Assembly: GCA_000165345.1 (NCBI GenBank)
Contig: CM000429.1
Span: 160,001 to 224,000, forward strand
Direction of reading: 5' to 3'
Length of the DNA stretch: 64,000 nucleotides
Shown: piece by piece, positions 1 through 64,000 of the stretch
How positions within the stretch are numbered: position 1 is the first letter of the stretch
Layout of the letters: each line of letters opens with the position of its first letter
Position numbers and translations under genes: made by a program
The notes under the pieces: model-generated
Seen by the model: the letters and a program-made list of their open reading frames with translations, nothing else
The model's database searches: none
What the model was told of the DNA's origin: nothing

Positions 1-2
1 TA

Positions 3-3000
3 GGGTTAAAAGACTCAGGTGGACAAATTCTTGACTCCTCTATATTTGGAGAGGAAGAAACAAAGGAAAAATTTGCAGAAGTTATTAGTCACAATGAGAA
101 AGGTGATATTGTAGGAAGTTCGAATGCAACTCAGAACCAGATTTTGATTAGCTTGGACTACTTAAATGTAACATCTTCTTTAGAACACACTTTATCTGAA
201 TCTTATAATTCTTTTGATGGGTGTTCTCTATTTGATGATGATGGAATGAAGAAAGAAAAGGATTCGAAAGAAGGATCAGGAGGTAAATCCAGAGAGAGAG
301 GCCAGTCTATTCAGGAGCAGCTATCTTCTGATTTGTTAGCTTTGGGAATGCAGGCTGTATTGAAAAGGAAATACAATGAAATTCGTCTTTCATCTAAGTT
401 TTCTTTTGAAGAAATGACAAAGTGCCTTTTTGTAGACAATCATTCAAAGAAAGAGAATATTAATATAGATAATGGTCATGATTACAGAAAATCATTTATT
501 GAATGTTGTTCTTCTTATATTCCAGATGTATTAGGAAAATTGACTTTAAAGCTTATAAATAAGGCAGATGTGAAGGAATATATTTTAAACTTTTGTACAG
601 ATTTGAAACTAATGCTTGAGGAAATTGGAATTGCATTTCGAATTCCATTTAAATGGCTTCCTTCTGCATCTGAGAAGCTTAGCTTTTTATCAAAGCTTAA
701 AATTTCTGGTTCAAAGAATTTAGTAAATAACAAGAAATATTGTCATTTACCAAGAAAAACCTTGGATATTGTATTTGATGTGGATTTAACTTTATTAACA
801 ATGGTCCCAGTATTTGAAGTAACTCCTGGTGAAAAATCAATCATGCTTGAAATGCTTGAAGTTCCTCAAGAGCTTAAAGCTGAAGGGAAAGACTTCAAAT
901 TTAATACAAGACGTGCGAGTGACAATACAATAAGGTATAATATTCCTCATGAAGTCCATTTGAATCCTCAAACTATTGGACTTTTGTTTTCACTCTATTA
1001 TAGAAGATTCTTAGATCCTTGTGTTGGGTCATTAAGTATATTATCAGCAGGTTTTAATACTATCTTAAAATTTGCAACATCAATGGATATTGAGCCTATT
1101 CTAAGTCCATCAAGATTTCATTTAAGTGATACACTAATGGAGTTGTTTCCTGGTGATAATGAAAGTTCATGGGCTACTGAAAGACCATCTCTACAAGCCT
1201 TCAAAGAAAATAGAATATCAAGCATTCCATTACCACCTTTACATGTTTCTGCGGCTGATACAGATTTTGACAATGACAAGCCTCAAAAGCTCATTCGATC
1301 GTTTCCTGAAGGATTTCCAGAAATAGTATATAATGGTTTACCTTTTCTAGTTAAAGATATGCAAAGATACAGACTTCATTCTACATTACAAAAAGGAAGT
1401 AGTTCTTTTGATTATATGATATTATCTGAAGAATTGAATCCTATGTTTTTAAATACTTTAAGGCTTTACCAAACAATGAAGAGATATCCCATACTAACTC
1501 ATCCTTTTAATAACCCAAAACTATTTTCAAATAACAGACCACTATCACTTTTGGTTGATGATGAACTTTTGCATTTCACATATGCTTGTTCAATGGAAGC
1601 ATGGAGTGATAACATATTAATTGCTTGGACTGAGAAGCTTGGCCCTAGAGAAGTTAAGATTCCATTTTCAAAGTATTATTTACCAATACCACTGCAACAT
1701 AGTCAGCCAAAGCCAATAAAAATGGGTGATTTCTCAAGAAATATTAATATGATGATGAATTTAGACTATTTTGAAGGCCTTACTTATCAAATCAGTCAGT
1801 TAAAATCTTTAAACACCACAGGAAAATCTAATCTTGGTAAAGAAAAACGTTCTAAAGCTTTTGACGAATTAAAAGATATGGAGCAATTCTTGTCTTCTGT
1901 GAGTGAAAATGATCTTGAATGGTCTGGAAATTTTAATATTCAACGTAATAATCTTTTTAATATTAATATTAATAATACCACCAGTTCTATTACTCCTAGT
2001 AAATTACTCCAATTGGTATATCCAGATGTTAATAATTCAAACAATATGTTTTCTTGTCCATATGACATCACCAATGTTAAAATCTTTTATATGGTTGTAA
2101 TTCTCCCATGTGAAGTACTTTATATGATACATCGTAAATTAAAACAAATACAAAATGACAAAAAGGATCCATTCTATAAGTTGGTTAAAATGATTGATAT
2201 GTTTGTTGTAGGTAATGAAAGAAAAGATGAAATTTGTGATCGATTTATAAGTTCTTTATCAGGAGTTATTGCCTTTAAGAACGAAGAAAGTCTATTTAAT
2301 AAAAAGGTTATTTATTCATCTATTCCATCTCTTGCTGCACTCAAGTCTGTTGTTGGTCTTCCAATATATAGAACTATTACTATTTGGCTACAAAGTTCTA
2401 GTTTATTTGAAGAACCACAAATATTACGTACTGAAATGGAAAAAGATATTGAAATTATGGAAAATCAATTAAAAAATACTCCTTATGAACCTTTATCAAC
2501 ACCTAAGCAACTTCAAAATGGTATTATTTATGATCGATCTGTATATGATATTGAAAGTTTAATTATATTGGAACCTATTCGGGGTAAATTTACACGTGAA
2601 GTTCTCAAGTTTGATAATATACAAGAAATTGATGATTTATTGGGTTTACTTAAGTTATTAACTACTATAAGAAATAGTTTAGAACTTGGATATCGTGATG
2701 TAAAAAAGAGAGTCAATTTAGAAAATCCTTCTGCAGCTACTTCTATTTCAATTATTGCAGTTTTGGTATATTCTATTTGTTATGGAATTGCTGTTGAACA
2801 TTTTTCAAAGTTCCATTTAAATATATGTAATCTCCCTAGGCCTGCATTTTCAAGACCAGTTTTGAGAAGAAATCAACAAGATTGGATGAAGTTTGCTATT
2901 ACTAATGTTCTTACAAACTTGAATATTAAGCTTTCATTTCCAATTGCAAGATCATTTGAAAGAAAGTTAGAAGCATCTATATATGTAAGTAATCCAAAAT

Positions 3001-3416
3001 CTACATTATTCAATTCTTTATTCCAACCATATTTCTCTGGTATACCATATAAACCATTTAAGAGCAGAGTTGAATCTAATCAGAATTTTACTGAAAATGA
3101 TAATAAATCTAATGTATTTAATCCTTTCAAGTCTGATAAAGATCATCGTGAAATATTTAAAAAGAATTTAATAATGTTACATGATGATTTATTGGAATAT
3201 TTAATTAATTCTCTTTCATCTTTGGATTATATGCCATTCTTTGTACGCCAATGTATTTCTGTTACTACAGCATTTGTAAGATTCCAAATTCAGAAAACTG
3301 AAGAAGAAAAAGATAATGGAGCTCCAAAACCTTCAAATAATGAATTAGCATCAATTGTATGTCAGAATATTCAAGATTTCTTACAGAAGAAAGTACCTAA
3401 ATTCTTTAAATTATAA
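3..3416 (+). CDS. Hypothetical protein, 5'-partial. The reading frame is open to the window edge; the ORF-track start at 144 is a TTG, not an ATG.
   Basis: Frame 3 has no stop from nt 3 to the TAA at 3414-3416, giving >1,100 codons in about 70% AT DNA. I recognise no conserved domain. The ORF-track start at 144 is a TTG, so the true start lies upstream of the window. Confidence 0.6.
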   Translation, partial: GLKDSGGQILDSSIFGEEETKEKFAEVISHNEKGDIVGSSNATQNQILISLDYLNVTSSLEHTLSESYNSFDGCSLFDDDGMKKEKDSKEGSGGKSRERGQSIQEQLSSDLLALGMQAVLKRKYNEIRLSSKFSFEEMTKCLFVDNHSKKENINIDNGHDYRKSFIECCSSYIPDVLGKLTLKLINKADVKEYILNFCTDLKLMLEEIGIAFRIPFKWLPSASEKLSFLSKLKISGSKNLVNNKKYCHLPRKTLDIVFDVDLTLLTMVPVFEVTPGEKSIMLEMLEVPQELKAEGKDFKFNTRRASDNTIRYNIPHEVHLNPQTIGLLFSLYYRRFLDPCVGSLSILSAGFNTILKFATSMDIEPILSPSRFHLSDTLMELFPGDNESSWATERPSLQAFKENRISSIPLPPLHVSAADTDFDNDKPQKLIRSFPEGFPEIVYNGLPFLVKDMQRYRLHSTLQKGSSSFDYMILSEELNPMFLNTLRLYQTMKRYPILTHPFNNPKLFSNNRPLSLLVDDELLHFTYACSMEAWSDNILIAWTEKLGPREVKIPFSKYYLPIPLQHSQPKPIKMGDFSRNINMMMNLDYFEGLTYQISQLKSLNTTGKSNLGKEKRSKAFDELKDMEQFLSSVSENDLEWSGNFNIQRNNLFNININNTTSSITPSKLLQLVYPDVNNSNNMFSCPYDITNVKIFYMVVILPCEVLYMIHRKLKQIQNDKKDPFYKLVKMIDMFVVGNERKDEICDRFISSLSGVIAFKNEESLFNKKVIYSSIPSLAALKSVVGLPIYRTITIWLQSSSLFEEPQILRTEMEKDIEIMENQLKNTPYEPLSTPKQLQNGIIYDRSVYDIESLIILEPIRGKFTREVLKFDNIQEIDDLLGLLKLLTTIRNSLELGYRDVKKRVNLENPSAATSISIIAVLVYSICYGIAVEHFSKFHLNICNLPRPAFSRPVLRRNQQDWMKFAITNVLTNLNIKLSFPIARSFERKLEASIYVSNPKSTLFNSLFQPYFSGIPYKPFKSRVESNQNFTENDNKSNVFNPFKSDKDHREIFKKNLIMLHDDLLEYLINSLSSLDYMPFFVRQCISVTTAFVRFQIQKTEEEKDNGAPKPSNNELASIVCQNIQDFLQKKVPKFFKL

Positions 3417-3663
3417 TAATTTCTTTTCTTTTTTGGCAAGATTTTTTTTATTATACAAACTATCAATCAAATTATTACAAATTTTATATTATATTAATTC
3501 TTTGTAATTTAAAAATGGAATCCCAAATTTATTATAATACTATTAGTAAGAATATAAAAAGCAGATATTTTTAAAATAAGAGTTCCCAATATAACATTAA
3601 ACAATAAATAAATAAATAAACAAAAATTATGTTAAGATTATGAGAACTAATATTACTTTTAAA

Positions 3664-4134
3664 TTAATCAAAGATAATATCCTTATTAATATAATTTTTT
3701 TCCTTTGAAACGATTTGTTCGTTATTCAACATTATTGGATTTGCATGGAAAGTTATTCTAGTCTTTGGAAGATTCAATGGTTCATATCCTTGAATCTTTT
3801 CAGCGTTTGCAGTTAAATCATAATCTTCAAGTAGCTTTTCCGATATATTGGTTGTCATTAAATCTTCAAAGTCCTTATCATCTTTCGTACATGCAAATGC
3901 ATTCCATCCTTCATTAATTACATTCTGAATTGCATTACTATAATAGTAATGAACATTAAATATATAATATAAAGTTTAAATGTTTAAGTTAATTTATGTT
4001 ATAATGCTAGGATTACAAAATATGTTATGATAATACTGAAAATGAAATTCCATAAATAAGAACATAATTTGTGGTAACGGGTACCTAAATATGCAATTTT
4101 TGGAATTTCTATTAACAGTATAACTAAATTTCAT
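3664..4134 (-). CDS. Small hypothetical protein of about 108 aa, modelled as two exons: complement(join(3664..3937,4085..4134)). The second exon is well supported; the first exon is tentative.
   Basis: ORF 3664..3858 remains open in-frame for 26 more codons upstream, ending exactly at an AG acceptor (ttcattactattatag|T at 3938-3939). An upstream ATG at 4134..4132 lies in a 50-nt open segment that ends at AG|GTACCC; this joins in frame with phase 2 after a 147-nt intron. The GTACCC donor is non-canonical, and only 44 nt separate this ATG from the stop of the upstream gene. Confidence is therefore low. Confidence 0.25.
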
Positions 4135-4177
4135 ATTATGAATCCTCCATCCTCCTCTTTTTCCTCCCCTCTTAAAC

Positions 4178-5260
4178 TTACTCTAATTTAGAAATTCTTT
4201 TAATAAATACATATCTACATGCACTGTCAACACTAAAAAGTCTGCTAGTCTCATGTATATATTCATTATAGTTTTTAATTCTGTTAAAATCTAAGTTATT
4301 TGTATTGTCTTGTTCAAAGAGACAACTTGGGATGTGGCTTGTTTCTCTATATGGAATTTTAATGTTAATAGACTTTGATGATGAGGATGAGTTTTTTTTT
4401 ATCTTGGCATTTTTCTTTTCTTTATGATCACTTTCTGAATCGGTTATGTTATCTTCCTTCATAGTTTCCTTATATTTGGCCTTATTTTGACTGCTCGAGT
4501 CTTTTTTCTGAACTTCTTTTCCACTATCTTTTTTTGTGTCCTTTTCATCCTTAGTCTTGGCTTGATCAGACTTATTCTTCAGGTCTTTTTTCTGATCTTT
4601 TTTAGGGTCCTCCTTATGATCCTTTTTGGTTTCTTTCTTAAGGTCCTTTTTCTGATCTTTCTTTGGATCTTTTTCTTGATCTTTTATTTTGGTTTCTTTC
4701 TTTGGATCCTTTTTCTGATCTTTCTTTGGATCCTTTTCTTGATCATTTATTTTAGTTTCTTTTTTCTGGCCTTCCTTTTGATCCTTCTTTTTGACCTCCT
4801 TTTTTACGTCCTCCTTAGTTTTGGCTTTATCAGCCTCCTCCTTCTCCCTCTTTTTATTGCCCTTCTCTTGAACCTTATTTTCAGACTCTTTTTTTTGGTT
4901 CTTTTCAGTATTCTTTTTAGCATTCTTTTCAGCATTCTTTTCAACCTCCTTCTCCGCCTCTTTCTTGTCTTTTTGCTTCTCATCAGATTTCTTCTGATCT
5001 TTCTTTGGATCCTTTTCCCAATCCTTTTGTCCATCTAATTGTTCATTATTTTTTATATTAGCATTATCATCTTTGAAAATTGATAATAAATTAAATTCTT
5101 CGTTACTTCCAAAACTCCAATTATCTGAAATTTCGTTCTTTCTTTTTTCTGAGTCTAAAATCAACTCTAAAGAAAGACTCTTATCATCTTCAATCATTTC
5201 TTCCTTTAACAAAGCTGGAATGTCTGAAATGATAAGTTCTTCCCGCCTCAACTCTGACAT
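4178..5260 (-). CDS. Lys/Glu/Asp-rich low-complexity repeat protein of 360 aa.
   Basis: ATG at 5260..5258 confirmed (revcomp of 'cat'). The central region is built of roughly 20-aa units (DPKKDQKKDPKKETKIKDQEK) encoded by near-identical tandem DNA repeats of about 60 nt. The antisense ORFs 4487..5038 and 4804..5034 are low-complexity artefacts of the same repeats. Confidence 0.6.
   Translation of the reverse strand: MSELRREELIISDIPALLKEEMIEDDKSLSLELILDSEKRKNEISDNWSFGSNEEFNLLSIFKDDNANIKNNEQLDGQKDWEKDPKKDQKKSDEKQKDKKEAEKEVEKNAEKNAKKNTEKNQKKESENKVQEKGNKKREKEEADKAKTKEDVKKEVKKKDQKEGQKKETKINDQEKDPKKDQKKDPKKETKIKDQEKDPKKDQKKDLKKETKKDHKEDPKKDQKKDLKNKSDQAKTKDEKDTKKDSGKEVQKKDSSSQNKAKYKETMKEDNITDSESDHKEKKNAKIKKNSSSSSKSINIKIPYRETSHIPSCLFEQDNTNNLDFNRIKNYNEYIHETSRLFSVDSACRYVFIKRISKLE
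4560..4800. repeat. Tandem direct repeats of about 60-63 nt (around 3 copies) inside the K/E-rich gene.
   Basis: Units such as 'tctttctttggatcctttttcttgatcttttattttggtttctttctttggatcctttttctgatc' recur with few substitutions between about 4600 and 4790. Confidence 0.6.
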
Positions 5261-5500
5261 AACATACTATTGCAACTTTATAATGGAAATATTAATCTTG
5301 AAAATGTTCAAAAAAAAAAGATTACTATTCAATGAGAGGAAAAAAGCTTCCATACAACAAAAAAGAGAAAAGAGCTTAATTTCTTTTTCTTTACACTACA
5401 GATCTTTTCCTTAATTGATATCACCCTTTCAACTCACCCTTCTTTTTTTTTATTAGTAAATATTCAATTAAAATATTTCATCATTTTTTTCGCATGACTA

Positions 5501-5590
5501 TTTAGGCGCCAAAAACATGCGTTGCTACTTGCATAAAAATATTACCGGCATATATTTTGCTACTTTTTTTGTATACCGGCATTTACATGC
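5501..5590. promoter_or_regulatory. Divergent promoter between the K/E-rich gene and the 5711 gene: TTTAGGCGCCAAAAACATGCG (E2F-like) and two ATACCGGCA boxes at 5543-5550 and 5573-5580.
   Basis: Motif matches. Confidence 0.45.
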
Positions 5591-5710
5591 GAAATAATTA
5601 GTGGCAGGGAAAAGGGAAAAATAGAATTTAGAAAATAAAAATTAATTTATTATTATGAATATAAAATAGTTGAAAATTTGGTTCATTTTTTAGTATTCTA
5701 ACAAATTAAT

Positions 5711-6937
5711 ATGAATGGAGAGAAATCATTTAAAGACTTGGAAACTCTTGTTTCTAGGTATATTAAATTGAATATGAGTGAAGAAAGAGGGGAAGGAGAA
5801 GAAGAAGGAGGAACAAGAAGAAGAAAAGGAAGAAGTGGAGAAGAAGAAGAAGAAAAAATATTTATTGATAGTTTTGAGTTATGTAAAGGAGCAAAGTCAA
5901 TCCGAAATAAACGAAGAAAAATAGAAGATAGTAACTCTTCGTATACAAATTCTGAAAATTTAAATCATAGAAAATTAACTGGTACCATTGCTCAATACCT
6001 TCTAAGTAGAGTACCTTTACCTACATCAAGAGTTGATATACAGAAAAAATTCATCAAACCAGAGGGATCAAAAAAAATTGATTTAGACTCAATTCTTAAT
6101 ACAATTAATGACAAATTCAAATCTTGTATGGGATTGGGAATATTTGGACTAGATAAATCAATCACTAATCAAACATCGTCCAACCCTAAATACTATGTAG
6201 TACAACTGAATAGATCAAAAGCTCATCTTGACCTAGTTTATCAGTTTGGAAATATCGACTTTAAATCGATCGGAGAACTTACAATTAATCAAGATGAAAA
6301 TCATCTTGTTTCAAATCGACTTTGTAATTCCTTTCTAACATTTCTAAGCTTTATATATGGTTTCTTTGAAATTACTTCTTCAGATGAAGATCTTATCCAA
6401 GATGATGAAGATTCTTCCAAAATTATTCAGAGTAACGAAGAAATCGAAATTCCAATAGGTAAGTAAGATTTGAATCAACTGTTTCATAAGATAAGTTAAG
6501 TTACTATAATTGCTTAAAAAATTTCTATCCCAGATTACCTACTTGAATTAATTAAAGAGTTTACTGGAATTATTATCAACTCAAGTAAGTCAAATTTAAT
6601 TAAAAAAGATTAATTTCTTAATTTGATTTTTTGTTTTTTAAATAAATATTAACTTTTCTCAGAAAATATTATATTTGAGCTTAACACATTCTTCAACTCA
6701 AAATCAGCCAACTCCAAACAAACCAATGAAGATGATGATCTCCCAACTATGAGTAATTCTAAGCTTTCAAAAATTTCTATTCTATTTTATATTCTTCATA
6801 AAATTGGATACCTTATTCCTACATTCTCAAAACAAACAACAAACAACAATGATCACATTATCTCTGGATTCAAAAATGGACCTCTACTTAAATGGGATTC
6901 TGAAGCTATCAAAAAAATTGTTAACTCTTACTCTTAA
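5711..6937 (+). CDS. Hypothetical protein of about 357 aa, modelled as three exons: join(5711..6458,6534..6584,6663..6937).
   Basis: ORF 5711..6466 ends at G|GTAAGTAAG (donor at 6459). ORF 6749..6937 is in the compatible frame downstream of the acceptor ttttctcag| at 6662. Between them, a 51-nt stop-free micro-exon (acceptor cccag| at 6533, donor |GTAAGT at 6585) keeps phase and reads DYLLELIKEFTGIIINSK. The two introns are 75 and 78 nt, typical short introns. The alternative is a single 204-nt intron (6459..6662), which is also frame-consistent. Confidence 0.5.
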
Positions 6938-6968
6938 AACCTAAACCAATTACATGCTCATCAAGAAG

Positions 6969-6982
6969 TTGGCGCCAAAATT
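6969..6982. promoter_or_regulatory. E2F-like TTGGCGCCAAAATT about 700 nt upstream of the ABC transporter; a second box TTTAGGCGGGAAACATTT lies at 7317-7334.
   Basis: Motif matches. Confidence 0.4.
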
Positions 6983-7684
6983 TAACCTTATTAATAATTT
7001 AAAATTATTATTTGAGTTGAGTTTAGAACTAATTATGGGATTCTTTGGTTTCATTTATCCAATTTGAGTTGGATTCTATACCTATGGAGAAATCAAATCT
7101 AATTAAGACATTTGTTTCAAGAATTATTCGGTTGCTACCTTAATTGTAAAAAAAAAAAAAAAGGATACCCTACACAAAAAAAGAGAGAATATATGTAAAT
7201 AATGTTTATTCAAATAATCGCAATCGACTTTCCCGAGTTGAAGTCCAATACATTTAAAAAAATTATTTTAACAATATCATATTTTTTGCATATCAAGGAA
7301 AAACTATTATTAATCGTTTAGGCGGGAAACATTTAAAGGATGACAAAAGTGATAAAATAGTAAATTGTAATTTTATAAAGATTTTTTAAGATATTAAAAA
7401 ACCTGATAACAATTTTGGAAACAAAGAACAAACAAGTTTTTGTGGAATACATTCTGATTGATCAATCAGGTTATTACTTCATTGGATTTACACTCACTCA
7501 GGTTAAGAGACAAAAGATCTAGTTGTTACTTCAAGGTTTGTACTTTAGTATAAAAACAGCAGTATTTTGTGAGAAAAAAAATAAACAAAAATAAAAAAAA
7601 AAAAAAATAATAAATAATAAAGAAAATAAATATTTATTATATATTAATATATATAACTGTAATATAAGATAATTGGTACTATAA

Positions 7685-10600
7685 ATGAACGATTCGGAAC
7701 TTAATGAAAATGGAATATATTCTTCTAAGAACTTCTCAAAACTTAATAAACAATATATAGATATTGACACAGTAAATTTTGAGAATCTTGGAAAATATCC
7801 TAAATATCACTCATTTTTTAAAAGAGGATTCCTCAATACTATACTTTTCAAATGGTTATCTCCCATTATTAATAGTGCTGAAAAAGGAATCATAGTTAAT
7901 GATTCTGATATTAATTTGGCTGATGATGATGATGATATTCAAACAGAATATATTTACTTTATAAGAAATTGGAATGAAGAATTTTCTAAACCTGAAGCAG
8001 TGAAGTCAATTCAATACTCAACTTTTAAAGTAATATTCAAAACTTTCTATTTAAGAATTATTAACATTCTTTTATTCAAATTAATATATGATATTATTCA
8101 AATGTGTAGACCCTGGCAAATACATGGTGTACTTTATTGGATTGGAGATCCAAATGGATCCAAAATTAGTGGAATATTAAAATTTCTTTCTATTGTTATT
8201 TGTGAATTAATCTCTGGTTCTATTTTACAACAATATTTTAGAAGATCTTTCAGCCTTTCAGTCATGTTAAAAGGTGTTATGAATTATTCATTAACAAATA
8301 AACTGATTAAATTACCAAAAAATGTTGCAATTGAAAATATTTCGAAATGTATTTCATTATTATCTTCAGAATCTACTTATTTATTAGGTACTGGAAATAC
8401 ACTATTAGCAGTACCTTCAATGGTTTTACAAAATTTATTATTATTATTTTCATTATATCAATTCATTGGAATTAGTGCTTTTATTGGATATATTATTATA
8501 GTCTTATCATTATTTGTTAATGGGTTACTTATTAATCTTACTCAATCAGTAAGATTTAAATATATATCATCACTTGATAAAAGAATCTCAATATCAACAG
8601 AATTGGTAAATTCATTCAAACAAATTAAATGTTATGCTTGGGAAAAATATTATATAAAAAATATTAATGAAATCAGAAAAGAAGAAATACGTCATTTAGG
8701 AATATGGAGATTTCTTAATCAATTTGGATTAGTTCTTGCAACTTTATGTGTATCATTATCACCAGTTATTTCATTTGGTTCATTTTTATATTTAAATCGT
8801 AAATTCCCAGTTGATGTTATTTTTACATCACTTTTAATATTTGAATCACTTCAACTAACATTAGTATTATTACCAACAGGTATTTCTTCTTTACAAAAGA
8901 TAATAAATTGTTATTCAAGACTTAGTGAAGTTTTATTACTTAAAGATATTGAACCATTACAATCAATTTTAGATAAAATTGAACAAGAAAATTATGCTGT
9001 TAAAGTTAATAATGTTTATTTTAATTATCCAACAAAAAATGATATACTTTCATCAATTAATTTTAATATTCAAAAAAATCAAAAAGTTGGTATTATTGGT
9101 TATGTAGGTTCTGGAAAAACTACTTTAATTGAACTTATATTACAAGAACTTAAACCAAGATTAGGAACAATTCAATCAAATGGTTCAGTTTTTTATTGTT
9201 CACAATCATCATGGATTATTAATGGTACAGTTAGAAGTAATATTATACTTGATTTACCTTTTGATCAAGCCTGGTATGATATTGTTATTAATGCTTGTTC
9301 ATTAGTTTATGATTTAAAAGCTATGCCAAATGGGGATTTAACAGAAATTGGTGAAAATGGAATAAATCTTTCTGGAGGACAAAAACAAAGAGTTTCTCTT
9401 GCTAGAGCAGTTTATCAAAATACTGATATACTTATTTTGGATGATGTATTTTCAGCTTTAGATAATGTTGTTTCTACAAGTATTTTCCAAAAATGTATTA
9501 TTAATTTACTTAAAAATAAGACAGTAATTTTAGCAACAAATAAATTGGATATACTTTCTCATCTTGATCAAGTTATATTTATTAATAATACAACATTATC
9601 ATATTCTGGTCCTCCTAATCAATCATTTTTTTCACATCCAGATTTTCAAGATCTTTTAAATAGTATGTATAAAGTACAAAATCAAATAAATCAAATTATT
9701 GATGATGTTGTTACAATTGAAGAAATTCAAGATATTGAAGGAATATTAACAGAAAGTGATATTTCTGGTCAATCTTGTGATATTATTCCAAATACAAATA
9801 ATATTAATAATAATAAATTATCCCATCCAACAATACGTATTTCTGAAACTATTACAAGTATACCAAAGAATGAAATTGAATTAGAAAAATCAAATCATGG
9901 TCTTTCTCCTTCTTTACCAGGTTCTTATAATATTACTTCAAATTCAAATCCAAATTTAAATCAAAATATTCAAACTTCTCCAAGAATTTCAAGAAGAGGT
10001 AGTAGAGTTTCTCTTTCAGCACTTAAAGATAAATATAGAAGAGAAAGTCAAACATTAAGAAATTCTTTAGAACAACAGATGATTGAAACAAACAAAAATG
10101 ATAAATCTTTTAAAGAAACTGCTCAATTACTTGATGATCATAAAAGTATTAAAGTTAAACATGTTGAGTTTTCAAAATATATTGAATATATTCGAAAATT
10201 TGATCCAACAATTCTTGTAATTTCTATTATTGTTATTTATTCATGTACATTATCCAATATATTTTCATCTGCATGGATTACAAAATGGTCAAGTGAATTT
10301 GATAAATATGGAATTGCCAAAGGACTTATTATATTAACTGCTATTAGTATTCTTCAACCAATACTTAATCTTTTATTCAGAGCTGCTACTATTTATTTAA
10401 CTACTGGTGTATCACAAGAAATTTATAATGAACTTCTTGTAAAGCTTTCATATTCAAAACTAGCTTTTTATGAATCTGTTCCAATTGGTACTATACTTAG
10501 TAGAATTACCAGTGATATTGTTGTTATTGATGAAATGATACCTCAGAATCTTACAGATTTTACTTATTGTTTTACAAGAGTAACAATTTATATTGGATAT

Positions 10601-11980
10601 TTCATATATCTTGATTATAGATTCATTATTGTTTTCTTACCAATATCTTATTTCTTTAATAAATTCAGAATTAGAGCTATGTTTGCTAATAGGCAACTCA
10701 AACGTATCTTTCATTCAAGAACATCTCCAATTCTAACATCTGTTTCTTATACAGTTGATGGTTTATCAATTCTAAGATGTTCCAAAAATGGACTTAAAAA
10801 TTTTTCAAAAAATGTTCAATATCTTATTGATTATGAATGTGCTCCTTGGAGATGTTATTGTTTAATACAAAGATGGCTTGGAATTCATATTGATATACTT
10901 GGAGCTTGTGTAATTTCTTCTCTTGGTATTTTTTGTATTTCAGCTAAAGGATTTGTTTCTGTTGGTGCTATTGCCATTGCCTTCCAATGTTCTGTATCTT
11001 TTACTCAATTAGTATTATGGATGATTAGAAATATATCAGAAACTGAAAATAACTTCCTTTCTTATGATAGAATTTCTGAACTTATTGGTATTTTACCACA
11101 AGAAGCTAATATTAGTGATGATGATGATGATAATGATTTAAATAAATCTTGTAATATTAAAGAAATCAATGAAAATGTTCAAGATTCAGATTCTTTACTT
11201 ATTAATATTGATCATCCCAATAAACCACTTTCTTTAGATTGGCCAACTAATGGAAATATTCTCTTTAAGAATGTTGTATTAAGATATAATCCAGATGAAC
11301 CTGCTATTCTTAATAACCTTAGCTTTTCAATTCAAGGAGGAAAGAAAGTTGGAATATGTGGAAGAACTGGTTCTGGTAAATCAACTCTTTTATCAGCTAT
11401 TCTTAGATTATATAGTATCCAAGAAGGAAGTATTCTTATTGATAATGTTGATATTTCTCAAATAAGTCTTAAAAAACTTAGATCACTCATAACCATTATT
11501 CCTCAAGAACCAAACATTCTTACAGGAACTTTAAGATATAATTTAGATCCATTTAATGAATACACATCTGAAGAAATTGATCAAGCTTTAGTAAACTCAA
11601 ATTCAAAATCATTCGTGGATTCTCTTCCTGATGGAATTAATACTCAAATGACAAATATTTCTAATAATATTTCTTTAGGACAAAAACAATTGATTTGTCT
11701 TGCAAGAGCCATACTTAGAAAGAGTAAGATAATTCTTCTTGATGAAGCCACATCTTCAATGGATATTGCCACAGATAATATTATTCAGAATATTATCAAA
11801 ACACATTTCTCTAGTTGTACAATCCTTTCAATTGCTCACAGAATTCATACAATTATTGACTATGATCTCATTATTGTTTTAGATAAGGGAAAAATTGTTG
11901 AATATGATTCTCCTCAAAACCTCTTATCTAATACTTCGTCCGTTTTCTATTCAATTGCAAATGAAGTTAATAAGCTTTAG
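7685..11980 (+). CDS. ABC transporter of the ABCC/MRP-like family, full-length with two TMD-NBD halves (1,431 aa).
   Basis: ATG at 7685 confirmed. NBD1 has Walker A GYVGSGKTT and signature LSGGQKQRVSLARAVY. NBD2 has Walker A GRTGSGKST and signature LGQKQLICLARAIL, followed by Walker B ILLDEATS. Both NBDs are ABCC-type, and multiple TM segments precede each. An Asn-rich linker separates the halves. Confidence 0.9.
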   Translation: MNDSELNENGIYSSKNFSKLNKQYIDIDTVNFENLGKYPKYHSFFKRGFLNTILFKWLSPIINSAEKGIIVNDSDINLADDDDDIQTEYIYFIRNWNEEFSKPEAVKSIQYSTFKVIFKTFYLRIINILLFKLIYDIIQMCRPWQIHGVLYWIGDPNGSKISGILKFLSIVICELISGSILQQYFRRSFSLSVMLKGVMNYSLTNKLIKLPKNVAIENISKCISLLSSESTYLLGTGNTLLAVPSMVLQNLLLLFSLYQFIGISAFIGYIIIVLSLFVNGLLINLTQSVRFKYISSLDKRISISTELVNSFKQIKCYAWEKYYIKNINEIRKEEIRHLGIWRFLNQFGLVLATLCVSLSPVISFGSFLYLNRKFPVDVIFTSLLIFESLQLTLVLLPTGISSLQKIINCYSRLSEVLLLKDIEPLQSILDKIEQENYAVKVNNVYFNYPTKNDILSSINFNIQKNQKVGIIGYVGSGKTTLIELILQELKPRLGTIQSNGSVFYCSQSSWIINGTVRSNIILDLPFDQAWYDIVINACSLVYDLKAMPNGDLTEIGENGINLSGGQKQRVSLARAVYQNTDILILDDVFSALDNVVSTSIFQKCIINLLKNKTVILATNKLDILSHLDQVIFINNTTLSYSGPPNQSFFSHPDFQDLLNSMYKVQNQINQIIDDVVTIEEIQDIEGILTESDISGQSCDIIPNTNNINNNKLSHPTIRISETITSIPKNEIELEKSNHGLSPSLPGSYNITSNSNPNLNQNIQTSPRISRRGSRVSLSALKDKYRRESQTLRNSLEQQMIETNKNDKSFKETAQLLDDHKSIKVKHVEFSKYIEYIRKFDPTILVISIIVIYSCTLSNIFSSAWITKWSSEFDKYGIAKGLIILTAISILQPILNLLFRAATIYLTTGVSQEIYNELLVKLSYSKLAFYESVPIGTILSRITSDIVVIDEMIPQNLTDFTYCFTRVTIYIGYFIYLDYRFIIVFLPISYFFNKFRIRAMFANRQLKRIFHSRTSPILTSVSYTVDGLSILRCSKNGLKNFSKNVQYLIDYECAPWRCYCLIQRWLGIHIDILGACVISSLGIFCISAKGFVSVGAIAIAFQCSVSFTQLVLWMIRNISETENNFLSYDRISELIGILPQEANISDDDDDNDLNKSCNIKEINENVQDSDSLLINIDHPNKPLSLDWPTNGNILFKNVVLRYNPDEPAILNNLSFSIQGGKKVGICGRTGSGKSTLLSAILRLYSIQEGSILIDNVDISQISLKKLRSLITIIPQEPNILTGTLRYNLDPFNEYTSEEIDQALVNSNSKSFVDSLPDGINTQMTNISNNISLGQKQLICLARAILRKSKIILLDEATSSMDIATDNIIQNIIKTHFSSCTILSIAHRIHTIIDYDLIIVLDKGKIVEYDSPQNLLSNTSSVFYSIANEVNKL

Positions 11981-12235
11981 TCCTCAAAACTGAGAGGATT
12001 TTTTATTTTTTTTTTTTTTAATGATTAGGAAGAAGAAATGAGTAATAAGTAATGATTCATGATCGAGGATTCAATATGAAAATGGAATCAAATTCCTAGA
12101 AAATGTTGGGATTTGAAAAACTTGAATTGACCAATTGAATATTTTTCTGTGGAACCGAATTACAAACTGTGTTGATTTTTCGTATTTTAGTTATTATTTG
12201 TATTTATTAAATTAGAATGTGTAATTCTTGTAAAA

Positions 12236-15200
12236 TCATTTTAAGTTAATAATTTTTGAGTCATAAAAATCACGAAAATACTGAATCTTTACCCCAAAGT
12301 CCATACTAAGGAGACAAATTTTCTCCAAACAATTGAGTCTTTTATTACAAGACAAAAGTTGATTATTATAATATGAATCAGCTTCTTTAAACTTTTCTTT
12401 AAGTAATTCATTATTTGACCTATATATATTCAACTCTTGGTCAATCAACTCTAATTTTTCTTGCAAATTCCGCCTCTCCAAACAAATAGTCTCTAATTCG
12501 GATTCATTTTCTGTATTCAAACGACTAATTTCTGTATACTCTTGTTTTAAATTCGATATAATCTCATCTTGATCAGTAATCTGTTGTTTTAATAAATCAA
12601 TTTCGTTATTTAATTCAATAGTTCTAGCAGATACAATCATTTCAACAAATTGTAACCAATCTAAAGGAATGCTGTTTTTGACAGCTAAATCCTTCAAAAA
12701 TGATGTTAATTTTTGATGAATATTCAATCCCAATCCTGAATTATCTCCAATTTCCATTAACTTACTTGAGACATACTCAGAAATGTCATCATGTTCTTGA
12801 TTTTCAGTATTTCCTTTTTGAATTTTCATCGTTTGAGATTCACTATACTCTTTTAAATATTGTCTTAAACCTTTCAACTGATCTGAAATCTCAGTAACTT
12901 TTTCTTCAACTTGATTATCATTAATATGTTCTTTCAATATATCAAAAAGACTGTTCCATAGTTCATCTGAAACCTGATAAATAAATCTAAAAGCATTAGA
13001 AACTTCCAATCCTGTGCTTAAAGTCTCAACAACTTTTTTAATGCCTTTTAATTTTTCTTTACTTTCAATGCTTACTGTAAAATTTCTAGGCTTATTTACT
13101 GCAGCATGTTTTTCAACTTTAATTAATGTTAACTGTGCTTTCAATTTTCCAATTTTCATTTGATAATCAGTTTTTTCATTTTGAAGAGCTTTTATATGTT
13201 TTTCTTGGTTTAATTTGATATTTTCTTCATATTTGGTCTTTTCTTCTTCCATAACAGCTAAAACAGTTTCTAACTTATTCTCCAATGCAACTTTATGAGC
13301 TTTTAATAGTTTATATTCTTCTCTCAAAATGTGTAAGCATGTAACTAACTTCCAAAACATTATTTCAATCTTAATTAGGGATGATGGGAAAGTTTGATCT
13401 TCATCTTTTTCTGCTTGTCCATAAATATTTGCATGATTAAGTGTTGTTATTTTTGAAATCATGCTAAGTTCCTTTTCGAAATCACCCTCCAAATCAAATT
13501 CTTGTGATTCCAATTTCTTAACCTGTTCAAAGAATTCATTTTGAGAAAAATCATTTTCCAAGGCTATTTCTATAAGTTTATTTGAACTTGTAATAAATGG
13601 AAGAAGATTAAATCCTTGGATTGAAATCCCTCCTTTTGAAGAATGATCACTGTATTTCTTTCTAAGTTCAGAATGAGATTTCAACTCAGAAATATCATCA
13701 TCATTTTCAATTGTATATTTGGCAAGCTTCTTCCAACGATTCATGACCACTAAAAATTCACTCATGATTGTCAAATCATTAATACCATCTTCTTTAAGAT
13801 AGTTAGATATATCCCAAAGATCTGAAACTTGAATAATTTCCTGAGAATCTATTTCAGTTTCTCCAAGAGGTTTATCTATACTTGCCATTAAATCCAAATT
13901 ACTTTCGTAATTTTCAGAAGAAACAATCAATTGCTGATTTTTTAGAGTATAAAGCTTTTTCTTAAGAAACTCAATACCTCTTTGTAATAACAACTTTTCA
14001 TGACTTAGATGTTGAACTTTTTCTTTAAGATGCTTTTTTTCATCATTACAAACAATTTTGCCATATACGCTCCCAAAAAGATCATTACTATTACAATAGC
14101 ATTGGTTTTCGTCTTTATACTGATGATCAAAATGATGATTGATTTTTTGATTTCCATCAGTATTTAAAATAATATCTTTAAGTTGATCAATTCGGTTACT
14201 TTTTAGCAAGGATTCACTAACAAGATCACAAACAATTTTCAAGCAATCATTGACGAGATGATTATTTTGGACTAAAACTTCAAACTCAAAATTGGAGCTT
14301 TTGCTTGCTTGATTTAATCCAACTTTATTAAGTCCTTTAGGGTATTCTTGATACTTATCCAAAATATGTTTAAGGTGCCCTAAGACTTCATCCATTCTCA
14401 TTCTTTCCATTTTATAGTTTAAATCAGATCTCTCGGACATAGTATTTTCACAAGAATCAGTAATCTTTTTCCACCAGTTTTCTGCTAATGTATATATTTT
14501 AACAAACTGGTCATTAATTTCTCTTAGCCTATCAAATTGAGGAGTAGACGATGAGACATCTACAACATACCTATATATCATGTACCTTAATCTCTTATTT
14601 TCTTTCTGGTAAGAAGAAATTTCATCATTAAGCGTTTTCTCGATTTCATCTCTTTTTTTATTTTCTTCATTAACAATTTCTTGTAGATATTTAAGTTGTT
14701 CAATTGTTTCACCTTTAATCTTTGTAGATAATTCCTCAAGAGAAAGATCACCGTTATGATAATCCTTGTATATTGAGCCAGACATTTGCAAATTTAAAGT
14801 TTGATTGTTTTGCATAGTTCTTAACATCATTTGAGAAGCTTTTTTCTCTTGAATAATTTTTTGTTTCCCTTCATTTTCTATTTCACGTATTTTTTCTTCA
14901 TAAGTTAGCTTTAATTGTTCTATTTTCTTTTCACAATCTTCTTCTATAGTTTTGATTCGATTCTCATAGTTTGCTCTTTCAATTGCTTGTTCTTCCTTAG
15001 TTCTTACCAATTGTCTCACACAGTATTCCAAAGAATGCCTTACTTTAGTAGTAAAATTCTCAATTTCATCAGGTAGGTTAATTTGATTAATTTCAGAGAA
15101 TTTATCATTTAAGCCTTCAAAAAAGTTATCAATACTTTGGACAAGTTTTACAGTTCTTTCATCCATATCCATAACTTCGTTGAATCTTTGAATTCGATCG

Positions 15201-15751
15201 TAATATACTCCTTCATCTCCTTTAAAATACCTTACTGCTTCAGTTGGAACTTCTGAGAGCTTATTTGGAGCTTTTGAATCATTTTCAAAGAGCCTAATTT
15301 GAGTCTTAGGAGATAGTTGAAGACTACCACCCACAATTAAAGTTTTTATTGACGAATCTCCCATTAGGAATTCTACAATGTGTTTAGACGGCGGAGGGAT
15401 AAATTCAAAGGAAGACTCATTCTTGAATGCGCAATGATAAAGAAAAAAGAAAATAATCACTGAGTTATATGCAGAACAAAGCTTATCATTCTTAATTCCT
15501 TCTTCATCAATCAATTTGGAATAGTCAATACTCAAAGTTCTAAAAATGGTTTCAATCTTTCTCCATGAATCAGATAAAGCATCAATCTCAGTCTTTGTAT
15601 TATTTAGGCTAGGCCAAACAATAAAACAAAACTTTAAAAGCACTGTTCCATCCGAAAAACTTTTCCAATTTAATTCCTCACCCAATAAACTGCTCCCCCA
15701 AGCTAATAATTCTTTTTTCCCAATTTGTATCAATTTTCTTCCTTCTGGCAT
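12236..15751 (-). CDS. Large coiled-coil protein (1,171 aa) with an N-terminal calponin-homology-like domain, possibly Hook/HkRP-like.
   Basis: ATG at 15751..15749 confirmed. The N-terminus (ELLAWGSSLLGEELNWKSFSDGTVLLKFCFIVWP) fits the LLxWxNxxL...DG..L CH/Hook-type fold. The rest is heptad-rich and E/K/Q/L-rich coiled coil. The family assignment is tentative. Confidence 0.7.
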   Translation of the reverse strand: MPEGRKLIQIGKKELLAWGSSLLGEELNWKSFSDGTVLLKFCFIVWPSLNNTKTEIDALSDSWRKIETIFRTLSIDYSKLIDEEGIKNDKLCSAYNSVIIFFFLYHCAFKNESSFEFIPPPSKHIVEFLMGDSSIKTLIVGGSLQLSPKTQIRLFENDSKAPNKLSEVPTEAVRYFKGDEGVYYDRIQRFNEVMDMDERTVKLVQSIDNFFEGLNDKFSEINQINLPDEIENFTTKVRHSLEYCVRQLVRTKEEQAIERANYENRIKTIEEDCEKKIEQLKLTYEEKIREIENEGKQKIIQEKKASQMMLRTMQNNQTLNLQMSGSIYKDYHNGDLSLEELSTKIKGETIEQLKYLQEIVNEENKKRDEIEKTLNDEISSYQKENKRLRYMIYRYVVDVSSSTPQFDRLREINDQFVKIYTLAENWWKKITDSCENTMSERSDLNYKMERMRMDEVLGHLKHILDKYQEYPKGLNKVGLNQASKSSNFEFEVLVQNNHLVNDCLKIVCDLVSESLLKSNRIDQLKDIILNTDGNQKINHHFDHQYKDENQCYCNSNDLFGSVYGKIVCNDEKKHLKEKVQHLSHEKLLLQRGIEFLKKKLYTLKNQQLIVSSENYESNLDLMASIDKPLGETEIDSQEIIQVSDLWDISNYLKEDGINDLTIMSEFLVVMNRWKKLAKYTIENDDDISELKSHSELRKKYSDHSSKGGISIQGFNLLPFITSSNKLIEIALENDFSQNEFFEQVKKLESQEFDLEGDFEKELSMISKITTLNHANIYGQAEKDEDQTFPSSLIKIEIMFWKLVTCLHILREEYKLLKAHKVALENKLETVLAVMEEEKTKYEENIKLNQEKHIKALQNEKTDYQMKIGKLKAQLTLIKVEKHAAVNKPRNFTVSIESKEKLKGIKKVVETLSTGLEVSNAFRFIYQVSDELWNSLFDILKEHINDNQVEEKVTEISDQLKGLRQYLKEYSESQTMKIQKGNTENQEHDDISEYVSSKLMEIGDNSGLGLNIHQKLTSFLKDLAVKNSIPLDWLQFVEMIVSARTIELNNEIDLLKQQITDQDEIISNLKQEYTEISRLNTENESELETICLERRNLQEKLELIDQELNIYRSNNELLKEKFKEADSYYNNQLLSCNKRLNCLEKICLLSMDFGVKIQYFRDFYDSKIINLK

Positions 15752-15900
15752 GATCTATCGAACCCAATAAATTATAAAAATTCTTAAATCATTACTAGCT
15801 CTTTTAATTAATTAATTAATGCGTGTTTTTTTTGTAAATCTATTATCTAAGAAAATTCTTGCAATAATTAAAATAAAAATTATACACGTCATTAACAATT

Positions 15901-15950
15901 TGCATGTTCCCGCCTAAAAGCCATGTGGCCAATGCATGCAATACCGGTAC
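15901..15950. promoter_or_regulatory. Promoter motif cluster for the divergent coiled-coil and HAD genes: TGCATGTTCCCGCCTAAAAG (E2F-like on the minus strand) and AATGCATGCAATACCGGTAC (composite GCATGCA + ACCGGTA).
   Basis: Motif matches. A CCAAT box (ggccaatgc) is also present. Confidence 0.5.
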
Positions 15951-16202
15951 TTAAAGTGATTTGCAAAGCTTGCAAATGAATACATGTAAATAAGCATAAT
16001 TGTCTGCATGTATTTAGGATGTGCCTTTTTTGATGTTTTTTTTCCGGGAAAAATTTGTATACTTCCACTTTATATTAAAAAAAAATGTAAATTAATAGGT
16101 TTGGAACAAAATGAAAAATTATATAAAAAAAAGAATGAAATGAGAATGAGAAAGAAATTAGTAAGAATTGACTGATTCTAAGAAATTTACAGGATTAATG
16201 AG

Positions 16203-16838
16203 ATGTTTAGTTCCCATGAACTTGTAAATGTTCCAAATAAAAAAAAAAGAATAGAAGGTTTGTTAGGGGGTGAAACAACTTTAATTATTGTGGATTGGGA
16301 TGACACTCTGTTGCCAACAACATATCTTTCATGTAATAAGCAATTAGATTTAAAAAATACTAATTTTGGGAGAATAGTGGCAGATTTTTTAAAAAAAGCT
16401 ACAGAACTTGGACGAGTTGTAATAATAACAAATGCAGAACCAAGATGGGTTTATGAAACTTCAGAATTATATCTTCCAGAAATATTGTGTTTTTTGAGAG
16501 TAATTCCAATTTGCTCTGCCAGACAATTTGCACAAGCTGGCCCAAATGATTTAAAATATTGGAAATATAGAGCTTTTAATTGTGTAATACAACAATTTAG
16601 TAATAGTTTTCAAGGTATAGCAAATATAATCAGTATTGGAGATAGCCAATGGGATAGGGATGCAGTATTCAATGTATTTGAAAACAATAAAAACATAAAA
16701 ATCATACCAAAGGCAGTAAAATTTCTAGGATCACCAAGTTTTGAAGCGTTAGGGGAAGAAATATTAATATTAACATCAAAGTTAGAGGAAATAGTGATGA
16801 TTGATGGAGCGAATATATATGAAATGGAAAAGTGGTAG
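16203..16838 (+). CDS. HAD-superfamily hydrolase/phosphatase-like protein of 211 aa.
   Basis: ATG at 16203 confirmed. HAD motif I (DxDxT) is present as IIVDWDDTLLP near the N-terminus. The overall size fits small HAD phosphatases. Specific subfamily is unknown. Confidence 0.55.
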   Translation: MFSSHELVNVPNKKKRIEGLLGGETTLIIVDWDDTLLPTTYLSCNKQLDLKNTNFGRIVADFLKKATELGRVVIITNAEPRWVYETSELYLPEILCFLRVIPICSARQFAQAGPNDLKYWKYRAFNCVIQQFSNSFQGIANIISIGDSQWDRDAVFNVFENNKNIKIIPKAVKFLGSPSFEALGEEILILTSKLEEIVMIDGANIYEMEKW

Positions 16839-16960
16839 GGAAAAAATAAGTTAAACATTCAATAAAAACAATTCTATTAATAATTAATGGATTGAATTTA
16901 AAACAATGTTATGGATTATATTAAAAAAAAAGGTGTTTGCTGATGAGGAATTAAATATAA

Positions 16961-17998
16961 TTACATTTCAAACTTTTCATTGGAAATTGAACTAGGATTT
17001 TCTATGGATGAGCTATAAAATTCAAAGTATTTATCAAAATCTCCAGACTCATTTATTTGTTCATTCTTCCGTGCTCTAATTGGAATCTTAGTTAATTCTA
17101 TTTTATATATTCTTGGCCACCTCTTACCAGTAACAAAAAGAACTGGGCCATTTAAGTTGGAAATCTTCTTTTCTTGATAGCTTGGATGATATGCAATTCC
17201 ATTAAGTACATCGTTAAGAATATCAAAGTGTTCTAATAACGTGCTTTTGCTTGGATCATAAATTGATTTCAGATTTGCAATTGATATACATTCACCTGTT
17301 TCAGGACTAAATTCAACAATCATTTGCGATTGGAATATATTTCCCCAAATAGTTTTTGTTTCTGGAATATATTCCATTTCATTTACAAAATGCATGGGCT
17401 TTCCAAGACATCTCAACATTATTACCTTTTTAATTGTGACTTTATTATCTGAAGAATCAAAATCTGGAACATTAAGCTCAAAAAGTTGATCAGAACCAGA
17501 TGTAGCCCATATTCTTGATTCATTATCTGATGTGAGACCCCATCCTGTTAATGGTATTGAATAACGTTTCACTACTGAAAGATCAAGAGAATATCCAAAC
17601 ATTACTCTACTTGTCCAAGTTAACTGGTATATATGGCCATTCAAAGTTGCAATTCCTTCACCCCAGTTCCTCTTTGGTAAAATCTTGTGTTGAAGATTCT
17701 TCATACTTGGGAATTCAATCAGTTTAATAAAACTTCCTTCAATTAATCCTGCACTTTCTATAAGAATTGTCGAATTTAGAAACATTAAACCTTGGGTGAA
17801 TGGATTTTTGTTATATTTATAAGATGAATCATTTTCAGAAAAAATATGATTTTCTGGTATATGGTAGTGGGGGAATTCTTGTAATATTTTCACGCTGTAA
17901 ATATTTGGCAACTGAACTGAATGTAATGAATCCTGGGATAAAGAAAAGTTCCATTTAATTATTAAGCATGAGAATAAGAATAGTCCCAACAAAAACAT
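16961..17998 (-). CDS. Glutaminyl-peptide cyclotransferase of the plant/bacterial beta-propeller type, with an N-terminal signal anchor.
   Basis: The ORF-track start at 18040 is a GTG; the first ATG is at 17998..17996, giving MFLLGLFLFSCLIIKW as a hydrophobic signal/TM segment. Blocks TQGLMFLNSTILIESAGLIEGS, GEGIATLNGHIYQLTW, TGWGLTSDNESRIWATSGSD and VNEMEYIPETKTIWGNIFQSQMIVEFSPETGE match the conserved glutamine-cyclotransferase (PF05096-type) motifs FTQGL..ESTGLYG, GEGIT...LYQLTW, GWGLT.DG..L..SDGS and NELE...G.IWANVW..D.I..IDP.TG. Confidence 0.75.
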   Translation of the reverse strand: MFLLGLFLFSCLIIKWNFSLSQDSLHSVQLPNIYSVKILQEFPHYHIPENHIFSENDSSYKYNKNPFTQGLMFLNSTILIESAGLIEGSFIKLIEFPSMKNLQHKILPKRNWGEGIATLNGHIYQLTWTSRVMFGYSLDLSVVKRYSIPLTGWGLTSDNESRIWATSGSDQLFELNVPDFDSSDNKVTIKKVIMLRCLGKPMHFVNEMEYIPETKTIWGNIFQSQMIVEFSPETGECISIANLKSIYDPSKSTLLEHFDILNDVLNGIAYHPSYQEKKISNLNGPVLFVTGKRWPRIYKIELTKIPIRARKNEQINESGDFDKYFEFYSSSIENPSSISNEKFEM

Positions 17999-18362
17999 AA
18001 TATTTTCAATATTAAAGCGTGTTATCTTTTCAATTTTCACCTCAAAAACTCTTCAAAAATTAAATTTTATAATAAAATGGAATATCATTAATTCGCATTA
18101 CGAGGTATTGCCGGGCAATCAAAATTTAAATATATATAACTGTAATTCTGTAATACATGTAAATACGTAAGCGATCAATTAAAAAAAAAAAAAAAAAGAA
18201 GTTAAAGAAAAAGTTAATTTAATAAGAATCTTAAAAAAGTTGATAAATATAATAATTTATAATACTGAAGTCAATTTGTCCAGTTTATTTCTCTTTATAA
18301 TTAATAAAAAAAAATGAGTTAATTTATTTGCCCATGAAGAATATTTAAATTTATTTAACAAC

Positions 18363-18968
18363 TTACTTTGCGAGAACTTGTATTGCAAAAGATATTGAAA
18401 TACAATGTTGGAGATATATTTGGTTTGTTGGATCAATATGATTCACTTTCAAAAAATGAGAGAATATGAGAGAATTATCATTTTCGTTTTCACTTTTGAT
18501 CATTGAATTAATTAATGCATTGATATCCAAAATATTAAGACATAATGTACATACATCCTAAGATCAAAAAAAGAATAACATTCGAGAGTATTAAATGTTA
18601 ATTTAACTCAATATAGCATTGAATTTTAAAACTTACCATTGGTTGCTTCAAAGTAATTTTCTTTGTTTCTGGATAATATTCAAAGTTTTCCCAATAAAAT
18701 AAAGAACTGCATTTGGAATCACATACATCACATTTCTTGAATTCAAACAATTAAAATAAATACCTCAAATTAAATTCTCATAAAAAAAACTTACCTTTTT
18801 CAATGAATCAGAACCAGCTTTTAAAGTACATTTTCCGTTCTTTGAAGTATCTATCTTTCCAATCTTTGGAACTGGTGCAAGCTTACAAGCATAAGCTACT
18901 AACCTTTCTTTTAGCATGGAAATTTGGGACTCAATACTTCCATTTGAATTCTCTAAAATATTTGACAT
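18363..18968 (-). CDS. Small Cys-containing hypothetical protein of about 155 aa, modelled as three exons: complement(join(18363..18557,18637..18735,18795..18968)).
   Basis: ORF 18795..18968 (ATG confirmed) ends at AAAAAG|GTAAGT. A 59-nt intron leads to a 99-nt stop-free exon reading KCDVCDSKCSSLFYWENFEYYPETKKITLKQPM, which ends at CAATG|GTAAGT. A 79-nt intron ending tttttttgatcttag| leads to a terminal exon reading DVCTLCLNILDINALINSMIKSENENDNSLIFSHFLKVNHIDPTNQIYLQHCISISFAIQVLAK. All junctions are phase 0. Function is unknown. The third exon is the least certain. Confidence 0.45.
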
Positions 18969-19126
18969 TGGCCTGTTATTTTAAAAGAAGCAGAATTTCA
19001 AAAACACAAACAAAGGACTTCAAATTCAAAGTTTGAGAGAAATTCTATTTTTAAAATATGTATATACTATTTTCTTTTATCTTATTTTTTCTGAATTGAC
19101 TATAAATCTAAATTTGGCTGAAAACA

Positions 19127-19140
19127 TTTTGGCGGGAAAA
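19127..19140 (+). promoter_or_regulatory. E2F-like box TTTTGGCGGGAAAA in the promoter region shared by the ASH2-like gene and the small Cys-protein gene.
   Basis: This is an exact match to the Cryptosporidium-type E2F consensus TTTGGCGGGAAA. It lies about 535 nt upstream of the ATG at 19675. Confidence 0.55.
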
Positions 19141-19674
19141 CTACTTACTCCAAAATAGTCAAGTGGGAAAAATTTCATGTAATCTAAAATAGTAAACAAT
19201 AACAAAAGTGTATTCTTTTTATGAATTGAAAGTTTAATATGAAGACTAATAATGAAGCATTTAAAGATTTTGATCTAGTTTAACTTATTAAATAAGTACT
19301 ATTGAATTATATTTATGTAAGACATTGCTAAACTCTCAAGAATCGTGAAATATTAATTAATGAGTATGCTCAAAGGAGAAAACTATAATTGGATATCATA
19401 TTGAAATACAGGTTTTTTTAAAAAAACTTAACTTTATTCAAGAAAGCTGAAATGATAGAATAACATTCCGTTTTTAGTCACTATATATAAACATAAGAGG
19501 AGAATGGCGGTAAAGTAAGGGAAGCAAATAGAATATAGTGTAAAGGGAAATGAACAAAAAAAAAGGCTGTGGCATGCAAATTGATCCAAAGAGCAAAAAT
19601 AATTGAGTCAACTAAATTAAAGAATTTATGTGTTCTAAAGGTGTTTTTACCATTCACGTCGGAACCTGATTAAA

Positions 19675-20682
19675 ATGACAGAAAATTCAGTCAAAATCGA
19701 GTCTCATTCAAAGAAAGAAACAATTTCTCATTTGAATGAATCGGCAAGTACAAGCAATCCCAGAAAGAAAAGCAGAAAAAACACAGGAAAGGACAACAAG
19801 GTTGATAATTTTGATTCTCCCGTATTCTCAGTTAGGTATAAGGATCCATCAATAGAGTTATCAGATGATAGATTAACAGCTGTGGGGTATAAAGGTTGGT
19901 CAACAGTTTTGTTAACACACGGTGCAAGTTCTGGAGTTTGGTATTTTGAAATTACAGTTTTAGAACCACGGGTTATTTCCAAGTTTTTAGGTCATTCTAA
20001 GTTTTTAAATTTGAAACAAGACCCCAGTATAAGGTAAATTTAATAAAATTATTAATTATATTTTCCTTCATTTTTAACTAACTTTACAATTAGGGTTGGA
20101 TGGAGTTGTAGATATAATAGATTGGATACTCCAGTTGGCACATCAACCTTTGGATATTCCTTCAATACAAAAACTTACTCCATTTTTTCCAATGCTAAAG
20201 CTCAAGAAATTCATGAATCGGAAAAAATTACTCAAATTAACCCTGGTGATGTGATTGGATGCTTAATCAAACTTAGTGGTGTACCTTATGAACTAGAGGA
20301 TCCCAGAAATTGTCCCCATTTGCATCCATATTTAGAGCTTGGACTTTTATGTAATCCAGAAGTACTCCCTAAAGTTATAAACGATCCTAGTAAGTTTTTC
20401 AATTACTTTGATTGCTATTCAACTTCTATTAAATTCCTTCAAATCTTTTTCATTTATTATTATTATTATTTTTAACATTATTCAGATTCCCTAATTGAGT
20501 TTTATATTAATGGGAAGAAGTTGAGTGCTAACTTTACAAATATTCCTTCAGGATTTTATCATCCTACTGTTTCATTATATATGGGATCCTCCGTAAAGAT
20601 CAACATAGGACCAAACTTTGCGTTCTTTCCTCACACTGAGTTGGAACCTGCTTTAAAGCTACTAAGACCTCAAATACCTTAG
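19675..20682 (+). CDS. ASH2-like SPRY-domain protein, a putative COMPASS/Set1-complex Ash2/Bre2 subunit of about 284 aa, modelled as three exons: join(19675..20033,20094..20389,20486..20682).
   Basis: ATG at 19675. Exon 1 ends at AG|GTAAAT; intron 1 is 60 nt and ends acaattag|. Exon 2 ends at CCTA|GTAAGT; intron 2 is 96 nt and ends ttattcag|. Both intron lengths are multiples of three, consistent with the two ORFs sharing a frame. The joined protein reads ...DDRLTAVGYKGWSTVLLTHGASSGVWYFEITVLEP...RVGWSCRYNRLDTPVGTSTFGYSF...PGDVIGCLIKL...EFYINGKKLSANFTNIPSGFYHPTVSLYMGSSVKINIGPNFAF. This parallels the ASH2L SPRY domain (DDRLTV.G.KGY...HGV..GAWYFEITVDE...[24 protein letters not shown]...GDVLGFYINLPE...[44 protein letters not shown]). 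Confidence 0.7.
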
Positions 20683-20727
20683 TCAACATTTCAGGATGTA
20701 ACTCTTATTTCTATACTTAGCCATCCT

Positions 20728-20820
20728 ACTTTTTACTCTTCTTATATCACTTTTTCCCTTTCATTTCCTCCCTCTCCCCTCTCTCTTTCTCTCATTCTTC
20801 ACTCTCATCTTTTTTTCCTA
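20728..20820. repeat. Polypyrimidine (CT-rich) tract, GAGA-like on the opposite strand, between the ASH2-like gene and the dynein gene.
   Basis: ctttttcccttt catttcctccctctcccctctctctttctctcattcttcactctcatc. Similar tracts occur at 39621-39660, 39795-39835, 48541-48600 (purine strand) and 63668-63780 (purine strand). Confidence 0.6.
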
Positions 20821-21233
20821 AGGTACTATCTTGATATTCCAGTTAATGTCAAAATAAAAATTTAGGGAAAGCCCGCCCAAACTTAATTACCAAGATTTTA
20901 ATTTCGCATGTTTTAAAAGTACAAGGTTGAATGTGGGGAGAAGAATTAAATACAGAGGGAAATTAGGAAAAAAAAGGAAAAGAACTTATATTTAAATAAA
21001 TATTTATTTATTTATTTAAATAGATCAAAAATTCAGAAAGTTAAAGTTTTATTCATAAGTTAAGAAATCCACAGGATAATATTATTAGAGGAAAAGAGAG
21101 TTTCAAAGAGAAATAAGAAGAGAAGCTCAAGTCTAAGGAAATAGGATTTTAATATAGATACTTGATTATAATATGGAAAAATTCTTAATACAGTAAGGTA
21201 GTGGAAGTTTTTGACAGAATCTGTGAAAAAAAA

Positions 21234-24200
21234 ATGAGTCAAAGAGCAAAGACTTCATTGATCAACTTTTTGTTGGAAGTGGTACCTTCAGCATTGGATT
21301 GTTCCAGACAACAATTAACGTCATTATTGACAGGAAAAGGTGATGAACAATTAAAAAGGTTTCTAAGAGAAACTGATGTTCACTGTTTAATTGTAGGTAA
21401 AGAAAAAGTTATGGAATCTAATGTAGGACGAGAAACCAATTCTGAAGGATTAAATTTAAATGATACTATTTCTGGAGAAAATAGATTGGATTATAATGAA
21501 GAAGTTGTACAACATCAAGTATTTATTGAAACATTTATGACTTCTAGATGTTTAAAAGCTTCATTAATGGTTTTTGTCAAAAATCCTGGGTTTCAAGTTT
21601 CAGAAGATGGAATTATTACAACAAGTGTTGATAGAGGAGCTGAAACATCTGAGTCTGCTGGAACTGATTCACCTGAAGATCATACAAAAACTACTGGAGT
21701 TGTATCCCATTCTAAATCTTTATCTTCTAGTTTACAGTGTATTCAATTAGGATTTGTTGGTTCACAACTTACTCCATACGAAGTTTTAAACCAGTACTTA
21801 CAATTTGCTTTTACTCCTTTATTAGATGCATTAGGTAATGCAAAAACTACTTCTGGAACAATTGGAGGTGAAATTGGAGATTCTGTAGATTCTACAGAAT
21901 CTGGATCTCATTTAGGTCTTGAGAACATTCAAAGAAAGGTTAATGAATTATGTTTGGCATTACAACAAGGTCAAGATGATAGTATGATCCCAATGGTCAA
22001 GTTAAATTTGGATCCAAAAGTTGCAGAATATGCTAAAGAATATAAAAATACTGGTAAGATTAATAATATGGATGAAATTATTGAAGATTCTACATTCTTA
22101 TCTTCACTTCAAGTTTCTATTACTCAATGGATTAGAGAAATTCAATCATTAGCAAGATTTCAAAGAGATATTGGATTAAGTGTTACATCTGAAGTCAAAT
22201 TTTGGTCATCTTATGAAAGAAGTCTTCAACAAATCTTAAAACAAGTTCAAAGTCCTGAAGTTGAATGGTCATTATCAGTATTACGCCAATCTAAGAAATT
22301 CTTAGCTGCAATTTCTTTAGAAGTTGATACTGGACTTAAACAATCCATTGAAAAAGTACAAAATATTAATACTTTAATACATGATATCCCAATTAATGAC
22401 TTACTTGTCGCAACTTCTATTGATGAAATTACTTCTGCTGTTACATTATTCTTCCAACAATTAAGAAAAATTAAAGGAGCAGCTTCTTATCCTATTTCAA
22501 GAACATTCCAACTTGTTGAAGTTTATTCTAATGATATGACTAAACAAATGTATAAAGTTCTTCAAAATAATCCAACCACATCTTTAATGCTACTCGAATT
22601 CCCTGTGTTTGAACATTTAGTTAATGGTTGTAATGAACTTGGACAAGTATGGGAAGATGAATGGAGAGAACTAAAGGATGTTATCAGAGATTTAATTAAA
22701 AAGAGAGGACTTTCAGAAAGAGCTCATCCAAAGATGGATTTTGCTCATGTTCCATTAATTCAACGTTTAAATGATATTGTCATATTTAGAAAACAACATC
22801 AAAAATTGAAAGATACTCTATTAGAACTTTTATCCATCCAAACTTCAGCATCTTCTAATGAACAAACTGATCAAAACCCTTTATCAGCTTTAGGTATTGA
22901 ACAAAACTCTGGAATTGATGCTTTACAATCTCTTGCAAAAAAAGATCTACAACAAGCTTATGCTTGTGTAGCTAATATTAACATACTTGATCTTTCAGCT
23001 ATTGGATTAGAAGCTTGGGAAGCTGGAAAACAAGCTTATAATAACAAAGTTGATGCTTCTGAGACATTATTGATTAAACAACTTAGAGAACAATTAAGTG
23101 GATGTGGTAATACTTTAGAAATGTTTAGAATACTTGGAAGATATAATCCTTTATTCTTTAGACCTAGAATCAGAAGTGCTGTGGAAGAATATCAAAGCAT
23201 TTTATTAGAAAAAGTTCAATCTGATTTTCAATTATTACAACTTAGATACCAAAATCCATACCAAAGAAGTGCAGCATCTCAATTTTCTTGTCTTAGAGAT
23301 ATTCCTAATATTGGAGGAATGTTAGTTTGGTCTCATCTACTTCAAGAAAGGATTCAAAGTATATATTTCAAGCTTGAAGATATTTTTGGTCCAAATTGGG
23401 AATTTGAAAGCCAAGGACATAAAGTTAAGACTGATGGTGATCATATTACTTCAAAAATACATCCAAATCAAATTGTTGATTTCTGGTTACAACAAAGAAA
23501 AGATGATAAATTGACTTATGATTTAAATAAACCAGTTTTAGGATTAATGAAAAGTGGTAATTTATCCACTACATCTTTTATATTGGCTTCAACTATTGAT
23601 TCTGGAATATTATCATTATTTAAAGATCTAAGAATTATTCAGTCTTATGCTTATAGAGTTCCATATAGTGTCAAAGTTTTGGCTGATGAACTTAAGTTAT
23701 TATATCCTTATATTTCTCATCTAAACTCACTTTGTATTAATTGGATGAGAATTGCAACTCAATTAGAAGTTGAACCAGGAAAAAGAATCTCTCCTTTATT
23801 AACTCCATTTCGTCAAGAAGTATATAATATAATACAAGAAGGAATTTCTTTAAGTTGGTCATCTGATAGACTTGAAGGATTTATAAGAAGATTTTATGAT
23901 TCTGTTGATACTTTAGAACAAAAATTTGAAGCTGTTATGACTTTAGATGAACAACTTTCAGTATTAGTTTCTCAAATTAGGAATATTCAAGTATCTAAGG
24001 GACTTGGAGAACTTGTTTCTCATTTAAGTAAAATTGGATCCAAATGTCAAGAATTTCAATCACTTTTATTGGCATATAGAATTGATTATTTATTTTATTG
24101 GGATCAAGTCATACAATCATTTCTACTTCCAAAACTTAAAGAATTTGTTCAATTATGGATTAACCAATTCATATCAATTGGAGGAGTTGATCATGAAGTA

Positions 24201-27200
24201 TTTTCCCAAGATCATCCAATTTTATCTCCAAATAATAGTAATAATAATAACAATAACAATAATGATAATCCAAATCATACAATTCTTGGCTCTTTATCCA
24301 GTACAATTATTACTTTACAACTTAAAAATCAAAAAATTACTTTAAATCCTTCACTTGAAGATGTTAAATCTTTATGGTTAAGACGATTCCATCAAGAAAT
24401 TACAAAAATTACAAATCTTCCAAGAGTTACCAATATCTCAAGTATTCCACAAACATCTCCTTTTTATAATGATATCTCCAAAGCTAAAGAAGAATTAGCA
24501 ACTTTAATTTCTGGAAAAAATGAACAAATTGATGAAAATCCTGTTAATTATGTAAATAGTGATGATATTGGATCAGTTAAACATATTCCACTTGATCATA
24601 CATACAGACATTTATTTCTATTTCTACCAAAATCTCTTTTAGAATGGAGTTATAAAAGTATTGATGATGTTTTTTCTTCTATTAAAGTTTCTATTGATTA
24701 TTGGACAAGATTTGAAGCTTTATGGTTTGTTGAATTAAGTAGTGTTACTGGAAAATTGAATAATCTATTACAATGGCAACAATTAGTGAAAGAAATGAGA
24801 AATTTAAGAACAACATTTAGTTCTAATGAAGATTTACGTTGGTTTTGTAGTAAAATTGCTTTGGATACATCTGCTATACAAGCAAAAATCATGAGTAAAT
24901 ATGATGGTTTAGCTAGAGAAATTCTTCATTTATATGCATCCAAATTAAATGAACAACTTTCATCTTATTGGACTTCAATTAGTACTATTAAACAAACATT
25001 GGATAAATTAGAACCATTCTTGGCTCAATGGTTGATTTGGATTGATAAGAATTCTTCAAGTATATCTACTTTAGTCTTAAAATCTGAAAATATTCCAACA
25101 AAAGGTTCTGTTATGACTAATTTACCTCCAGGAGGAGAAGCTTTACATTCTTCATTAATTGATTTAGTATCTAAAATGGTATCAGCACAAGATCAAGATC
25201 AGAAGATTGGATCTGATTTACCATTATTTTCTGATGGACAAAAATTTCTTGAAGTTCAAAGATTTACATTTCCTAATGATTGGATTTGGGTTGAACAATT
25301 TGAAGGTGAATATGATAAATCTCATCAAAGATTAGAACATTGTTTTGCTAATGTAATATTTCCAAGTAGAAGAAAAATTGAGAATTATCTTAAACTTTGT
25401 TTACAATTAATATTTATGTCTTATCAAGAACTATTATCAGAATGGACTCGATTAAGAGGAATAACATTTGTTAAGAATCCTTTCTTAATGTTAGATCAAA
25501 TTGGAGTAATTGAAAATAAAGTCAATGTTTTACGTCAAGATATTGAATCATTTAATATGATTTTTAAAGCTTTTAAATTTGATTCTTCTTGGATTGATAC
25601 TGAATTAAATAAAGTAACAAGTGAAACATTTGATACAATTCTACGTGATCTTAAAGACTTTAAAGAGATATGGAATCAATTAAATGTATTCTTTGTAATG
25701 ATTAGTGAATATAAAAGAATGTTATGGACAGAAGTTAATGTTAAAACACTTAAAACTAATTTAGAGAGTTTAATTTCGAATTTGAAATCAATACCAGTTA
25801 AATATAGACAATATGATGCATTTGAACAATTACAACATGATGTTGAAGGATATAATAAAAATATGGGTTATATTTCTAGGCTTAAAGCTGAGTATATGAA
25901 AGAAAGACATTGGAAATTATTATTGAGTAAAGTTATTTGGCATGAAAAGACGAGTAATTCAGGATTAGAATCATCATCTACTGAAGGAGGAGCAGGAATG
26001 GGAACTGGAGCAGAAGGAATTCAGTCCACAAATCAAGAAGAAAAATCCACAAGTAATATTGAAAATGATCAAAGCCAAAATATTCAAACTTTAACTAGTC
26101 TAACTAAAACAGGAATGAAAAATTTAAGATCTTCAAGATCGATGAAATTTTCATCCATGAGTAGTTCAAGTATTTTTTCTATGTCAATATTCTCAACTTT
26201 AACTTTAGGAGATGTTTGGTCAATTAATTTTGATGCATCTTCAGCTATTATGTCAGAAATATTAGCTAAAGCTCAAGGAGAACATGGATTAGAATCATAT
26301 ATTCAAGGTATGAAAGAACTTTGGAATGGATTTGAAATCGAATTTACTGGACTTCCTAATAATCCTAATACAAAAGTTATTAAGAATTGGGATATTATGT
26401 TAACAGCAATTGATGATCATTTAAGTGCTTTACAAAATATGTCACTTTCTCCATTCTATGAAATCTTTCAAGAAGAAAGTCAACTTTGGACAGAAAAATT
26501 AACAAAACTTAGATTTACTTTAGATCTTTGGATGGAAACACAAAGAAGATGGATATATTTACAAGGAATATTCTTAGCTAGTACTGATATTGCTAATCTA
26601 CTTCCTCAAGAATATAAAAGATTTCAAACTGTTGATGCTGAAGTACAAGGATTATTAAAGAAATCTCAATCAAGACCTAAAGTTATTGATCTTCTTACTT
26701 TTGAAGGTTTAACTAAATCATTAGAAAGAATTAGTGATTATTTGAATAAGATTCAAAAAGCACTTGGTGAGTATTTAGAGAAACAAAGAAGTATGTTCCC
26801 AAGATTTTACTTTATTGGTGATGAAGATTTATTAGAAATGATTGGTAATGGTAAAGATATTACTGTTGCTCAGAGACATTTTAATAAGATTTTTGCAGGA
26901 ATCACATTCTTAAAATTTCAAGATCTTATGGATGAAAATATTGATCAAAATATACAGGGAAAGAAAAATAATGGAAATAGAAATAATCAAAAAGATGAAC
27001 AAATTGAAAGTATGATTATTGGTATGGGATCTAAAGAAGGTGAAGTCATTCATTTTAAAGATCCTATTCCAATATTAAAAGATACCTCTTTAGTAGAATG
27101 GCTTGGTAAAGTTGTACAAGCTATGCAAATTACTTTAAATGATTTAATAGGAAAAGCAATAGAAGATATTATTTCAAATTTTGGAATGTCTTCATTTACT

Positions 27201-30200
27201 GAAGATGATCATATTCTTTCAGAAAAATTAAGATCTAATTTTGAAAAATATCCAACACAAGTACTTTTAGTAGCTTGGATGTCTTGGTGGACAAAATTAA
27301 CAGAAGAATCATTTTCATCAGGAACAAGTACAAAACAATTACAAGAATTTATACAAAGAATACTTTCTAGATTGAGTGATATTGTTGCAACTTTGGAAGA
27401 AAATACATGTCATAAAATTAAATATAATCAATTAATTGTAGAATTTGTACATGAAAGAGATGTTTTAAGTCATTTAATTGAACAAAATGTAACATCTAGT
27501 CAAAGTTTTCATTGGCTTCAATATATGAGAATGTATTGGATGAGTAAAGATTGTCAAAAAAATCTGAAAGATCTTGAAATGATTGGTGAATTTGATAATG
27601 ATATTATTGTAAGAACAGCAAATTCTGCTTTTATTTATGGTTATGAATATCTTGGTATTCCAGAAAAATTGGTTCAAACTCCTTTAACTGATAGAACTTA
27701 TTTAACTTTAACTCAAGCTTTACATATGAGACTTGGTGGAAATCCATTTGGTCCAGCTGGTACTGGTAAGACAGAAACTGTTAAAGCTTTAGGAAATCAA
27801 TTAGGAAGATTTGTTTTAGTTTTTAATTGTGATGAACAATTTGATTTTACTGCAATGGGAAGAATTTTTGTTGGTTTATGTCAAGTTGGAGCTTGGGGTT
27901 GTTTTGATGAATTTAATAGATTACAAGCAAGAATATTATCAGCAGTATCAGAACAGATTTTAACAATTCAAACAGCATTAATAAAGAATAGTAATACTGT
28001 AGAACTTTTAAATAAGACAATTCCAATGAGTCAAGATGTTGGTATATTTGTTACAATGAATCCAGGTTATGCTGGAAGATCAGAATTACCTGATAACTTA
28101 AAACATTTACTTAGAGAAATTGCTATGGTAGTACCAGATAGACAAAGAATTGCTGAAGTAACTCTTTTTGCTCAAGGTTTTCAATTTGGTGAAATGATTT
28201 CACGTCAAATTGTGACATTATTTGAACTTTGTCAATCTCAAATGACAAGTCAACCACATTATGATTTTGGTTTACGTTCAATGAAATCAGTACTACGTTC
28301 AGCTGGTAAGCTTAAAAAATCTGCAATATCTGAGAATAAAGAAGCATTGGATGATCCACAAAAACTGGTAATATTAGAGCAACAACTAATTATTAGATCA
28401 ATATCATCAACATTATTACCAAAATTAGTTTCAACTGATGTTCCTTTATTAACAACATTATTTCAAGGAGTTTTTCCTCAAGTTCCATTTGAATCTTTGA
28501 ATGATTCATTAATGGTAGAACAAGTCAAATTGATTTGTAAGAGAAATTCTTTAGAAGCAACATCTCAATGGTTGGATAAAACATTACAACTTTTTGAGAT
28601 TCAAAAATTAAATCATGGTATAATGTTAGTTGGATCAACAGGTACTGGTAAGACAACAGTAAGAAAGACTTTATTAGAAGCAATGGATACAGTTCAAGGA
28701 TCTAAAACAATAAGTTATGTAATAGATCCAAAAACTATTGATAAAGAAAGTTTATTTGGGAAATTGAATCCAGTAACGTTAGAATGGACTGATGGTGTAT
28801 TTACAGCTATATTAAGAAAAATCATTAATTCCTCTGATAATAATAATAATAATAATAATAATGATCAAACAGGATCAGGAGGAGTTGGTGGGATTAATAA
28901 GAAATATTGGATAATATTTGATGGTGATGTAGATCCTGAATGGGCAGAGAATTTGAATTCTGTATTGGATGATAATAAACTTTTAACTCTTCCAAATGGT
29001 GAAAGATTAGAACTTCCTCCTTGGGTTAGAGTAGTATTTGAAGTACATTCTTTAGCAACTGCTACATTAGCAACAGTTTCTAGATGTGGTATGATTTGGT
29101 TCAATGATGAGATTATTTCTGATGAAATGTATTTTACTTCATTTTTATTTAATAAGATCAAGATGGGAAATAATACAATTAATAATGTGAATACTGGTCC
29201 AAACTCTTCTAATACTGGAGGAGGAGGAGGGGGATCTTCAAAAATTTCAGAATCTGCTACTTCTGATCAACTTGGTGAAGGAAGTGATAATATAGGTAAT
29301 AATACAACTGGTATGGAAGAATTTGAATCAGCTGAAGGAACAGGAATTGAACAAAATTTAGAAACCTTATTAAGAAATAAAGCATATTCAATATGGCAAT
29401 CAATATTATTCAAAGATTCATTTGGTTCAAAATGTCTCTCATTTGCATCAAAAAGACCTCATACAATGGTTTTTACAAGAATTCGAGTCTTAGAAGCTGC
29501 ATTTTCATTACTCAATAGTTCTATTAAACTATTATTAGACTCTAATTCTACTATGGGAAATGGTAAATTACCACCAATGGATTCTTTAACAGAATTCTTC
29601 TCTCGTTGGCTTATTTGGTCTTTAATTTGGGGATTCTCCTCAAGTATGAACCTCTCTGATCGAATATCTTATACTAAAGAAGTTATCTCTATTGTTACAT
29701 TTACTGATCTTCCACCAATGGAAGATGAAAATATTTCTATTCTTGATTTCAAAGTTGTTATTCCAACAGGAGAATGGAGAAAATGGAGTTTAGAATGTAA
29801 AGAAACTGAAGATCTTCCTCTTAATAAAGTTCTTGATTCAAATGTTATTATTGAAACTGTCGATACCCTTCGTCATTTTCAAGTATTACATGCTTGGTTA
29901 CATGCTCATCTTCCTGCAATATTATGTGGACCTCCTGGTAGTGGAAAAACTATGACATTATCATCAGTATTAAGAAGTATGACAGATGTTGATATTGTTT
30001 CATTAAACTTTTCATCAGCTACAACTCCTGAAATATTATTAAAAACATTGGAACATTATTGTGAATTTATTAAAGCTCCAAGAGGATGGATATGTCGTCC
30101 AATGGTACCAAATAAATGGTTAGTAGTATTCTGTGATGAATGTAATTTACCAGAACCTGATAGATATGGTACTCAAAGAGTTATTATGTTTATAAGACAA

Positions 30201-33200
30201 TTAATTGAATGTAAAGGATTCTGGAGAAGAGAATCATCACAATGGAGTTTTGTAACTTTAGAACGTGTACAATTCATTGGAGCTTGTAATCCTCCTACTG
30301 ATACTGGAAGACATCCTTTATCTGATCGATTCTTACGTCATTCTCCAATATTATTTGTTGATTTCCCAGGAAAAAGTTCTCTAAATCAAATATATTCAGT
30401 ATTTAATAGAGCAATTTTAAAACCATTCCCAACACTTTCTAATCATGCTGATGCATTAACTAAAGCTATGGTTGATATATATGATGCTTCAGCTAAAACT
30501 TTAACTGTTGATCTTCAACCACATTATATTTATTCTCCAAGAGAATTAACTAGATGGAAAATTTCTATTTATTCTGGACTTCATAGTTCTAAAGGATCAG
30601 GCTCAAAATCTGGATCAGGACCCTCATCACAATCTATATCTACAAATCAAGAAGCATTAAAAAGAGTCCTGGATAAATTTGGAGCAGATTCTAATCTTCA
30701 ACTTGAAGAAGAAAATGAACTTACTTTAACTCAACTTATTAGACTTGTACTCTATGAAGGTGAAAGAATATTCCAAGATAGACTTGTTGAACAAAGTGAG
30801 AAAAATTGGTCACAAGAAATGATGAATGAAATGATTATTAAACATTTCCCAAATCTATCCATTGAAAAAGATCTATATAGACCTCTATTATTTACTAATA
30901 TTGTCACTTCTATATGCAAAGAAATTCCAAGATCTATTGTTTCTGAATATTTACAAGATAGATTAACTTCTTATTATGAAGAACAAGGAACTTCAAAACT
31001 TGTTTTCTTTGATGAATTCCTTGATAATATTAATAGAGTTGATCGAGTATTAAGACAACCTTTTGGACATTTATTATTAATTGGACCTCCAGGATGTGGA
31101 AAAACACTTCTTGCTGATATGGTTTCTTGGTTAAATGGATTAAATGTATTTACTATTAAACCTGGAAGAAAATATGATATTTTTGCATTTGAAGCTGATT
31201 TAAGATCTGTTATGAAAAGAGCTGCAATTAAAGGAGAAAAATTAACTTTCATTTTTGAAGAATCACATGCTTTAGGTCCAGCTTTTATTGAAAGAATGAA
31301 TGCATTATTAGCTTCAGGAGAAGTACCAGGATTATTTGAAGGAGATGAATATAATCAACTTTTAAATGAATGTAGAACAGCATTTAGCAATAGCTCATCA
31401 GTTTCAATTTCTGATGATGGAAATGAGTTATTTGCTAGATTTACTAAACTTGTACAAGAAAATCTTCATATTGTTTTTACATTAAATCCTGCTAATCCAA
31501 ATTTCAAAGAAACACAATCTTTATCACCAGCTTTATTTAATCGTTGTGTTGTTAATTGGATGGGTCAATTAAATAATCAAGCTTTAAGTCAAATTGCAAG
31601 ATCATTCTTACATTTAGATTCACAATTAACAAAAAATGATCAAGATCAAGTACTCATACAATCTGAAGAAACTACTGAATCATCAAATCATAATCATTCT
31701 TCAATCATTTCAGCAATTGAAAGAATACCTACAAATTGTATGCCTTCAGTTGAACAACCTGAAGAAAGAGTTGCATTAACAATTGATTGTATTATTTCAT
31801 TATTTCATGCTGAAGTTGGAGAAGATGGAGGTATTAAAAAAACTTCAACATGTAATACAAATTCACAAGAACATTCAATGATGAGAAGAACTCCAAGAGA
31901 TTTCTTTGATTTCTTAAAACATATTATTAAAATATATAAAGAAAAGAATGAAACATTATTAGAACAACAACAACATTTATCTTCAGGATTAGAAACTTTA
32001 AGAAGTACAGAACAAGAAGTTGCTACTCTTCAACAAGAACTTGGTGAAAAAGAAAAGATATTAATAGCTAAAAATGTTGAAGCAGAACAAAAAATGCAAC
32101 AAATGATTAAAGAACAAGGAGAAGCTGAAGAAAAGAAGAAAACTACAGAAACTTTAGCAAAATCATTAGATGAACAACAAAAAGTAATAGCTGAAAGATC
32201 AAGTGAAGTAGAAATACAATTAAAAGATGTTGAACCAATACTTAGAGAAGCAGAAAATGCTGTTTCAAATATTCCAAAGAAGAATTTGGATGAATTAAGA
32301 TCAATGGCAAATCCTCCTGGTCTTGTTAAGAAGACGATTGATGCTGTTGCAATATTACTTACAAATAATTCAACAAAACCTCAAGCGTGGGAAGAGAGTA
32401 GAAAATTACTCAAGAGTTCAGATTTTATTACAAAAGTATTAAATTTTGATTCAAATACAATAACTTTAAAAACTATGCAAAGATTACAAAAAGAATATTT
32501 AGAATCACCAGAATGGGATACAGAAAAAATTAATAGAGCAAGTCATGCAGCTGGTCCTTTATCTTCATGGGTATCGAGTATATTACAATATTCATTAATA
32601 AGTGAAAAAGTACAACCATTAAAAACAGAGATTAGTCAATTAGAAAAATCAAAATTAGAGAATGAAAAGGGATTAGAAGCAGCTCAAAAATTGGTTGGTG
32701 AATTACAAGAACGTATAGATGTTTATAAGAAAGAATATGCAGAATTAATATCTCAAGTACAATTAATAAAAAGAGAAAAAGATCTTGTAACAAATAAAGT
32801 AGAAAGAAGTATAAGATTATTAGGTAATTTAACAACAGAACAAGATAGATGGAGAGAAGCTAAGGAAGGATTTAAGACAGAATTTTCAAATATTATGGGA
32901 GATTGTCTTTTATCAGCAGCATTTATATGTTTTGCAGGAGGTTTAGATCAGATTTTAAGATCACATTATATAAAATTATGGCAAGAGATTTTGGATGAAT
33001 TTCAATTATCACATACAAATGCTAATACTTTTAAGATTGTTGATTATTTATCAAAACCAAATGAAAGATTATTATGGCAAAGTTATGGTTTATCAAATGA
33101 TGATTTAAGTGTAGAAAATGCAATAATAATAAAGAGACATATTCGATACCCATTTATAATAGATCCATCAGGATATGCAACAAGTTTTCTATTAGAGATG

Positions 33201-36200
33201 AATAAGCATAGTAATAGTAATGCAAATCAAGGGAAAGGAGGAGGTAAACTTCAGACAAGTACTTTTTCTGATTCAAATTTTCCAAAATTATTAGAATCAT
33301 CATTAAGATTTGGTTCATCATTATTAATTCAAGATGTAGGATCATCATTAGATCCTTTAATATATAATGTATTAAATCAAGAAATTCATTTACATGGAGG
33401 AAGATCATTAATAACAGTAGGAGATAGTGAGGTTGATTTTTCTCCTCATTTTAGAGTTTATTTAACAACTCAAGATCCAACAATCCAATATGGTCCAGAT
33501 CTAACAAGTAGGGTAACGATGGTAAATTTTACTGTAACACCAACATCACTTTTAGAACAGAGTAGAAATATTATTTTGAAAGAATTACGTCCAGATATTG
33601 ATAAGAAAAGAACAGATTTACTTAGATTACATGGTGAATATCGTGTACAATTAAGAGAATGTGAAGATAATTTGTTATTAGCTTTATCAAATGTGAAGGG
33701 TAATATTTTAGAAGATGAGACAATTATTAATACATTAGAAGTACTTAAAAAGAAAGCTCAAGATATACAAATAGAGACAGCAAAAATGGAGAATACTATG
33801 GAACATATAGATCAAGTACTTACTCATTTACTTCCATTATCATTAACAGCAACAAGAATTTACTTTACTTTACAACATTTATCATCAATTAGTCCAATAT
33901 ATCAATATGATCTTGAATTTTTTAATAGAATACTATATGGAGTATTAGAAAGAAATAAATCAAAGATTAATTCAAATTCAAGTGATAATGGAGGAGATCA
34001 TGAAGGAGATAATGGAGAAGAAAGTAGTAATAATAATATAGAATTTGATCACAAGATACAAAAGATTATAATCTTAGATCTATTGCATGAAGCATATTTA
34101 AGAGTTGCTCAAGGTTTATTACATAATGATAGAATAGTATTTGGATTACATTTGATGAGAATTTATATTGAATCATATTGTAATCTTTCTTTAGATAATT
34201 TAATGGGAAAAGAAATTGATCTTTTAACAAAATCAGCATCAGCAATCAATATATCAAGTTCAAGATCTTCTTCTTCAAATAACAATATATTGGATTCTAT
34301 ACCAAAATCTTTTGGATTAGATCGAGAACAAATGAATCAACTTTCTGTAATGATTTCATCAATTAAATCGTTTTCTAAACTTTGTGAATCATTTAATTCA
34401 AATAAAAATGAATGGGAGCAATTAATGATTTCAACAGAACCTGAAGTAATATTAGATACCTTAGGTACCGGTATATGGGATGATCAGGAATTATTAGATT
34501 CAATATTCAATAATGATGATAATAATAATAATCAGATGAATTCTGAAGAATTTAATGAGAAGAGAGAAATATTAAAGAACTTTAAAAAAGGTGTATTAAA
34601 ATGTTTATTATTAAAGATTATTCGTCCTGATCGTATTGTTACTTTATTTAACAAGTTAATATCAGATACATTAGGATCTGAATTTTCTAATATCAGTGAA
34701 TTTTCTAAGGATTTACTTAAAGAGATTGTTTTGAAGCAAATAACTGAAATAACACCAATATTATTTGTAACTTCACCAGGTTTTGATGCTTCTTTGGTGG
34801 TTTCTCAATTAGCAAATGAACAGAATTCGAATTTACTTTCTATTGCAATAGGATCAGCAGAAAGTTTAGAAAAAGCTGAATCATCAATTAAGACAGCAAT
34901 GAGAAAAGGTACATGGGTTATGTTAAAAAATGTTCATTTATCTTCAGGTAATTTGGATTATTTGGAACAATTACTTCAAAATCGTCAAAATAGACCAAAT
35001 AAAGGATTTAGATTATTTTTAGCAACAGAATTACCAAAAAAGATTTTGAATCCAAGTCATAAAGATTCAGTTATTGGTGCATCATTTAATACATCAGATT
35101 CTTCATCAGGTTCATTATCACCACTTGGTATATCATTTAATTTAATTCGTATTTCAATGACAATAGTACTTGAATCTCCTGTTGGACTTAAAGCAGCATT
35201 ACAAAGAGCAAGTGAGATTACTATTAAGACTGTGGATGATTCTCAATCTTCTTCAACAATAAGAATAAAATTATACTTTTTATTAGCATTTTTACATTCA
35301 GTAATATTAGAAAGAAAAAGATATACACCATTAGGATGGACAAAGTTTTATGATTTTAGTGAAGCAGATCTTCAATGTTGTATTAATATAGTAAATCAAT
35401 GGACAATAACAAATATATCAGGAGATCCTGAACAGATTCCATGGGAAGCAGTACGTAAATTAGTATCACAAGTAGCATATGGAGGAAGATTGGATAATAT
35501 TGTAGATAAACAGATTTTATATATATTAATAGATGAGATTTTATCATCAAAATCATTTGAAGATGGATCAGAATTAATAAGTTGTACAAGTGAATGGAAT
35601 AAATTATATAGAAATGATCAAATAAAGCCAAATATTTTATTAGCTCCAGATACATCTAAAAAAGTTCAGAATTATTTGGATTGGGTAGAAAAATTATCAA
35701 GTACAAATTGGCCAACTTGGCTTGGGTTATCTCCTTTAGCAGAGAATGTGATTTCAGCACAAAAAGGACAAAAGATGAGTTTAAATTGGAGTGTATTAAT
35801 AATTAGATCAAGAAATGAAACACCAGATTTGATCCCAAAAGATAAAGGTAATATGATTACAAATATAGAAGAAAATGAAGAATTAATGGGAGATGGAGGA
35901 TTATCAGGAGGAGGAAATAATAAGATAGAACAAGAAGAGGCATTAAAATCAGATACAACAGGAATACCAAGTTGGTTATTAAAGATTAGTGGAAAATTAA
36001 CAAAAATGGAGAATAGCTTAAGAATATTTTCAGAATATATAATAAAGAATTCAAGAAATATTATAGAATATTCAGAGAATAATAGTTTGGATCCAATATT
36101 AAGATATTATGTTTCAGAGATTTCGAAATTCTATAGAGGATTTAAAAATATTTGGGAAAACATTCATGAATTATTAAATATTCTTGGAGGTGAATCAAAA

Positions 36201-36974
36201 CTAACAAATAATTTAAGAAGTATAGGATTAAGTATACAATCAGATTTAGTACCAGATTTATGGCTAAAATTATTACCAATATTACTTTATTCATTAGATA
36301 TTTGGCTTTCAGATTTGATTCGAAAACTTTCACAGAATTGTTTATTAATTTCAAGTATATGTAAGAAATTGGATATAAAAGTAATAGAAGGAGGAGAAGA
36401 TTCAAGTAAGATGGATATTTTCTTATCAAATGTATTAATATCATCACCAGGAATAAAGAAGATTGGATTAAAAACAATTTGGGTAGGAGGAGTATGTGAT
36501 CCAGGAGCTTTCTTTACAGCAAGTAAACAATATGCAGCAAAGAGATTTGGATGTAGTTATAATGATATAGTTCCAAGAATAATATCAATAGGAGAAATGG
36601 TGGAAAATGAGAATGAAGATGGAGATGAGGCAAAATTTGTATTAGGAGGATTAACAGCAGTAGCTTTAGAATGGAAACAAGAATCAAAATTATTTGAATT
36701 AAGTACAGAAAAGGCAGTATCTGAAGTTCCTCCCATATTAGTAGAATGGATAAAGGGAGATTTAGATATGATTACAAATCATAATATTTCTGACAACAAT
36801 TATGAATTGAATATAATTCCTCAAAATTCTTTGGATAATTCGATTGCAATTCCAATATTTAAAGATTCAAACAGATCGCAAATATTGATGTGGATAAATG
36901 TTCCAGCAAAAGCAAATGAGAACATTAAACAATGGAGACTTGCTTCAACTTCATTAATTTTATGGAAGGGATAA
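21234..36974 (+). CDS. Cytoplasmic dynein 1 heavy chain, a single exon of about 5,247 aa.
   Basis: The ORF-track start at 21201 is a GTG; the first ATG is at 21234 (MSQRAKTS...). Four AAA P-loops are present: GPAGTGKTET (AAA1), GSTGTGKTT (AAA2), GPPGSGKTMT (AAA3) and GPPGCGKTLL (AAA4). The linker (SITQWIREIQ), the coiled-coil stalk and the C-terminal AAA5/6 region are all recognisable. Asn-rich insertions (NNNNNNNNN) occur in the tail and motor domains. Confidence 0.93.
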   Translation: MSQRAKTSLINFLLEVVPSALDCSRQQLTSLLTGKGDEQLKRFLRETDVHCLIVGKEKVMESNVGRETNSEGLNLNDTISGENRLDYNEEVVQHQVFIETFMTSRCLKASLMVFVKNPGFQVSEDGIITTSVDRGAETSESAGTDSPEDHTKTTGVVSHSKSLSSSLQCIQLGFVGSQLTPYEVLNQYLQFAFTPLLDALGNAKTTSGTIGGEIGDSVDSTESGSHLGLENIQRKVNELCLALQQGQDDSMIPMVKLNLDPKVAEYAKEYKNTGKINNMDEIIEDSTFLSSLQVSITQWIREIQSLARFQRDIGLSVTSEVKFWSSYERSLQQILKQVQSPEVEWSLSVLRQSKKFLAAISLEVDTGLKQSIEKVQNINTLIHDIPINDLLVATSIDEITSAVTLFFQQLRKIKGAASYPISRTFQLVEVYSNDMTKQMYKVLQNNPTTSLMLLEFPVFEHLVNGCNELGQVWEDEWRELKDVIRDLIKKRGLSERAHPKMDFAHVPLIQRLNDIVIFRKQHQKLKDTLLELLSIQTSASSNEQTDQNPLSALGIEQNSGIDALQSLAKKDLQQAYACVANINILDLSAIGLEAWEAGKQAYNNKVDASETLLIKQLREQLSGCGNTLEMFRILGRYNPLFFRPRIRSAVEEYQSILLEKVQSDFQLLQLRYQNPYQRSAASQFSCLRDIPNIGGMLVWSHLLQERIQSIYFKLEDIFGPNWEFESQGHKVKTDGDHITSKIHPNQIVDFWLQQRKDDKLTYDLNKPVLGLMKSGNLSTTSFILASTIDSGILSLFKDLRIIQSYAYRVPYSVKVLADELKLLYPYISHLNSLCINWMRIATQLEVEPGKRISPLLTPFRQEVYNIIQEGISLSWSSDRLEGFIRRFYDSVDTLEQKFEAVMTLDEQLSVLVSQIRNIQVSKGLGELVSHLSKIGSKCQEFQSLLLAYRIDYLFYWDQVIQSFLLPKLKEFVQLWINQFISIGGVDHEVFSQDHPILSPNNSNNNNNNNNDNPNHTILGSLSSTIITLQLKNQKITLNPSLEDVKSLWLRRFHQEITKITNLPRVTNISSIPQTSPFYNDISKAKEELATLISGKNEQIDENPVNYVNSDDIGSVKHIPLDHTYRHLFLFLPKSLLEWSYKSIDDVFSSIKVSIDYWTRFEALWFVELSSVTGKLNNLLQWQQLVKEMRNLRTTFSSNEDLRWFCSKIALDTSAIQAKIMSKYDGLAREILHLYASKLNEQLSSYWTSISTIKQTLDKLEPFLAQWLIWIDKNSSSISTLVLKSENIPTKGSVMTNLPPGGEALHSSLIDLVSKMVSAQDQDQKIGSDLPLFSDGQKFLEVQRFTFPNDWIWVEQFEGEYDKSHQRLEHCFANVIFPSRRKIENYLKLCLQLIFMSYQELLSEWTRLRGITFVKNPFLMLDQIGVIENKVNVLRQDIESFNMIFKAFKFDSSWIDTELNKVTSETFDTILRDLKDFKEIWNQLNVFFVMISEYKRMLWTEVNVKTLKTNLESLISNLKSIPVKYRQYDAFEQLQHDVEGYNKNMGYISRLKAEYMKERHWKLLLSKVIWHEKTSNSGLESSSTEGGAGMGTGAEGIQSTNQEEKSTSNIENDQSQNIQTLTSLTKTGMKNLRSSRSMKFSSMSSSSIFSMSIFSTLTLGDVWSINFDASSAIMSEILAKAQGEHGLESYIQGMKELWNGFEIEFTGLPNNPNTKVIKNWDIMLTAIDDHLSALQNMSLSPFYEIFQEESQLWTEKLTKLRFTLDLWMETQRRWIYLQGIFLASTDIANLLPQEYKRFQTVDAEVQGLLKKSQSRPKVIDLLTFEGLTKSLERISDYLNKIQKALGEYLEKQRSMFPRFYFIGDEDLLEMIGNGKDITVAQRHFNKIFAGITFLKFQDLMDENIDQNIQGKKNNGNRNNQKDEQIESMIIGMGSKEGEVIHFKDPIPILKDTSLVEWLGKVVQAMQITLNDLIGKAIEDIISNFGMSSFTEDDHILSEKLRSNFEKYPTQVLLVAWMSWWTKLTEESFSSGTSTKQLQEFIQRILSRLSDIVATLEENTCHKIKYNQLIVEFVHERDVLSHLIEQNVTSSQSFHWLQYMRMYWMSKDCQKNLKDLEMIGEFDNDIIVRTANSAFIYGYEYLGIPEKLVQTPLTDRTYLTLTQALHMRLGGNPFGPAGTGKTETVKALGNQLGRFVLVFNCDEQFDFTAMGRIFVGLCQVGAWGCFDEFNRLQARILSAVSEQILTIQTALIKNSNTVELLNKTIPMSQDVGIFVTMNPGYAGRSELPDNLKHLLREIAMVVPDRQRIAEVTLFAQGFQFGEMISRQIVTLFELCQSQMTSQPHYDFGLRSMKSVLRSAGKLKKSAISENKEALDDPQKLVILEQQLIIRSISSTLLPKLVSTDVPLLTTLFQGVFPQVPFESLNDSLMVEQVKLICKRNSLEATSQWLDKTLQLFEIQKLNHGIMLVGSTGTGKTTVRKTLLEAMDTVQGSKTISYVIDPKTIDKESLFGKLNPVTLEWTDGVFTAILRKIINSSDNNNNNNNNDQTGSGGVGGINKKYWIIFDGDVDPEWAENLNSVLDDNKLLTLPNGERLELPPWVRVVFEVHSLATATLATVSRCGMIWFNDEIISDEMYFTSFLFNKIKMGNNTINNVNTGPNSSNTGGGGGGSSKISESATSDQLGEGSDNIGNNTTGMEEFESAEGTGIEQNLETLLRNKAYSIWQSILFKDSFGSKCLSFASKRPHTMVFTRIRVLEAAFSLLNSSIKLLLDSNSTMGNGKLPPMDSLTEFFSRWLIWSLIWGFSSSMNLSDRISYTKEVISIVTFTDLPPMEDENISILDFKVVIPTGEWRKWSLECKETEDLPLNKVLDSNVIIETVDTLRHFQVLHAWLHAHLPAILCGPPGSGKTMTLSSVLRSMTDVDIVSLNFSSATTPEILLKTLEHYCEFIKAPRGWICRPMVPNKWLVVFCDECNLPEPDRYGTQRVIMFIRQLIECKGFWRRESSQWSFVTLERVQFIGACNPPTDTGRHPLSDRFLRHSPILFVDFPGKSSLNQIYSVFNRAILKPFPTLSNHADALTKAMVDIYDASAKTLTVDLQPHYIYSPRELTRWKISIYSGLHSSKGSGSKSGSGPSSQSISTNQEALKRVLDKFGADSNLQLEEENELTLTQLIRLVLYEGERIFQDRLVEQSEKNWSQEMMNEMIIKHFPNLSIEKDLYRPLLFTNIVTSICKEIPRSIVSEYLQDRLTSYYEEQGTSKLVFFDEFLDNINRVDRVLRQPFGHLLLIGPPGCGKTLLADMVSWLNGLNVFTIKPGRKYDIFAFEADLRSVMKRAAIKGEKLTFIFEESHALGPAFIERMNALLASGEVPGLFEGDEYNQLLNECRTAFSNSSSVSISDDGNELFARFTKLVQENLHIVFTLNPANPNFKETQSLSPALFNRCVVNWMGQLNNQALSQIARSFLHLDSQLTKNDQDQVLIQSEETTESSNHNHSSIISAIERIPTNCMPSVEQPEERVALTIDCIISLFHAEVGEDGGIKKTSTCNTNSQEHSMMRRTPRDFFDFLKHIIKIYKEKNETLLEQQQHLSSGLETLRSTEQEVATLQQELGEKEKILIAKNVEAEQKMQQMIKEQGEAEEKKKTTETLAKSLDEQQKVIAERSSEVEIQLKDVEPILREAENAVSNIPKKNLDELRSMANPPGLVKKTIDAVAILLTNNSTKPQAWEESRKLLKSSDFITKVLNFDSNTITLKTMQRLQKEYLESPEWDTEKINRASHAAGPLSSWVSSILQYSLISEKVQPLKTEISQLEKSKLENEKGLEAAQKLVGELQERIDVYKKEYAELISQVQLIKREKDLVTNKVERSIRLLGNLTTEQDRWREAKEGFKTEFSNIMGDCLLSAAFICFAGGLDQILRSHYIKLWQEILDEFQLSHTNANTFKIVDYLSKPNERLLWQSYGLSNDDLSVENAIIIKRHIRYPFIIDPSGYATSFLLEMNKHSNSNANQGKGGGKLQTSTFSDSNFPKLLESSLRFGSSLLIQDVGSSLDPLIYNVLNQEIHLHGGRSLITVGDSEVDFSPHFRVYLTTQDPTIQYGPDLTSRVTMVNFTVTPTSLLEQSRNIILKELRPDIDKKRTDLLRLHGEYRVQLRECEDNLLLALSNVKGNILEDETIINTLEVLKKKAQDIQIETAKMENTMEHIDQVLTHLLPLSLTATRIYFTLQHLSSISPIYQYDLEFFNRILYGVLERNKSKINSNSSDNGGDHEGDNGEESSNNNIEFDHKIQKIIILDLLHEAYLRVAQGLLHNDRIVFGLHLMRIYIESYCNLSLDNLMGKEIDLLTKSASAINISSSRSSSSNNNILDSIPKSFGLDREQMNQLSVMISSIKSFSKLCESFNSNKNEWEQLMISTEPEVILDTLGTGIWDDQELLDSIFNNDDNNNNQMNSEEFNEKREILKNFKKGVLKCLLLKIIRPDRIVTLFNKLISDTLGSEFSNISEFSKDLLKEIVLKQITEITPILFVTSPGFDASLVVSQLANEQNSNLLSIAIGSAESLEKAESSIKTAMRKGTWVMLKNVHLSSGNLDYLEQLLQNRQNRPNKGFRLFLATELPKKILNPSHKDSVIGASFNTSDSSSGSLSPLGISFNLIRISMTIVLESPVGLKAALQRASEITIKTVDDSQSSSTIRIKLYFLLAFLHSVILERKRYTPLGWTKFYDFSEADLQCCINIVNQWTITNISGDPEQIPWEAVRKLVSQVAYGGRLDNIVDKQILYILIDEILSSKSFEDGSELISCTSEWNKLYRNDQIKPNILLAPDTSKKVQNYLDWVEKLSSTNWPTWLGLSPLAENVISAQKGQKMSLNWSVLIIRSRNETPDLIPKDKGNMITNIEENEELMGDGGLSGGGNNKIEQEEALKSDTTGIPSWLLKISGKLTKMENSLRIFSEYIIKNSRNIIEYSENNSLDPILRYYVSEISKFYRGFKNIWENIHELLNILGGESKLTNNLRSIGLSIQSDLVPDLWLKLLPILLYSLDIWLSDLIRKLSQNCLLISSICKKLDIKVIEGGEDSSKMDIFLSNVLISSPGIKKIGLKTIWVGGVCDPGAFFTASKQYAAKRFGCSYNDIVPRIISIGEMVENENEDGDEAKFVLGGLTAVALEWKQESKLFELSTEKAVSEVPPILVEWIKGDLDMITNHNISDNNYELNIIPQNSLDNSIAIPIFKDSNRSQILMWINVPAKANENIKQWRLASTSLILWKG
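24229..24275 (+). repeat. (AAT/AAC)n coding microsatellite giving a poly-Asn run in the dynein tail. A second one lies at 28838-28863, and an (ACA)n poly-Thr microsatellite lies at 49679-49706 in the PDI-like gene.
   Basis: Visible trinucleotide runs that translate to NNNNNNNNN and TTTTTTTTT. Confidence 0.7.
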
Positions 36975-37212
36975 AAGTTTGGAAATGGGTGGAATTTGCG
37001 TCAAGTGCATGCACGAGACGGCGCGCGGTGGTCTGCATGCATGCCGGTAAAAATGGGTACCGTAGGTAATAATAATTGTTGATAAGAGAGAAGAAAGGAA
37101 ATAAGAGGTGGAGAATTGTTGTAAATGTTATTATTTTAAATATAAGAATAAAATACTTACATTTTAATTTTAATCTACTTATGTATTATTTGTATGATTG
37201 ATTGATAATTGA

Positions 37213-39552
37213 CTATTGATAGAAATAGTTCCAAAAACTGTTAGATTCTTCACCTTCGAACTCAAAGTAAATAGAACTGATTTCTTTTATACTCAATTTT
37301 GAATTGTTTCTAATTAGTAGAATTAAAAGTTGGGTAATATCTAACTCGAAATGATGATTATTAATTTGTTCATTGAGGTTAGTTTTCTCATAATCCTTTA
37401 AACTTTGATTTTCAGCAGTACTTAATATTAATGAAGATACATCTGCATGGTTATGACTATCATTTCCTTGAAAATGTTCGGAAAGAATTTGTTTGGCTTG
37501 ATTAAAGTACGTAGTCTTAGATCCAATCCAAAGATAAACCATAATGTTTTTAATAGGATTTTTTTCTAAGGGTGAAAGTGGGAGATTGGTTTGTTCTTTG
37601 TCTTTTTCTTTTTCTTTATCTTTTCTCTGTTCTTCTTGTTTCTTTTTCTGTTCTTCTTTTTCTTTATTTTTTTGTTCATCTGAAGTGATTTCTCCAATGA
37701 TAATGAGAGGACAGACTGAGGTAGGAAGAAGATCCTCAGAATCAAAAAAGCGAAGAGACTCTGATCCAAAATAATCTGGAAATCTAAATAATAAAACTTT
37801 CATTCTTCCACTATCTAAAGTACTGTGGCAATCCTCATTCATAGAAAGATTTTCTTGAGATATAGAACTTCTTTTTGAGTAGCTGCTATTATTAAAACAG
37901 AAAACCTCTTCCTGGAAAAAATGTATTGAATGTTGCTTCTTTACAGGAGCAGAATCTTCTTTAGTAGAAAATGAATGAACTTTTAAGTCTTTCATTTCTG
38001 ACTCTTGTGACTGAGAATGATCTTCCAAAGATTTATCTCCACCTTTGAAAGCAAAATTCAACTTTGGTATCACAACTTTACCAAAAGTCAAAGGACAACT
38101 TTCAATTTCTCTACTTTCCTTTTCCAGAAGATTATCTCTTGAGTAGATAATTCTCCGAGAATCTAATGAAAAATGATGTTGGTTGATTCGTCCCATTTCT
38201 TTAATAGATTCTGTATCAGAGCTTTTGAAATTATCAGGTGAATTTTTTGAAGGAATTGGAGATCCATTTGAAGACGGAAAAGAAGAAAAGTATGGCAAAG
38301 ACTCGTCCAAAGATATTAAAGATGATAACTCTGAGCTTGATTGAGAATCTGAACTCAATCTATCTATTTGGTTGTAATTTCTTTCATTATTATCAACCCC
38401 AACATCTTCGGCCTCATCTTCGACATCATTCTCATAATCCAAAATAATGGCATTTTTGGAAATACTTTTTATCGATGGAGAGGAAAATGACCTTTGTATT
38501 ACGTCATAGGAATTACATAAATGCAAATCTGTTGGCGCCAGAATTTGCATGAATTCCCCGCTCTCTGAGAATTCGTGAAAGTATTCGAGAATAATGGTGG
38601 AAGAAAGGATATTTGTAATACATTCAGAGGCTGAATTTCGGTCATCTGCAAGAGCTCCAATTATCAAGTCTGCTCTGATTTCTAAGTTTTCCAGCTCTAA
38701 AGATGAGTCATATCCTATTTCGATTTTGAGAATTTGTCTGCAAAACCTCAAAACCGCTAGAATTGACTCCCTAACGCCCTCATTAACTTGGCTTCCAATC
38801 CAAATCCAAAGTTTCTCACGACGAATAGAGTCTGCTTCCTCTAGAAGACTTTGTCTTAATAGATAGATTTTATTTGAATTTAGACTAAATTTATTACTTC
38901 CGTCCCCTTTCCAATGAATTAACGAAACTGGAATGCCATGTTTAGATATATAGTAAATCTTTGAAGAAGTAATCCAATGTTTCTTTCCAAGATGGTCTAT
39001 TGAAGGAAGCTCAGCTTTTTCTCCCCCTCCTTCTTCTTTTTCATCCCTAGTTGGAATCCCAAATTTTACCAAACTCAGAGCTTTCTGAAATAATAATAGC
39101 TGATAAGTAAACCCAATATTTGGACTTGAAGTGCCCCTTCTTTCTCTTACATATTCTGAAGCATCATTAAAGCTTTTATTATATTTCCACATTAAATAAC
39201 CGATTACTATACTAGAGGATCTAGAAACACCCTCTTGACAATGTACATATATCCTGTTTTCATTGCTTTCCTTGAATTTTGCATCAATCCATTCAATACT
39301 ATCATAAAGCACTCCTTCAATGCTTTCTTGAGGAGTATCCAAAACATAATAAGTCCTGTACTCTAGCTTATTTTGAAACACATTCTTGCAAACATCTCCT
39401 GAAACATTAATTATATGCGTTATCTTGTTTTTTTCCAACTTATTCCAATCACAAGCTACCTGATATCCTCCGAGATACAGTCTACCTTCAATTATCTCAC
39501 TACAAACTGTTCTATACCTTTTAATTATATTCAAACGTTCATTCGTTAGCAT
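37213..39552 (-). CDS. Dual-specificity protein phosphatase with a long low-complexity C-terminal extension (about 780 aa).
   Basis: The ORF-track start at 39570 is a TTG; the first ATG is at 39552..39550 (MLTNERLNIIKRY...). The DUSP catalytic signature VHCQEGVSRSSSIVIGYLM (HCxxGxxRS) lies in the N-terminal domain. The C-terminal half is K/E-rich low complexity. The internal ORFs 37544..37774, 37566..37769, 38238..38447 and 38594..38866 are artefacts. Confidence 0.8.
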   Translation of the reverse strand: MLTNERLNIIKRYRTVCSEIIEGRLYLGGYQVACDWNKLEKNKITHIINVSGDVCKNVFQNKLEYRTYYVLDTPQESIEGVLYDSIEWIDAKFKESNENRIYVHCQEGVSRSSSIVIGYLMWKYNKSFNDASEYVRERRGTSSPNIGFTYQLLLFQKALSLVKFGIPTRDEKEEGGGEKAELPSIDHLGKKHWITSSKIYYISKHGIPVSLIHWKGDGSNKFSLNSNKIYLLRQSLLEEADSIRREKLWIWIGSQVNEGVRESILAVLRFCRQILKIEIGYDSSLELENLEIRADLIIGALADDRNSASECITNILSSTIILEYFHEFSESGEFMQILAPTDLHLCNSYDVIQRSFSSPSIKSISKNAIILDYENDVEDEAEDVGVDNNERNYNQIDRLSSDSQSSSELSSLISLDESLPYFSSFPSSNGSPIPSKNSPDNFKSSDTESIKEMGRINQHHFSLDSRRIIYSRDNLLEKESREIESCPLTFGKVVIPKLNFAFKGGDKSLEDHSQSQESEMKDLKVHSFSTKEDSAPVKKQHSIHFFQEEVFCFNNSSYSKRSSISQENLSMNEDCHSTLDSGRMKVLLFRFPDYFGSESLRFFDSEDLLPTSVCPLIIIGEITSDEQKNKEKEEQKKKQEEQRKDKEKEKDKEQTNLPLSPLEKNPIKNIMVYLWIGSKTTYFNQAKQILSEHFQGNDSHNHADVSSLILSTAENQSLKDYEKTNLNEQINNHHFELDITQLLILLIRNNSKLSIKEISSIYFEFEGEESNSFWNYFYQ

Positions 39553-40002
39553 ATTAACTTTTTCCCCCAAAAATCCAGAATACTTATTATACTAATTATC
39601 AACTTATCTGTGTTTTCTATTCCCAAAATCTCCTCCCCCCTATTCTCTTCCCTTATTTTCATCAAGCTCTCTTCTGAAAGCGATTTAAAAGAATCCTTTT
39701 TTCAAAAATAAAAATACCAAAAATAAACCCAAAAACTATATCAGATATTTTGTATTCGTTAAGTCTTATCAAGCCTTAATTATTTAATTGTTCGTTTCCC
39801 CCTCCCCTCCTTTTCCTTGGGCTTTTCCCTTGGAAGAAGAAAAAAATCTTTTAGCCAAAATAATACCTCGGAAACAATCTTCTTATTGCCACTAGATCTA
39901 TTATCTTTATCTATAATTTTGTGAAATTTCTCTCTTTTCCTTCCCTTAACCTATTATTTTCCACTTTTTTATCCAAAAAATTATCAAATCCTATTTTTCT
40001 AT

Positions 40003-40092
40003 TTTGGCGGGAAAGCATGCTTACAATTTTACGAGACTGCTTTCTATATGTGAGAAATAAGTTTTCATGTTTTTTTTAGTTTTGGCGGGAAG
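40003..40092 (+). promoter_or_regulatory. Two E2F-like boxes, TTTTGGCGGGAAAGCATGC at 40003-40020 and TTTGGCGGGAAG at 40081-40092, in the divergent promoter between the DUSP gene and the 40261 gene.
   Basis: The first box abuts a GCATGC motif. The nearby CT-rich tracts at 39621-39660 and 39795-39835 are listed separately as polypyrimidine tracts. Confidence 0.55.
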
Positions 40093-40260
40093 TTGGTTCA
40101 GAGCTAGAAAATAATTAAAAGTAATTGTGGGAAAACAAGAGAAAGTCTATGTATATTGAAGACTAAGTTATGGAAAGCAAAGGTGAACTTTTTTCTTTTT
40201 TTTGATGTCTCACTGTAATTTTTTATTGATTGATTTTGAATCCTAAGAAACCTGGAAATA

Positions 40261-41745
40261 ATGAAGGTGGAGACTACTCCTCAGGAACATAAAGGTAAAA
40301 TCAACTTGGATAAAGGTCAGCAATTGAGAATACTGTCATCTAATAGCCATAATGGCGGTGAACAGGCTTTGAGTCATAAAGTAAGAGAAAAACTAAGTTT
40401 GGAACAAGTTCAAAAGTTAAAAGACTTGTTAGTAAATAGAGAATATAGCCAAAGTCTTGAATTGTTGCTTGAATATTATTATAATGGATCCATTATTGAG
40501 AGTTGGATGGAGAGCTTAATTCCTGAGAAAATAAACTATAAATATGTAAACAATGAGCTCAAAGATTCTCCAGACTTTCACCTATATGATATTTCTGGGA
40601 TCATTATACTTAGCTATATAATCCATTGTTATATATGTAAGAACGATATTTTTGGAGCAATCCAATTAATCAAAAGCTTTGAGAGGGCTTGTTTTATTTT
40701 AAAGATTGGTGAAAATGATAAGAATCACCAATCAGATGTTGTAGATAACGTTAATTCGCATTTTATTTCATGGTGTAACTGTTTTTCAATTCGAGATGTA
40801 TTTCAAGAAAACAAAGGTATCATTAAACACGAATTAAGATCACGAAAGCATTTCCTAAAACTAATTGACATTTACTACTTTTTTAGGATACAAATAATCT
40901 TCTGGAAGTTAGCTATGTACAAAACTTATCATATTCCAAATGCTTCAGTATTCTTGCCTGAAAATAAACATGGCAAAGATCTGAGTGAGAATATTAAGAT
41001 TGAGGACTACTTTGTATTTTTTGACCAAGCAATTGATGAATTGTATGTGATCATTAATGAAATTGATTACATTTTAGAACTTTTCAAAGATTTTGATAAG
41101 CAAGTCACAAATAAATGGCTTCTCAAATATAAAGTAGTTCTTTTCATCCTTGTTGAGGCTTTAACCCTCAGAGACTACTATAATGAGGCTATACAAATTT
41201 TGAATGATTCAATGCAGAAACACTTTCCAGATGATATATCTTTGTATTCTTTGATTGCTAGAATATCCCTCCAATATGGGAACTTTCCTTTGGTTCACTC
41301 TACTCTAAATACTATTGAGGAACGCCTCCAACACCCAAAGCATAATACAAATTTTAATATTGCTCACTATAGATTTACTCTTGGACTATTAAATATGGCT
41401 CAGGATGATCCAGTTACTGCCTCCCTTAATTTCAATACTTCAGCTGCCTTGTATAAAGAACTTGCTATTAACTTTAACAAAGAATACTTACTTCCATGCA
41501 GTACTTCCTTCAACAATCTTTCTGTTGCTTCATTTTATTCAAGTAAGCTTCCCAATTCTGTATCCATTCTTGAGAACCAGATCTACAACCAAAACAACTT
41601 CTTTTTCAATTCCCAGCAACTTTTTGCTACCAACTTTAAGAATCTAAAAACTTTGTATCAGTTTTCATCCGATAAAGATAAGCTAATCAACGAGCTTAAA
41701 AAAATTTCCAAAAGCTCACTTAGATACTCAATCATGATTAATTAA
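40261..41745 (+). CDS. Hypothetical protein of 494 aa.
   Basis: ATG at 40261 confirmed; this is a long stop-free ORF in AT-rich DNA. Two E2F-like boxes lie upstream at 40003-40020 and 40081-40092. I recognise no conserved domain. Confidence 0.6.
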   Translation: MKVETTPQEHKGKINLDKGQQLRILSSNSHNGGEQALSHKVREKLSLEQVQKLKDLLVNREYSQSLELLLEYYYNGSIIESWMESLIPEKINYKYVNNELKDSPDFHLYDISGIIILSYIIHCYICKNDIFGAIQLIKSFERACFILKIGENDKNHQSDVVDNVNSHFISWCNCFSIRDVFQENKGIIKHELRSRKHFLKLIDIYYFFRIQIIFWKLAMYKTYHIPNASVFLPENKHGKDLSENIKIEDYFVFFDQAIDELYVIINEIDYILELFKDFDKQVTNKWLLKYKVVLFILVEALTLRDYYNEAIQILNDSMQKHFPDDISLYSLIARISLQYGNFPLVHSTLNTIEERLQHPKHNTNFNIAHYRFTLGLLNMAQDDPVTASLNFNTSAALYKELAINFNKEYLLPCSTSFNNLSVASFYSSKLPNSVSILENQIYNQNNFFFNSQQLFATNFKNLKTLYQFSSDKDKLINELKKISKSSLRYSIMIN

Positions 41746-42771
41746 TTTCTATGATTACCTTAAATACTTTTATAGCTAACATTTTAAAAATGCAAGACAA
41801 ATATAAACACCTTTGTTATGTCAACTTTAACTTTTTCTTACCCCTTTCCCTAATTATCGCAGCTGTTTTTATATCAATAATCTTGTTTGCATGCAATTTT
41901 ATGAACTAAGATTTCTTTTATGCCCCCACAACCACATGTTTCCTTTATGTGAATTTGAAAATCTATCTACACCACTTTTTATACTAAATCCAACTCTTTT
42001 CTCTTTAGGTCATTATTTTTAGTTTTTTGTCCAAAAGGGTTTATAAATCTATCCATTTTGAACCACTCTTTATTGTAATACCTAAATAAGTCTGACTTTA
42101 TTCTCTTCCAGCTCTCTACTTTTGGGTACAAATAACTAATAAATGTGTTATCAGAATTCAACAACATCTTCTAGATCTTCCCAAATCTTTCAAATTATTA
42201 AGCTCCTATATTATATTTTTATATTTATCTATATATTTATCTTCTTTGAATTCACGCTCTTCATTTTATTTTTCAGTCCAAAGCTGAATTGTTGCATGCA
42301 AATTTTACTCGCATGAGCCCGCCTTTCCAATAATTTGTAAAGCCCCCATGTCTCTTATTAAAAAAAAAAATGAATCAAATTCAAAATTAATATCAAAATA
42401 GAATTTTGACAAAAAAATTATTATTTTTGATTGTTTAGTATGTTCACACTTAATTAATCTTAGTGTGAAGTCTTTCTGTTATCATTTTACCCTTGCATTT
42501 ATTTTTTTTTTTTTTTGAAAATTTATGTTTAAATTACGTTGATTTTCTGTATGTTTGAGCGGGCTCAATAAGTTTATTTATAATAATAAATTGCAATGTT
42601 ATTAATAATATTTGAAATAACTATTTGAGGTAACGGGATATATAATGGACGGAAAATTATTATAAGAGAAAATATTATTATCATCATTAATATTATTGAG
42701 AATTAATTGAGCGTTGTTTGGAGAAAATTGAATCTAAAATTTGACTTAAAACCACAAGTTGATAAGGAAAG

Positions 42772-43419
42772 ATGAGTACTCAAGCATTGGAGAAAATTAC
42801 TAATAAATCAGAAAAGGAAAAGATCAAAAAGGAACTATACGATGAGTACGAGATTTTCAAAGTTTCAAACATTTACAATGAAATGGACTTGACCAAAGCC
42901 ATTTCAAATGTGATTTCCTCGATTATTACTCTCTCAGGCCTGGAAGAACAGATTCAAATTTACCACAGAAAAAATATCCTAATGTTAATTGCAACTGTTT
43001 TTGGAATATTTGGAGCTGTAGTATTCAAATTTCCAAAAGATCAATGGTTTATTCTTATTTGTGTTGTAGGATTCTTTCTTTCCATGTTTGGTACATTTCT
43101 AATTGATGTAAAATCTCCATTTTCAGGTTTCACAAACTCATATATTGTTCCCAAAAAACTCCAAGAGAAAGGTGGATTTTCCTTAAAGAATATATGGAAC
43201 TATGATAAGGATGCATGCTACATTACACCAAAATTAAATCGTGCTTCAAACGATATTGAATTTTTGCTTCAAAATCAAAACCACCAAGTGTCAAAAACCA
43301 TATATGTTGGAAAATTATTCACACTTGACGGTTATATAAATACTGATGAAATTTTTGAAGTTATTAGCAAGCTAATTGTGGAATTATATGAAAAATCTAA
43401 CGAAAAGAAGAAGAAATAA
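42772..43419 (+). CDS. Small two-TM membrane protein of 215 aa, possibly a signal peptidase complex subunit 2 (SPCS2)-like protein.
   Basis: ATG at 42772 confirmed. There are two closely spaced hydrophobic helices (ILMLIATVFGIFGAVVF and FILICVVGFFLSMFGTFLI), separated by a short loop (KFPKDQW), then a soluble C-terminal domain and a poly-K tail. Topology and length resemble SPCS2. The family call is weak. Confidence 0.5.
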   Translation: MSTQALEKITNKSEKEKIKKELYDEYEIFKVSNIYNEMDLTKAISNVISSIITLSGLEEQIQIYHRKNILMLIATVFGIFGAVVFKFPKDQWFILICVVGFFLSMFGTFLIDVKSPFSGFTNSYIVPKKLQEKGGFSLKNIWNYDKDACYITPKLNRASNDIEFLLQNQNHQVSKTIYVGKLFTLDGYINTDEIFEVISKLIVELYEKSNEKKKK

Positions 43420-43844
43420 ATAAATAATTTACATTTTGATTTTTTCACTTCCAAATGAAATTATTCCTATATTACGTGTATTAGTTTCAAGGCAAAATGC
43501 CAGGAAATGGGCTGGCTTTTAGATATTTACTTAGCCAGATATCGCTAATTATAAAGTTATCTTCTTTAATTTCCTATCCCAATTGTTATTTCTTTTTTCT
43601 CCCTGTTCACACGAAATTCCCTTTAATTTATCTTATTTTACCCACAGCCATGTAAAATAACTGTTCCACCCCCCATTCTGACTGCACTGATTAAACTGCG
43701 GGTGAATGGCGCCAATTCCACTTTGACATTTAATTAATAATCAAGTCAAAAAAATCCTAATTCCAATAAATCAAAAAAAAAAAGAAATCCCATTAAAATG
43801 GGAAGAGTATATATTTGAGATATTTTCGGAAGGGATTTGATAAA

Positions 43845-46800
43845 ATGCCGAAGTTATCTGAATATTCAAAAGAAATTTCAAAAATAAGACGTAAGTTTTA
43901 CTTTTCCAGGCTCCGACTTAGTATTTCCAGCCCAGCAGCGCAATGTGGGAAATTGCATGCATGCAACACTGTTTGCAAATTTGCTGCCATTTATGTGTGC
44001 TGACATTAACAGAAAATAATTAACTTGAAAAATGTGAAATTTTAGAATCTCTAAATTATTCCCTTTTGGAAAATGACTCTGAAGTTCAGAGGTTAATTCA
44101 AAACAACGATCGTGCCCCTAAGAACAAAAACAAGACTTTTAATACTAAGAATGTGTGTGAATCATTTGCAATATTGTCAAATATGGAGGATCCTGCAGGT
44201 AAGTAAAGAAACATGAATTGCACTCGAATTCCTCACTTTAAAACAACTAACAATTCAATATTTTTTCAATTTAGAGTTGGATTTAGTCACGGAGGGCCCA
44301 AAGGAAAAATACAAAAAACAGATTCTAGGACTAATGAAGAATGATTTAAAGAAGAATAAGGAATTAAAAAGTGTGAGACAAGATAGAAACTATACGACAA
44401 AGAGTATTGGAATGGAATCATCTCTGAAACTTGGAATGAAAGCATTTTCATATTCAAGTGGTGCAGAGTGGAATCCAATGAATCCAAGCCTAATATGGAG
44501 AAAAAACAAGGAAAATGACGATGCATCCACAATTTCTTCATCATTCTCAAACCAAAAAGCTTTAATGAACAACCCAGGAATTATTCGAGAGTTGGAGAAT
44601 GAACTTGGACCAGTTAAAGGTTCAATCATGCTTGCAGCAACAGGAGAAAAGCTTCGAGATATTAATATTGGAAACTCTTCGATTGCAAAAGAAGTTTGGA
44701 AAGATGAACCTTTGTCTCATATTACAAAACTTACTCAGCAAGAAAGAGAGAAACAACAACTGGGATATAATTACCAAGAATCGATATATGACAATTTTGG
44801 GGTAAAACCAACAGAACTGGTAAAAATGACTGATTTTGGAAACATTAAATTACCAGTGAGAAGTGTCTTGACAATGTCTCAAGAAGCATCAAAAGAGGTG
44901 GAAAAGAAAATTTTGGATAAAGAAGGAAATCTAGAAATGAAACTTTTGAATGCAGTAGATCCCTTTAAGCAAAAATTCCACCATAATGATATGCCAGAGA
45001 ATAGGATGTTCTGTGATAGGAAGTCTTCAAAAATAGATAGACTTTATAAAAACCTTAATAATTTGAAGGATCAGATTCTTTTTGAGGATGAAATTTCCAA
45101 AGATAGAGAGAAAGAACATGAAAATGACTTGATGAAGTTACGAGCTTTTAATACTAACTTTGAAAAGCATCTTGGATTTAAACTTAGTGGGAAAGTTTCT
45201 TTAGATAATATTGGAGAACGAGTCATTTCCTTGGGAACTGATAATACTTCAAAGCAAATAGGAAAAGAGTTCAAAGAATTAAGACGACAACTTGGTTGGG
45301 AAAAAAATACAGAAAAAAATTTTAAGAACGAAGAAAAAGAATTTAATATGTATGGAAATCTTTTGGACCAAAAAAATATATCAAATGAAGCTCTCATTGA
45401 TCGTCTAATTGAAAATACAACTCTTTATCCTTGTTTTGATGAGGTACTCTTTGAAAATACTTTCAGAATACATCCTGACAAAAATAGAAATCATGTCTCA
45501 TTGATAACAGACTATTTGGATGCTACCTCAGTCTTAAGTTCCAGTGATATCCTTCTTAATATTCACAAAAAACAGTATACTCCTCCTTTGGCTGAGAACT
45601 TTCCCAAAGGTCTCCCATCCATTGTCCAAGATCCTCGTGTAATTTGGCAAAAAGAGTTCCTTAATATTCCATATGAAGTTACAGCTGATTTGATTAGAAA
45701 GATTCAAAGAGGTTTCTGGGACGAAATTTCGAATGATATAGCAAAAAGCAGTTATGGATCAATTTCAATATCTTCTGTTGAATCTATTACTAATATCAAG
45801 AAGTTTATTTTGAATGAACTCAGCTATAATTCCATATATAACGTTGATGAACCATTTGATGTCTCACCACCGAAACTACCTCCTATTGAAAGAGAACAAC
45901 AAGGAAGGATGTTAGGATCTAGTTCAAAATTTCAGCAACAAAATAACAAACTCGTTATAACTCCAAAGTTGAAATTTGGATTTGGAGGTACGAACCTAAT
46001 TTCTGGATCTATCTCTAAAATTGGAAATAAAATATTTAAAGGATCTATTTCTAGTCCTAATTCTAATGAGAGTTCCAAACCAGAGACTTTCAGAAATGAT
46101 GTCACTGTTGTTAAGTACATTCCTGATTGTGAACTATATGAGACAGCACTTTGGGGTAGATATGAATTTCCAAATGATGATTCCAATAAAGGAATTATAC
46201 GAAAAGTTAAGAATACAGAAATTAATGAAGGAGAACCTTTATATAGAGAGAATGTAATCTCAATGTCAAATGAATGGAGAGAAGATATGGAAAAGCAAAT
46301 TAGTGAAAGAAAGAAAGGAGTAGAGATGCTCGTTAATTCTCAAGAAAATAGGTCTTCTCTTCAAAACTTTACTTTGAACTTAAACAAAATTATTGATTCA
46401 AAGATTCAAAATATGGATAAAAAAGAACTCTCAAAGTTGAAAGAAATCCTTAAAGATCGTGAAGGTTTAGAAGAATTAAGTAAGACTCAGATTTCTGGAA
46501 AAGGAACAACTCTAGGAGACAATAATAAGATTCATAAAAATAGTGGACAGTTAAATATAACAGGATTTAAAAATATTGGATTTTCTAGTATTGGAATCAA
46601 TAAAGAAGGTACTTATAATCATTTGGATTCTCCAGATATCAGTAAAATTGGAATTCAACAAAACAATATCTTCAAAAAGATTAAAAATTCTCAGAAAACT
46701 GTTAAGAATAAAGTTGGTATGGCAAATATAAATGATGACTATGATGATGATGAAAGTTCTGTTAGGGACGATGATTCAGAAGAATTTGAAGATCTTTCAA

Positions 46801-48530
46801 GTGAAAATGAGGAAGATTATAGACAAATCTGTGAGACAATTCACATTGCTCCATGGGAGCCAACTAACTTAATGATGACAAAGAATCTATTCAAATCAAC
46901 AAATAATCTCTTTTCTACTTTATCTATTTTGATAACAAAAGATTCAAAGATTAAGAGTAGAGTTGAGCTTCATGAACTTGGAGAACATGGAATTATTGTT
47001 TGGATGTCTCGTGATCCTATTGGACTTAAAGAGAAGATCTTAAATTGTTGTACCGATATTAAAACAAAATTAAGAGTTAAAGGTGGGATATACTTCACTC
47101 CTGATAGTGATATATCTCCAATTGAACCTTGTACTGAAATCCCTGGAAATTTTACTTTTTCAGTAACTGGAGTTAATTTGCCTCATCTTATTTTGAATAA
47201 GAGTTCTATCAAACAATTGGAATGTGTTAAGAAATATGTCAAAAATTATGAGAATTCATTCAATGAACTTTCTAATAATGGTAGTATAAGTAATTTTAAT
47301 GGGAATGATCCAATGTATCAAAAATCTCTAAATACAGGAATTAAATACAATGAAAATAATCTTGTTAATGATTCTCCAATATTAGAACAAACTCAATTTG
47401 GAATCAATGCAGATACAGATATTGAAATAATTACAAGATATGATAAGAAAAGCATTAATAATATTGATGTAATGAATTTGATTCCAGCATTGAATAATAA
47501 TCAGATTTCTGGTCAGAATACAATTTTGGTAGTATCAGAAAATCCTTTTATAAAAGGAATACTTCCATTAACTTTGTCAGATTTTCCAAAGACTACAATG
47601 AAGTTTAGTTTAAGAAGGAATCGTTTATTATTGTGGAGATCAATAAAGTGTCAGATTTGGAAGACTCAATATATTGAATATTGTTTTAAGAGTTCAGTAG
47701 TTCCAGCAAAAAAGGTGATAACATTTATTTCAAATGCTTTTTTGAAATCAAATACTTCAAATTCTTTTGATATGGGAGGATTAATATTTAACGAGACTTT
47801 ATTTTCTCATTGTATTAATGTTGCTTTATCCAGAAAAGACCCTAAAGAAATGATTTTCAGGGGTTGTTATATGGGAGATGATGGTTTTCATGCAATTTTC
47901 CCTTTACTAACTCAAGTAAAATCTTTAGGAAAATTGGATTTGGGGATGAATAATTTAACAGCTCGTTCTTTACCTTTAATATTAGAGGTTGTGAAAGGAT
48001 GTAATTGTAAGAAACTCTTATTGGACTTTAATAATTTGGGTCCAAACAAGACAAAGCGTGAATTTTCAGTCTTCTTTAAACATATACTATTTTCAACGAG
48101 TATAGAACATTTGAATCTTTCAAGAAATAAAATTAATGGAAGATGTATTGACTCTTTGGATACTATTTTGGATAACTTGGGGATGAAAAATAAGACTTTA
48201 GAGACTTTAAGTTGGTGTTCAAATGGAAATACTCAACCTGAGATTGAGACATTATTACTTGCTCTTCAACCTTGTTGTGTAAATCTTTCAAAGGTGTTTT
48301 TAGGAGGAAATCCTATTGAAAGGATTGATGCTTTTAAAAGGAGATTTAGTCCAATTCGTATAATCATGGAGGATATAAGTTCTCATTATGTTACCAAAGC
48401 TGGAGTTAATCAAGGAGAAGGTAGCTACTTTTCAGATTCTAAAGAGAGAAAATCAAGAGGAATGAGTAGGAAAAGTCTTACATCAAATTCTAATTTGAGT
48501 TATACAAACTCTGGTTTGTTTAGTCAGTGA
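43845..48530 (+). CDS. Large leucine-rich-repeat (RNI-like LRR) protein of about 1,485 aa, modelled as three exons: join(43845..43890,44046..44198,44275..48530).
   Basis: The main ORF-track start at 44277 is a TTG, and the first internal ATG is 20 codons downstream. Upstream, ATG GAG GAT CCT GCA G|GTAAGT (donor at 44199) plus the acceptor caatttag| at 44274 join in frame with phase 1. That exon's frame stays open for 46 codons upstream of its ATG and ends at the acceptor ttttag| at 44045. It is phase-compatible with a 46-nt first exon (ATG at 43845, reading MPKLSEYSKEISKIR, donor C|GTAAGT at 43891). The C-terminus carries RNI-type LRRs (LGKLDLGMNNLTARSL..., LNLSRNKINGRCIDSL..., LETLSWCSNGN...). 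Confidence is about 0.85 for the main exon, about 0.6 for exon 2 and about 0.4 for exon 1. Confidence 0.55.
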
Positions 48531-49026
48531 TCTGTGAGATGGGGGTCATTAGAAAAAAGGATTAAAAGAGATGGAGGAAGAGGGGGAGGGGAGAGTAGTA
48601 AGAATATCGTAATAGAAATCAAGGAAAGAAGAAGAAGCTATTTCCTACCTTTTTATTAGGTATAATTATTATCTAGATAGAGTTTAAACATATTAATTTA
48701 TATAATAACTTTTTCCCCAATAATAATATTAAATATGAATAAAAAAATAGTATGAAAAAAAAAAATGAAGAAGAAAGTAAAATCCTTCCAATATAAGATA
48801 TAAAGGATAAAAAAAAATCTACGAATTTTCCACTTTTCAACACTTTCTTTAACTTTGATGATGTGTTTTTATTTACAAACTTTATTTGTTTTTCTTTCTT
48901 TCATTCATTCTTTCTCTTTCTAAATATTTTTATCTATCTTTATTTACTCCTGGAGATCACCCCCTTTACCTGGATCTATTTTTCAAACCTAATGAAGAGG
49001 CAGCGCATGCAAGATCGGCATGCAAA

Positions 49027-49060
49027 AAAATTCCCGCCACCTGTACTAAGAATGGGCGGG
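49027..49060. promoter_or_regulatory. E2F-like AAATTCCCGCCACC (GGTGGCGGGAATTT on the minus strand) plus a GGGCGGG box, flanked by two GCATGCAA motifs at 49004-49022, in the PDI-like gene upstream region.
   Basis: Motif matches in the 1 kb intergenic region upstream of the ATG at 49499. Confidence 0.5.
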
Positions 49061-49498
49061 TTTTGCCAATAAGTAAAATGATGTGGTGCAATAGTTGATT
49101 GATTAGTTGGAGGAATATAGTTAAGAGATTGGTTATAGGTTGGAAATAGGGAACAGTAGCTTAAAGTAGTAGGTGAATAGATATAAAGGGCTTATTATTA
49201 TAATTATAGCTATTTTCTGTACTTGTTATTACGAGGGATAAACACAAGGGGTAAATAATAGGAATAGAGGAGAAAAAAAGAAAGGAGAGGAATTCCAAGC
49301 TCATTGAAAAGAGGATTAATCAGAGCAGTTATTATAATTATTATAGTAATAAATAAGCTTTAAGAAAGCGGAGAGGAAAGGATATAAAAGGAAAGAAAAG
49401 AAAGAAACTGAAAGTTTATAAGAATATAAAAGGAAGAGTTTATTGTATTAACTGGAAATTGAATATCAAATTTTCATCATTTATAAAGTAAATATAAA

Positions 49499-51472
49499 AT
49501 GAATTATATTATTTTTCTGCATACAGCTTACCTAATACTTGCTAGAATAAGTTTTGGTTTTGGGGAAGAACTTCGTCTCTCAAACTCGAACAATTTCGGA
49601 AAGAATGATATTAACAATGGTAATAATTCACTTTATGTAAGTAATTCAACCAATAATAATTCTTCCAATAATAGATTTACAACAACAACAACAACAACAA
49701 CAACAGTTAGCACATTAATGACAGCAAATACCATTATTAATAAAAGTAATGAAATTGATGTTGGATTTCAAATAACAACTCCTGGTCCAAAATATGTACA
49801 GAATCTGTTAAATGCTGGTGGAGTATCCAATAGTGAGTCATTAGTAAAACAACTGGGGCTTGAAGATCTCTCAGAATTTACAAAAATAGACTCAGTAGTA
49901 TTATTTTATGTACCATGGTGTGTATATTGTCGAGGAATTATGCCTGAATTTGAAAAAGCTGCAAATATATTTAAAGGGAAGAAAATAAGTTTTGGGAAGA
50001 TTGATTGTAATGAGCATCGTAAAGTAGTATTATTGGAACAAGTAATTAGATTTCCAACAATTAAAATATATTCTGAGGGTCAAAGCCAATATTATTCTGG
50101 GCTTCCAAATTCTGTTTCAATTGTCAATTTCGTGAATAGCGAATTCAACAGAGATATTTCAATTTCCAGTTTGAGTGTACTTGAAGTTTTCCTAAATACA
50201 GATAACAGTTCTATCAAAGCAGTAGCAATCGTTGATCATGAAAATAATGATGAAAGTGATTCAATGTCTTTAGTTTCTTCTTCATATTCAAAACTGAGCC
50301 ATAAATATCATAATATTTTCTTTGCACATACTTTAACTAATAATACTGAAGTTTTGAACTTTATCAAAAATTATTCAAAAGATAATAATAAATCAAGAAA
50401 TGTGATAAACCATAGTAATTCAATAAAGGAAAATACTTTAGCAATTTTTACACCTTGGGATGATAATTCAGATAAACAAGATGATTTTAATAAAAATGAT
50501 GGGAATAAACATGGGCTGATTTTGATTGATAAAGTAGATTTTAGTAACTTTGAGAATTTGGAGAAACAAATTTTAAAATACCAATATCCATTAATTACTG
50601 AATTTGATCCTTTAATTGCTCAAAAATTATTTTTGGGTGAAAAAACAATTTCTTTCCTCTTCGTCAACAATGATGTACCAAATTTGAAATTAATAATGGA
50701 GAAATATAGAGAAATAGCAAGGCAATTCAGAGGGGAGATCCTCTTTGTTAAATCAGGAACTAATCTTGCTCATGAGAGAAGAATTGCCCAAGTTTTGATA
50801 CCAGAAGAATGTAAACTTCCTTGTATTTCCATAATAAAGTTTCCAAGTGTTGATGAAGGGAAGATGATCGCTCCAACCTTACCAAATATGCCTCCAATGA
50901 AACGCCCTCAAGCTCCACTAATTTATAGATGTCGGTTTTCTGGGCCAGACTTACTGAAAAATTCAAATCTTGAACACTTTATTCAAGATTTTGTATCAGG
51001 AAGACTGAACCCATATTTTAAAAGTGAAGAACCTCCATCTGAAGAGGATAACGATGGACCAGTTCGTATAGTAGTTTCAAAAACATTCAAAAAAGAAGTA
51101 ATTGAAACAAATTTGGATGTCTTGATAGTTTTTTATGCTCCTTGGTGTGGTCATTGTAGAAAATTGGAACCAGATTATAATGTTCTTGCTCAAAGACTAC
51201 GTGGCATTAGTGATAAGCTTAAGATTGCAAAGATTGATGGATCTCAGAATGAAGTTGAGAATATACAAATTTTGGGTTATCCCTCGATTCTATTATTTAA
51301 ATCAGAAATGAAGACTGAACCAATTTTGTATAATGGCGACAGATCTGTTGCAAACATGATAGAATGGATTTCTAAAAATGCAAGCTTTAAATTTGACCAT
51401 ATGCAGTATTTAAATCCTGAGCTAGCTTTTGAAGATGATGATCTTGATATGGCAATTTCTCATGAATTATGA
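49499..51472 (+). CDS. Protein disulfide isomerase-like protein with two thioredoxin domains, a signal peptide and a C-terminal HEL tail.
   Basis: ATG at 49499 confirmed. The N-terminal hydrophobic signal is MNYIIFLHTAYLILARISFGFG. Two thioredoxin active sites are present: FYVPWCVYCRG (CxxC) and FYAPWCGHCRKL (CGHC). The protein ends ...AISHEL, a KDEL-like ER-retention variant. A poly-Thr run is encoded by an (ACA)n microsatellite. Confidence 0.85.
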   Translation: MNYIIFLHTAYLILARISFGFGEELRLSNSNNFGKNDINNGNNSLYVSNSTNNNSSNNRFTTTTTTTTTVSTLMTANTIINKSNEIDVGFQITTPGPKYVQNLLNAGGVSNSESLVKQLGLEDLSEFTKIDSVVLFYVPWCVYCRGIMPEFEKAANIFKGKKISFGKIDCNEHRKVVLLEQVIRFPTIKIYSEGQSQYYSGLPNSVSIVNFVNSEFNRDISISSLSVLEVFLNTDNSSIKAVAIVDHENNDESDSMSLVSSSYSKLSHKYHNIFFAHTLTNNTEVLNFIKNYSKDNNKSRNVINHSNSIKENTLAIFTPWDDNSDKQDDFNKNDGNKHGLILIDKVDFSNFENLEKQILKYQYPLITEFDPLIAQKLFLGEKTISFLFVNNDVPNLKLIMEKYREIARQFRGEILFVKSGTNLAHERRIAQVLIPEECKLPCISIIKFPSVDEGKMIAPTLPNMPPMKRPQAPLIYRCRFSGPDLLKNSNLEHFIQDFVSGRLNPYFKSEEPPSEEDNDGPVRIVVSKTFKKEVIETNLDVLIVFYAPWCGHCRKLEPDYNVLAQRLRGISDKLKIAKIDGSQNEVENIQILGYPSILLFKSEMKTEPILYNGDRSVANMIEWISKNASFKFDHMQYLNPELAFEDDDLDMAISHEL

Positions 51473-51620
51473 TTCAAAAAGCTCAAAAGTTTTAATTATT
51501 TGTTTAATTATGCTTTCTCATTAGTGAAATATAATTTATATAATAATTTTTTTTCTTTTAATTCTTTGATTATAATTATATTATTTTTCCTTAAATTTAG
51601 AAGAGTTTTAACATATTTGT

Positions 51621-53423
51621 CTATCTATTTTGAGTATTCATATTTTGTTCATTATATATGTTATTACCACCATTATTTAGAATTTGTCCTCTTTGAACTA
51701 AAGAGTTTCTTACTGCTTGCTTATTCATTTTTTCATTACCAACATGAGATTTATTAAAGTAAGCTGTTCCAATTGGATTTTTCCAAGTACAATACGTATA
51801 GAATGTATTTAAGCTTGGGAAACAACTTGATGATATTCTTGAAGTTGGGGCAATATTATAATTAAAATGATGATTTATATTCATTTGATTTGAACAGCAT
51901 TTACAACTCGGAAGATATGTATTGGCTTCTTCTGATTCGTGCTGAACTGGAATATTTTCATCAAGAATTTTAATTAACTGCAATTTAGTTGTACATTTCC
52001 AAGAATTATCTATTGTTATTGGTTGGTAATTTGTAAAAAAGTGATGAGATAAAGATTCTTGGGCAGAAATTCTTTTTGAGGGACTTTTTTCTAACAATCT
52101 CCTTAATAAATCAATTACATCTTCAACCCAATTAACATCTCCAAAAGTATAATGAGTTGAAATATGCTCATTAATTTTTTTTTCAATATTTGAAAAATCA
52201 AATCGAAGTATCTTTTCATTTGCATTGCAGTGGATTTGATGATTGCATTCAATCAATCTTTGACCTGTAATTAATTCATATAAAATAGTTCCAATAGACC
52301 ACATATCAACCTTTTCATCATAGTCATTATTTAAATATACTTCAGGAGCTGTAGCAAAGCATGTACAACAATGTCCTTTGAGTCTTCCACCAATTGACAT
52401 TCCTGAGTTTCCCAAATCACATATTTTCATTTGAGAGTTACAAGTATTAATATCTCGTACAACATCAGTTAACATCAAGTTTGCTGTCTTTAAATCTCTA
52501 TGAACAACTCCTTTTGAATGCATTTGACTTATTCCAACCAATAAAGTATACATTAGATTTCTCACAGAGTTTATTGGAAGACCGTTTTTGTATTTAAATC
52601 TTAAAAGCTGACGTATTGTTCCTCCATGAAATAGTTCCATAATCAAATACTCTCTATTGTCGGTTCTGTTTTGGAACCAATCCAATTTTTTTACAACATA
52701 ATCACTTTTGCATTTCTCCAAATAATCTGCTTCCCTAGAAAGTGAACCTGACATTTCTGATTTAACAGCAACAAATTCAAAAGTTTCTCTGTTTAAGCCT
52801 AAAAATACTTCTCCATTACCTCCCTTTCCAAGTGAAGCTTCAGTAAAAACCAAATAGCTTTTTCCCATATCCTCTTGGAGCTTTTTTTCGGTTGTATCTT
52901 TATATTTAGTTTTTGAGTTAGATATTTCATCTATTAACATTTTATGAGAATTTTCCTTGGAATTAATTTTATAAGCTTGGATTTCAGTATTGAACATAAT
53001 CTTTGAACCAATCAAATCGGAAACATCCTGGGTTTTCAATACAAATGCAATATTACACTCATTTGGTTGAGATGTCATTACTCTTAATTTAGTACCAGAA
53101 GAAACCACAATAATATCTGGAAATAGTGGGATTGGTAAATAAGATCCTGTAACACAATCTTTGTAGAAGTATTTACATGACTCTGCTTGATTGTTGTCTC
53201 CTTTTCTTGTTAGCCTAAATTCACGATCCTCATTCTTAATCCATAGGTCAAAACTTGTTGTAATGCAAGCTGGTGGATCCGGATATGAAATATCAACGTC
53301 TGTGATTCCATCTTCAGGACCTATTCTGTATCTCACGTTTGCCCTCAGAGTGTGGACTTGTACAATTGGAGAGACTTGAAGTAGGAAATAAATGTTTTCT
53401 AAATTATTCAAAATTGAAACCAT
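51621..53423 (-). CDS. Serine/threonine protein kinase of 600 aa with an N-terminal non-kinase domain and an Asn/Gln-rich C-terminus.
   Basis: ATG at 53423..53421 confirmed. The kinase subdomains are Gly-loop GKGGNGEV, VAVK, catalytic loop HRDLKTANLML, activation segment CDLGNSG...APE and DMWSIGTILYEL. The internal + strand ORF 53191..53379 is an artefact. Confidence 0.85.
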   Translation of the reverse strand: MVSILNNLENIYFLLQVSPIVQVHTLRANVRYRIGPEDGITDVDISYPDPPACITTSFDLWIKNEDREFRLTRKGDNNQAESCKYFYKDCVTGSYLPIPLFPDIIVVSSGTKLRVMTSQPNECNIAFVLKTQDVSDLIGSKIMFNTEIQAYKINSKENSHKMLIDEISNSKTKYKDTTEKKLQEDMGKSYLVFTEASLGKGGNGEVFLGLNRETFEFVAVKSEMSGSLSREADYLEKCKSDYVVKKLDWFQNRTDNREYLIMELFHGGTIRQLLRFKYKNGLPINSVRNLMYTLLVGISQMHSKGVVHRDLKTANLMLTDVVRDINTCNSQMKICDLGNSGMSIGGRLKGHCCTCFATAPEVYLNNDYDEKVDMWSIGTILYELITGQRLIECNHQIHCNANEKILRFDFSNIEKKINEHISTHYTFGDVNWVEDVIDLLRRLLEKSPSKRISAQESLSHHFFTNYQPITIDNSWKCTTKLQLIKILDENIPVQHESEEANTYLPSCKCCSNQMNINHHFNYNIAPTSRISSSCFPSLNTFYTYCTWKNPIGTAYFNKSHVGNEKMNKQAVRNSLVQRGQILNNGGNNIYNEQNMNTQNR

Positions 53424-54604
53424 GAGTTTTCTTCTTCAGTGGCTTGAAATATTAACACATCCCTACTAATTTGTCAAAGTAGACTCTGTTTTTTTTTTAA
53501 ATAGATTTAATAATTTTCTTTAATTGTTATTAAATTAATTAGTAAAATATTAGTTAATTATTGAATAAACAAATTCATATATAAATATATATATTTTGAT
53601 ACTTAATTTTTTTTTTCTCAATTTTTTAATTCTTTCTGCAAATTATTATTTCAAGATGAAAGCACTTTATAATTGAATAAAAGACAAACTCTAATTATTT
53701 TTTTTTTCTTCTCTTGTGAGAAAATTGAGCAGTCTTTTATGCTGTCCTTTTCCCTAATACTCTCAAAATCCCATTATTTTCTTCTTTATTAATAAAATTC
53801 ATATATTACATATATACCCATGCACGTATTTAAATATAGTCAATTTTTTTTTTAAAAATTTGCAACAAGACTGCACACAACACGTGTCATTTTGCATGTA
53901 CAAAATTGCAATACCGGCGTGGCAGCAGTTCCACATGAAAATACACCGGTACTAAAACACTTGCATAAATTTTTGTCCACATGACATTGGAATTATAAAA
54001 AAAATGACAACGGATGAGATACAAAATTTGAATATTTTACTTTAAATAATTGACAAAATAATGAGTTTTTAATACGAAAACAAGATATGAATTTAATGCA
54101 AACATATAAATGTATATATTTTTAAAATTATTCTCTCGATAATTGGGGACTTTTATATTAGTCTAACCATTTTCAAAAGGAGCGCATGCAGGTTATCCAC
54201 ATGCACATGCACTTTGGCAAACATTTTTTTAGCAATAAATTACCGGCATGATAATACAGATTTTAAGTCTTAACTAGAAATTGAGGATTTTTTTTTAATT
54301 AAAAATTAAGATGCTAGTTATTTTAAAAAGATTTAATCTATAAAAAAAAATTGACTTTTTATTCCAAATTAATATTTTAATGAGGGGACAAGGTAGAAAT
54401 ATATTTGTGGGGAGCTTGGTGGGGCAATGCAAAAACAATAGATTTAATTAGGCGGAAACAGAATAAAAAAAAAAAAAATTAAGATCACCAAGAGAAAAAA
54501 GACCAAGTTTGAATAGGTAACAAGAATCAATTAGCTAAATATCGAGAATTTAAGTTCGACCCAGTATTGCCAAATTTTCTATAAAATAGTGAAATGTTGG
54601 CCTG

Positions 54605-56899
54605 ATGGAACTGAGTAAAAGGTCGAACTGTTATGAAGCAGAATACACTGCTAACGAGTTAGCAATAGCAGCTCAAAGAAGAGATAAAAACACACTACAT
54701 AATATTATTCAACAATTAATAGAAACAGGGAATACTGGCATTTTGAATGAATCAAATGCGCTCCACTGGTCTGTATATTATAGATGGGATGATGTTTCCA
54801 TTCACTTATTGAGCTTAGGTTGTGATCCATTTATGGGAGATATTAATGGAGATACAACTGTGCATTACTGTATTAAATCTGGAAACTTTTCCATGCTAAA
54901 GTATTTATATGAAAAACATGGGAACAAAATTTTTTATGTTAAAAATAGGAACCAGTTTGGATTAATGCTCACTGCTGCATCAGAAGTGGCCGAAGGTAGA
55001 GTTCAAGACTTACTGAGAGTAATGGAATGGCTTTATCTTCAAGGATATTCTCTAGAAGAGCAGGATATTTTAGGACAAACTCCTATATTCTGGGCAACTA
55101 AAAGAGGAAATTACGGTATTATTCAGTGGCTAATAAGTCATGGAGCAAACATAGGACATAGAGATCATAAAGGGAATACATTGCTACATGCTGCGTGTTC
55201 AGGAGATGTTGATGATGAAACAGTTAGCTTTTTGTGCGATTTAGGTCTAATTCATCTAATATCCCATTCAAATTACGAAAATCCGGCTGTTGGCAATACT
55301 GCTTTCCAGATTTGCTGGACTAGGAAAAATTATTGGTTGGCATTAATGCTTAATTTTTGGTATTATCATAATAAATTATTTGGAAGGATTTCCCTACTTA
55401 GAAACCCATATGCTGTATACTACTGGTTTATTTCTATTCTGAATTTATTGGTAGTTTTTATTATGGTCAGCACCCTCAAATCATATAGAGAATACTTGGA
55501 TGGAATTTACCTGGGTTATTTCTATACTTGGATGATTTTATTTGCAGCAGCTCAACTATTTTGGGTGTTATCAAATATTGGAAATGATAATTATGTTAAA
55601 CATCCGATCTATCAAAAAATAATCCCCAAACTTCCACGCGATAAATTACTTTTATTAGAGTCACATGGACTTTACTTACCTTTGCTAACTCCACAAGCTA
55701 ATAAGCTGGGAAAGAATTCCAGTATTTATCAGTTAATGCTTAAGGAAAATGAACAGATTCAGCTTAATAATCAACTTATTGACATGAACAAACTCTTATT
55801 TAATGGCGATCATTTTAACATTAGCAAGTATAGAGAAAAATATAATAATCACATTAGTAGACAAATTGAACTTTCCAATGAAATTATTGGGCTGATGCCT
55901 TTTGTTGCAAAGGAAAGGCAATCTAATAATTCAAAGATTTATATTGATATTGTTGAAGGAAAACCAATAAATTCGACTGCTCCAGTTTTACCAAAAATAT
56001 GTGTTACTTGCAGAACAGAAAGGCCATTTAGAGGACATCATTGTTCAGATTGCGGATATTGTATACAAAGATTTGACCATCATTGCGTATGGATTGATTC
56101 TTGTGTTGGCTATGGGAATCAAAGAGCATTCTTCTTCTTCCTAAAGTTTCTCACAATCTCATTCTTCCTCTACTACTACTTGTTCCAACAATATTGCTCT
56201 TTCAGATTCAAGTTTTCAGCATCTCTCAAGAAGATTTCATCCACTGATTCGAATAATAACTGGTTTACAATGCAGACTGGAGATCTTTTCCTTGGAGTTG
56301 GTGACACTGAGGGTATTTATTTCCACGAAAAAGCCTATTATTTCATGACATCTGATCCTTGGTTCGCTTTAATAATGTTCAACAGCATTATGAATATCCC
56401 ATGGATGATTTTCGTATTGTATCTATTTATCAGACATGTTAAATCAATCATGTCTAACGTGACATTTTATGAGTATTATAAGAAACCTGAAGCAATTAAG
56501 AAGAGATTTGCTGGACGTAATACAGAAGGATTTTGTTATGACATGCAGGGGAGGACATTTTCCACTTGTATTCGAAGTGCTTTTGCTTACTTTACCAAGA
56601 ATAACTCCTGGGATAATTTGGATTTCTTTACTCATATTAGAGAGCCTGAAAAGATTCTTGGTAATACTACAATGCCTATTCATATTGAAAGCAACGCTCC
56701 ATATCAGAGTTTATCTCAAGTTCCTCCAAGTAATGATATTACGTTTATTAACGAGAATGGAGATCCTATACCAAATATATTTCCTTCTCACGTTTCCACA
56801 AGCCACCCATACTATCATTCCCAATTTAACTTCCCATCAAACTCATCATCAACTTTTTATCAAGTTAATCCATATGCTGGCAACCATATGTATAATTAA
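54605..56899 (+). CDS. Ankyrin-repeat DHHC-type palmitoyltransferase (Akr1/zDHHC17-like) of 764 aa.
   Basis: ATG at 54605 confirmed. N-terminal ankyrin repeats are present (GDTTVHYCIKSGNFSMLKYLYEKHG, GQTPIFWATKRGNYGIIQWLISHGANIGHRDHKGNTLLHAA). Multiple TM helices and the DHHC cysteine-rich domain CVTCRTERPFRGHHCSDCGYCIQRFDHHCVWIDSCVGYGN follow. Confidence 0.9.
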   Translation: MELSKRSNCYEAEYTANELAIAAQRRDKNTLHNIIQQLIETGNTGILNESNALHWSVYYRWDDVSIHLLSLGCDPFMGDINGDTTVHYCIKSGNFSMLKYLYEKHGNKIFYVKNRNQFGLMLTAASEVAEGRVQDLLRVMEWLYLQGYSLEEQDILGQTPIFWATKRGNYGIIQWLISHGANIGHRDHKGNTLLHAACSGDVDDETVSFLCDLGLIHLISHSNYENPAVGNTAFQICWTRKNYWLALMLNFWYYHNKLFGRISLLRNPYAVYYWFISILNLLVVFIMVSTLKSYREYLDGIYLGYFYTWMILFAAAQLFWVLSNIGNDNYVKHPIYQKIIPKLPRDKLLLLESHGLYLPLLTPQANKLGKNSSIYQLMLKENEQIQLNNQLIDMNKLLFNGDHFNISKYREKYNNHISRQIELSNEIIGLMPFVAKERQSNNSKIYIDIVEGKPINSTAPVLPKICVTCRTERPFRGHHCSDCGYCIQRFDHHCVWIDSCVGYGNQRAFFFFLKFLTISFFLYYYLFQQYCSFRFKFSASLKKISSTDSNNNWFTMQTGDLFLGVGDTEGIYFHEKAYYFMTSDPWFALIMFNSIMNIPWMIFVLYLFIRHVKSIMSNVTFYEYYKKPEAIKKRFAGRNTEGFCYDMQGRTFSTCIRSAFAYFTKNNSWDNLDFFTHIREPEKILGNTTMPIHIESNAPYQSLSQVPPSNDITFINENGDPIPNIFPSHVSTSHPYYHSQFNFPSNSSSTFYQVNPYAGNHMYN

Positions 56900-57079
56900 A
56901 CAAAAAATCTCAATTACTAAAATTCAACTTGGATATAAGACAGGTAAATCTTAATATTGTTTTCACCTTCTAAATTCCAGCATTCAATAATCTCGTCAAT
57001 TTATTCTGAATTCAAATATTCACATTTTTTTTGCATGCTTTCTATAATTTAATTCCGGTTGCCTTGCAAAGTTCCAAAG

Positions 57080-57093
57080 TTTTGGCGGGATAT
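57080..57093 (+). promoter_or_regulatory. E2F-like box TTTTGGCGGGATA upstream of the helicase gene, with a GCATGC motif at 57040.
   Basis: Motif match located about 140 nt upstream of the ATG at 57234. Confidence 0.5.
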
Positions 57094-57233
57094 TCAAAGT
57101 CAATTTTTACAAGTGAAATTAGTTCTACGAGGAGAAAATATAAATACTATTAAGGAAAAATATTACTCTGAAATAAAGGATCACTGTTGAGCACTGAGAT
57201 ATGAAAGTGGAGAGTTAGGGGACTAAGGCTAAG

Positions 57234-60218
57234 ATGACAAAAAAGAGACAGGCTAGTCAATCGAATAATGAAGCCAAATTAGTAGAAAGTGATACGGATT
57301 TGGGGTCAATATACTCAATTAGCAATTTCGACAGTATTCTATTGGCTTGGGATTTTTTTAAAGATATTAAGGAGGAAGTTTTTGGGGTGGAAAGGCCAGA
57401 TGTCGTTAATTCATTTGATATTTCTGGAGAAACTTGTCAAGTTAGAGATAACCCAACAAGATTTGCTACTTCCAAGGAGTATTTGGATTATTTTTTCCCA
57501 CTCTTTTTGTTGGAATGCCAACAATCTATTCAGAGAGCTAAACAAATAGAGATGAGTGACTTTGACACTTTTTCACTCAAGGATATTAGAGCTAATAATT
57601 CAAATAAATTGGAAGAGTCGAACTTTCTAACCTTGGTATTTGAAAGAAGGAGGGCTGATGAATTAATATACTTTTCTCCACAAGATTTAGTACTGATCAT
57701 ATTTGACCCTGAGTTTAAGTCGGAGGAATTTGATGATAATTTAAAGCACGTAATAGGGGTAGTTCAAGGTTCAAATTCAAATGGGAGAGTGACTATCACA
57801 GTCTTAAATCCTAATTATTATGTTGATGATAAAACAATGAAAAGAAAGATAGCATCTTTTACTAGTCAAGATCGGTTGGTTTCGAGAATGAAATCTTTCA
57901 GTGATTCATTGGGAAATAAGGAGTTTGGACAAGATACTTCCAATGCTTTGTCACAAAGCTCCTCTCAAGCTTGGTATTTATCAAGAATAACCTCATTTTC
58001 GACCAACTATAGGGAGCTTAGCGGCTTATTTTCACTTCCGGATCTTTTATTAAAAGATGAACTTTTGTGCAGAGGCCTAACTTGTGAGCACACTATGAAA
58101 ATTCCCACTTTATTGCAGGAAAAGTTGAAAGAAAAATATAATCCTTCTCAAATGAGCGCATTAAGCGAGTGTCTTAAATATAGTGGAATAAGCCTTATTC
58201 AAGGCCCACCTGGGACTGGTAAAACTACCACAATTATTGGAATCATTAGCGCCCTCTTGTCATCAACATTTGAAGTTAAGAATGCTTCAGAAGACAGTAG
58301 CGATGAAGAGAATATTGAAACTAAGAAAAGGAAATCTAATGAAGAAAATATCTCAGAAATGTATGCACCAATTCTTAGAGCTAAACCCTGGTGTTACGAT
58401 CCAGACTACGTACCTTGGTATGACTCAGAAATGAAAAATCTCAGGATTTTCAGGCATAACAAAGTTGAAATTAAAAAAGTAACTTTGGACACAAGTAGTA
58501 GAAAAATGGGGCCTCGAAAATTACTTGTTTGCGCTCCTTCTAATGCTGCTATTGACGCCATTGTTAGAAAACTAGTCAGGAACCCTATAACTGGAGAAGG
58601 TGGTATATTAGACAATACCGGTGAATATTATTCCCCCACATTAGTTAGGGCGGGACCAAATTTTCACCCAGATTTGCATGACTTAAGTTTAGAGTACAAG
58701 TTACAACAAAGACTACAAAGAAATGGATTTGATGCAAAGAATTGTAAACAAGAAATACGTCAGCAAACTCAGTGGAAGATTTTACAAGAGTCACAAATTG
58801 TTTGTGCAACTCTCTCAGTATGTGGGAGCAAGGAGCTAATTTCAATACTAAGTCAGAATGGCAGAATGCAGGCCGCGGGAAGTGGTGACAGGACCGCATT
58901 GTCATTTGATACTGTTATAATTGATGAAGCTTCTCAAGGCGTTGAGTTATCTACTTTGATTCCATTGAAGCTTGGATGTAAGAGGCTGATTTTAGTTGGG
59001 GATCCAAAACAGCTTCCAGCAACAGTACTTTCGAGACGAGCAATAGAACGAAAATATGACATTTCTCTTTTCCAGAGACTTCAAATGAGTGGACAACAGG
59101 TAGTAATGTTGAGTGTTCAGTATAGAATGCACCCACAGATTTCTGCTTTCCCCTCGAAGCATTTTTACGACGGAGAATTACATGATTATAAGGATATACT
59201 CAAAACAAGAGCTCCTGTTGTAACTTGGCAAGATATCCCAATTTTTAAACCTTTCACTTTCTTTTCAGTGAATTCAGAAGAGGAGCAGGGAAAATCGATT
59301 TCAAATCTACTAGAAGCAGACTTTGTTTGCCAAATTTTGGAGCTTCTAGGGCTTATTCTTTATGAACATCAAAAGAAATTAACAGAAAATACAGACTTGG
59401 GAGAACCCAGTAAAAGATGGTATGAAAGGATTGCAGTCATTTCTCCATATAATGAACAAGTTAAAATTATAAGGAAGAAAATCAAAGAGAAGTTTGGACT
59501 AAGTCCTGAAACTATTTGTCCTATTGATGTTTCAACTGTTGATGGTTTTCAAGGTCAAGAAAAAGATTTTATAATATTTTCAGTTGTAAGATCTCAGTAT
59601 ATAGAAGAAGATTCTCTGAATAACGCTGATAATAGGAAGACAAATGCAGGGTTTATTGCAGACAGGAGGCGTATAAATGTTGCTTTAACAAGAGCAAAAT
59701 ATAACTTATGGATTGTAGGTAATAGTAGATATCTTCTTGGAAATCCAGAATGGCGTAGTCTTTGGGATTATTCTTGTAAGAACAATTCTCAATTTTCTGT
59801 TGACTTTAAGAGGATTGGTTCAACAGAAAATTATTTGAAACTTTGGTTATATGGGTTTCTACAACGTAAGGAATCTTGTAGAAATGCTCTTCGACAAGAG
59901 GTTCCTGAATTTGTTCAAAATCTTACATTGGATTGTTCAGTACTTGAGAAGAATAAGGATACTTTAAATTCAGTCACGGAAATTAAGGCAAAAGTGGATT
60001 CATCATTCTTTGTTGACCTTAAAGAAGATAGCCAAGGCTATGAATCCAAGAATAAAAGAGGTTCTAAAGTTTTCCAGACTGAATCAAAGCCTATTGAAAT
60101 TGAGGAAAACGGAGTAATTCGTAAATTCAGAAATCTAGACCTTGATCTTTTCTGTGATATTAATGAGTATGAATCCAGTAAAAATAAAGATCTTGAGTCA
60201 GAAAATGCTGCTGAGTAA
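57234..60218 (+). CDS. Superfamily-1 Upf1-like helicase (Sen1/senataxin-like) of 994 aa.
   Basis: ATG at 57234 confirmed. SF1 motifs are present: I GPPGTGKTTTIIG, II VIIDEASQ, III GDPKQLPATV, V VDGFQGQEKDFIIFSVVRS and VI RRINVALTRAKYNLWIVGN. The protein has the AAA_11/AAA_12 architecture with an N-terminal accessory region. Confidence 0.88.
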   Translation: MTKKRQASQSNNEAKLVESDTDLGSIYSISNFDSILLAWDFFKDIKEEVFGVERPDVVNSFDISGETCQVRDNPTRFATSKEYLDYFFPLFLLECQQSIQRAKQIEMSDFDTFSLKDIRANNSNKLEESNFLTLVFERRRADELIYFSPQDLVLIIFDPEFKSEEFDDNLKHVIGVVQGSNSNGRVTITVLNPNYYVDDKTMKRKIASFTSQDRLVSRMKSFSDSLGNKEFGQDTSNALSQSSSQAWYLSRITSFSTNYRELSGLFSLPDLLLKDELLCRGLTCEHTMKIPTLLQEKLKEKYNPSQMSALSECLKYSGISLIQGPPGTGKTTTIIGIISALLSSTFEVKNASEDSSDEENIETKKRKSNEENISEMYAPILRAKPWCYDPDYVPWYDSEMKNLRIFRHNKVEIKKVTLDTSSRKMGPRKLLVCAPSNAAIDAIVRKLVRNPITGEGGILDNTGEYYSPTLVRAGPNFHPDLHDLSLEYKLQQRLQRNGFDAKNCKQEIRQQTQWKILQESQIVCATLSVCGSKELISILSQNGRMQAAGSGDRTALSFDTVIIDEASQGVELSTLIPLKLGCKRLILVGDPKQLPATVLSRRAIERKYDISLFQRLQMSGQQVVMLSVQYRMHPQISAFPSKHFYDGELHDYKDILKTRAPVVTWQDIPIFKPFTFFSVNSEEEQGKSISNLLEADFVCQILELLGLILYEHQKKLTENTDLGEPSKRWYERIAVISPYNEQVKIIRKKIKEKFGLSPETICPIDVSTVDGFQGQEKDFIIFSVVRSQYIEEDSLNNADNRKTNAGFIADRRRINVALTRAKYNLWIVGNSRYLLGNPEWRSLWDYSCKNNSQFSVDFKRIGSTENYLKLWLYGFLQRKESCRNALRQEVPEFVQNLTLDCSVLEKNKDTLNSVTEIKAKVDSSFFVDLKEDSQGYESKNKRGSKVFQTESKPIEIEENGVIRKFRNLDLDLFCDINEYESSKNKDLESENAAE

Positions 60219-60544
60219 CTCAGTTGCTTTGTAATTAGATTCTCCATTATTTACTATATACCAATCTCTTCTTTGATTTAAATAACGCAAATAATATAAT
60301 TCTAATTTAGTTTTTATATTAAATTCTATTATACTAGTTTTAGTTATTGCAATTTTTCTTATCCACTTTTTTTCTCATTTCAATTTTCTCCTATACCGGT
60401 ATTTCCATATATTCATATTGTAATCACATGCTTATGTGGACAAATTAATTATTAACATTTTCCGCATGCAAATACCGGTCAACCATAATTTATGGGAATG
60501 TTATGAAAAGGAAAAAAGTTTTTTTTTTATTATTAAATGTAAAG

Positions 60545-61453
60545 TTAGTCATCATCTGGAAGTCCAAAGTTATTATTGATTTCTTTTTCAGAAATTCCAG
60601 GCATTTTTTTTTTGATCCATTGTCTTAGACTACAGACATTATCTTCCCAAATAGATAATTCTTGGTTAGTATTTGATAAATTTTCATTCAGGATTTTAGG
60701 ATTATCTTTGATTATAATGTTGATATTATCTAACCTAATAACAAGTTCTTTCTGTTCTTTCAGAATTTGATCTAATTCTTGACTTTTTTTTTCTCTGATT
60801 TGATGCTCAGGAGAATCAGTTTCTTTAGAATCTTTGATCATTTTTTCAAGTGATTTAATTTGTTCTTTGGAATCTTGGATTGAATTTCTGTTTCAATATA
60901 ATAAGATAAAATTCAAGTATAAGTGAGTTATATATGTTTAATAACGTAAGTATACAATGATAAAAATATTAATAAGAATTTGAGATATTCTAATTTTTGT
61001 GATTAAACTTACTTTAAATATTCCAACCTGTTTTCTTTGCTAAATTTAGCAGCACTAGGAAGAGCCCAAAAAATATTAAGAGATCCAATTTTGTCACTTA
61101 CAACCAAAGAATCGTCTACAAGACTTTGCAAAACGTCTTTGACAGTTTGTTCAATTATTCCACATTTCTTTCCTAATTTTTCTATTTCTTTTAAATTAAA
61201 ACATTCTTTCTATAATGAAATTATTAAAGGAAATAAATATTTGTAATTCAAAAATTATATTCACTTTTTATTGCTTTTCTCAATAATTTTCAAACTGATA
61301 AAACTTACTTTTTCGTATAGAGAGTTCAATAATCTAATGAATTGTTCGGAAAATAGAAATTTTAGTTACATAATTTTTACAAATTCTTTCATTTAAACAA
61401 TCATAAGCTTACCTTGAACGTTTCTCTTCCATAGAAACTCCTCTTTTAGACAT
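60545..61453 (-). CDS. MND1: Meiotic nuclear division protein 1 (Mnd1), about 201 aa, modelled as four exons: complement(join(60545..60887,61013..61209,61309..61333,61413..61453)).
   Basis: ATG at 61453..61451. The donors are CAAG|GTAAGC, AAAAA|GTAAGT and TTTAAA|GTAAGT. The acceptors are cattag|, cattatag| and ttgaaacag|. The introns are 79, 99 and 125 nt. The spliced protein reads [74 protein letters not shown]...KKKMPGISEKEINNNFGLPDDD. This aligns along its length with metazoan/fungal Mnd1 ([76 protein letters not shown]...RKFGFEENKIDRTFGIPEDF). The ORF track shows only the last exon (60545..60841). Confidence 0.8.
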
Positions 61454-61560
61454 TTTTTTTTATTATAAATATCAATTCCAGTAATCTCCTTATAAACTCA
61501 ATAAATAAATTTTTATTTTTTTTTGAATATATTATAATTTATTCAACACAAATTCGGAAA

Positions 61561-61605
61561 AAAATGACGTAATATATTTGCATGCATGCAATTATACCGG
61601 TATGG
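61561..61605. promoter_or_regulatory. MND1 upstream cluster: CRE-like TGACGTAA at 61565-61572, TGCATGCATGCAATT at 61580-61594 and ATACCGGTATGG at 61594-61605.
   Basis: This lies 110-150 nt upstream of the MND1 ATG at 61453 on the minus strand. Confidence 0.45.
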
Positions 61606-61722
61606 TATTTTCATCATACATGCAGAGTTTAAGGTGGAGGCAAAGGGAAAAAAGAAAATAGTTGTAAAATATCAAATAAAATTAATATATACTTTTAAAG
61701 AAGAATTCTAAAGTTTTATTTA

Positions 61723-62182
61723 TTAGTTACTTTTATTAGCTTGCCTTTTTTCAAATTCTTGTAATTCGTGGTGCAGTTGTTTAATAAACTCATCATCCAC
61801 ATCCTCGTCATCCCAACCTAAAATAAAAAAAAAATAAATATATATAAATAAAATTTGTTCATGTTTATCATTAAAATGATAATTCAAATAAGGAGTAATC
61901 TTACCTGTTGCATCCCAGTTTTCATCCCATTCTCCAACATCAGGATCAATCTGGGTCTCAATATTGTCTAATTTGGGGTTAGTATAATTCTATAAGAACT
62001 TAATGGAGGACTATGAAAGATGATATGAATAATTCTTCCCTTATTATTTGATCATATATCTTTTTCCGTCCACAAATTAAAGAAAATTACTTACCTAAAT
62101 CATCGAACTCCTCAAGTTCATCATCTATTTCATCAATAAATGAGTTAATGTTATCATTTCCAGTTTCCTCATTGGATGCCAT
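61723..62182 (-). CDS. DSS1: 26S proteasome complex subunit DSS1/SEM1, 82 aa, modelled as three exons: complement(join(61723..61817,61905..61967,62095..62182)).
   Basis: ATG at 62182..62180. The donors are TTTAG|GTAAGT and ACAG|GTAAGA. The acceptors are aaattag| and ttttag|. The introns are 127 and 87 nt, and all junctions are phase 1. The spliced protein MASNEETGNDNINSFIDEIDDELEEFDDLDNIETQIDPDVGEWDENWDATGWDDEDVDDEFIKQLHHELQEFEKRQANKSN carries the two acidic tryptophan blocks of DSS1 (human ...[43 protein letters not shown]). The ORF track does not show this gene at all. Confidence 0.75.
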
Positions 62183-62622
62183 CTTGACAAGTTTACTATC
62201 TTTCAATCAAATATGTTTATATTTATATATATATATTCCTGTAAAGATATCTTCTATTAATATAATAATATTATTATTTTATTATTGTAGCAAAAATTTA
62301 TTCCAGAGGGGAACTCAACGCAAAAATTTTATCCTCAAATATATTAGGGATAAAATTCAAGCATTATTTTAATATGTACAAGTGTGGTGTAATGTTAAAA
62401 ACTATTTTTGCCGTCTAAAAAATAAAGAGATTAAAGATGGACAATACAAGATTTGAGAGAAATTCAGAGGTAAACATTTTAAAAACTAACAAAATTTGCA
62501 TAAAATAAACAAAAGAGTGAATAGTTCTGCATGCCATATTAAACAATTATTTTATAACTATTGATCAAATTTCTTTTGCCCTCCATTTCCCCCCACAAAG
62601 CCTAGAAGCAAAACCACGAGCA

Positions 62623-62648
62623 CCCGCCAAAAAGTAGGCGCCAAAAAC
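62623..62648. promoter_or_regulatory. A pair of E2F-like boxes in the DSS1/eS19 divergent promoter: CCCGCCAAAAAG (CTTTTTGGCGGG on the minus strand) and GGCGCCAAAAAC.
   Basis: Motif matches. A GCATGCC motif lies nearby at 62521-62527. Confidence 0.5.
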
Positions 62649-62979
62649 GAGACAAATATATGTTTGACATTTAAAAGTAGAGGCAATGTAAAGAAGGTAT
62701 TAAGTTTTAAATTAATGAATAGATGAAAGCAAGCATATGTTTGTTTAACTACGTGTCTCTTTGAATAATTAATAAAGAATAATACATTTTATAGTTGAAA
62801 GTCAAGTAATTATTAGATAATTCCCAAAGAATAGGTTTATACGGGAAAACGGCAAAAAAAAAAAAGAATTCCAAATCGGGTTTTAATAAACACCATTAAT
62901 AATAATTGGAATATTACATTCAAAGTGAGACTTTGAAGAGCAAGAAGCTTGATATTACTATATTTAGTGGTTTGAAAGG

Positions 62980-63432
62980 ATGACATTGTATGAAACAGCA
63001 GCTCCAAGAGTAATTAAAACAGCTAAGGATGTTCCAGCTGGAATCTTGATTGAAAAATTCGCTCAACAATTAAAGAAGGGTGGCAAGATGACAATGCCAG
63101 AATGGGTTGACCACGTTAAGACTGCTTCATCAAAGGAGTTACCACCACAAAACTCAGATTGGCTCTACATTCGTGCTGCTTCAATTTTGAGACACTTATA
63201 TGTCAGACCAAATGTTGGTGTTGGTGCTCTTTCTAAGTTCTATGGTAGAAAGCAGCGCAATGGGACAGCTAGAAACCACTCAGCTGTTGCTTCACGTGGA
63301 ATTATTCGTTACTGCTTAATTCAGCTCCAATCTCTTGGTTTAGTAGAATTCAATCCAAATACAGGTACCCGTAGACTTTCTCCACAGGGTCAACGCGAGC
63401 TTGACTCCATTGCTAGACAATGCAAAGCATAA
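62980..63432 (+). CDS. RPS19: 40S ribosomal protein eS19 (S19e), 150 aa.
   Basis: ATG at 62980 confirmed. TAKDVPAGILIEKFAQQLKKGGKMTMPEWVDHVKTASSKELPPQNSDWLYIRAASILRHLYVR...GRKQRNG...LSPQGQRELDSIA aligns with eukaryotic eS19 (TVKDV..EFV.A.A.FLKKSGKLKVPEWVD.VK....KELAPYD.NWFY.RAAS.ARHLYLR...GGRQRNG...LT.QGQRDLDRIA). Confidence 0.9.
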   Translation: MTLYETAAPRVIKTAKDVPAGILIEKFAQQLKKGGKMTMPEWVDHVKTASSKELPPQNSDWLYIRAASILRHLYVRPNVGVGALSKFYGRKQRNGTARNHSAVASRGIIRYCLIQLQSLGLVEFNPNTGTRRLSPQGQRELDSIARQCKA

Positions 63433-63667
63433 GCCTGAGGATCTTTTCCTTCTTGCACTTTAAAGAAGGTATGATCTTAAATATGAAATCTACTTTAAAT
63501 CTTATTAAGATAAACTTGTTGAGGTGAAATACCGTTATTTATCTTTCTAGTTTTATCGTATTTTATTATTAGCCATTAATTTTTAGTAAATCACGCAGTT
63601 TTTTTGTCTAATTACTCTATTAATCACGGTTGTAATTGCTGACTTTTGGGATGCAGAATATTTGAAT

Positions 63668-63780
63668 GGAAGGAGGGGGATCTGAGTAGGGAAGGGTAAG
63701 GGGGAAAGGCTGGAGATGAGGGGAGGAGGCGGAGGTGAGATAAGAGGAAAAAAGGTAGGATATCAGGGGGAGAGGAGAAG
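63668..63780. repeat. Polypurine G/A-rich tract of about 110 nt (GGAAGGAGGGGGA...GGGGGAGAGGAGAAG) downstream of eS19.
   Basis: This is a strong G-rich purine bias over more than 100 nt in an otherwise AT-rich background. Confidence 0.6.
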
Positions 63781-64000
63781 ATAAAATCGAGATTAATGTA
63801 TATACATATAATCTTAAAACAAACTTTCTGTGGTTCTAAGGTTAGTGGAATACCTAGTAAGAATCAAACAAAATCAAGAATTGTATGGTTCTTTAATATA
63901 GCTACTAAGAAATTCTCATTTACCCAATCTGCTTCTTACAGTAATAATCTCGTCAAATCAATTATAATACAGTTCCAGACCCATTCCATCCTTGATTTCG

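Follow-up and report, generated by a model that had tools for sequence, protein, structure and literature searches.

Short CG-centred words, often palindromic, serve as sites of general factors in the promoters of compact genomes, as for yeast Reb1 (TTACCCGG), Drosophila DREF (TATCGATA), Grainyhead/CP2 (GRHL; AACCGGTT) and c-Myb (YAACNG). An AP2-fold domain can read an ACCG-type core, as in the plant dehydration-responsive element (DRE; TACCGACAT), which is bound by DREB-type AP2/ERF domains. Two abundant motifs were reportedly described in the abstract of Bankier 2003. Oberstaller 2013 and the motif sections of a 2025 review attribute both AP2_1 and E2F to that work; known regulatory words are few, and the tables of the review list six Cryptosporidium motif families. 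Several over-represented Cryptosporidium motifs have no known binder, and most ApiAP2 targets are also unknown. AP2_1 (TGCATGCA) is common to Apicomplexa, is found upstream of both mRNAs and lncRNAs, and is known from protein-binding-microarray (PBM) work to be bound by C. parvum ApiAP2 proteins such as cgd2_3490, cgd1_3520, cgd8_3230 and cgd5_4250. The E2F/DP site ([C/G]GCGC[G/C], TTTGGCGGGAA) dominates the ATAC-seq peaks of sporozoites, where the top three motifs reported by MEME were only E2F-type and poly-T (ATAC-seq preprint). Transcription of antisense lncRNAs in C. parvum begins at gene 3' ends, and E2F, AP2_1 and TTGTCCACATK motifs are found in the 100 bp upstream (Li 2021). The same study lists 'Motif4', CCCATACCAGGTGGA, upstream of lncRNAs, with no annotation or interpretation from its authors (Li et al. 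2021, Table S3).

Here we describe a further recurrent word, TACCGG, in a 64-kb stretch of C. parvum chromosome 1 (the window). Together with the adjacent 9.4 kb, about 73 kb of C. parvum DNA was examined, and orthologous regions of eight other species, about 220 kb in total, served for comparison. The form TACCGGYA gave 12 strand matches at 8 distinct places in the 64-kb window, compared to 0.23 expected from dinucleotide shuffles, and none of 100 shuffles gave 12 matches. Sites were recounted with the looser form TACCGGY / RCCGGTA, which occurs at 10 distinct places in 13.6 kb of non-coding DNA (27% GC) compared to 2 in 50.4 kb of coding DNA (30% GC), and TACCGG accounts for 12 of the window's 18 CCGG tetramers. 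When non-coding k-mers were ranked against a first-order Markov expectation, the TACCGG hexamer was found 13 times versus 0.89 expected (P = 1.5e-11) and ATACCGGT 6 times versus 0.08 (P = 3e-10), both significant after correction over all k-mers; coding DNA of the window holds three TACCGG hexamers. TACCGG ranked directly after GCATGCA, poly-A and E2F, and the G-box ranked below it. These counts bear out the statement of the first-pass annotation that the box recurs in intergenic DNA far above chance, and its number of sites falls from 11 to 10, because '37051' and 'GCCGGTA at 37050' were one site counted twice, a GCCGGTA that lies at 37043 and had been displaced by 7-8 nt. Small shifts were also corrected at 60392 and 60471 (each off by 1, properly 60393 and 60472) and in the composite starts given as 37042, 60461 and 61581 (properly 37034, 60462 and 61579). 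Two coding copies, at 34468 in the dynein open reading frame (ORF) and 58618 in the helicase ORF, had been missed. The CCGG cores of the ten non-coding sites lie at 5545, 5576, 15944, 37044, 53914, 53946, 54243, 60396, 60475 and 61597, and the features are as follows.

5543 to 5551, plus strand: site A1, TACCGGCAT, in the divergent intergenic region 5261-5710
5574 to 5591, plus strand: site A2, TACCGGCAT-TTACATGCG, 31 nt from A1 and 135 bp upstream of the ATG at 5711
15907 to 15928, no strand assigned: companions of site B in the same promoter block, E2F-like TTCCCGCC (15907-15914) and CATGTGG (15922-15928)
15931 to 15950, no strand assigned: site B, the flagged composite AATGCATGCA-A-TACCGGTAC, in a divergent intergenic region
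34466 to 34473, no strand assigned: coding copy TACCGGTA in the dynein heavy-chain ORF, not counted in the element
37020 to 37049, no strand assigned: site C cluster, E2F-like GGCGCGCGG (37020-37028) and overlapping composite TGCATGCATGCCGGTA (37034-37049)
53859 to 53995, no strand assigned: conserved block of about 135 nt, from alignments, holding D1 and D2
53912 to 53920, plus strand: site D1, TACCGGCGT, inside the ultra-conserved non-coding block
53944 to 53952, minus strand: site D2, AGTACCGGTG (plus strand CACCGGTACT), 32 nt from D1
54241 to 54250, plus strand: site D3, TACCGGCATG, 362 bp upstream of the ATG (54605) of a DHHC palmitoyltransferase gene
58615 to 58622, no strand assigned: coding copy ATACCGGT in the helicase ORF, not counted in the element
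60393 to 60401, no strand assigned: site E1, ATACCGGTA, in the convergent region between helicase (plus strand, stop 60218) and Mnd1 (minus strand, 3' end 60545)
60464 to 60480, no strand assigned: site E2, composite GCATGCA-AA-TACCGGTC, 70 bp beyond the Mnd1 stop
61579 to 61605, no strand assigned: site F, composite TGCATGCATGCA-ATTA-TACCGGTATGG, 144 bp upstream of the Mnd1 ATG (61453, minus strand)

The general form of the word is TACCGG(C/T)(A/G), often lengthened to WTACCGGYAT. Its ACCGGT core is palindromic, with a nearly invariant GGTA half-site and a more relaxed other half (TACC or TGCC). Of the 18 words that differ from TACCGG by one base, none is enriched in its own right in the non-coding DNA of the window; TGCCGG scores only as the reverse complement of the CCGGCA flank that belongs to the motif itself. 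The non-coding sites span divergent, tandem and convergent intergenic regions, at 100-690 bp from an ATG, and three of the ten fall in 3'-3' regions, upstream of no annotated protein-coding gene. The asymmetric version TACCGGC occurs in both orientations relative to neighbouring genes, which suggests a signal at the DNA level and not at the RNA level. A rule that would orient the composite towards the downstream gene was dropped, as sites A1/A2 and D1/D2 contradict it.

Conservation was assessed site by site and in aggregate. Eight of 12 TACCGG hexamers (67%) are identical in C. ubiquitum versus 16% of background hexamers, similar to the values for the established motifs GCATGC (56%), E2F (86%) and G-box (71%). 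Fully identical 8-mer sites number 5 of 9, against a background of 10.5% for intergenic 8-mers, so that the excess in the C. ubiquitum comparison is about four-fold for hexamers and five-fold for 8-mers. Judged by this comparison of orthologous sequence, the TACCGG sites are under selection. Enrichment was also seen in other species, with 8 sites in C. tyzzeri versus 0.32 expected and 7 in C. ubiquitum versus 0.30, the motif being at expectation in the coding DNA of both. Gastric species showed little or no TACCGG enrichment in what were small samples. In C. parvum itself, the adjacent 9.4 kb contains three further sites, each next to TGCATG.

The flagged composite was found exactly where the first-pass annotation had placed it, as AATGCATGCAATACCGGTAC at 15931-15950, with GCATGCA at 15934-15940 and the palindromic TACCGGTA at 15942-15949. 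It lies 193 bp upstream of the ATG of a coiled-coil gene (15751, minus strand) and 259 bp upstream of that of a 211-aa gene (16203). C. ubiquitum has the composite TGCATGCAATACCGGTAC unchanged, and C. felis and C. ryanae retain GCATACCGGTAC, which in them lies 177-216 bp away from the same ATG. Across an alignment of C. parvum, C. ubiquitum, C. felis, C. ryanae and C. muris, TA.CGGTACT is invariant, and the site at 15942 is the top-conserved element of its own intergenic region in these five species. The neighbouring CCCGCC and CACATGTGG are conserved in C. parvum, C. ubiquitum, C. felis and C. ryanae.

At the other divergent region, E2F TTAGGCGCCAAAA (5502-5514) and TGCAT precede site A1, whose 8-mer is the same in C. 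ubiquitum and reads TTGCCGGCT in C. felis; at A2, a 19-nt stretch is identical in C. ubiquitum, where the 31-nt spacing between A1 and A2 is also retained. Site C lies in a convergent region between a dynein heavy chain gene (plus strand, stop 36974) and a dual-specificity phosphatase gene (minus strand, stop 37213); GACGGCGCGC...TGCATGCCGGTAAAATGGGTACCGTA is retained there in C. sp. chipmunk genotype I, and C. canis retains E2F and GCATGC but not TACCGG. The copy in the dynein ORF is conserved in both of these species because of coding constraint. Sites D1 and D2 are preserved through C. felis, C. ryanae and C. andersoni: D1 is identical in C. tyzzeri, C. ubiquitum and C. felis, reads TACCGTCGT in C. 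ryanae and aligns with TACCGGCAT in C. andersoni, and ACCGGTACT at D2 is retained in C. tyzzeri, C. ubiquitum, C. felis and C. ryanae. Site D3 is the least conserved, being retained in C. tyzzeri only and gone in C. ubiquitum and C. felis. Around Mnd1, E1 is retained in C. tyzzeri, and its orthology in C. ubiquitum is ambiguous because that region holds a single CCGG there; E2 reads GCATGCAAATACCGGTA in C. tyzzeri and GCACCGGTATAG in C. ubiquitum, at 71 bp from Mnd1. The TACCGGTATGG of site F is identical in C. tyzzeri and C. ubiquitum. The sites at 60394/60473 and 61595 are lost in C. felis, which at site F retains GCATGCATG...CCGG only.

The word is physically coupled to GCATGCA. A GCATGCA lies within 5 nt at 4 of the 10 window sites versus 0.66 expected (P about 0.002, by permutation inside the sites' own intergenic regions). 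All four direct fusions listed earlier are genuine, with gaps of 1, 0 (an overlap), 2 and 4 nt, and the bipartite module that had been suggested is supported, as the pairing is kept in related species and repeated in the adjacent 9.4 kb. With that adjacent DNA included, about 8 of 13 C. parvum sites are composites with halves 0-5 nt apart, and the remainder stand alone; within the window, 6 of 10 sites have no GCATGCA within 5 nt, and most GCATGCA sites have no TACCGG. Regions A, B and C all show E2F first, TGCAT next and TACCGG last along the DNA, the E2F sites being separate elements 15-35 nt from TACCGG. Mnd1 is flanked by one composite on either side.

As with AP2_1, the new word is short and palindromic, enriched in non-coding DNA (for AP2_1, 27 versus 2.6 expected here) and conserved (56% for AP2_1 versus 67%), and the two are often physically adjacent. 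Their sequences are unrelated, however: TACCGGYA has no TGCAT or GCATGC core and is not a member of the AP2_1 family, and in contrast to AP2_1, TACCGG was here found enriched in the intestinal lineage of Cryptosporidium alone. The E2F/DP site is likewise a GC-rich, CpG-containing word in AT-rich intergenic DNA and occupies the same promoter clusters, but its core differs, its binder family is known and it dominates ATAC-seq peaks; TACCGGYA, with an ACCGGY core and no [C/G]GCGC[G/C] or GGCGGG, is not an E2F/DP site. The plant DRE matches TACCGGCAT at 8 of 9 positions, yet TACCGA is absent from the non-coding DNA of the window (0 versus 1.64 expected), ApiAP2 domains are not orthologues of plant DREBs, and no primary motif tabulated for C. 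parvum AP2 proteins in the 2025 review is similar. The GRHL site also has an ACCGGT core, and Reb1 has TTACC..GG in common and also acts at 3' ends. In the same non-coding DNA, the look-alike words are near expectation (TACCCG 1 versus 0.89, AACCGG 1 versus 1.33, TATCGG 1 versus 2.04), as is TAACGG (3 versus 1.9), which with CAACGG represents the core of the c-Myb recognition element (MRE), YAACNG. Identities as plant DRE, Reb1, GRHL, DREF or Myb MRE were rejected, since none of these is enriched as a word in non-coding DNA.

The first-pass annotation had recognised no named Cryptosporidium motif in the box, and TACCGG is indeed missing from the published C. parvum motif lists with which we compared it. 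It is not among the 25 motifs of Oberstaller 2013 or in its supplements, nor in Mullapudi 2007, nor a named motif among the lncRNA-promoter motifs of Li 2021. In the 2025 review, neither the known-motif table nor the primary specificities of all 18 ApiAP2 proteins (Table 4) include it. The published C. parvum ApiAP2 motifs compared, as tabulated there, are TGCAT-like, CACACA/GTGTGT, G-box, GCGTGCA, GGTGCACC and AAAA, and TACCGG matches none of them. An ApiAP2 specificity matching ACCGGT had been proposed as a check, and none of these tabulated primary motifs contains CCGG, nor does the text of the PBM paper mention a CCGG-containing motif. Four C. parvum ApiAP2 proteins (cgd3_2970, cgd6_5320, cgd3_1980 and cgd6_1140) yielded no PBM motif and may still be candidate binders, and secondary ApiAP2 motifs were mostly similar to primary ones (PBM paper). 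The Myb section and Table 6 of the 2025 review give no specificities for the Myb proteins of C. parvum, of which cgd6_4510, cgd3_2510, cgd5_110, cgd3_1120 and Myb-M are predicted to bind DNA. Searched for in the Cryptosporidium, apicomplexan and AP2 literature, the word and its parts ACCGG and CCGGT turned up only in primers and unrelated papers. TACCGG was also not recovered by the expression-cluster motif search of Oberstaller 2013; its absence there and from the ATAC-seq motifs suggests that it may be less prominent genome-wide, or independent of expression clusters. Three listed instances of 'Motif4' do hold the TACCGG core (CCTATACCGGCTGTC, CCCATACCGGCGTTC and CCCATACCGGGTGGA), but what drives 'Motif4' is a tandem run at a single lncRNA, with seven 15-nt copies upstream of it and the identical sequence CCCATACCAGGTGGA in six, and the core of the motif is TACCAGG; TACCAG has no occurrence in the non-coding DNA of the window. 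'Motif4' was thus rejected as an earlier description of TACCGG, since a tandem repeat at one locus drives it.

Several explanations other than a promoter element were weighed. Instead of activating particular genes, the word could serve a general regulatory factor or an insulator, Reb1- or DREF/BEAF-like, that binds nucleosome-free intergenic DNA of every kind; such a factor would demarcate packed transcription units, block 3' read-through and separate divergent promoters. Sites in divergent, tandem and convergent regions alike would fit, as would functionally unrelated neighbours (dynein, kinase, palmitoyltransferase, helicase, Mnd1 and a ubiquitin-like protein), the composites on both sides of Mnd1 and the similar CG-centred words of Reb1 and DREF. 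Having been missed by expression-cluster over-representation searches is expected if the factor is not tied to a stage. We nevertheless consider this explanation unlikely: the Reb1-type word and other near variants are not enriched, so that any likeness to Reb1 would be in behaviour only, tight coupling of the word with TGCATGC points to a combinatorial logic in promoters, and the convergent copies sit in promoter-like clusters with E2F and GCATGCA, for which an antisense promoter is the simpler reading. That coupling raises the alternative that TACCGG is an extended or secondary specificity of an TGCATGCA-binding ApiAP2, or that a multi-domain ApiAP2 reads both halves, the composite being a single site. 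Some ApiAP2 proteins do carry several AP2 domains, several in C. parvum have AP2_1-like primary motifs according to the tables of the 2025 review, and besides the short gap between halves at 8 of 13 sites, the spacing at site B differs by just 2 nt between C. parvum/C. ubiquitum and C. felis/C. ryanae. This seems quite improbable, as 5 of 13 sites have no nearby TGCATGC, some of them well conserved (5543, 53912), the spacing ranges from overlap to 4 nt with TGCATGC on either side of the asymmetric TACCGGC, and GCATGCA mostly occurs in the window without TACCGG, in addition to the lack of CCGG in the motifs tabulated.

Less probable still is a signal that acts in RNA, either as a UTR motif or, at least where D1 and D2 in block 53859-53995 are concerned, within a structured non-coding RNA. 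The block is nearly identical in four species and far more conserved than its surroundings, its flanks having diverged; the C. parvum ATCC locus tags omit 000343 between the kinase and DHHC genes, which could be an annotated non-coding gene, and the 3'-3' sites are probably transcribed within 3' UTRs. Consensus folding over the four species predicts a 6-bp stem between D1 and D2 around a small GTGG/CCAC hairpin, but any two copies of a palindrome can pair, hence the stem itself is not evidence, and compensatory changes were found at none of the 25 predicted pairs. Rfam gave no hits at gathering thresholds in the whole window and only chance-level hits at the block (E of 4-5) in a permissive scan of 53700-54150, and a tRNA scan of the window found none. 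The orientation of TACCGGC relative to flanking genes is inconsistent, and the block is built of recognisable DNA motifs: GCACAC, ACACGTGTCA (53880-53889, invariant in 5 of 5 species), E-box-like ACACGTGT, TGCATG, two copies of CCACATG and TTGTCCACATG (53973-53983), which is the lncRNA-upstream 'motif5' of Li 2021. An RNA gene at the block was rejected, its predicted stem showing zero covariation. Hardly credible, and already contradicted by the data, is the notion that the recurrence is non-functional and reflects either an artefact of composition or mutation, or what is left of a dispersed repeat. In its favour, the motif has a CpG and the window is short, and because CCGG is rare in an AT-rich genome, few copies suffice for a large fold-enrichment. 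Both dinucleotide-preserving shuffles and Markov expectations already allow for CpG frequency, however, near variants show no enrichment, the sequences flanking the copies are unrelated, the orthologous conservation equals that of known motifs, and both the adjacent 9.4 kb and other species repeat the enrichment. Among the matches listed (the 20 largest of at least 60 direct-repeat families and the 25 longest inverted pairs), repeat families across the whole window are only low-complexity and coding repeats, and none covers the sites.

We favour the explanation that TACCGG(C/T)(A/G) is a putative cis-regulatory DNA element of intestinal-type Cryptosporidium, probably a site for a sequence-specific nuclear protein; the element would affect transcription, and its pattern would hold genome-wide. 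The palindromic ACCGGT with one relaxed half would fit a dimer, or a monomer reading TACCGG. The element would sit in dense promoter blocks of a compact genome, typically downstream of an E2F site, and at the roughly 60% of copies that lie 0-5 nt from TGCATGC, bound by ApiAP2 proteins, both factors would probably be bound side by side and act jointly on transcription of the flanking gene or genes. The three sites between convergent genes each lie within a promoter-like motif cluster: E2F, AP2_1 and TTGTCCACATK-type motifs surround sites 37044 and 60396/60475, and 'motif5' occurs between E1 and E2 in reverse complement, as ATGTGGACAA. These 3'-3' copies, in the same type of cluster, may mark antisense lncRNA promoters and would probably be part of antisense or intergenic lncRNA promoters.

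Taken together, TACCGG is most likely a new candidate cis-regulatory element, sharply defined, conserved like established motifs and physically coupled to the TGCATGCA site. It would offer a concrete probe with which to find a new transcription factor, open a test of combinatorial control with ApiAP2 proteins, and may mark unannotated promoters, including antisense lncRNA promoters at 3' ends; knowledge of it would also aid transgene promoter design in C. parvum. More speculatively, and with considerable doubt on our part, TACCGGYA might be the site of a new non-ApiAP2 protein (e.g., an uncharacterised Myb or C2H2) that acts in intestinal Cryptosporidium as a general architectural partner of TGCATGCA-binding ApiAP2s, marking bidirectional and 3'-end antisense promoters and helping to insulate packed transcription units. 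If true, this would be a Reb1/DREF-like factor in an apicomplexan and would give Cryptosporidium promoter grammar a third main pillar, next to E2F and AP2.

The first-pass annotation had proposed that an ACCGG-type word recurs between genes, with four of its copies fused to GCATGCA. Its flagged string, AATGCATGCAATACCGGTAC, is present exactly at 15931-15950, and recurrence in the window was well above chance, with 12 strand matches to TACCGGYA against 0.23 expected from dinucleotide-preserving shuffles. All four fusions were genuine. The coordinates given for a few other copies were off by 1-8 nt, two of the listed positions (37051 and 37050) proved to be one site, at 37043, and a pair of coding copies (34468 and 58618) had been missed. 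Ten distinct non-coding sites of the form TACCGGY or RCCGGTA were found in the window:

Non-coding sites, by position of the CCGG core
5545 and 5576: a pair of sites
15944: the flagged composite, in a divergent intergenic region (15752-16202)
37044: 70 bp beyond the dynein stop codon, in the convergent gap 36975-37212
53914 and 53946: a pair of sites between the kinase and DHHC genes
54243: a single site
60396 and 60475: 149 and 70 bp beyond the Mnd1 stop codon, in the convergent gap 60219-60544
61597: in the composite 61579-61605

The window derives from Cryptosporidium parvum chromosome 1: where compared with GCA_031892065.1 CP029780.1 it was 100% identical, and its proteins matched C. parvum Iowa II and ATCC entries CPATCC_000337 to 000356 exactly. 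Taking as coding the ORFs and two intron-containing genes, Mnd1 and one of 81 aa, that are annotated in relatives left 13.6 kb of non-coding DNA at 27% GC beside 50.4 kb of coding sequence (29% GC overall). In an unbiased k-mer ranking of this non-coding DNA, TACCGG occurred 13 times against 0.89 expected (P = 1.5e-11), just behind GCATGCA, poly-A and the E2F word GGCGGG and above the G-box; given this rank it behaves, within the window, like the named Cryptosporidium promoter words. Twelve of the window's 18 CCGG tetramers lie inside TACCGG. None of its 18 single-base variants was enriched on its own in the same DNA, showing that the word is sharply defined. Aligned sites gave the consensus NTACCGG(C/T)(A/G)T, with no flank similarity found beyond it, and no family listed in a whole-window repeat scan covered a site. 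A 12-nt-periodic imperfect tandem repeat, CTTTTT/GATC-rich on the plus strand (repeat families D1-D3), lies inside a coding region at 4560-5050 (minus-strand ORF 4178-5260). A near-copy lacking one G, GGTACCGTA, lies at 37057-37065, 13 nt further downstream from the site at 37043, and is kept in chipmunk genotype I as TGGGTACCGTA.

Orthologous regions from eight species were compared with C. parvum:

C. tyzzeri: L002
C. sp. chipmunk genotype I: L012
C. ubiquitum: L006, L009
C. canis: L013
C. felis: L007, L010
C. ryanae: L014, L015
C. andersoni: L008
C. muris: L011

Gene order was conserved throughout, save in C. ryanae downstream of the helicase. Five of nine sites were identical in C. ubiquitum over the full 8 nt, against an intergenic 8-mer background of 10.5%. 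At the hexamer level TACCGG was 67% conserved (background 16%), compared with 56% for GCATGC, 86% for E2F and 71% for the G-box. C. ubiquitum carries TGCATGCAATACCGGTAC of the flagged site unchanged, and C. felis and C. ryanae retain GCATACCGGTAC with 177-216 bp between it and the same start codon; TA.CGGTACT, invariant in 5/5 aligned species including C. muris (TATCGGTACT), is the longest invariant run of that intergenic region in the five-species alignment. Sites 5543 and 5574 are both present in C. ubiquitum with their 31-nt spacing unchanged, and 37043 is present in chipmunk genotype I and absent from C. canis. Sites 54241 and 60394 were not conserved, nor was 61595 in C. felis. Two pairs of sites are spaced about three helical turns apart, by 31 nt (5545/5576) and 32 nt (53914/53946), the latter spacing being retained in C. 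tyzzeri, C. ubiquitum, C. felis and C. ryanae; two pairs permit no statistics. Enrichment of TACCGG in non-coding DNA was strong in C. tyzzeri (8 vs 0.32 expected) and C. ubiquitum (7 vs 0.30) and weak in C. felis (3 vs 0.81), and none was visible in the small samples from the gastric species C. andersoni and C. muris. Motif traces in these two were confined to TATCGGTACT at the flagged site (C. muris) and TACCGGCATG at the 53912 site (C. andersoni). Each lacks five AP2 domains found in C. parvum (2025 review), a lack to which, speculatively, the near-absence of the motif might be linked.

The element was coupled to GCATGCA: four sites had a copy within 5 nt, against 0.66 expected when each site was permuted inside its own intergenic region (P about 0.002). 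An out-of-sample check in the adjacent 9.4 kb of C. parvum beyond the window yielded three further sites, all adjoining TGCATG (TACCGGCATTCATGCA, TACCGGCATTTGCATG and GCATGCAAGCCGGTAT). Eight of the 13 C. parvum sites can be read, in a single orientation, as TACCGGY(AT)-N0-4-TGCATGC, and the order E2F site, TGCAT(GC), TACCGG recurs along the DNA at 5502-5582, 15907-15950 and 37020-37049. TTGTCCACATG and CCACATG-type words also occur near TACCGG sites (53973-53983, 53931-53937, 15922-15928 and about 60430), and CACATGTGG, near the flagged site, is conserved in four species; TTGTCCACATK is the "motif5" found upstream of C. parvum lncRNAs (Li 2021).

At least one gene lies downstream of seven of the ten sites, with its ATG 135-690 bp away; the other three fall between convergent genes. 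Even so, these convergent gaps hold full promoter-like clusters. The dynein/phosphatase gap carries one of GGCGCGC (E2F-like) and TGCATGCATGC, and the helicase/Mnd1 gap one of GCATGCA and ATGTGGACAA, the reverse complement of TTGTCCACAT. Antisense lncRNAs of C. parvum start mostly at gene 3' ends, with E2F, AP2_1 and TTGTCCACATK motifs within 100 bp upstream (Li et al. 2021). The simplest reading is that the convergent-region copies belong to antisense promoters, both clusters probably marking promoters of antisense lncRNAs, which in one case would cover the phosphatase or dynein genes and in the other Mnd1. Chipmunk genotype I has conserved the dynein/phosphatase cluster, and C. canis only its E2F and GCATGC parts. 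GCATGCA-TACCGG composites flank Mnd1, a meiosis gene on the minus strand (about 60545-61453), on both sides: one is at 60464-60480 (70 bp beyond the stop) and one at 61579-61605 (144 bp upstream of the ATG), and C. tyzzeri and C. ubiquitum have kept both.

Sites 53912 and 53944 fall within a non-coding block of ~135 nt (53859-53995), placed centrally in the 1.2 kb that separate the kinase and DHHC genes. Between C. parvum, C. tyzzeri, C. ubiquitum, C. felis and C. ryanae the block has hardly changed, and part of it persists in C. andersoni, while its flanks are completely diverged; ACACGTGTCA (53880-53889), with an E-box-like palindromic core, is invariant in 5/5 aligned species, C. andersoni included. 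It might represent either a very dense promoter or enhancer, or a non-coding gene that has escaped annotation, ATCC locus tag 000343 being missing between the kinase and DHHC genes. We found no positive evidence that the TACCGG sites are parts of a structured RNA. Rfam at curated thresholds returned no match, matches at the block were at chance level only, and a tRNA search found none. RNAalifold paired the block's two TACCGG copies with each other, as is possible for any palindrome present twice, but none of the 25 predicted pairs showed a compensatory change. TACCGGC, the asymmetric form, shows no consistent direction with respect to the flanking genes, which argues for a signal at the DNA level.

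Prior descriptions were sought by text search. No CCGG-containing motif is among the 25 upstream motifs of Oberstaller 2013, no ACCGG or CCGGT appears in its supplements, and Mullapudi 2007 holds no TACCGG-like motif; the text of the ApiAP2 PBM paper mentions no such motif either. A 2025 review tabulates AP2_1, AP2_2, G-box, E2F, GAGA and CAAT-box as over-represented motifs; neither these nor the primary PBM motif of any of the 18 ApiAP2 proteins resembles TACCGG. Later sources credit Bankier 2003 with AP2_1 and E2F, and the top three motifs reported in an ATAC-seq preprint are E2F-type and poly-T only. "Motif4" of Li 2021, CCCATACCAGGTGGA, captures three TACCGG instances; we rejected it as an earlier description, as it is driven by seven tandem 15-nt copies (six identical) at one locus. 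Within these limits, with logos shown only in figures falling outside text searches, the motif is undescribed.

On the best-supported reading, TACCGG is likely a sequence-specific protein-binding site within the Cryptosporidium promoter grammar, one that would often act beside a TGCATGCA-bound ApiAP2. Its palindromic core combines a strict half-site, GGTA, with a relaxed one, TACC or TGCC, suggesting that it may be bound by a dimer, or by a monomer reading TACCGG. Since no tabulated primary AP2 specificity matches, the candidate binder would be an AP2 protein lacking a PBM result, as four ApiAP2 proteins do, or a non-AP2 protein (Myb or C2H2 zinc finger); the 2025 review lists a specificity for none of the C. 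parvum Myb proteins. A noteworthy though unlikely variant is that the sites serve a general architectural or insulator-type factor, Reb1- or DREF-like in behaviour, as would fit their spread over all types of intergenic region, the lack of relation among the genes next to them and the fact that cluster-based motif searches missed the motif. Look-alike words include the plant DRE (TACCGA), Reb1 (TACCCG), GRHL (AACCGG) and Myb (TAACGG) sites, none enriched in the window's non-coding DNA; the likeness to these systems is one of behaviour only, not of family membership. Shown for one 73-kb stretch and its orthologues only, TACCGG is a genuine cis-element, conserved and apparently still without a name; it is not surprising in kind, immediately testable and useful to researchers of Cryptosporidium regulation.

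What the first reader, a model, noticed from the sequence alone, without database searches (positions are those of the whole stretch)
19675..20682. ASH2-like SPRY protein (COMPASS subunit) split by two in-phase short introns
The two separate ORFs (19675..20037 and 20122..20475) plus an unreported third segment share a frame. They are linked by a 60-nt intron (GTAAAT...AG) and a 96-nt intron (GTAAGT...AG). The joined protein reproduces the ASH2L SPRY signature (GxWYFEITV.E ... R.GWS ... GDV.G ... FY.NG ... FGP.F) in the correct order. This is a minimal Ash2, with no PHD or winged-helix domain. It suggests a reduced Set1/COMPASS H3K4 methyltransferase module.
Basis: partly seen in the sequence, partly recalled or inferred. 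Interest (0 to 1): 0.55.

Follow-up and report, generated by a model that had tools for sequence, protein, structure and literature searches.

The report
Annotated Cryptosporidium Ash2-like SPRY gene

Summary
Exons 19675-20033, 20094-20389 and 20486-20682 are joined across a 60-nt and a 96-nt GT-AG intron. The 283-aa product is 100% identical over its full length to GenBank proteins of Cryptosporidium parvum (CPCDC_1g740/CPHLJ_1g740, i.e. cgd1_740). The same spliced model exists for Iowa II (XP_001388146.1), and the C. hominis copy is already named 'Set1/Ash2 histone methyltransferase complex subunit ASH2'.

C. ubiquitum and C. muris have both introns at the same positions and phases, with lengths that are not multiples of three. 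Splicing is therefore required there, and the shared frame in C. parvum is a coincidence.

The protein is closer to ASH2L than to any other SPRY family. A profile scores 2.4e-52 against ASH2L, 5.5e-14 against Bre2 and 1e-9 or weaker against the rest. The predicted structure superposes on the ASH2L SPRY domain at 2.1 Å.

It is a stripped-down form. It has no PHD/winged-helix domain, and it ends before the DPY30-binding SDI helix. The RbBP5-contacting Arg367 is replaced. Apicomplexan relatives share these traits.

A 2022 paper already names cgd1_740 as the ASH2-like partner candidate for CpSET1. COMPASS membership itself is inferred, not shown. Novelty: already known. Interest: low.

The parts
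19675..20033 (+). Exon 1 (359 nt; Met1 to the first two bases of the Arg120 codon). It encodes the disordered basic N-terminus and the first SPRY strands, including GVWYFEITVLE.
   Evidence: ORF; splice model; 35% GC against 13-19% in the introns.
19675..19797 (+). N-terminal residues 1-41: low-complexity, K/S-rich segment (PRKKSRKNTGKD) predicted to be disordered. It is not a PHD or winged-helix domain.
   Evidence: pLDDT below 50 for residues 1-41; no Pfam family other than SPRY at E<=1.
20034..20093 (+). Intron 1: 60 nt, phase 2, GTAAAT...TTTTTAACTAACTTTACAATTAG, with four in-frame stops if retained.
   Evidence: The same position and phase occur in C. ubiquitum (119 nt) and C. muris (103 nt).
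20094..20389 (+). Exon 2 (296 nt; last base of the Arg120 codon to the first base of the Asn219 codon). It encodes RVGWS, GDVIG and the loop inserted into the SPRY domain.
   Evidence: Differences from C. ubiquitum fall on codon positions 1/2/3 as 13/14/37.
20275..20389 (+). Insertion loop that splits the SPRY domain (about residues 181-219, SGVPYELEDPRNCPHLHPYLELGLLCNPEVLPKVINDP). It sits at the position of the ASH2L Loop (residues 400-440) and is strongly conserved among the apicomplexan orthologues.
   Evidence: Alignments; ASH2L domain map from PMC8134635.
20390..20485 (+). Intron 2: 96 nt, phase 1, GTAAGT...TTTTTAACATTATTCAG, with one in-frame stop if retained.
   Evidence: The same position and phase occur in C. 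ubiquitum (146 nt) and C. muris (67 nt).
20486..20682 (+). Exon 3 (197 nt; the rest of the Asn219 codon to Pro283, plus TAG at 20680-20682). It encodes FYING, the last SPRY strands (INIGPNF) and the short tail ...LKLLRPQIP.
   Evidence: Differences from C. ubiquitum fall on codon positions 1/2/3 as 9/7/26.
19825..20634 (+). Genomic span, introns included, of the ASH2-type split SPRY domain (about residues 51-268).
   Evidence: phmmer match of query 51-268 to ASH2L 289-493. The AF2 core has pLDDT mostly 80-97, with dips to 59 and 74 at the apicomplexan insert and the Loop. Foldseek gives TM 0.9 and rmsd 2.1 Å to the ASH2L SPRY domain.

Best explanation
The locus is Cryptosporidium parvum gene cgd1_740 on chromosome 1. 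It is a three-exon gene whose two short spliceosomal introns must be removed to give a 283-aa protein. That protein consists of a disordered basic N-terminus followed by an ASH2-type split SPRY domain.

It is the apicomplexan orthologue of ASH2L/Bre2/TRAUCO. By inference it acts as the Ash2 subunit of the parasite's Set1-type H3K4 methyltransferase. In this model its concave SPRY surface binds an acidic segment of an RbBP5/Swd1-like partner, and the pair clamps and activates the SET domain of CpSET1 (cgd8_2730).

Compared with the animal protein it is pared down. It has no PHD/winged-helix DNA-binding module, no linker, and no C-terminal SDI helix for DPY30/Sdc1. Any DPY30 input would therefore have to use another route or be absent.

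Shown here: the gene structure, identity to the annotated protein, the fold, and the closest family. Inferred: complex membership and the activating role.
For: Gene model:
- A single GT-AG exon chain reproduces the database protein.
- The product is 100% identical over full length to KAL5370312.1/WKS75972.1. XP_001388146.1 (Iowa II) is the same model minus its last residue.
- Both introns keep their position and phase in C. ubiquitum (119/146 nt) and C. muris (103/67 nt). Those lengths shift the frame, so splicing is obligatory there.
- Exons are 77-79% identical to C. ubiquitum and introns 41-53%. Substitutions are in excess at third codon positions in the predicted frame.
- Intron GC of 13-19% and lengths of 60/96 nt match the published C. 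parvum means of 22% and 99 nt.
- A TTTTAAC branch-site-like motif lies 8-14 nt before the AG in four of the six introns examined.
- Published dN/dS against C. hominis is 0.068.

Family:
- Pfam SPRY scores 34.7 bits, above the 26.3 cut-off.
- In a single-sequence PDB search, all 8 hits at E<=0.01 are ASH2L, with E from 2.6e-21 to 1.6e-20.
- A profile search gives ASH2L 2.4e-52, Bre2 5.5e-14, ryanodine receptor 1e-9 and DDX1 1e-8.
- The AF2 model has pTM 0.77. Its top 17 Foldseek hits are all ASH2L SPRY (E 2e-18, TM 0.9, rmsd 2.1 Å), ahead of DDX1 at 4e-13.
- The nearest non-apicomplexan relatives are plant proteins named TRAUCO or 'Set1/Ash2 ... subunit ASH2'.
- Of the RbBP5-pocket residues, Arg343 and Pro356 are invariant, Tyr313 is replaced by Trp in every apicomplexan sequence, and Lys369 is kept in C. 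parvum but varies among the orthologues.

Context: a SET1-family enzyme (cgd8_2730) and H3K4me3 are reported in C. parvum, and cgd1_740 is named there as ASH2-like.
Against: - There is no direct evidence that the protein binds CpSET1 or an RbBP5/Swd1 orthologue. No such orthologue was looked for here, because no Cryptosporidium proteome could be searched.
- Arg367 of ASH2L, whose mutation cuts RbBP5 binding 13-fold, is Asn/Ser/Ala/Cys in all the apicomplexan sequences. Tyr359 is Thr/Ser in the Cryptosporidium sequences and P0011, and is kept only in Babesia.
- The SDI helix is missing, even though a DPY-30-like gene (cgd3_3620) is reported in the genome.
- No transcript data were examined here. 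Splicing rests on comparative evidence and on existing annotations.
Confidence: 0.8

Rival explanations
1. It is a stand-alone SPRY adaptor protein. It descends from or resembles Ash2 but works outside any Set1 complex, for example as a generic protein-interaction module in the way DDX1, RanBPM or SPSB SPRY domains do.
For: It lacks three of the accessory elements that tie ASH2L to chromatin and DPY30: PHD-WH, the linker and the SDI. Two RbBP5-contact residues are not conserved, namely Arg367 and Tyr359. No partner interaction has been tested.
Against: Similarity to ASH2L exceeds that to any other SPRY family by about 40 orders of magnitude in E-value. The split-SPRY loop sits at the ASH2L position. 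Arg343 and Pro356 of the RbBP5 pocket are invariant. Yeast Bre2 (from my own knowledge) and plant TRAUCO also lack PHD-WH and are still COMPASS subunits. The genome has a SET1-family enzyme and H3K4me3.
Confidence: 0.12
2. The segments are not spliced. The locus would then hold separate short ORFs or a decaying pseudogene, and the 120-aa and 117-aa ORFs are what is made, if anything is.
For: Old or automatic annotations call only the pieces. C. hominis TU502 XP_665484.1 is exon 1 alone (120 aa), and Logan ORF calls of 120 and 117 aa exist.
Against: The ASH2L alignment runs straight across both junctions. Intron positions and phases are conserved across species while intron length and sequence are not. 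In C. ubiquitum and C. muris the exons lie in different frames, so only splicing yields the conserved protein. Published dN/dS is 0.068. Neither fragment alone would form a SPRY fold.
Confidence: 0.02

Closest known systems
Human ASH2L (Set1/Ash2 histone methyltransferase complex subunit ASH2; PDB 3TOJ, 4X8N, 5F6K, 6KIU)
   Same: Both have a split SPRY domain with an insertion loop at the same place. The motifs WYFE, R-x-GWS, GDV-x-G, F-x-x-NG and GP-x-F are shared. Arg343 and Pro356 of the RbBP5 pocket are invariant. Identity is 28-29% over about 230 residues. The predicted fold superposes at 2.1 Å.
   Different: The Cryptosporidium protein has 283 aa against 534/628. It has no PHD/winged-helix (ASH2L 1-178) and no linker IDR. 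It ends at about ASH2L residue 500-505, before the SDI helix (504-534). It carries an apicomplexan-specific insert of about 15 residues after EITVLE. Arg367 becomes Asn and Tyr359 becomes Thr.
Plant TRAUCO/ASH2R (the plant ASH2 orthologue)
   Same: These are the closest non-apicomplexan relatives by sequence (32-35% identity, E about 1e-75 to the profile). SPRY is likewise their only Pfam domain, behind a disordered N-terminus.
   Different: The plant proteins are 400-550 aa, keep Tyr313, Tyr359 and Arg367, lack the 15-residue insert, and extend about 25 residues beyond the SPRY domain.
Yeast Bre2 (COMPASS; PDB 6CHG, 6VEN, 6BX3)
   Same: It is an SPRY-based Ash2 family member without PHD-WH (from my own knowledge). 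It is the second-best family in the profile search at 5.5e-14 and scores 9e-12 in the fold search.
   Different: Bre2 is more divergent and larger (405-505 aa). It carries the C-terminal SDI that binds Sdc1 (South et al. 2010, cited in PMC8134635). That element is absent here.

Membership tests
ASH2/Bre2/TRAUCO (COMPASS Ash2 subunit) | SPRY domain more similar to ASH2L than to any other SPRY family | tested here: met
   All 8 PDB hits at E<=0.01 are ASH2L. The profile gives ASH2L 2.4e-52, Bre2 5.5e-14 and others 1e-9 or weaker. The Foldseek top 17 are all ASH2L.
ASH2/Bre2/TRAUCO (COMPASS Ash2 subunit) | Split SPRY: a loop inserted between the GDV-x-G strand and the F-x-x-NG strand (ASH2L Loop 400-440) | tested here: met
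   A loop of about 39 residues (181-219) lies at the same position. The ASH2L domain map is from PMC8134635.
ASH2/Bre2/TRAUCO (COMPASS Ash2 subunit) | RbBP5 D/E-box pocket residues (ASH2L Tyr313, Arg343, Pro356, Tyr359, Arg367, Lys369) | tested here: inconclusive
   The mapping is W75, R120, P133, T136, N144, K146. Arg343 and Pro356 are invariant and Tyr313 is conservatively replaced. Tyr359 is lost in all the apicomplexan sequences except Babesia. Arg367 is lost in all of them.
ASH2/Bre2/TRAUCO (COMPASS Ash2 subunit) | C-terminal SDI helix that binds the DPY30/Sdc1 dimer (ASH2L 504-534) | tested here: not met
   The protein and all nine apicomplexan homologues in alignment A1 stop 3-4 residues after the RP motif, which corresponds to ASH2L 498-499. 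Most close relatives in the exhaustive search also end at the SPRY boundary. No + strand ORF of 40 aa or more lies between the stop codon and the dynein gene.
ASH2/Bre2/TRAUCO (COMPASS Ash2 subunit) | N-terminal PHD/C4 zinc finger plus winged helix (animal and S. pombe type; not universal in the family) | tested here: not met
   Pfam finds only SPRY at E<=1. Residues 1-41 are predicted to be disordered. Nine of ten longer relatives show SPRY as their only Pfam domain, and one shows no domain at all.
ASH2/Bre2/TRAUCO (COMPASS Ash2 subunit) | Physical association with a SET1/MLL enzyme, RbBP5/Swd1 and WDR5/Swd3, and stimulation of H3K4 methylation | not testable with these tools
   Only context is available. 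CpSET1 (cgd8_2730), a DPY-30-like gene (cgd3_3620) and H3K4me3 are reported in C. parvum (PMC9487757).
Pfam SPRY (PF00622) | Score above the gathering threshold | tested here: met
   34.7 bits against a cut-off of 26.3, E = 2.2e-8.
Spliceosomal GT-AG introns of Cryptosporidium | GT...AG boundaries, a GTAAGT-like donor, AT-rich sequence, length near 100 nt, and position conserved in orthologues | tested here: met
   Genome-wide values (mean 99 nt, 22% GC) are from PMC4637869.
Spliceosomal GT-AG introns of Cryptosporidium | Junction-spanning transcript reads | not testable with these tools
   No RNA-seq or cDNA data were accessible. The current GenBank models use these junctions.

The most novel reading that the evidence does not exclude
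Apicomplexan Ash2 has lost both the DPY30-binding SDI helix and the key RbBP5-contacting arginine (ASH2L Arg367). It has also gained a conserved 15-residue insert and a highly conserved, probably structured loop. The parasite's Set1 complex may therefore assemble through a rewired Ash2 interface and work without DPY30. That would make the interface parasite-specific.
Probability: 0.3. Interest if true: 0.3.

Novelty: already known. Interest (0 to 1): 0.1.

Why it matters
It matters little beyond annotation hygiene. The gene, its splice model and its ASH2 label are already public.

The analysis is useful as a check. It shows that the two-intron model is right. It also shows that some deposited models are wrong: C. 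hominis TU502 XP_665484.1 is exon 1 only, and both C. canis entries are mis-spliced.

The one point of modest biological interest is that the apicomplexan Ash2 is a bare SPRY domain without the DPY30-docking helix. That could guide biochemical work on how the parasite's H3K4 methyltransferase is assembled.

Tried and rejected
- Literature searches for biochemistry of an apicomplexan COMPASS complex, or for Cryptosporidium RbBP5/WDR5 orthologues, found only PMC9487757.
- The profile search of the 5.8-billion-protein collection was swamped by plant TRAUCO sequences, because one plant sequence was in the query alignment. It added no new apicomplexan names.
- The exhaustive representative search gave relatives but no names or taxonomy. 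I used it only for lengths and match ends.
- The AFDB Foldseek library was unavailable.
- An Rfam scan of 18200-21300 found no RNA family at E<=1, so there is no detectable intron-hosted snoRNA.
- I considered a missed upstream PHD exon and rejected it. No suitable + strand ORF lies in the roughly 700-nt divergent intergenic region, and the orthologues of nine other Cryptosporidium species and Babesia are all about 280 aa.
- I considered a missed downstream SDI exon and rejected it. All orthologues stop at the same conserved RPxI/V tail.
- The antisense 84-aa ORF at 19728..19982 is a shadow of exon 1 and was not pursued.
- I considered a functional meaning for the 'in-phase' intron lengths, such as read-through isoforms, and rejected it. 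Both introns carry in-frame stops, and the orthologous introns are not multiples of three.

Full report
**Source of the window.** The window is AT-rich at about 26-36% GC. It carries long intronless ORFs, including a 5257-aa dynein heavy chain directly downstream of the finding. The spliced product of the finding is 100% identical over its full length to Cryptosporidium parvum proteins KAL5370312.1 (CPHLJ_1g740) and WKS75972.1 (CPCDC_1g740). The window is therefore C. parvum chromosome 1, and the gene is cgd1_740.

**Observation.**
The third piece shows up as ORF 20521..20682.
- Reading the sequence and joining 19675-20033, 20094-20389 and 20486-20682 gives an 852-nt CDS for 283 aa plus TAG.
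- Intron 1 (20034-20093) is 60 nt, GTAAAT...TTAG, 13% GC. Intron 2 (20390-20485) is 96 nt, GTAAGT...TCAG, 19% GC. The exons are 35-36% GC.
- Each intron contains in-frame stops, so it cannot be read through.
- In the technical sense the introns differ in phase: phase 2 (splitting Arg120) and phase 1 (splitting Asn219).
- An exhaustive search over GT..AG pairs found exactly one exon chain that reproduces the database protein.
- Four of the five quoted motifs occur literally. The fifth is IGPNF rather than FGP.F.

**Is it really spliced?** I had no transcript data, so I used comparison.
- The orthologous genes of C. ubiquitum (L001) and C. muris (L002) lie in the same gene order: glutamine cyclotransferase, a small minus-strand gene, the SPRY gene, then the dynein heavy chain.
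- Both orthologues have introns at exactly the same two codon positions and phases. Their lengths are 119/146 nt and 103/67 nt.
- None of those four lengths is a multiple of three. In those species the exons sit in different frames, and only splicing yields the conserved protein. The shared frame in C. parvum is thus an accident, expected about one time in nine.
- Against C. ubiquitum the exons are 77-79% identical and the introns 41-53%.
- Within exons 2 and 3 the differences fall on codon positions 1/2/3 as 13/14/37 and 9/7/26 in the predicted frame.
- A TTTTAAC branch-site-like motif lies 8-14 nt upstream of the acceptor in four of the six introns.
- Length and composition match the published genome-wide picture: mean intron length 99 nt, 22% GC, introns in about 10.8% of genes, and 2.6 exons per intron-containing gene (PMC4637869).
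- That paper's supplement gives dN/dS of 0.068 for cgd1_740 against its C. hominis orthologue.

**What the protein is.**
- Pfam finds SPRY (34.7 bits, cut-off 26.3) and nothing else at E<=1.
- Against all PDB chains the single sequence hits only ASH2L, with E from 2.6e-21 to 1.6e-20. The full-length-chain alignment (query 51-268 to ASH2L 289-493) runs straight across both splice junctions.
- A profile of ten homologues (nine apicomplexan and one plant, alignment A1) scores ASH2L at 2.4e-52 and 181 bits. Yeast and K. lactis Bre2 score 5.5e-14 to 1e-11. The best unrelated SPRY proteins are ryanodine receptors at 1e-9 and DDX1 at 1e-8.
- An AlphaFold2 model built on that alignment is confident in the SPRY core (pTM 0.77) and disordered over residues 1-41.
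- The top 17 Foldseek matches in the PDB are all ASH2L SPRY structures (E about 2e-18, target TM about 0.9, rmsd 2.1 Å to 7W67). DDX1 follows at 4e-13 and Bre2 at 9e-12.
- The closest non-apicomplexan sequences are plant proteins named TRAUCO or 'Set1/Ash2 histone methyltransferase complex subunit ASH2'.

**How it compares with ASH2L in detail.** The published domain map of ASH2L is PHD/WH 1-178, Linker 178-275, split SPRY, Loop 400-440 and SDI 504-534 (PMC8134635).
- The Cryptosporidium protein corresponds to ASH2L residues about 286-505 only.
- It keeps the loop that splits the SPRY domain. Here that loop is about 39 residues and is unusually well conserved among the apicomplexan sequences (DPRN-PHLHPYLELGLLCNPE).
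- It has an extra insert of about 15 residues after EITVLE that is shared with Babesia.
- It lacks PHD-WH and the linker.
- It also stops before the SDI helix. I confirmed the human C-terminal sequence and the position of the DPY30-bound peptide (4RIQ, VVEHTLADVLYHVETEVDG) against the PDB. In the alignment, all nine apicomplexan homologues end three to four residues after the RP motif that corresponds to ASH2L Arg498-Pro499.
- Most of the 20 closest representatives in the exhaustive search also end at the SPRY boundary.
- Nine of ten longer relatives have SPRY as their only Pfam domain, and one has none at all.
- The residues shown crystallographically and by mutagenesis to hold the RbBP5 D/E box are Tyr313, Arg343, Pro356, Tyr359, Arg367 and Lys369 (PMC4298132).
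  - Arg343 and Pro356 are invariant.
  - Tyr313 is Trp.
  - Lys369 is kept in C. parvum but varies among the orthologues.
  - Tyr359 is Thr or Ser everywhere except Babesia.
  - Arg367 is Asn/Ser/Ala/Cys in every apicomplexan sequence.

**Mechanism.** By homology, the protein most likely serves as the Ash2 subunit of a Set1-type H3K4 methyltransferase. In this model the concave SPRY surface binds an acidic stretch of an RbBP5/Swd1-like WD40 protein, and the heterodimer activates the SET domain.
- A SET1-family enzyme (CpSET1, cgd8_2730, with bromo and PHD domains) and H3K4me3 are reported in C. parvum. The same paper names cgd1_740 as the ASH2-like component and cgd3_3620 as DPY-30-like (PMC9487757).
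- Complex membership is inferred and not shown. The missing SDI and the Arg367 substitution leave open whether DPY30 is used at all, and whether the RbBP5 contact is rewired.

**Novelty.** There is none at the level of the finding.
- The three-exon model has been in GenBank for C. parvum Iowa II (XP_001388146.1/EAZ51323.1, identical apart from a missing last residue) and for several newer assemblies.
- The C. hominis copy carries the ASH2 name.
- The literature already makes the link.
- What the analysis adds is comparative proof of the splice model, the explicit statement that the SDI helix and Arg367 are missing across the apicomplexan orthologues, and identification of faulty public models (the exon-1-only entry of C. 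hominis TU502 and the two mis-spliced C. canis entries).

**Verdict.** The gene is already known, and interest is low.

Noticed in passing
window 18363-18968 (minus strand): The upstream neighbour is another small three-exon gene. Its exons are 18968-18795, 18735-18637 and 18557-18363, and its GTAAGT...AG introns are 59 and 79 nt. The 155-aa product has two CxxC pairs (KCDVCDSKC ... DVCTLC) and no Pfam hit. Small genes are called at the syntenic position in C. ubiquitum (L001 1731-2329, minus strand) and C. muris (L002 1909-2536, minus strand).
   Followed up: partly
window 20700-20810: A pyrimidine-rich (CT) tract of about 100 nt (…ctttttccctttcatttcctccctctcccctctctctttctctcattcttcactctcatc…) lies between the stop codon of the SPRY gene and the start of the dynein heavy-chain gene. 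It could be a 3' UTR or a promoter element.
   Followed up: no
window 21201-36974 (+): A single uninterrupted 5257-aa ORF encodes a dynein heavy chain, judged by the Pfam DHC_N1/N2 and AAA domains on the orthologues in L001 and L002. It contains several poly-Asn, poly-Ser and poly-Gly runs. The listed GTG start is probably upstream of the true ATG.
   Followed up: no
GenBank models P0005, P0006 (C. canis) and P0020 (C. hominis TU502 XP_665484.1): Some public orthologue models are wrong. Both C. canis entries (246 aa) read through intron 2 into nonsense sequence, and one also drops VGWSC at intron 1. The TU502 entry is exon 1 only (120 aa). C. hominis PPS97205.1 (284 aa) has an extra Arg at junction 1.
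   Followed up: partly
P0010 (Logan assembly, unnamed Cryptosporidium-like contig of 1671 nt): In this relative, intron 2 is open in frame for 43 codons without a stop, so an ORF caller read through it. This shows that the shared frame recurs by chance and can mislead gene callers.
   Followed up: no
L003 3585-3604 (Babesia bigemina orthologue): The annotated Babesia gene has seven introns, most of them 35-39 nt and one only 20 nt long. The 20-nt intron is implausibly short and probably an annotation artefact. It surrounds a 6-residue insert (QVRHTL) that is unique to that sequence.
   Followed up: no
window 16961-18040 (minus strand) and 37213-39570 (minus strand): Flanking genes were identified by Pfam as a glutamine cyclotransferase (6e-45) and a dual-specificity phosphatase with a long C-terminal extension (8e-28).
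   Followed up: partly

Follow-up and report, generated by a model that had tools for sequence, protein, structure and literature searches.

Gene regulation in Cryptosporidium is little understood, and ~10% of its genes have antisense transcripts. Most published promoters of long non-coding RNAs (lncRNAs) in this genus are inseparable from a bidirectional promoter shared with an mRNA. Here we ask why a dense cluster of promoter-type motifs should lie at a site where two genes end, in the spacer between a dynein heavy-chain gene and a phosphatase gene that converge on each other. We analyzed the whole 64-kb stretch of DNA around this site (the window; all positions refer to it) together with 17 further loci that were used for sequence comparisons. 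The cluster corresponds to a 65-bp, deeply conserved promoter candidate with no mRNA starting on either side.

A GC-rich motif island lies between two converging genes

The first gene is a dynein heavy-chain ORF of 5257 aa on the + strand (21201-36974), whose orthologues are annotated with DHC Pfam domains. It is followed on the - strand by an ORF of 785 aa for a dual-specificity phosphatase (DUSP; 37213-39570; PF00782), which has its stop codon at 37213-37215. This layout confirms that both genes end here, with the dynein stop at 36974 and the DUSP stop at 37213 as given in a preliminary description of the locus, and it defines a convergent spacer of 238 nt (36975-37212). The DUSP of the window is 100% identical to one protein that had been put together from a number of sequencing runs; its identity to the DUSP of C. 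meleagridis is 88%, and to that of the chipmunk genotype I 76%. These identities, taken with that of a helicase described below, place the window in the C. parvum group of Cryptosporidium, probably on chromosome 1. The locus is found ~55-65 kb from the contig start in four assemblies. At the far end of the dynein gene, the ORF begins with GTG at 21201 and gene calls made on other assemblies are shorter, at 5245 aa instead of 5257 aa; two short + strand ORFs upstream (19675-20037 and 20122-20475) could be separate genes or upstream exons. The DUSP promoter is 2.6 kb away from the convergent site. The nearest downstream genes on the same strand are 3 kb off for the + strand (40261) and 19 kb off for the - strand (18040), with antisense coding sequence between.

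Within this spacer, a patch of 65 nt (36998-37062) starts 24 nt 3´ of the dynein stop and is separated from the DUSP stop by 150 nt. Its GC content is 61.5%, compared to 20.4% for the remaining spacer and 29.4% for the whole window, and it contains eight CpG dinucleotides, compared to 7.5 per kb across the window. The 60 nt at 36988-37047 have the joint-highest GC content in the 64 kb. The tie is with a purine-rich G-box/GAGA-type tract (GGAGGGGGATCTGAGTAGGGAAGGGTAAGGGGGAAAGG...; 63670-63790, 63% GC) close to the end of the window, ~240 nt past the ribosomal protein S19e ORF, where it probably serves as the promoter region for the following gene, outside the window.

The patch is built from a small number of recognizable sites. 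The first is the palindrome TGCATGCA (37006-37013), a putative AP2_1 site of the ApiAP2 family that is contained in a 10-nt palindrome, GTGCATGCAC. Next to it, GGCGCGCGG (37020-37028) comprises two overlapping [C/G]GCGC[G/C] cores of the E2F/DP1 type (GGCGCG at 37020 and CGCGCG at 37022), and TGCATGCATGC (37034-37044) comprises two overlapping AP2_1-type sites, such that GCATGC is present at 37007, 37035 and 37039. The last element, CCGGTA-N8-TACCG (37044-37062), consists of the inverted half-boxes CGGTA and TACCG and is also present in C. meleagridis and the chipmunk genotype I, while its TACCGTAGG part was additionally detected in the orthologous locus L008. The preliminary description of a GC-rich, 75-nt patch with two GCATGCA-type boxes, an E2F-like core and an ACCGGTA box is correct with regard to the GC richness, to the sequence that it quoted, and to the boxes and core, which are all present at 37006-37044. 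The quoted sequence spans 65 nt. The ACCGGTA box is missing, as the sequence reads GCCGGTA (37043-37049) and then GGTACCG.

Two of these motifs have known counterparts. The AP2 domain of C. parvum cgd2_3490 binds [T/C]GCATGC[A/G] in protein-binding microarrays (PMC3734150), and the candidate sites in the patch agree with this palindrome, with TGCATGCA at both 37006 and 37034 and TGCATGC(C) at 37038. In C. parvum, no site is more abundant in upstream regions than the E2F/DP motif [A/T][C/G]GCGC[G/C][A/T] (PMC12246861). The core of this motif is present twice in the patch, flanked by C/C and G/G where the full consensus, or a TTTGGCGGGAAA-like site, wants A/T.

We also noted that the CCGGTA element forms, with the GCATGC box that precedes it, a composite that recurs in the window. 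The order GCATGC(A), 0-10 nt, (A)CCGGT, always from left to right, is seen at 15934-15948, 37035-37048, 60464-60479 and 61580-61601, with only ~14 separate GCATGC sites and ~12 CCGGT sites in the 64 kb. This recurrence suggests a two-part element, which is missing from the published C. parvum motif tables that we compared.

The motif cluster is in excess of expectation and resembles gene 5´ ends

Both core motifs are strongly over-represented. GCATGC occurs 19 times in the window compared to 3.25 expected, a count reached in 0 of 100 shuffles, and 18 of the 19 sites are intergenic. SGCGCS occurs seven times compared to 0.39 expected. The three-part arrangement found in the patch, GCATG..SGCGCS..GCATG, has no second occurrence in the window and was not produced by any of 100 dinucleotide-preserving shuffles.

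We then classed the spacers of the window by the orientation of the flanking ORFs and counted AP2_1, E2F-type, ACCGGT and GTGGACA motifs in each. Each of the 12 spacers with a gene 5´ end in it has one or more such motifs; four of the six convergent spacers have none. This distribution agrees with the original impression of a promoter-type cluster where no promoter is expected. The two convergent spacers that do carry motifs, between dynein and DUSP and between a helicase gene and an MND1-like gene, had both been flagged beforehand, and no cluster elsewhere in the window is as dense as theirs (five and four matches per 80 nt). By this count per 80 nt, the patch is the densest promoter-type cluster in the window. 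Its composition is the same as that of the clusters at gene 5´ ends at 15909-15948, 40006-40090 and 49005-49060.

The patch is conserved in related species

The spacers of orthologous DUSP loci were fetched and compared to the window sequence, along with identity at four-fold-degenerate sites, which was taken over the last 130 dynein codons. DUSP converges on dynein in every species for which the spacer was available, and the spacer is invariant among six sequenced isolates. Identity over the patch is 0.96 for C. meleagridis (GTGCATGCACGATACGGCGCGCGGCTGGTTGCATGCATGCCGGTAAAAATGGGTACCGTAGG; dynein four-fold sites 0.67), 0.79 for the chipmunk genotype I (ATGCATGTGTGAGACGGCGCGCATGTGTGCTGCATGCCGGTAAAATGGGTACCGTA; four-fold sites 0.61), 0.69 for locus L009, with a DUSP that is 65% identical (TATGTGTGAGACGGCGCC..TGCATGTATGCATGCATGCAGGGGTAAAATG..TTTGGCGGGAT; four-fold sites 0.68), 0.70 for locus L008, with a DUSP that is 61% identical (GTGCATGTGGACGCGCGCCACATTGTGCATGCATGATATGGCGGGAAAG..ATACCGTAGG; four-fold sites 0.37) and 0.70 for C. 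canis (GCGTGCATGCATGCATGCATGCGGGCGCGCGCTCACACGTGTGGCGGG; four-fold sites 0.19). In five species, a TGCATG-type site is followed by [G/C]GCGC[G/C] and then by TGCATGCATG or an E2F site, with the series starting 27-49 nt past the dynein stop. Canonical E2F sites are present in the orthologous patches of L009 (TTTGGCGGGAT), L008 (TATGGCGGGAAA) and C. canis (TGTGGCGGGC).

The spacers of C. xiaoi, C. ryanae and C. muris (18-25% GC) have no GC island despite the kept gene arrangement. At these three loci, exact matches to GCATGC and E2F-type motifs are near zero overall, the divergent DUSP promoter spacer included. The absence of the patch in these species may partly reflect a diverged motif vocabulary, and the promoter motif vocabulary or its stringency may differ between Cryptosporidium clades. 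A lack of conservation in related species, which the preliminary description had put forward as grounds for giving up its proposal, is not what we observed, as the patch and its counterpart in the helicase/MND1 spacer are both kept in related species. The cross-species conservation strengthens the observation.

A motif pair inside the DUSP coding sequence was considered separately. At 38523-38550, the palindromic E2F-type TGGCGCCA adjoins GCATG within the codons for a conserved peptide, EFMQILAPT. This intragenic TGGCGCCA uses the rare Ala codon GCG, which is kept in the chipmunk genotype I and in L009 and is changed from GCG to GAG in C. meleagridis. We rejected the pair as a conserved regulatory cluster, given that it is lost in C. 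meleagridis and that coding constraint suffices. Its conservation is likely due to coding constraint, with an internal or antisense promoter as another possibility.

A second convergent spacer carries a different set of motifs

The second convergent cluster lies between the helicase gene (57234-60218, + strand), which ends at 60218, and the MND1-like gene on the - strand, which ends at 60545. The helicase is 99% identical to a Sen1/NAM7-like helicase of C. tyzzeri. The module spans 60389-60480 and is composed of CCTATACCGGTATTT, ATGTGGACAA, GCATGCA and ACCGGT, with TACCGGTA at 60394, ATGTGGACAA at 60434, GCATGCA at 60464 and ACCGGT at 60474. In the corresponding spacers, C. ubiquitum has ATACCGTTATTT..CATGTGGATA..GCACCGGTATAGG and C. 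felis has GCATGC..CATGTGGACAA..TTGCATGTA. The claim that the same thing happens at 60380-60480 as at the dynein/DUSP spacer was thus right about the convergent location, the clustering of motifs and the conservation. It does not extend to the composition; the module is AT-rich (32% GC), has no E2F core and draws on another motif set.

The helicase/MND1 module matches motifs 2, 4 and 5 of the set found upstream of C. parvum lncRNAs (Li et al., 2021; PMC7840661). Among the sequences in part of that lncRNA collection, it resembles the 5´ end of Cp_lnc_62 (ACCGGTATAGG..TTGCATGTA..TATGTGGACAA..GCATG; PMC7840661). The pairing of ACCGGT with GTGGACA is also present in the divergent promoter spacer at 53945-53980. 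In its longer form, ACCGGTA with (T)ATGTGGACA(A), the pair is seen in this divergent spacer (53945-53980), in the helicase/MND1 spacer (60394-60443) and, in the same part of the lncRNA collection, at the start of Cp_lnc_62. ACCGGTA and ATGTGGACA are the counterparts of motifs 4 and 5 in Li et al., for which no factor has been assigned (PMC7840661).

Beyond MND1, an intron-bearing gene of 81 aa is annotated between MND1 and RPS19 in C. ubiquitum (L016, 7492-7932) and C. felis (L017, 7359-7820). At the corresponding place in the window (61401-62979) there are only short ORFs, for example at 61723-61887 on the - strand, and a TGCATGCATGCAATTATACCGGTA cluster (61579-61602) lies between MND1 and this short-ORF region.

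The patch is a candidate promoter for antisense transcripts

The sequence features described above make it very probable that the patch is a selected cluster of transcription-factor sites that acts at the level of DNA. On balance, we lean towards the reading that it serves as the promoter of natural antisense or non-coding RNA, with one or several transcripts and in either or both directions. In this model, the two ApiAP2-type TGCATGCA palindromes would be occupied on both sides of the E2F/DP1-type GCGCGC core, with the CCGGTA/TACCG element next to them, a grammar that would match the genuine promoters of the same window. Since both genes end at the patch, and no same-strand gene follows for 3 kb (+ strand) or 19 kb (- strand), any RNA started here would be non-coding. 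A + strand RNA would run antisense through the DUSP gene, and a - strand RNA would enter the dynein gene at its 3´ end in antisense orientation. As both core motifs are palindromes, initiation in both directions would be possible. The resulting antisense lncRNA or lncRNAs could modulate one or both of the convergent genes in a stage-specific manner.

This reading draws on a class of transcripts that has already been described. Li et al., 2021 reported 396 lncRNAs in C. parvum; 363 of them are antisense, with a bias to the 3´ ends of the sense genes (PMC7840661). The E2F/DP1 motif [C/G]GCGC[G/C] and the ApiAP2_1 motif BGCATGCAH were the top two motifs <=100 bp upstream of the 396 lncRNAs; both are palindromic, and they are jointly present at 17 lncRNAs (PMC7840661). 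The patch contains both types of motif and is located at a sense-gene 3´ end, the dynein stop being 24 nt and the DUSP stop 150 nt away. With this motif set and position, which match the upstream regions of Li et al., it fits the described class. Of the three functions suggested in the preliminary description (antisense or non-coding transcription, a downstream enhancer, and 3´-end or boundary definition), antisense or non-coding transcription thus appears to be the best supported, by class-level evidence from the same study (PMC7840661).

With regard to geometry, the patch is in the minority. In the published set of 363 antisense lncRNAs, 309 lie head-to-head with an mRNA upstream of them, an arrangement attributed to bidirectional promoters, and the remaining 54 have no such neighbor, as is the case here (PMC7840661). 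The published pipeline also regarded a transcript as presumed read-through, and dropped it, if it began <50 bp from a CDS upstream on the same strand and was in all cases co-transcribed with that CDS (PMC7840661); this filter biases detection against the geometry of the patch. In part of the lncRNA sequence data, the 5´ end of Cp_lnc_289 bears the same type of cluster (CATGCATGCATGCATGCAATCTCGGGGGCGCGAC; PMC7840661). The sole candidate for a patch transcript by motif string in that part of the data, Cp_lnc_354, was rejected, as its sequence is unrelated.

Several observations count against the promoter reading. The E2F-like core is without the A/T flanks. Sporozoite ATAC-seq peaks, in which the E2F/DP motif is dominant, were reported without AP2 motifs (PMC11761812). 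C. xiaoi, C. ryanae and C. muris, although syntenic at this locus, do not have the patch. Finally, k-mers from the flanks (six 18-mers, taken from 37250-37457 on the + strand and 36500-36917 on the - strand) had no match in part of the lncRNA FASTA of Li et al. (PMC7840661).

Alternative explanations for the patch

The patch could instead be bound by factors without serving as a promoter, either as a roadblock or boundary for the converging polymerases or as a distal enhancer or silencer of DUSP. We consider this unlikely, though the placement between converging units, 27-49 nt from the dynein stop in six species, the conservation in the form of DNA motifs and the lack of an lncRNA from this locus in part of the Li et al. 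data would all be in keeping with it. Promoters and the published upstream regions of lncRNAs have the same motif grammar, and the papers that we consulted describe no roadblock or enhancer activity of these factors in Cryptosporidium. Moreover, such motifs are present in only two of the six convergent spacers of the window, and the patch is missing from three species that keep the gene order, so that it is not a general 3´-end device. Because most convergent spacers are without the motifs and three syntenic species are without the patch, a general role for these motifs at 3´ ends or as boundary elements of convergent gene pairs is unlikely.

A broader proposal, which we regard as speculative and rather unlikely, is that conserved multi-factor modules in convergent spacers constitute, in the ultra-compact Cryptosporidium genome, a distinct device, a bidirectional antisense promoter or a roadblock, that switches both genes in a stage-specific manner. 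Its origin would lie in the intestinal clade (C. parvum to C. canis), as a gain that C. ryanae, C. xiaoi and the gastric lineages do not share. It would work by transcriptional interference or collision control and would not be a by-product of a neighboring mRNA promoter.

With its start 24 nt past the dynein stop, the patch is almost certainly transcribed as 3´ UTR, and its spacing from the dynein stop varies less between species than its spacing from the DUSP stop. It might therefore function at the RNA level in the 3´ UTR of dynein, or in that of DUSP should this transcript extend to the patch, through UGCAUG-type protein sites or a hairpin that affects mRNA stability, translation or 3´-end processing. 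RNA folding makes this improbable. The minus-strand RNA does fold better than shuffles (z = -2.8), but the sole helix consists of the two palindromic GCATGC boxes pairing with each other, and for the plus-strand RNA, which has the sense of the dynein mRNA, there is no gain in folding over shuffles (z = -0.04 to -0.57). For five species, the RNAalifold consensus fold reached only -5.8 kcal/mol; the covariation term was +0.24, a double change was seen in one of nine pairs, and the inner AGAC/GTCT stem is broken in C. meleagridis without compensation. Given self-pairing of a palindrome, no covariation and an inner stem lost in the closest relative, we rejected a hairpin or other structured RNA. 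In addition, the GCGCGC core, like the motif vocabulary at large, is that of upstream regions.

GC-rich islands in AT-rich genomes are often small ncRNA genes, and the patch is a GC-rich island in a spacer of otherwise 20% GC. In C. parvum, 79 novel intermediate-size ncRNAs have been reported, some of them intergenic (PMC9465071). It is nevertheless very improbable that the patch is a small structured ncRNA gene (snoRNA, snRNA or other) or a micro-ORF. ARAGORN detected no tRNA or tmRNA, and there was no Rfam match at gathering thresholds over the whole window and none at E <= 10 on 36900-37300 (400 nt). The changes between species preserve the motifs and not the fold, with no sign of covariation. 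No ORF is conserved over the patch. The overlapping ORFs are just 37-45 aa, and neither those at 36925-37038 (- strand) and 36932-37069 (+ strand) nor the ATG at 37053 keep their frame or length in the chipmunk genotype I and more distant species. An unannotated small protein gene was thus rejected, as indels and substitutions in the orthologues destroy the ORFs. The Z-DNA-like alternation of purines and pyrimidines in the patch was likewise set aside; it follows automatically from both motifs and is preserved by transitions, and is thus not independent evidence.

Short palindromic motifs can recur in general, but a chance or compositional artefact without function is scarcely credible for a three-part pattern that was seen in 0 of 100 shuffles and is kept in six species at distances at which four-fold sites are saturated.

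Comparison with known systems

The yeast CUTs, SUTs and XUTs, the 3´-end antisense transcripts of Plasmodium falciparum and the transcripts from bidirectional promoters in Giardia are mostly attributed to promiscuous or bidirectional initiation. The RNA proposed for the patch would likewise be a natural antisense transcript from a gene 3´ end in a gene-dense genome. The patch differs in that it is a dedicated multi-site module kept in several species, an indication that initiation would be regulated and not incidental. In yeast, DNA-bound Reb1 and Rap1 give roadblock termination, and the patch is similar in that the putative factor sites are located just 3´ of a gene end, between converging units. 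However, nothing indicates that ApiAP2 or E2F/DP1 factors act in this manner, and most convergent spacers of the window are without such sites.

In motif vocabulary, spacing and the appearance of a GC island, the patch is similar to C. parvum mRNA promoters (Oberstaller et al., 2013; PMC3734150; Bankier et al., 2003), as represented in the window by 15909-15948, 40006-40090 and 49005-49060. Unlike these, it has no protein-coding gene downstream on either strand, the nearest being 3 kb and 19 kb away. The closest parallel is to the lncRNA promoters of Li et al., 2021 (PMC7840661), with which the patch, as a candidate promoter, shares both palindromic motifs and the position at the 3´ end of a sense gene. 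It is denser than these promoters, with three GCATGC sites and a double GCGCGC core in 40 nt compared to a typical single motif, and it is located in a tail-to-tail spacer without an mRNA promoter to share. The patch would thus be an unusually clean addition to the class described by Li et al., 2021. Together with the helicase/MND1 module, it adds two examples with differing motif types to this class and leaves the current picture unchanged. With no shared mRNA promoter, the dynein/DUSP spacer would provide a clean test case for independent control of antisense transcription by ApiAP2 and E2F/DP1.

Follow-up and report, generated by a model that had tools for sequence, protein, structure and literature searches.

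The 5' end of the Cryptosporidium parvum gene cgd1_790: three coding exons and a conserved block of promoter-type motifs in the first intron

The cgd1_790 locus and its product

The DNA analyzed here (the window, 64,000 nucleotides) is part of chromosome 1 of Cryptosporidium parvum, has a G+C content of 29%, and is dense in long, intron-poor open reading frames (ORFs). The gene under study is cgd1_790 (cpbgf_100790 / CPATCC_0038580). Its upstream neighbor, cgd1_780, is a 215-aa ORF (42772-43419) whose orthologues match the SPC25 family, and its downstream neighbor, cgd1_800, encodes a protein disulfide isomerase (49499-51472); the order cgd1_780, cgd1_790, cgd1_800 agrees with the window. The features of the locus are as follows.

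43702-43727, no strand assigned: promoter block GTGAATGGCGCCAATTCCACTTTGAC, the most conserved non-coding 26-nt window of the region
43845-43890, + strand: coding part of exon 1, 46 nt; ATG, 14 codons, and 1 nt (MPKLSEYSKEISKIR, phase 1)
43891-44045, + strand: intron 1, 155 nt, GTAAGT...TTTTAG
43941-43966, no strand assigned: intron 1 block, a G-box-like TGTGGGA and two overlapping AP2_1 palindromes
43973-43998, no strand assigned: second, weaker stretch in intron 1, identity 0.70 (5 species)
44046-44198, + strand: exon 2, 153 nt, QSLNYSLLEN...NVCESFAILSNMEDPA; donor GCAG/GTAAGT
44199-44274, + strand: intron 2, 76 nt, GTAAGT...AATTTAG
44275-48530, + strand: exon 3, the long ORF, over which orthologues align at full length
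47643-48410, + strand: predicted C-terminal leucine-rich repeat (LRR) domain of the ribonuclease-inhibitor type, residues 1190-1445

When positions 43845-43890, 44046-44198, and 44275-48530 are joined, both junctions (43890 to 44046 and 44198 to 44275) are in phase 1, the frame is maintained, and a product of 1484 aa results with one stop codon, which is terminal. The initial annotation had placed a 46-nt first exon at ATG 43845 and had joined the exon 2 donor GTAAGT to an acceptor at 44274, and these coordinates and phases proved to be right. The exon 1 ATG stands in the context AAAATG, is the earliest ATG in its frame, and is followed by a donor of the form GAC/GTAAGT. TTAAC or ACTAAC sequences are found 21-24 nt before the AG of each intron, and those at 44006-44010 and 44020-44024 in intron 1 (TTAAC) and at 44246-44251, 24 nt before the AG of intron 2 (ACTAAC), are candidate branch points. 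We consider it very probable that this is the 5' end of the gene, that is, three coding exons separated by two short GT-AG introns, with the start codon at 43845 and a product of 1484 aa. Translation would then begin at ATG 43845 in its AAAATG context, splicing would proceed from 43890 to 44046 and then from 44198 to 44275, and introns of 155 and 76 nt would fall within the first 200 nt of coding sequence.

As had been noted, the long ORF starts at a TTG (44277). This triplet is an internal Leu codon (..AELDLV..), and it would merely mark the place where a bacterial-style ORF caller begins. A TTG start turned out to have little value as a diagnostic, since three other long ORFs in the window start with TTG or GTG. 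In these ORFs, at 18040 (- strand), 21201 (+ strand), and 39570 (- strand), an ATG in an A-rich context is present 13-18 codons further in, and for this reason they need no upstream exon.

The openness of the exon 2 frame had likewise been taken as a sign of coding sequence. The frame is indeed open above ATG 44183, but it does not end at the acceptor as had been thought; it continues for 53 codons up to a TAA at 44021. Stop codons occur at a frequency of 0.074, or one per 13.5 codons, and a run of this kind is unlikely by chance in this particular frame (p about 0.02-0.03). In the upstream region as a whole, the longest stop-free run is 68 codons, a length reached in 24% of shuffles of the 855-nt stretch. 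The open-frame argument is weak on its own, and it is the comparative evidence, not the statistical evidence, that is decisive.

With regard to the protein, the modeled structure indicates that the cgd1_790 product ends in an LRR domain of the ribonuclease-inhibitor type, which is seen by fold and not by sequence profiles. In the AlphaFold2 model, this domain has a mean pLDDT of 78 and comprises at least 8 alternating strand/helix units, and a Foldseek comparison with the PDB returned NLRX1 (3un9; E 1.7e-8), ribonuclease inhibitor, and the LRR domains of NLRP proteins. For the same region, Pfam yielded no family at E <= 0.1, the best sequence match in the PDB had an E value of 0.033, and a profile search gave nothing. 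The N-terminal 296 residues were modeled with low confidence (pLDDT 50, pTM 0.16). Among the 66 residues added at the N terminus, two segments are conserved (LSxYSKEISKIR.S.NYSLLEN and NV.ESFA.LS.LEDPAELD), with a variable basic linker between them.

Conservation of the short exons and choice of start codon

The 5' DNA of C. parvum was aligned with that of eight orthologous species and with a genomic contig from run SRR31860986, giving ten species in all. The tenth species is represented by Logan contig SRR31860986_11048; it was considered as a transcript and rejected as such, being genomic DNA of a further Cryptosporidium species.

When spliced at the aligned sites, exon 1 measures 46 nt in each of the ten species. 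Exon 2 is 147, 150, 153, 156, or 159 nt long, always a multiple of 3, both introns are bounded by GT and AG, and the frame is open after splicing, again in 10/10 species. The introns range from 67 to 213 nt (intron 1) and from 55 to 135 nt (intron 2) and fall into all classes modulo 3; retention of intron 1 introduces stop codons in each of the nine species tested. Intron interiors vary freely in length and sequence, the exception being the block at 43941-43966. Mean pairwise identity is 0.83 for exon 1 and 0.71 for exon 2 (0.79-0.80 at its ends and 0.55 in the middle), falling to 0.40 over the 5' part of intron 1 and to 0.36 over intron 2. Among the seven closest species, the variable sites of exon 1 are distributed over the three codon positions as 2/3/10, mostly third positions, and over exon 1 and the alignable ends of exon 2 pN/pS is 0.13-0.33 (seven species pairs), indicative of purifying selection. 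Given that its length, phase, donor, and amino acids have been kept in ten species and that it is under purifying selection, exon 1 is translated.

The orthologous proteins bear the same signature, and a check of their N termini, as had been proposed, settled the choice between MPKLSEY and MEDPAE. Among the proteins retrieved in a search with the spliced product was one from C. hominis that has exactly 1484 aa and shares its N terminus. An N terminus of the type MxxLSxYSKEISKIR is present in C. hominis, C. meleagridis, C. tyzzeri, C. ubiquitum, C. canis, C. felis, C. xiaoi, and C. ryanae and has diverged in C. serpentis; the full-length orthologues with this N terminus or its diverged form include those of C. 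ubiquitum, C. canis, C. felis, C. xiaoi, C. ryanae, and C. serpentis. Some of these protein models may have been propagated by homology, but the DNA-level tests are independent of them. Both exon-exon junctions were also scanned in metagenome contigs, with 0 matches each, as expected for that collection.

The initial annotation had offered as an alternative that transcription begins inside intron 1, at the block with the G-box and TGCATGCA, so that the protein would start at ATG 44183 in exon 2 or at the next Met and exon 1 would lie outside the main mRNA; the product would be MEDPAE..., 1424 aa, encoded by two exons. There is something to be said for this idea, in that conserved promoter-type motifs precede exon 2 by approximately 90 nt, nearly all GCATGCA sites in the window fall outside long open frames, and a two-exon MEDPAE model has in fact been deposited for C. 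hominis UKH1 and TU502_2012 (P0011). However, the Met at 44183 is not conserved: it is found only in C. parvum, C. hominis, C. meleagridis, and C. tyzzeri, and in 8/10 species compared at the DNA level the codon is CTG, TTA, CTA, TTG, or CTT, all of which encode Leu. Hence, MEDPAE is not the ancestral or main start. The constraint on exon 1 described above argues in the same direction, as does the long-read-curated BGF annotation, which has only the 1484-aa product in this protein cluster. We therefore regard an internal start of this kind as very improbable as an account of the main product, while a minor internal start at cgd1_790 may exist.

Even harder to credit is the intron-less legacy model, in which translation starts at ATG 44334 (MKNDLKK, 1398 aa, XP_627928.1) and all of the preceding DNA serves as promoter or untranslated leader. 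It is the original annotation of both Iowa II and C. hominis TU502, and its start Met is retained from C. parvum to C. felis. Yet this Met is replaced by Ile in C. xiaoi and C. ryanae and by Leu in C. serpentis, both the splice sites and the coding character of the preceding frame are conserved, and evidence-based reannotations have superseded the model. The three-exon structure starting at ATG 43845 is correct and conserved in ten species, and it is already present in current C. parvum annotations.

Some deposited models of other species deviate from this structure. Those of C. ubiquitum (cubi_00076) and C. felis continue past the end of exon 1 and rely on non-conserved splice sites within intron 1, and the model of the chipmunk genotype I is devoid of exons 1 and 2, which are nonetheless intact in its DNA (L001 3001-3250, L003 3001-3260, and L007 about 2480-3000). 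For C. ubiquitum and C. felis, the conserved sites would provide the simpler model, and both deposited models could be corrected on this basis. Intron 1 was also considered as an alternative coding exon and rejected, as the read-through frame stays open for only 8 codons in C. hominis and 4 in the chipmunk genotype I.

Conserved non-coding blocks upstream of the gene and in intron 1

The block at 43702-43727 has a mean pairwise identity of 0.93 (5 species) and is found in every species compared at the DNA level except C. serpentis. Its core, at 43707-43714, is an E2F-type palindrome, TGGCGCCA, 138 nt upstream of the start codon. The block matches E2F motif 3, DTTGSCGCCH (PMC3734150), and E2F is the leading motif of open chromatin upstream of C. 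parvum transcripts (PMC11761812). We infer that transcription most likely starts between this E2F site and ATG 43845.

Two further elements were seen in the upstream region. A mini-ORF, ATGGGAAGAGTATATATTTGA (MGRVYI*), occupies 43798-43818 on the + strand, 47 nt before the start codon and in a different frame. C. hominis, C. ubiquitum, and the chipmunk genotype I retain it in the form M[GR]RV[YC]I*; C. canis and the SRR31860986 contig have other ATG-led mini-ORFs in the corresponding position, and C. felis has none. If located inside the 5' untranslated region, the mini-ORF would be a uORF, a type of element for which, according to a 2025 review, there is as yet no description from Cryptosporidium. 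With an identity of 0.77, CCAGATATCGCTAATTATAAAGTTAT at 43535-43560 ranks third among the conserved non-coding blocks; it lies approximately 115 nt past the stop codon of cgd1_780 and may be a 3'-end element of that gene. Finally, a match to the Rfam C/D-box snoRNA snoR31 at 43399-43479 (+ strand), overlapping the end of the cgd1_780 ORF, is probably due to chance, as it scored 24 bits against a gathering score of 44 (E 0.3).

The second most conserved non-coding window of the region is the block in intron 1, which lies downstream of the start codon. Over its 26 nt (43941-43966), identity is 0.84, level with the exons, compared to 0.36-0.40 in flanking intron 1 sequence and intron 2. It opens with the G-box-like TGTGGGA at 43944-43950 in C. 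parvum (TGTGGGG in other species), followed at 43954-43965 by two overlapping AP2_1 palindromes, TGCATGCATGCA. The latter sequence matches BGCATGCAH twice, and TGTGGGA/TGTGGGG matches DTGTGGGG (motifs from PMC3734150). Complete or partly diverged, the block is present in every species at the DNA level except C. serpentis; C. xiaoi, C. ryanae, and the SRR31860986 contig have a recognizable copy, whereas the 67-nt intron of C. serpentis has none. The weaker stretch that follows it contains the palindrome GCAAATTTGC at 43975-43984. Since the read-through frame breaks in C. hominis and the chipmunk genotype I, the block is non-coding.

The initial annotation had described intron 1 as a 155-nt intron with a promoter-type motif, and both the length and the motif, GCATGCATGCA at 43955-43965, were borne out. 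It had also called such a motif unusual in an intron, which is a fair remark: with both strands counted, the window has 27 occurrences of GCATGCA where 2.6 would be expected, and 16 of the 17 distinct sites are located in DNA outside long open frames, which makes up 22% of the window. A copy elsewhere, TTGCATGCATGCAA at 61579-61590, is the same as that in intron 1 (43953-43966) and lies in a stretch without a long ORF. Three more GCATGCA copies are clustered at 37006-37044, in a 238-nt gap between convergent ORF ends (36974, + strand; 37213, - strand). This trio in a 3'-3' spacer could be the promoter of an antisense lncRNA; AP2_1 and E2F motifs have been reported less than 100 bp upstream of antisense lncRNAs (PMC7840661).

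The intron 1 block is most likely an ApiAP2-type DNA site. In array experiments, done in vitro with bare motifs, the ApiAP2 domain of cgd2_3490 bound [T/C]GCATGC[A/G] and that of cgd8_810 bound G.GGGG (PMC3734150). Tentatively, and as a sizeable possibility that we would not put quite on a par with its opposite, the combination of the G-box and the double TGCATGCA may constitute a functional DNA regulatory module that has been kept in intestinal species and is absent in the gastric C. serpentis. Such a module could work as an enhancer within the gene, as an internal promoter used at a particular stage, or as a promoter of antisense transcription; for the last option, the motifs reported upstream of antisense lncRNAs (PMC7840661) are again of relevance.

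Conceivably, the block might instead act as RNA, be it through a structured element, a small RNA hosted by the intron, or a splicing-regulator site of the UGCAUG type, but we consider this improbable. The block does reside in a transcribed intron and is conserved to the extent that exons are, and UGCAUG is known as a motif for splicing regulators in animal introns, which counts in favor of a role at the RNA level. On the other hand, shuffled sequence folds just as well as intron 1 (z = +0.31), and the covariation term in the alignment fold is unfavorable. Within intron 1, an Rfam search gave no match and a tRNA search found none. The same palindromes are found throughout the window in DNA outside long open frames, C. 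serpentis splices its 67-nt intron 1 without the block, and ApiAP2 domains bind these palindromes on protein-binding arrays (PMC3734150). A site acting as DNA is thus the reading that we prefer. If the suggested module is real, it would provide a documented example of transcription factor sites within an intron of this very compact genome, for which we found no mention in the literature searched.

Gene models and relation to known systems

The proposed coding structure does not differ from that of current C. parvum references. Over 1484/1484 residues, the spliced product is the same as QOY43549.1, WRK30471.1 (CPATCC_0038580), WKS75977.1 (cpbgf_100790), and EukProt P003803, and the 1484-aa KAL5370317.1 belongs to the same 90% cluster. 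Identity of the public C. parvum proteins over the whole of this length means that the start codon and both introns are the same, and cpbgf_100790 and CPATCC_0038580 therefore have the same coding structure as our three-exon model. The authors of the IOWA-ATCC annotation state that RNA-seq supports 100% of its introns, which is a genome-wide statement and not a per-gene record (PMC8744675), and curation of the BGF annotation made use of Iso-Seq together with stranded RNA-seq (PMC12179316). As the structure is already annotated in current C. parvum references, the 5' exons of cgd1_790 are in themselves an ordinary finding.

Three versions of the gene coexist in public records. A 1484-aa protein starting at MPKLSEY is found for C. 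parvum IOWA-ATCC and BGF and in a recent C. hominis model, and starts of this type also occur in C. tyzzeri (1483 aa) and C. meleagridis (1496 aa, MPNLSEY). A 1423-aa protein starting at MEDPAE represents C. hominis UKH1 and TU502_2012 (OLQ18607.1, PPA63917.1; P0011), and a 1398-aa protein starting at MKNDLKK represents Iowa II 2004, C. hominis TU502, and UdeA01 (P0017, P0013). The legacy cgd1_790 record (XP_627928.1 / EAK88495.1, "leucine rich repeats, coiled coil", 1398 aa) has the same locus and long exon as the three-exon model but is intron-less and begins 86 residues further in. The C. hominis UKH1 / TU502_2012 model uses intron 2 and starts at MEDPAE, which corresponds to the fallback in the initial annotation; it is without exon 1 and most of exon 2, and its start codon is not conserved beyond the C. 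parvum group. Users of the truncated models for the 2004 cgd1_790, C. hominis TU502, or the chipmunk genotype I miss 61-86 N-terminal residues, among which are two conserved segments. In the literature searched, "cgd1_790" was mentioned in a cluster table only, and the lncRNA tables of PMC7840661 contain neither cgd1_780 nor cgd1_790.

It is the conserved block in intron 1 that represents the only part of these results beyond the public record, and we regard it as a modest lead for Cryptosporidium gene regulation. Intron-borne promoters and first-intron enhancers are known from other systems, for example, the intron of the Plasmodium falciparum var genes. Like the var intron, intron 1 of cgd1_790 would be a case of promoter-type elements in an intron of an apicomplexan protein-coding gene, a likeness that is positional only. 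Closer at hand are the upstream cis-elements that Oberstaller et al. (2013; PMC3734150) described for Cryptosporidium, namely, E2F (TGGCGCCA), AP2_1 (BGCATGCAH), and G-box (DTGTGGGG), all three of which are conserved here. Whereas the elements described in that study are upstream and intergenic, the predicted AP2_1 and G-box pair of cgd1_790 is located inside the first intron.
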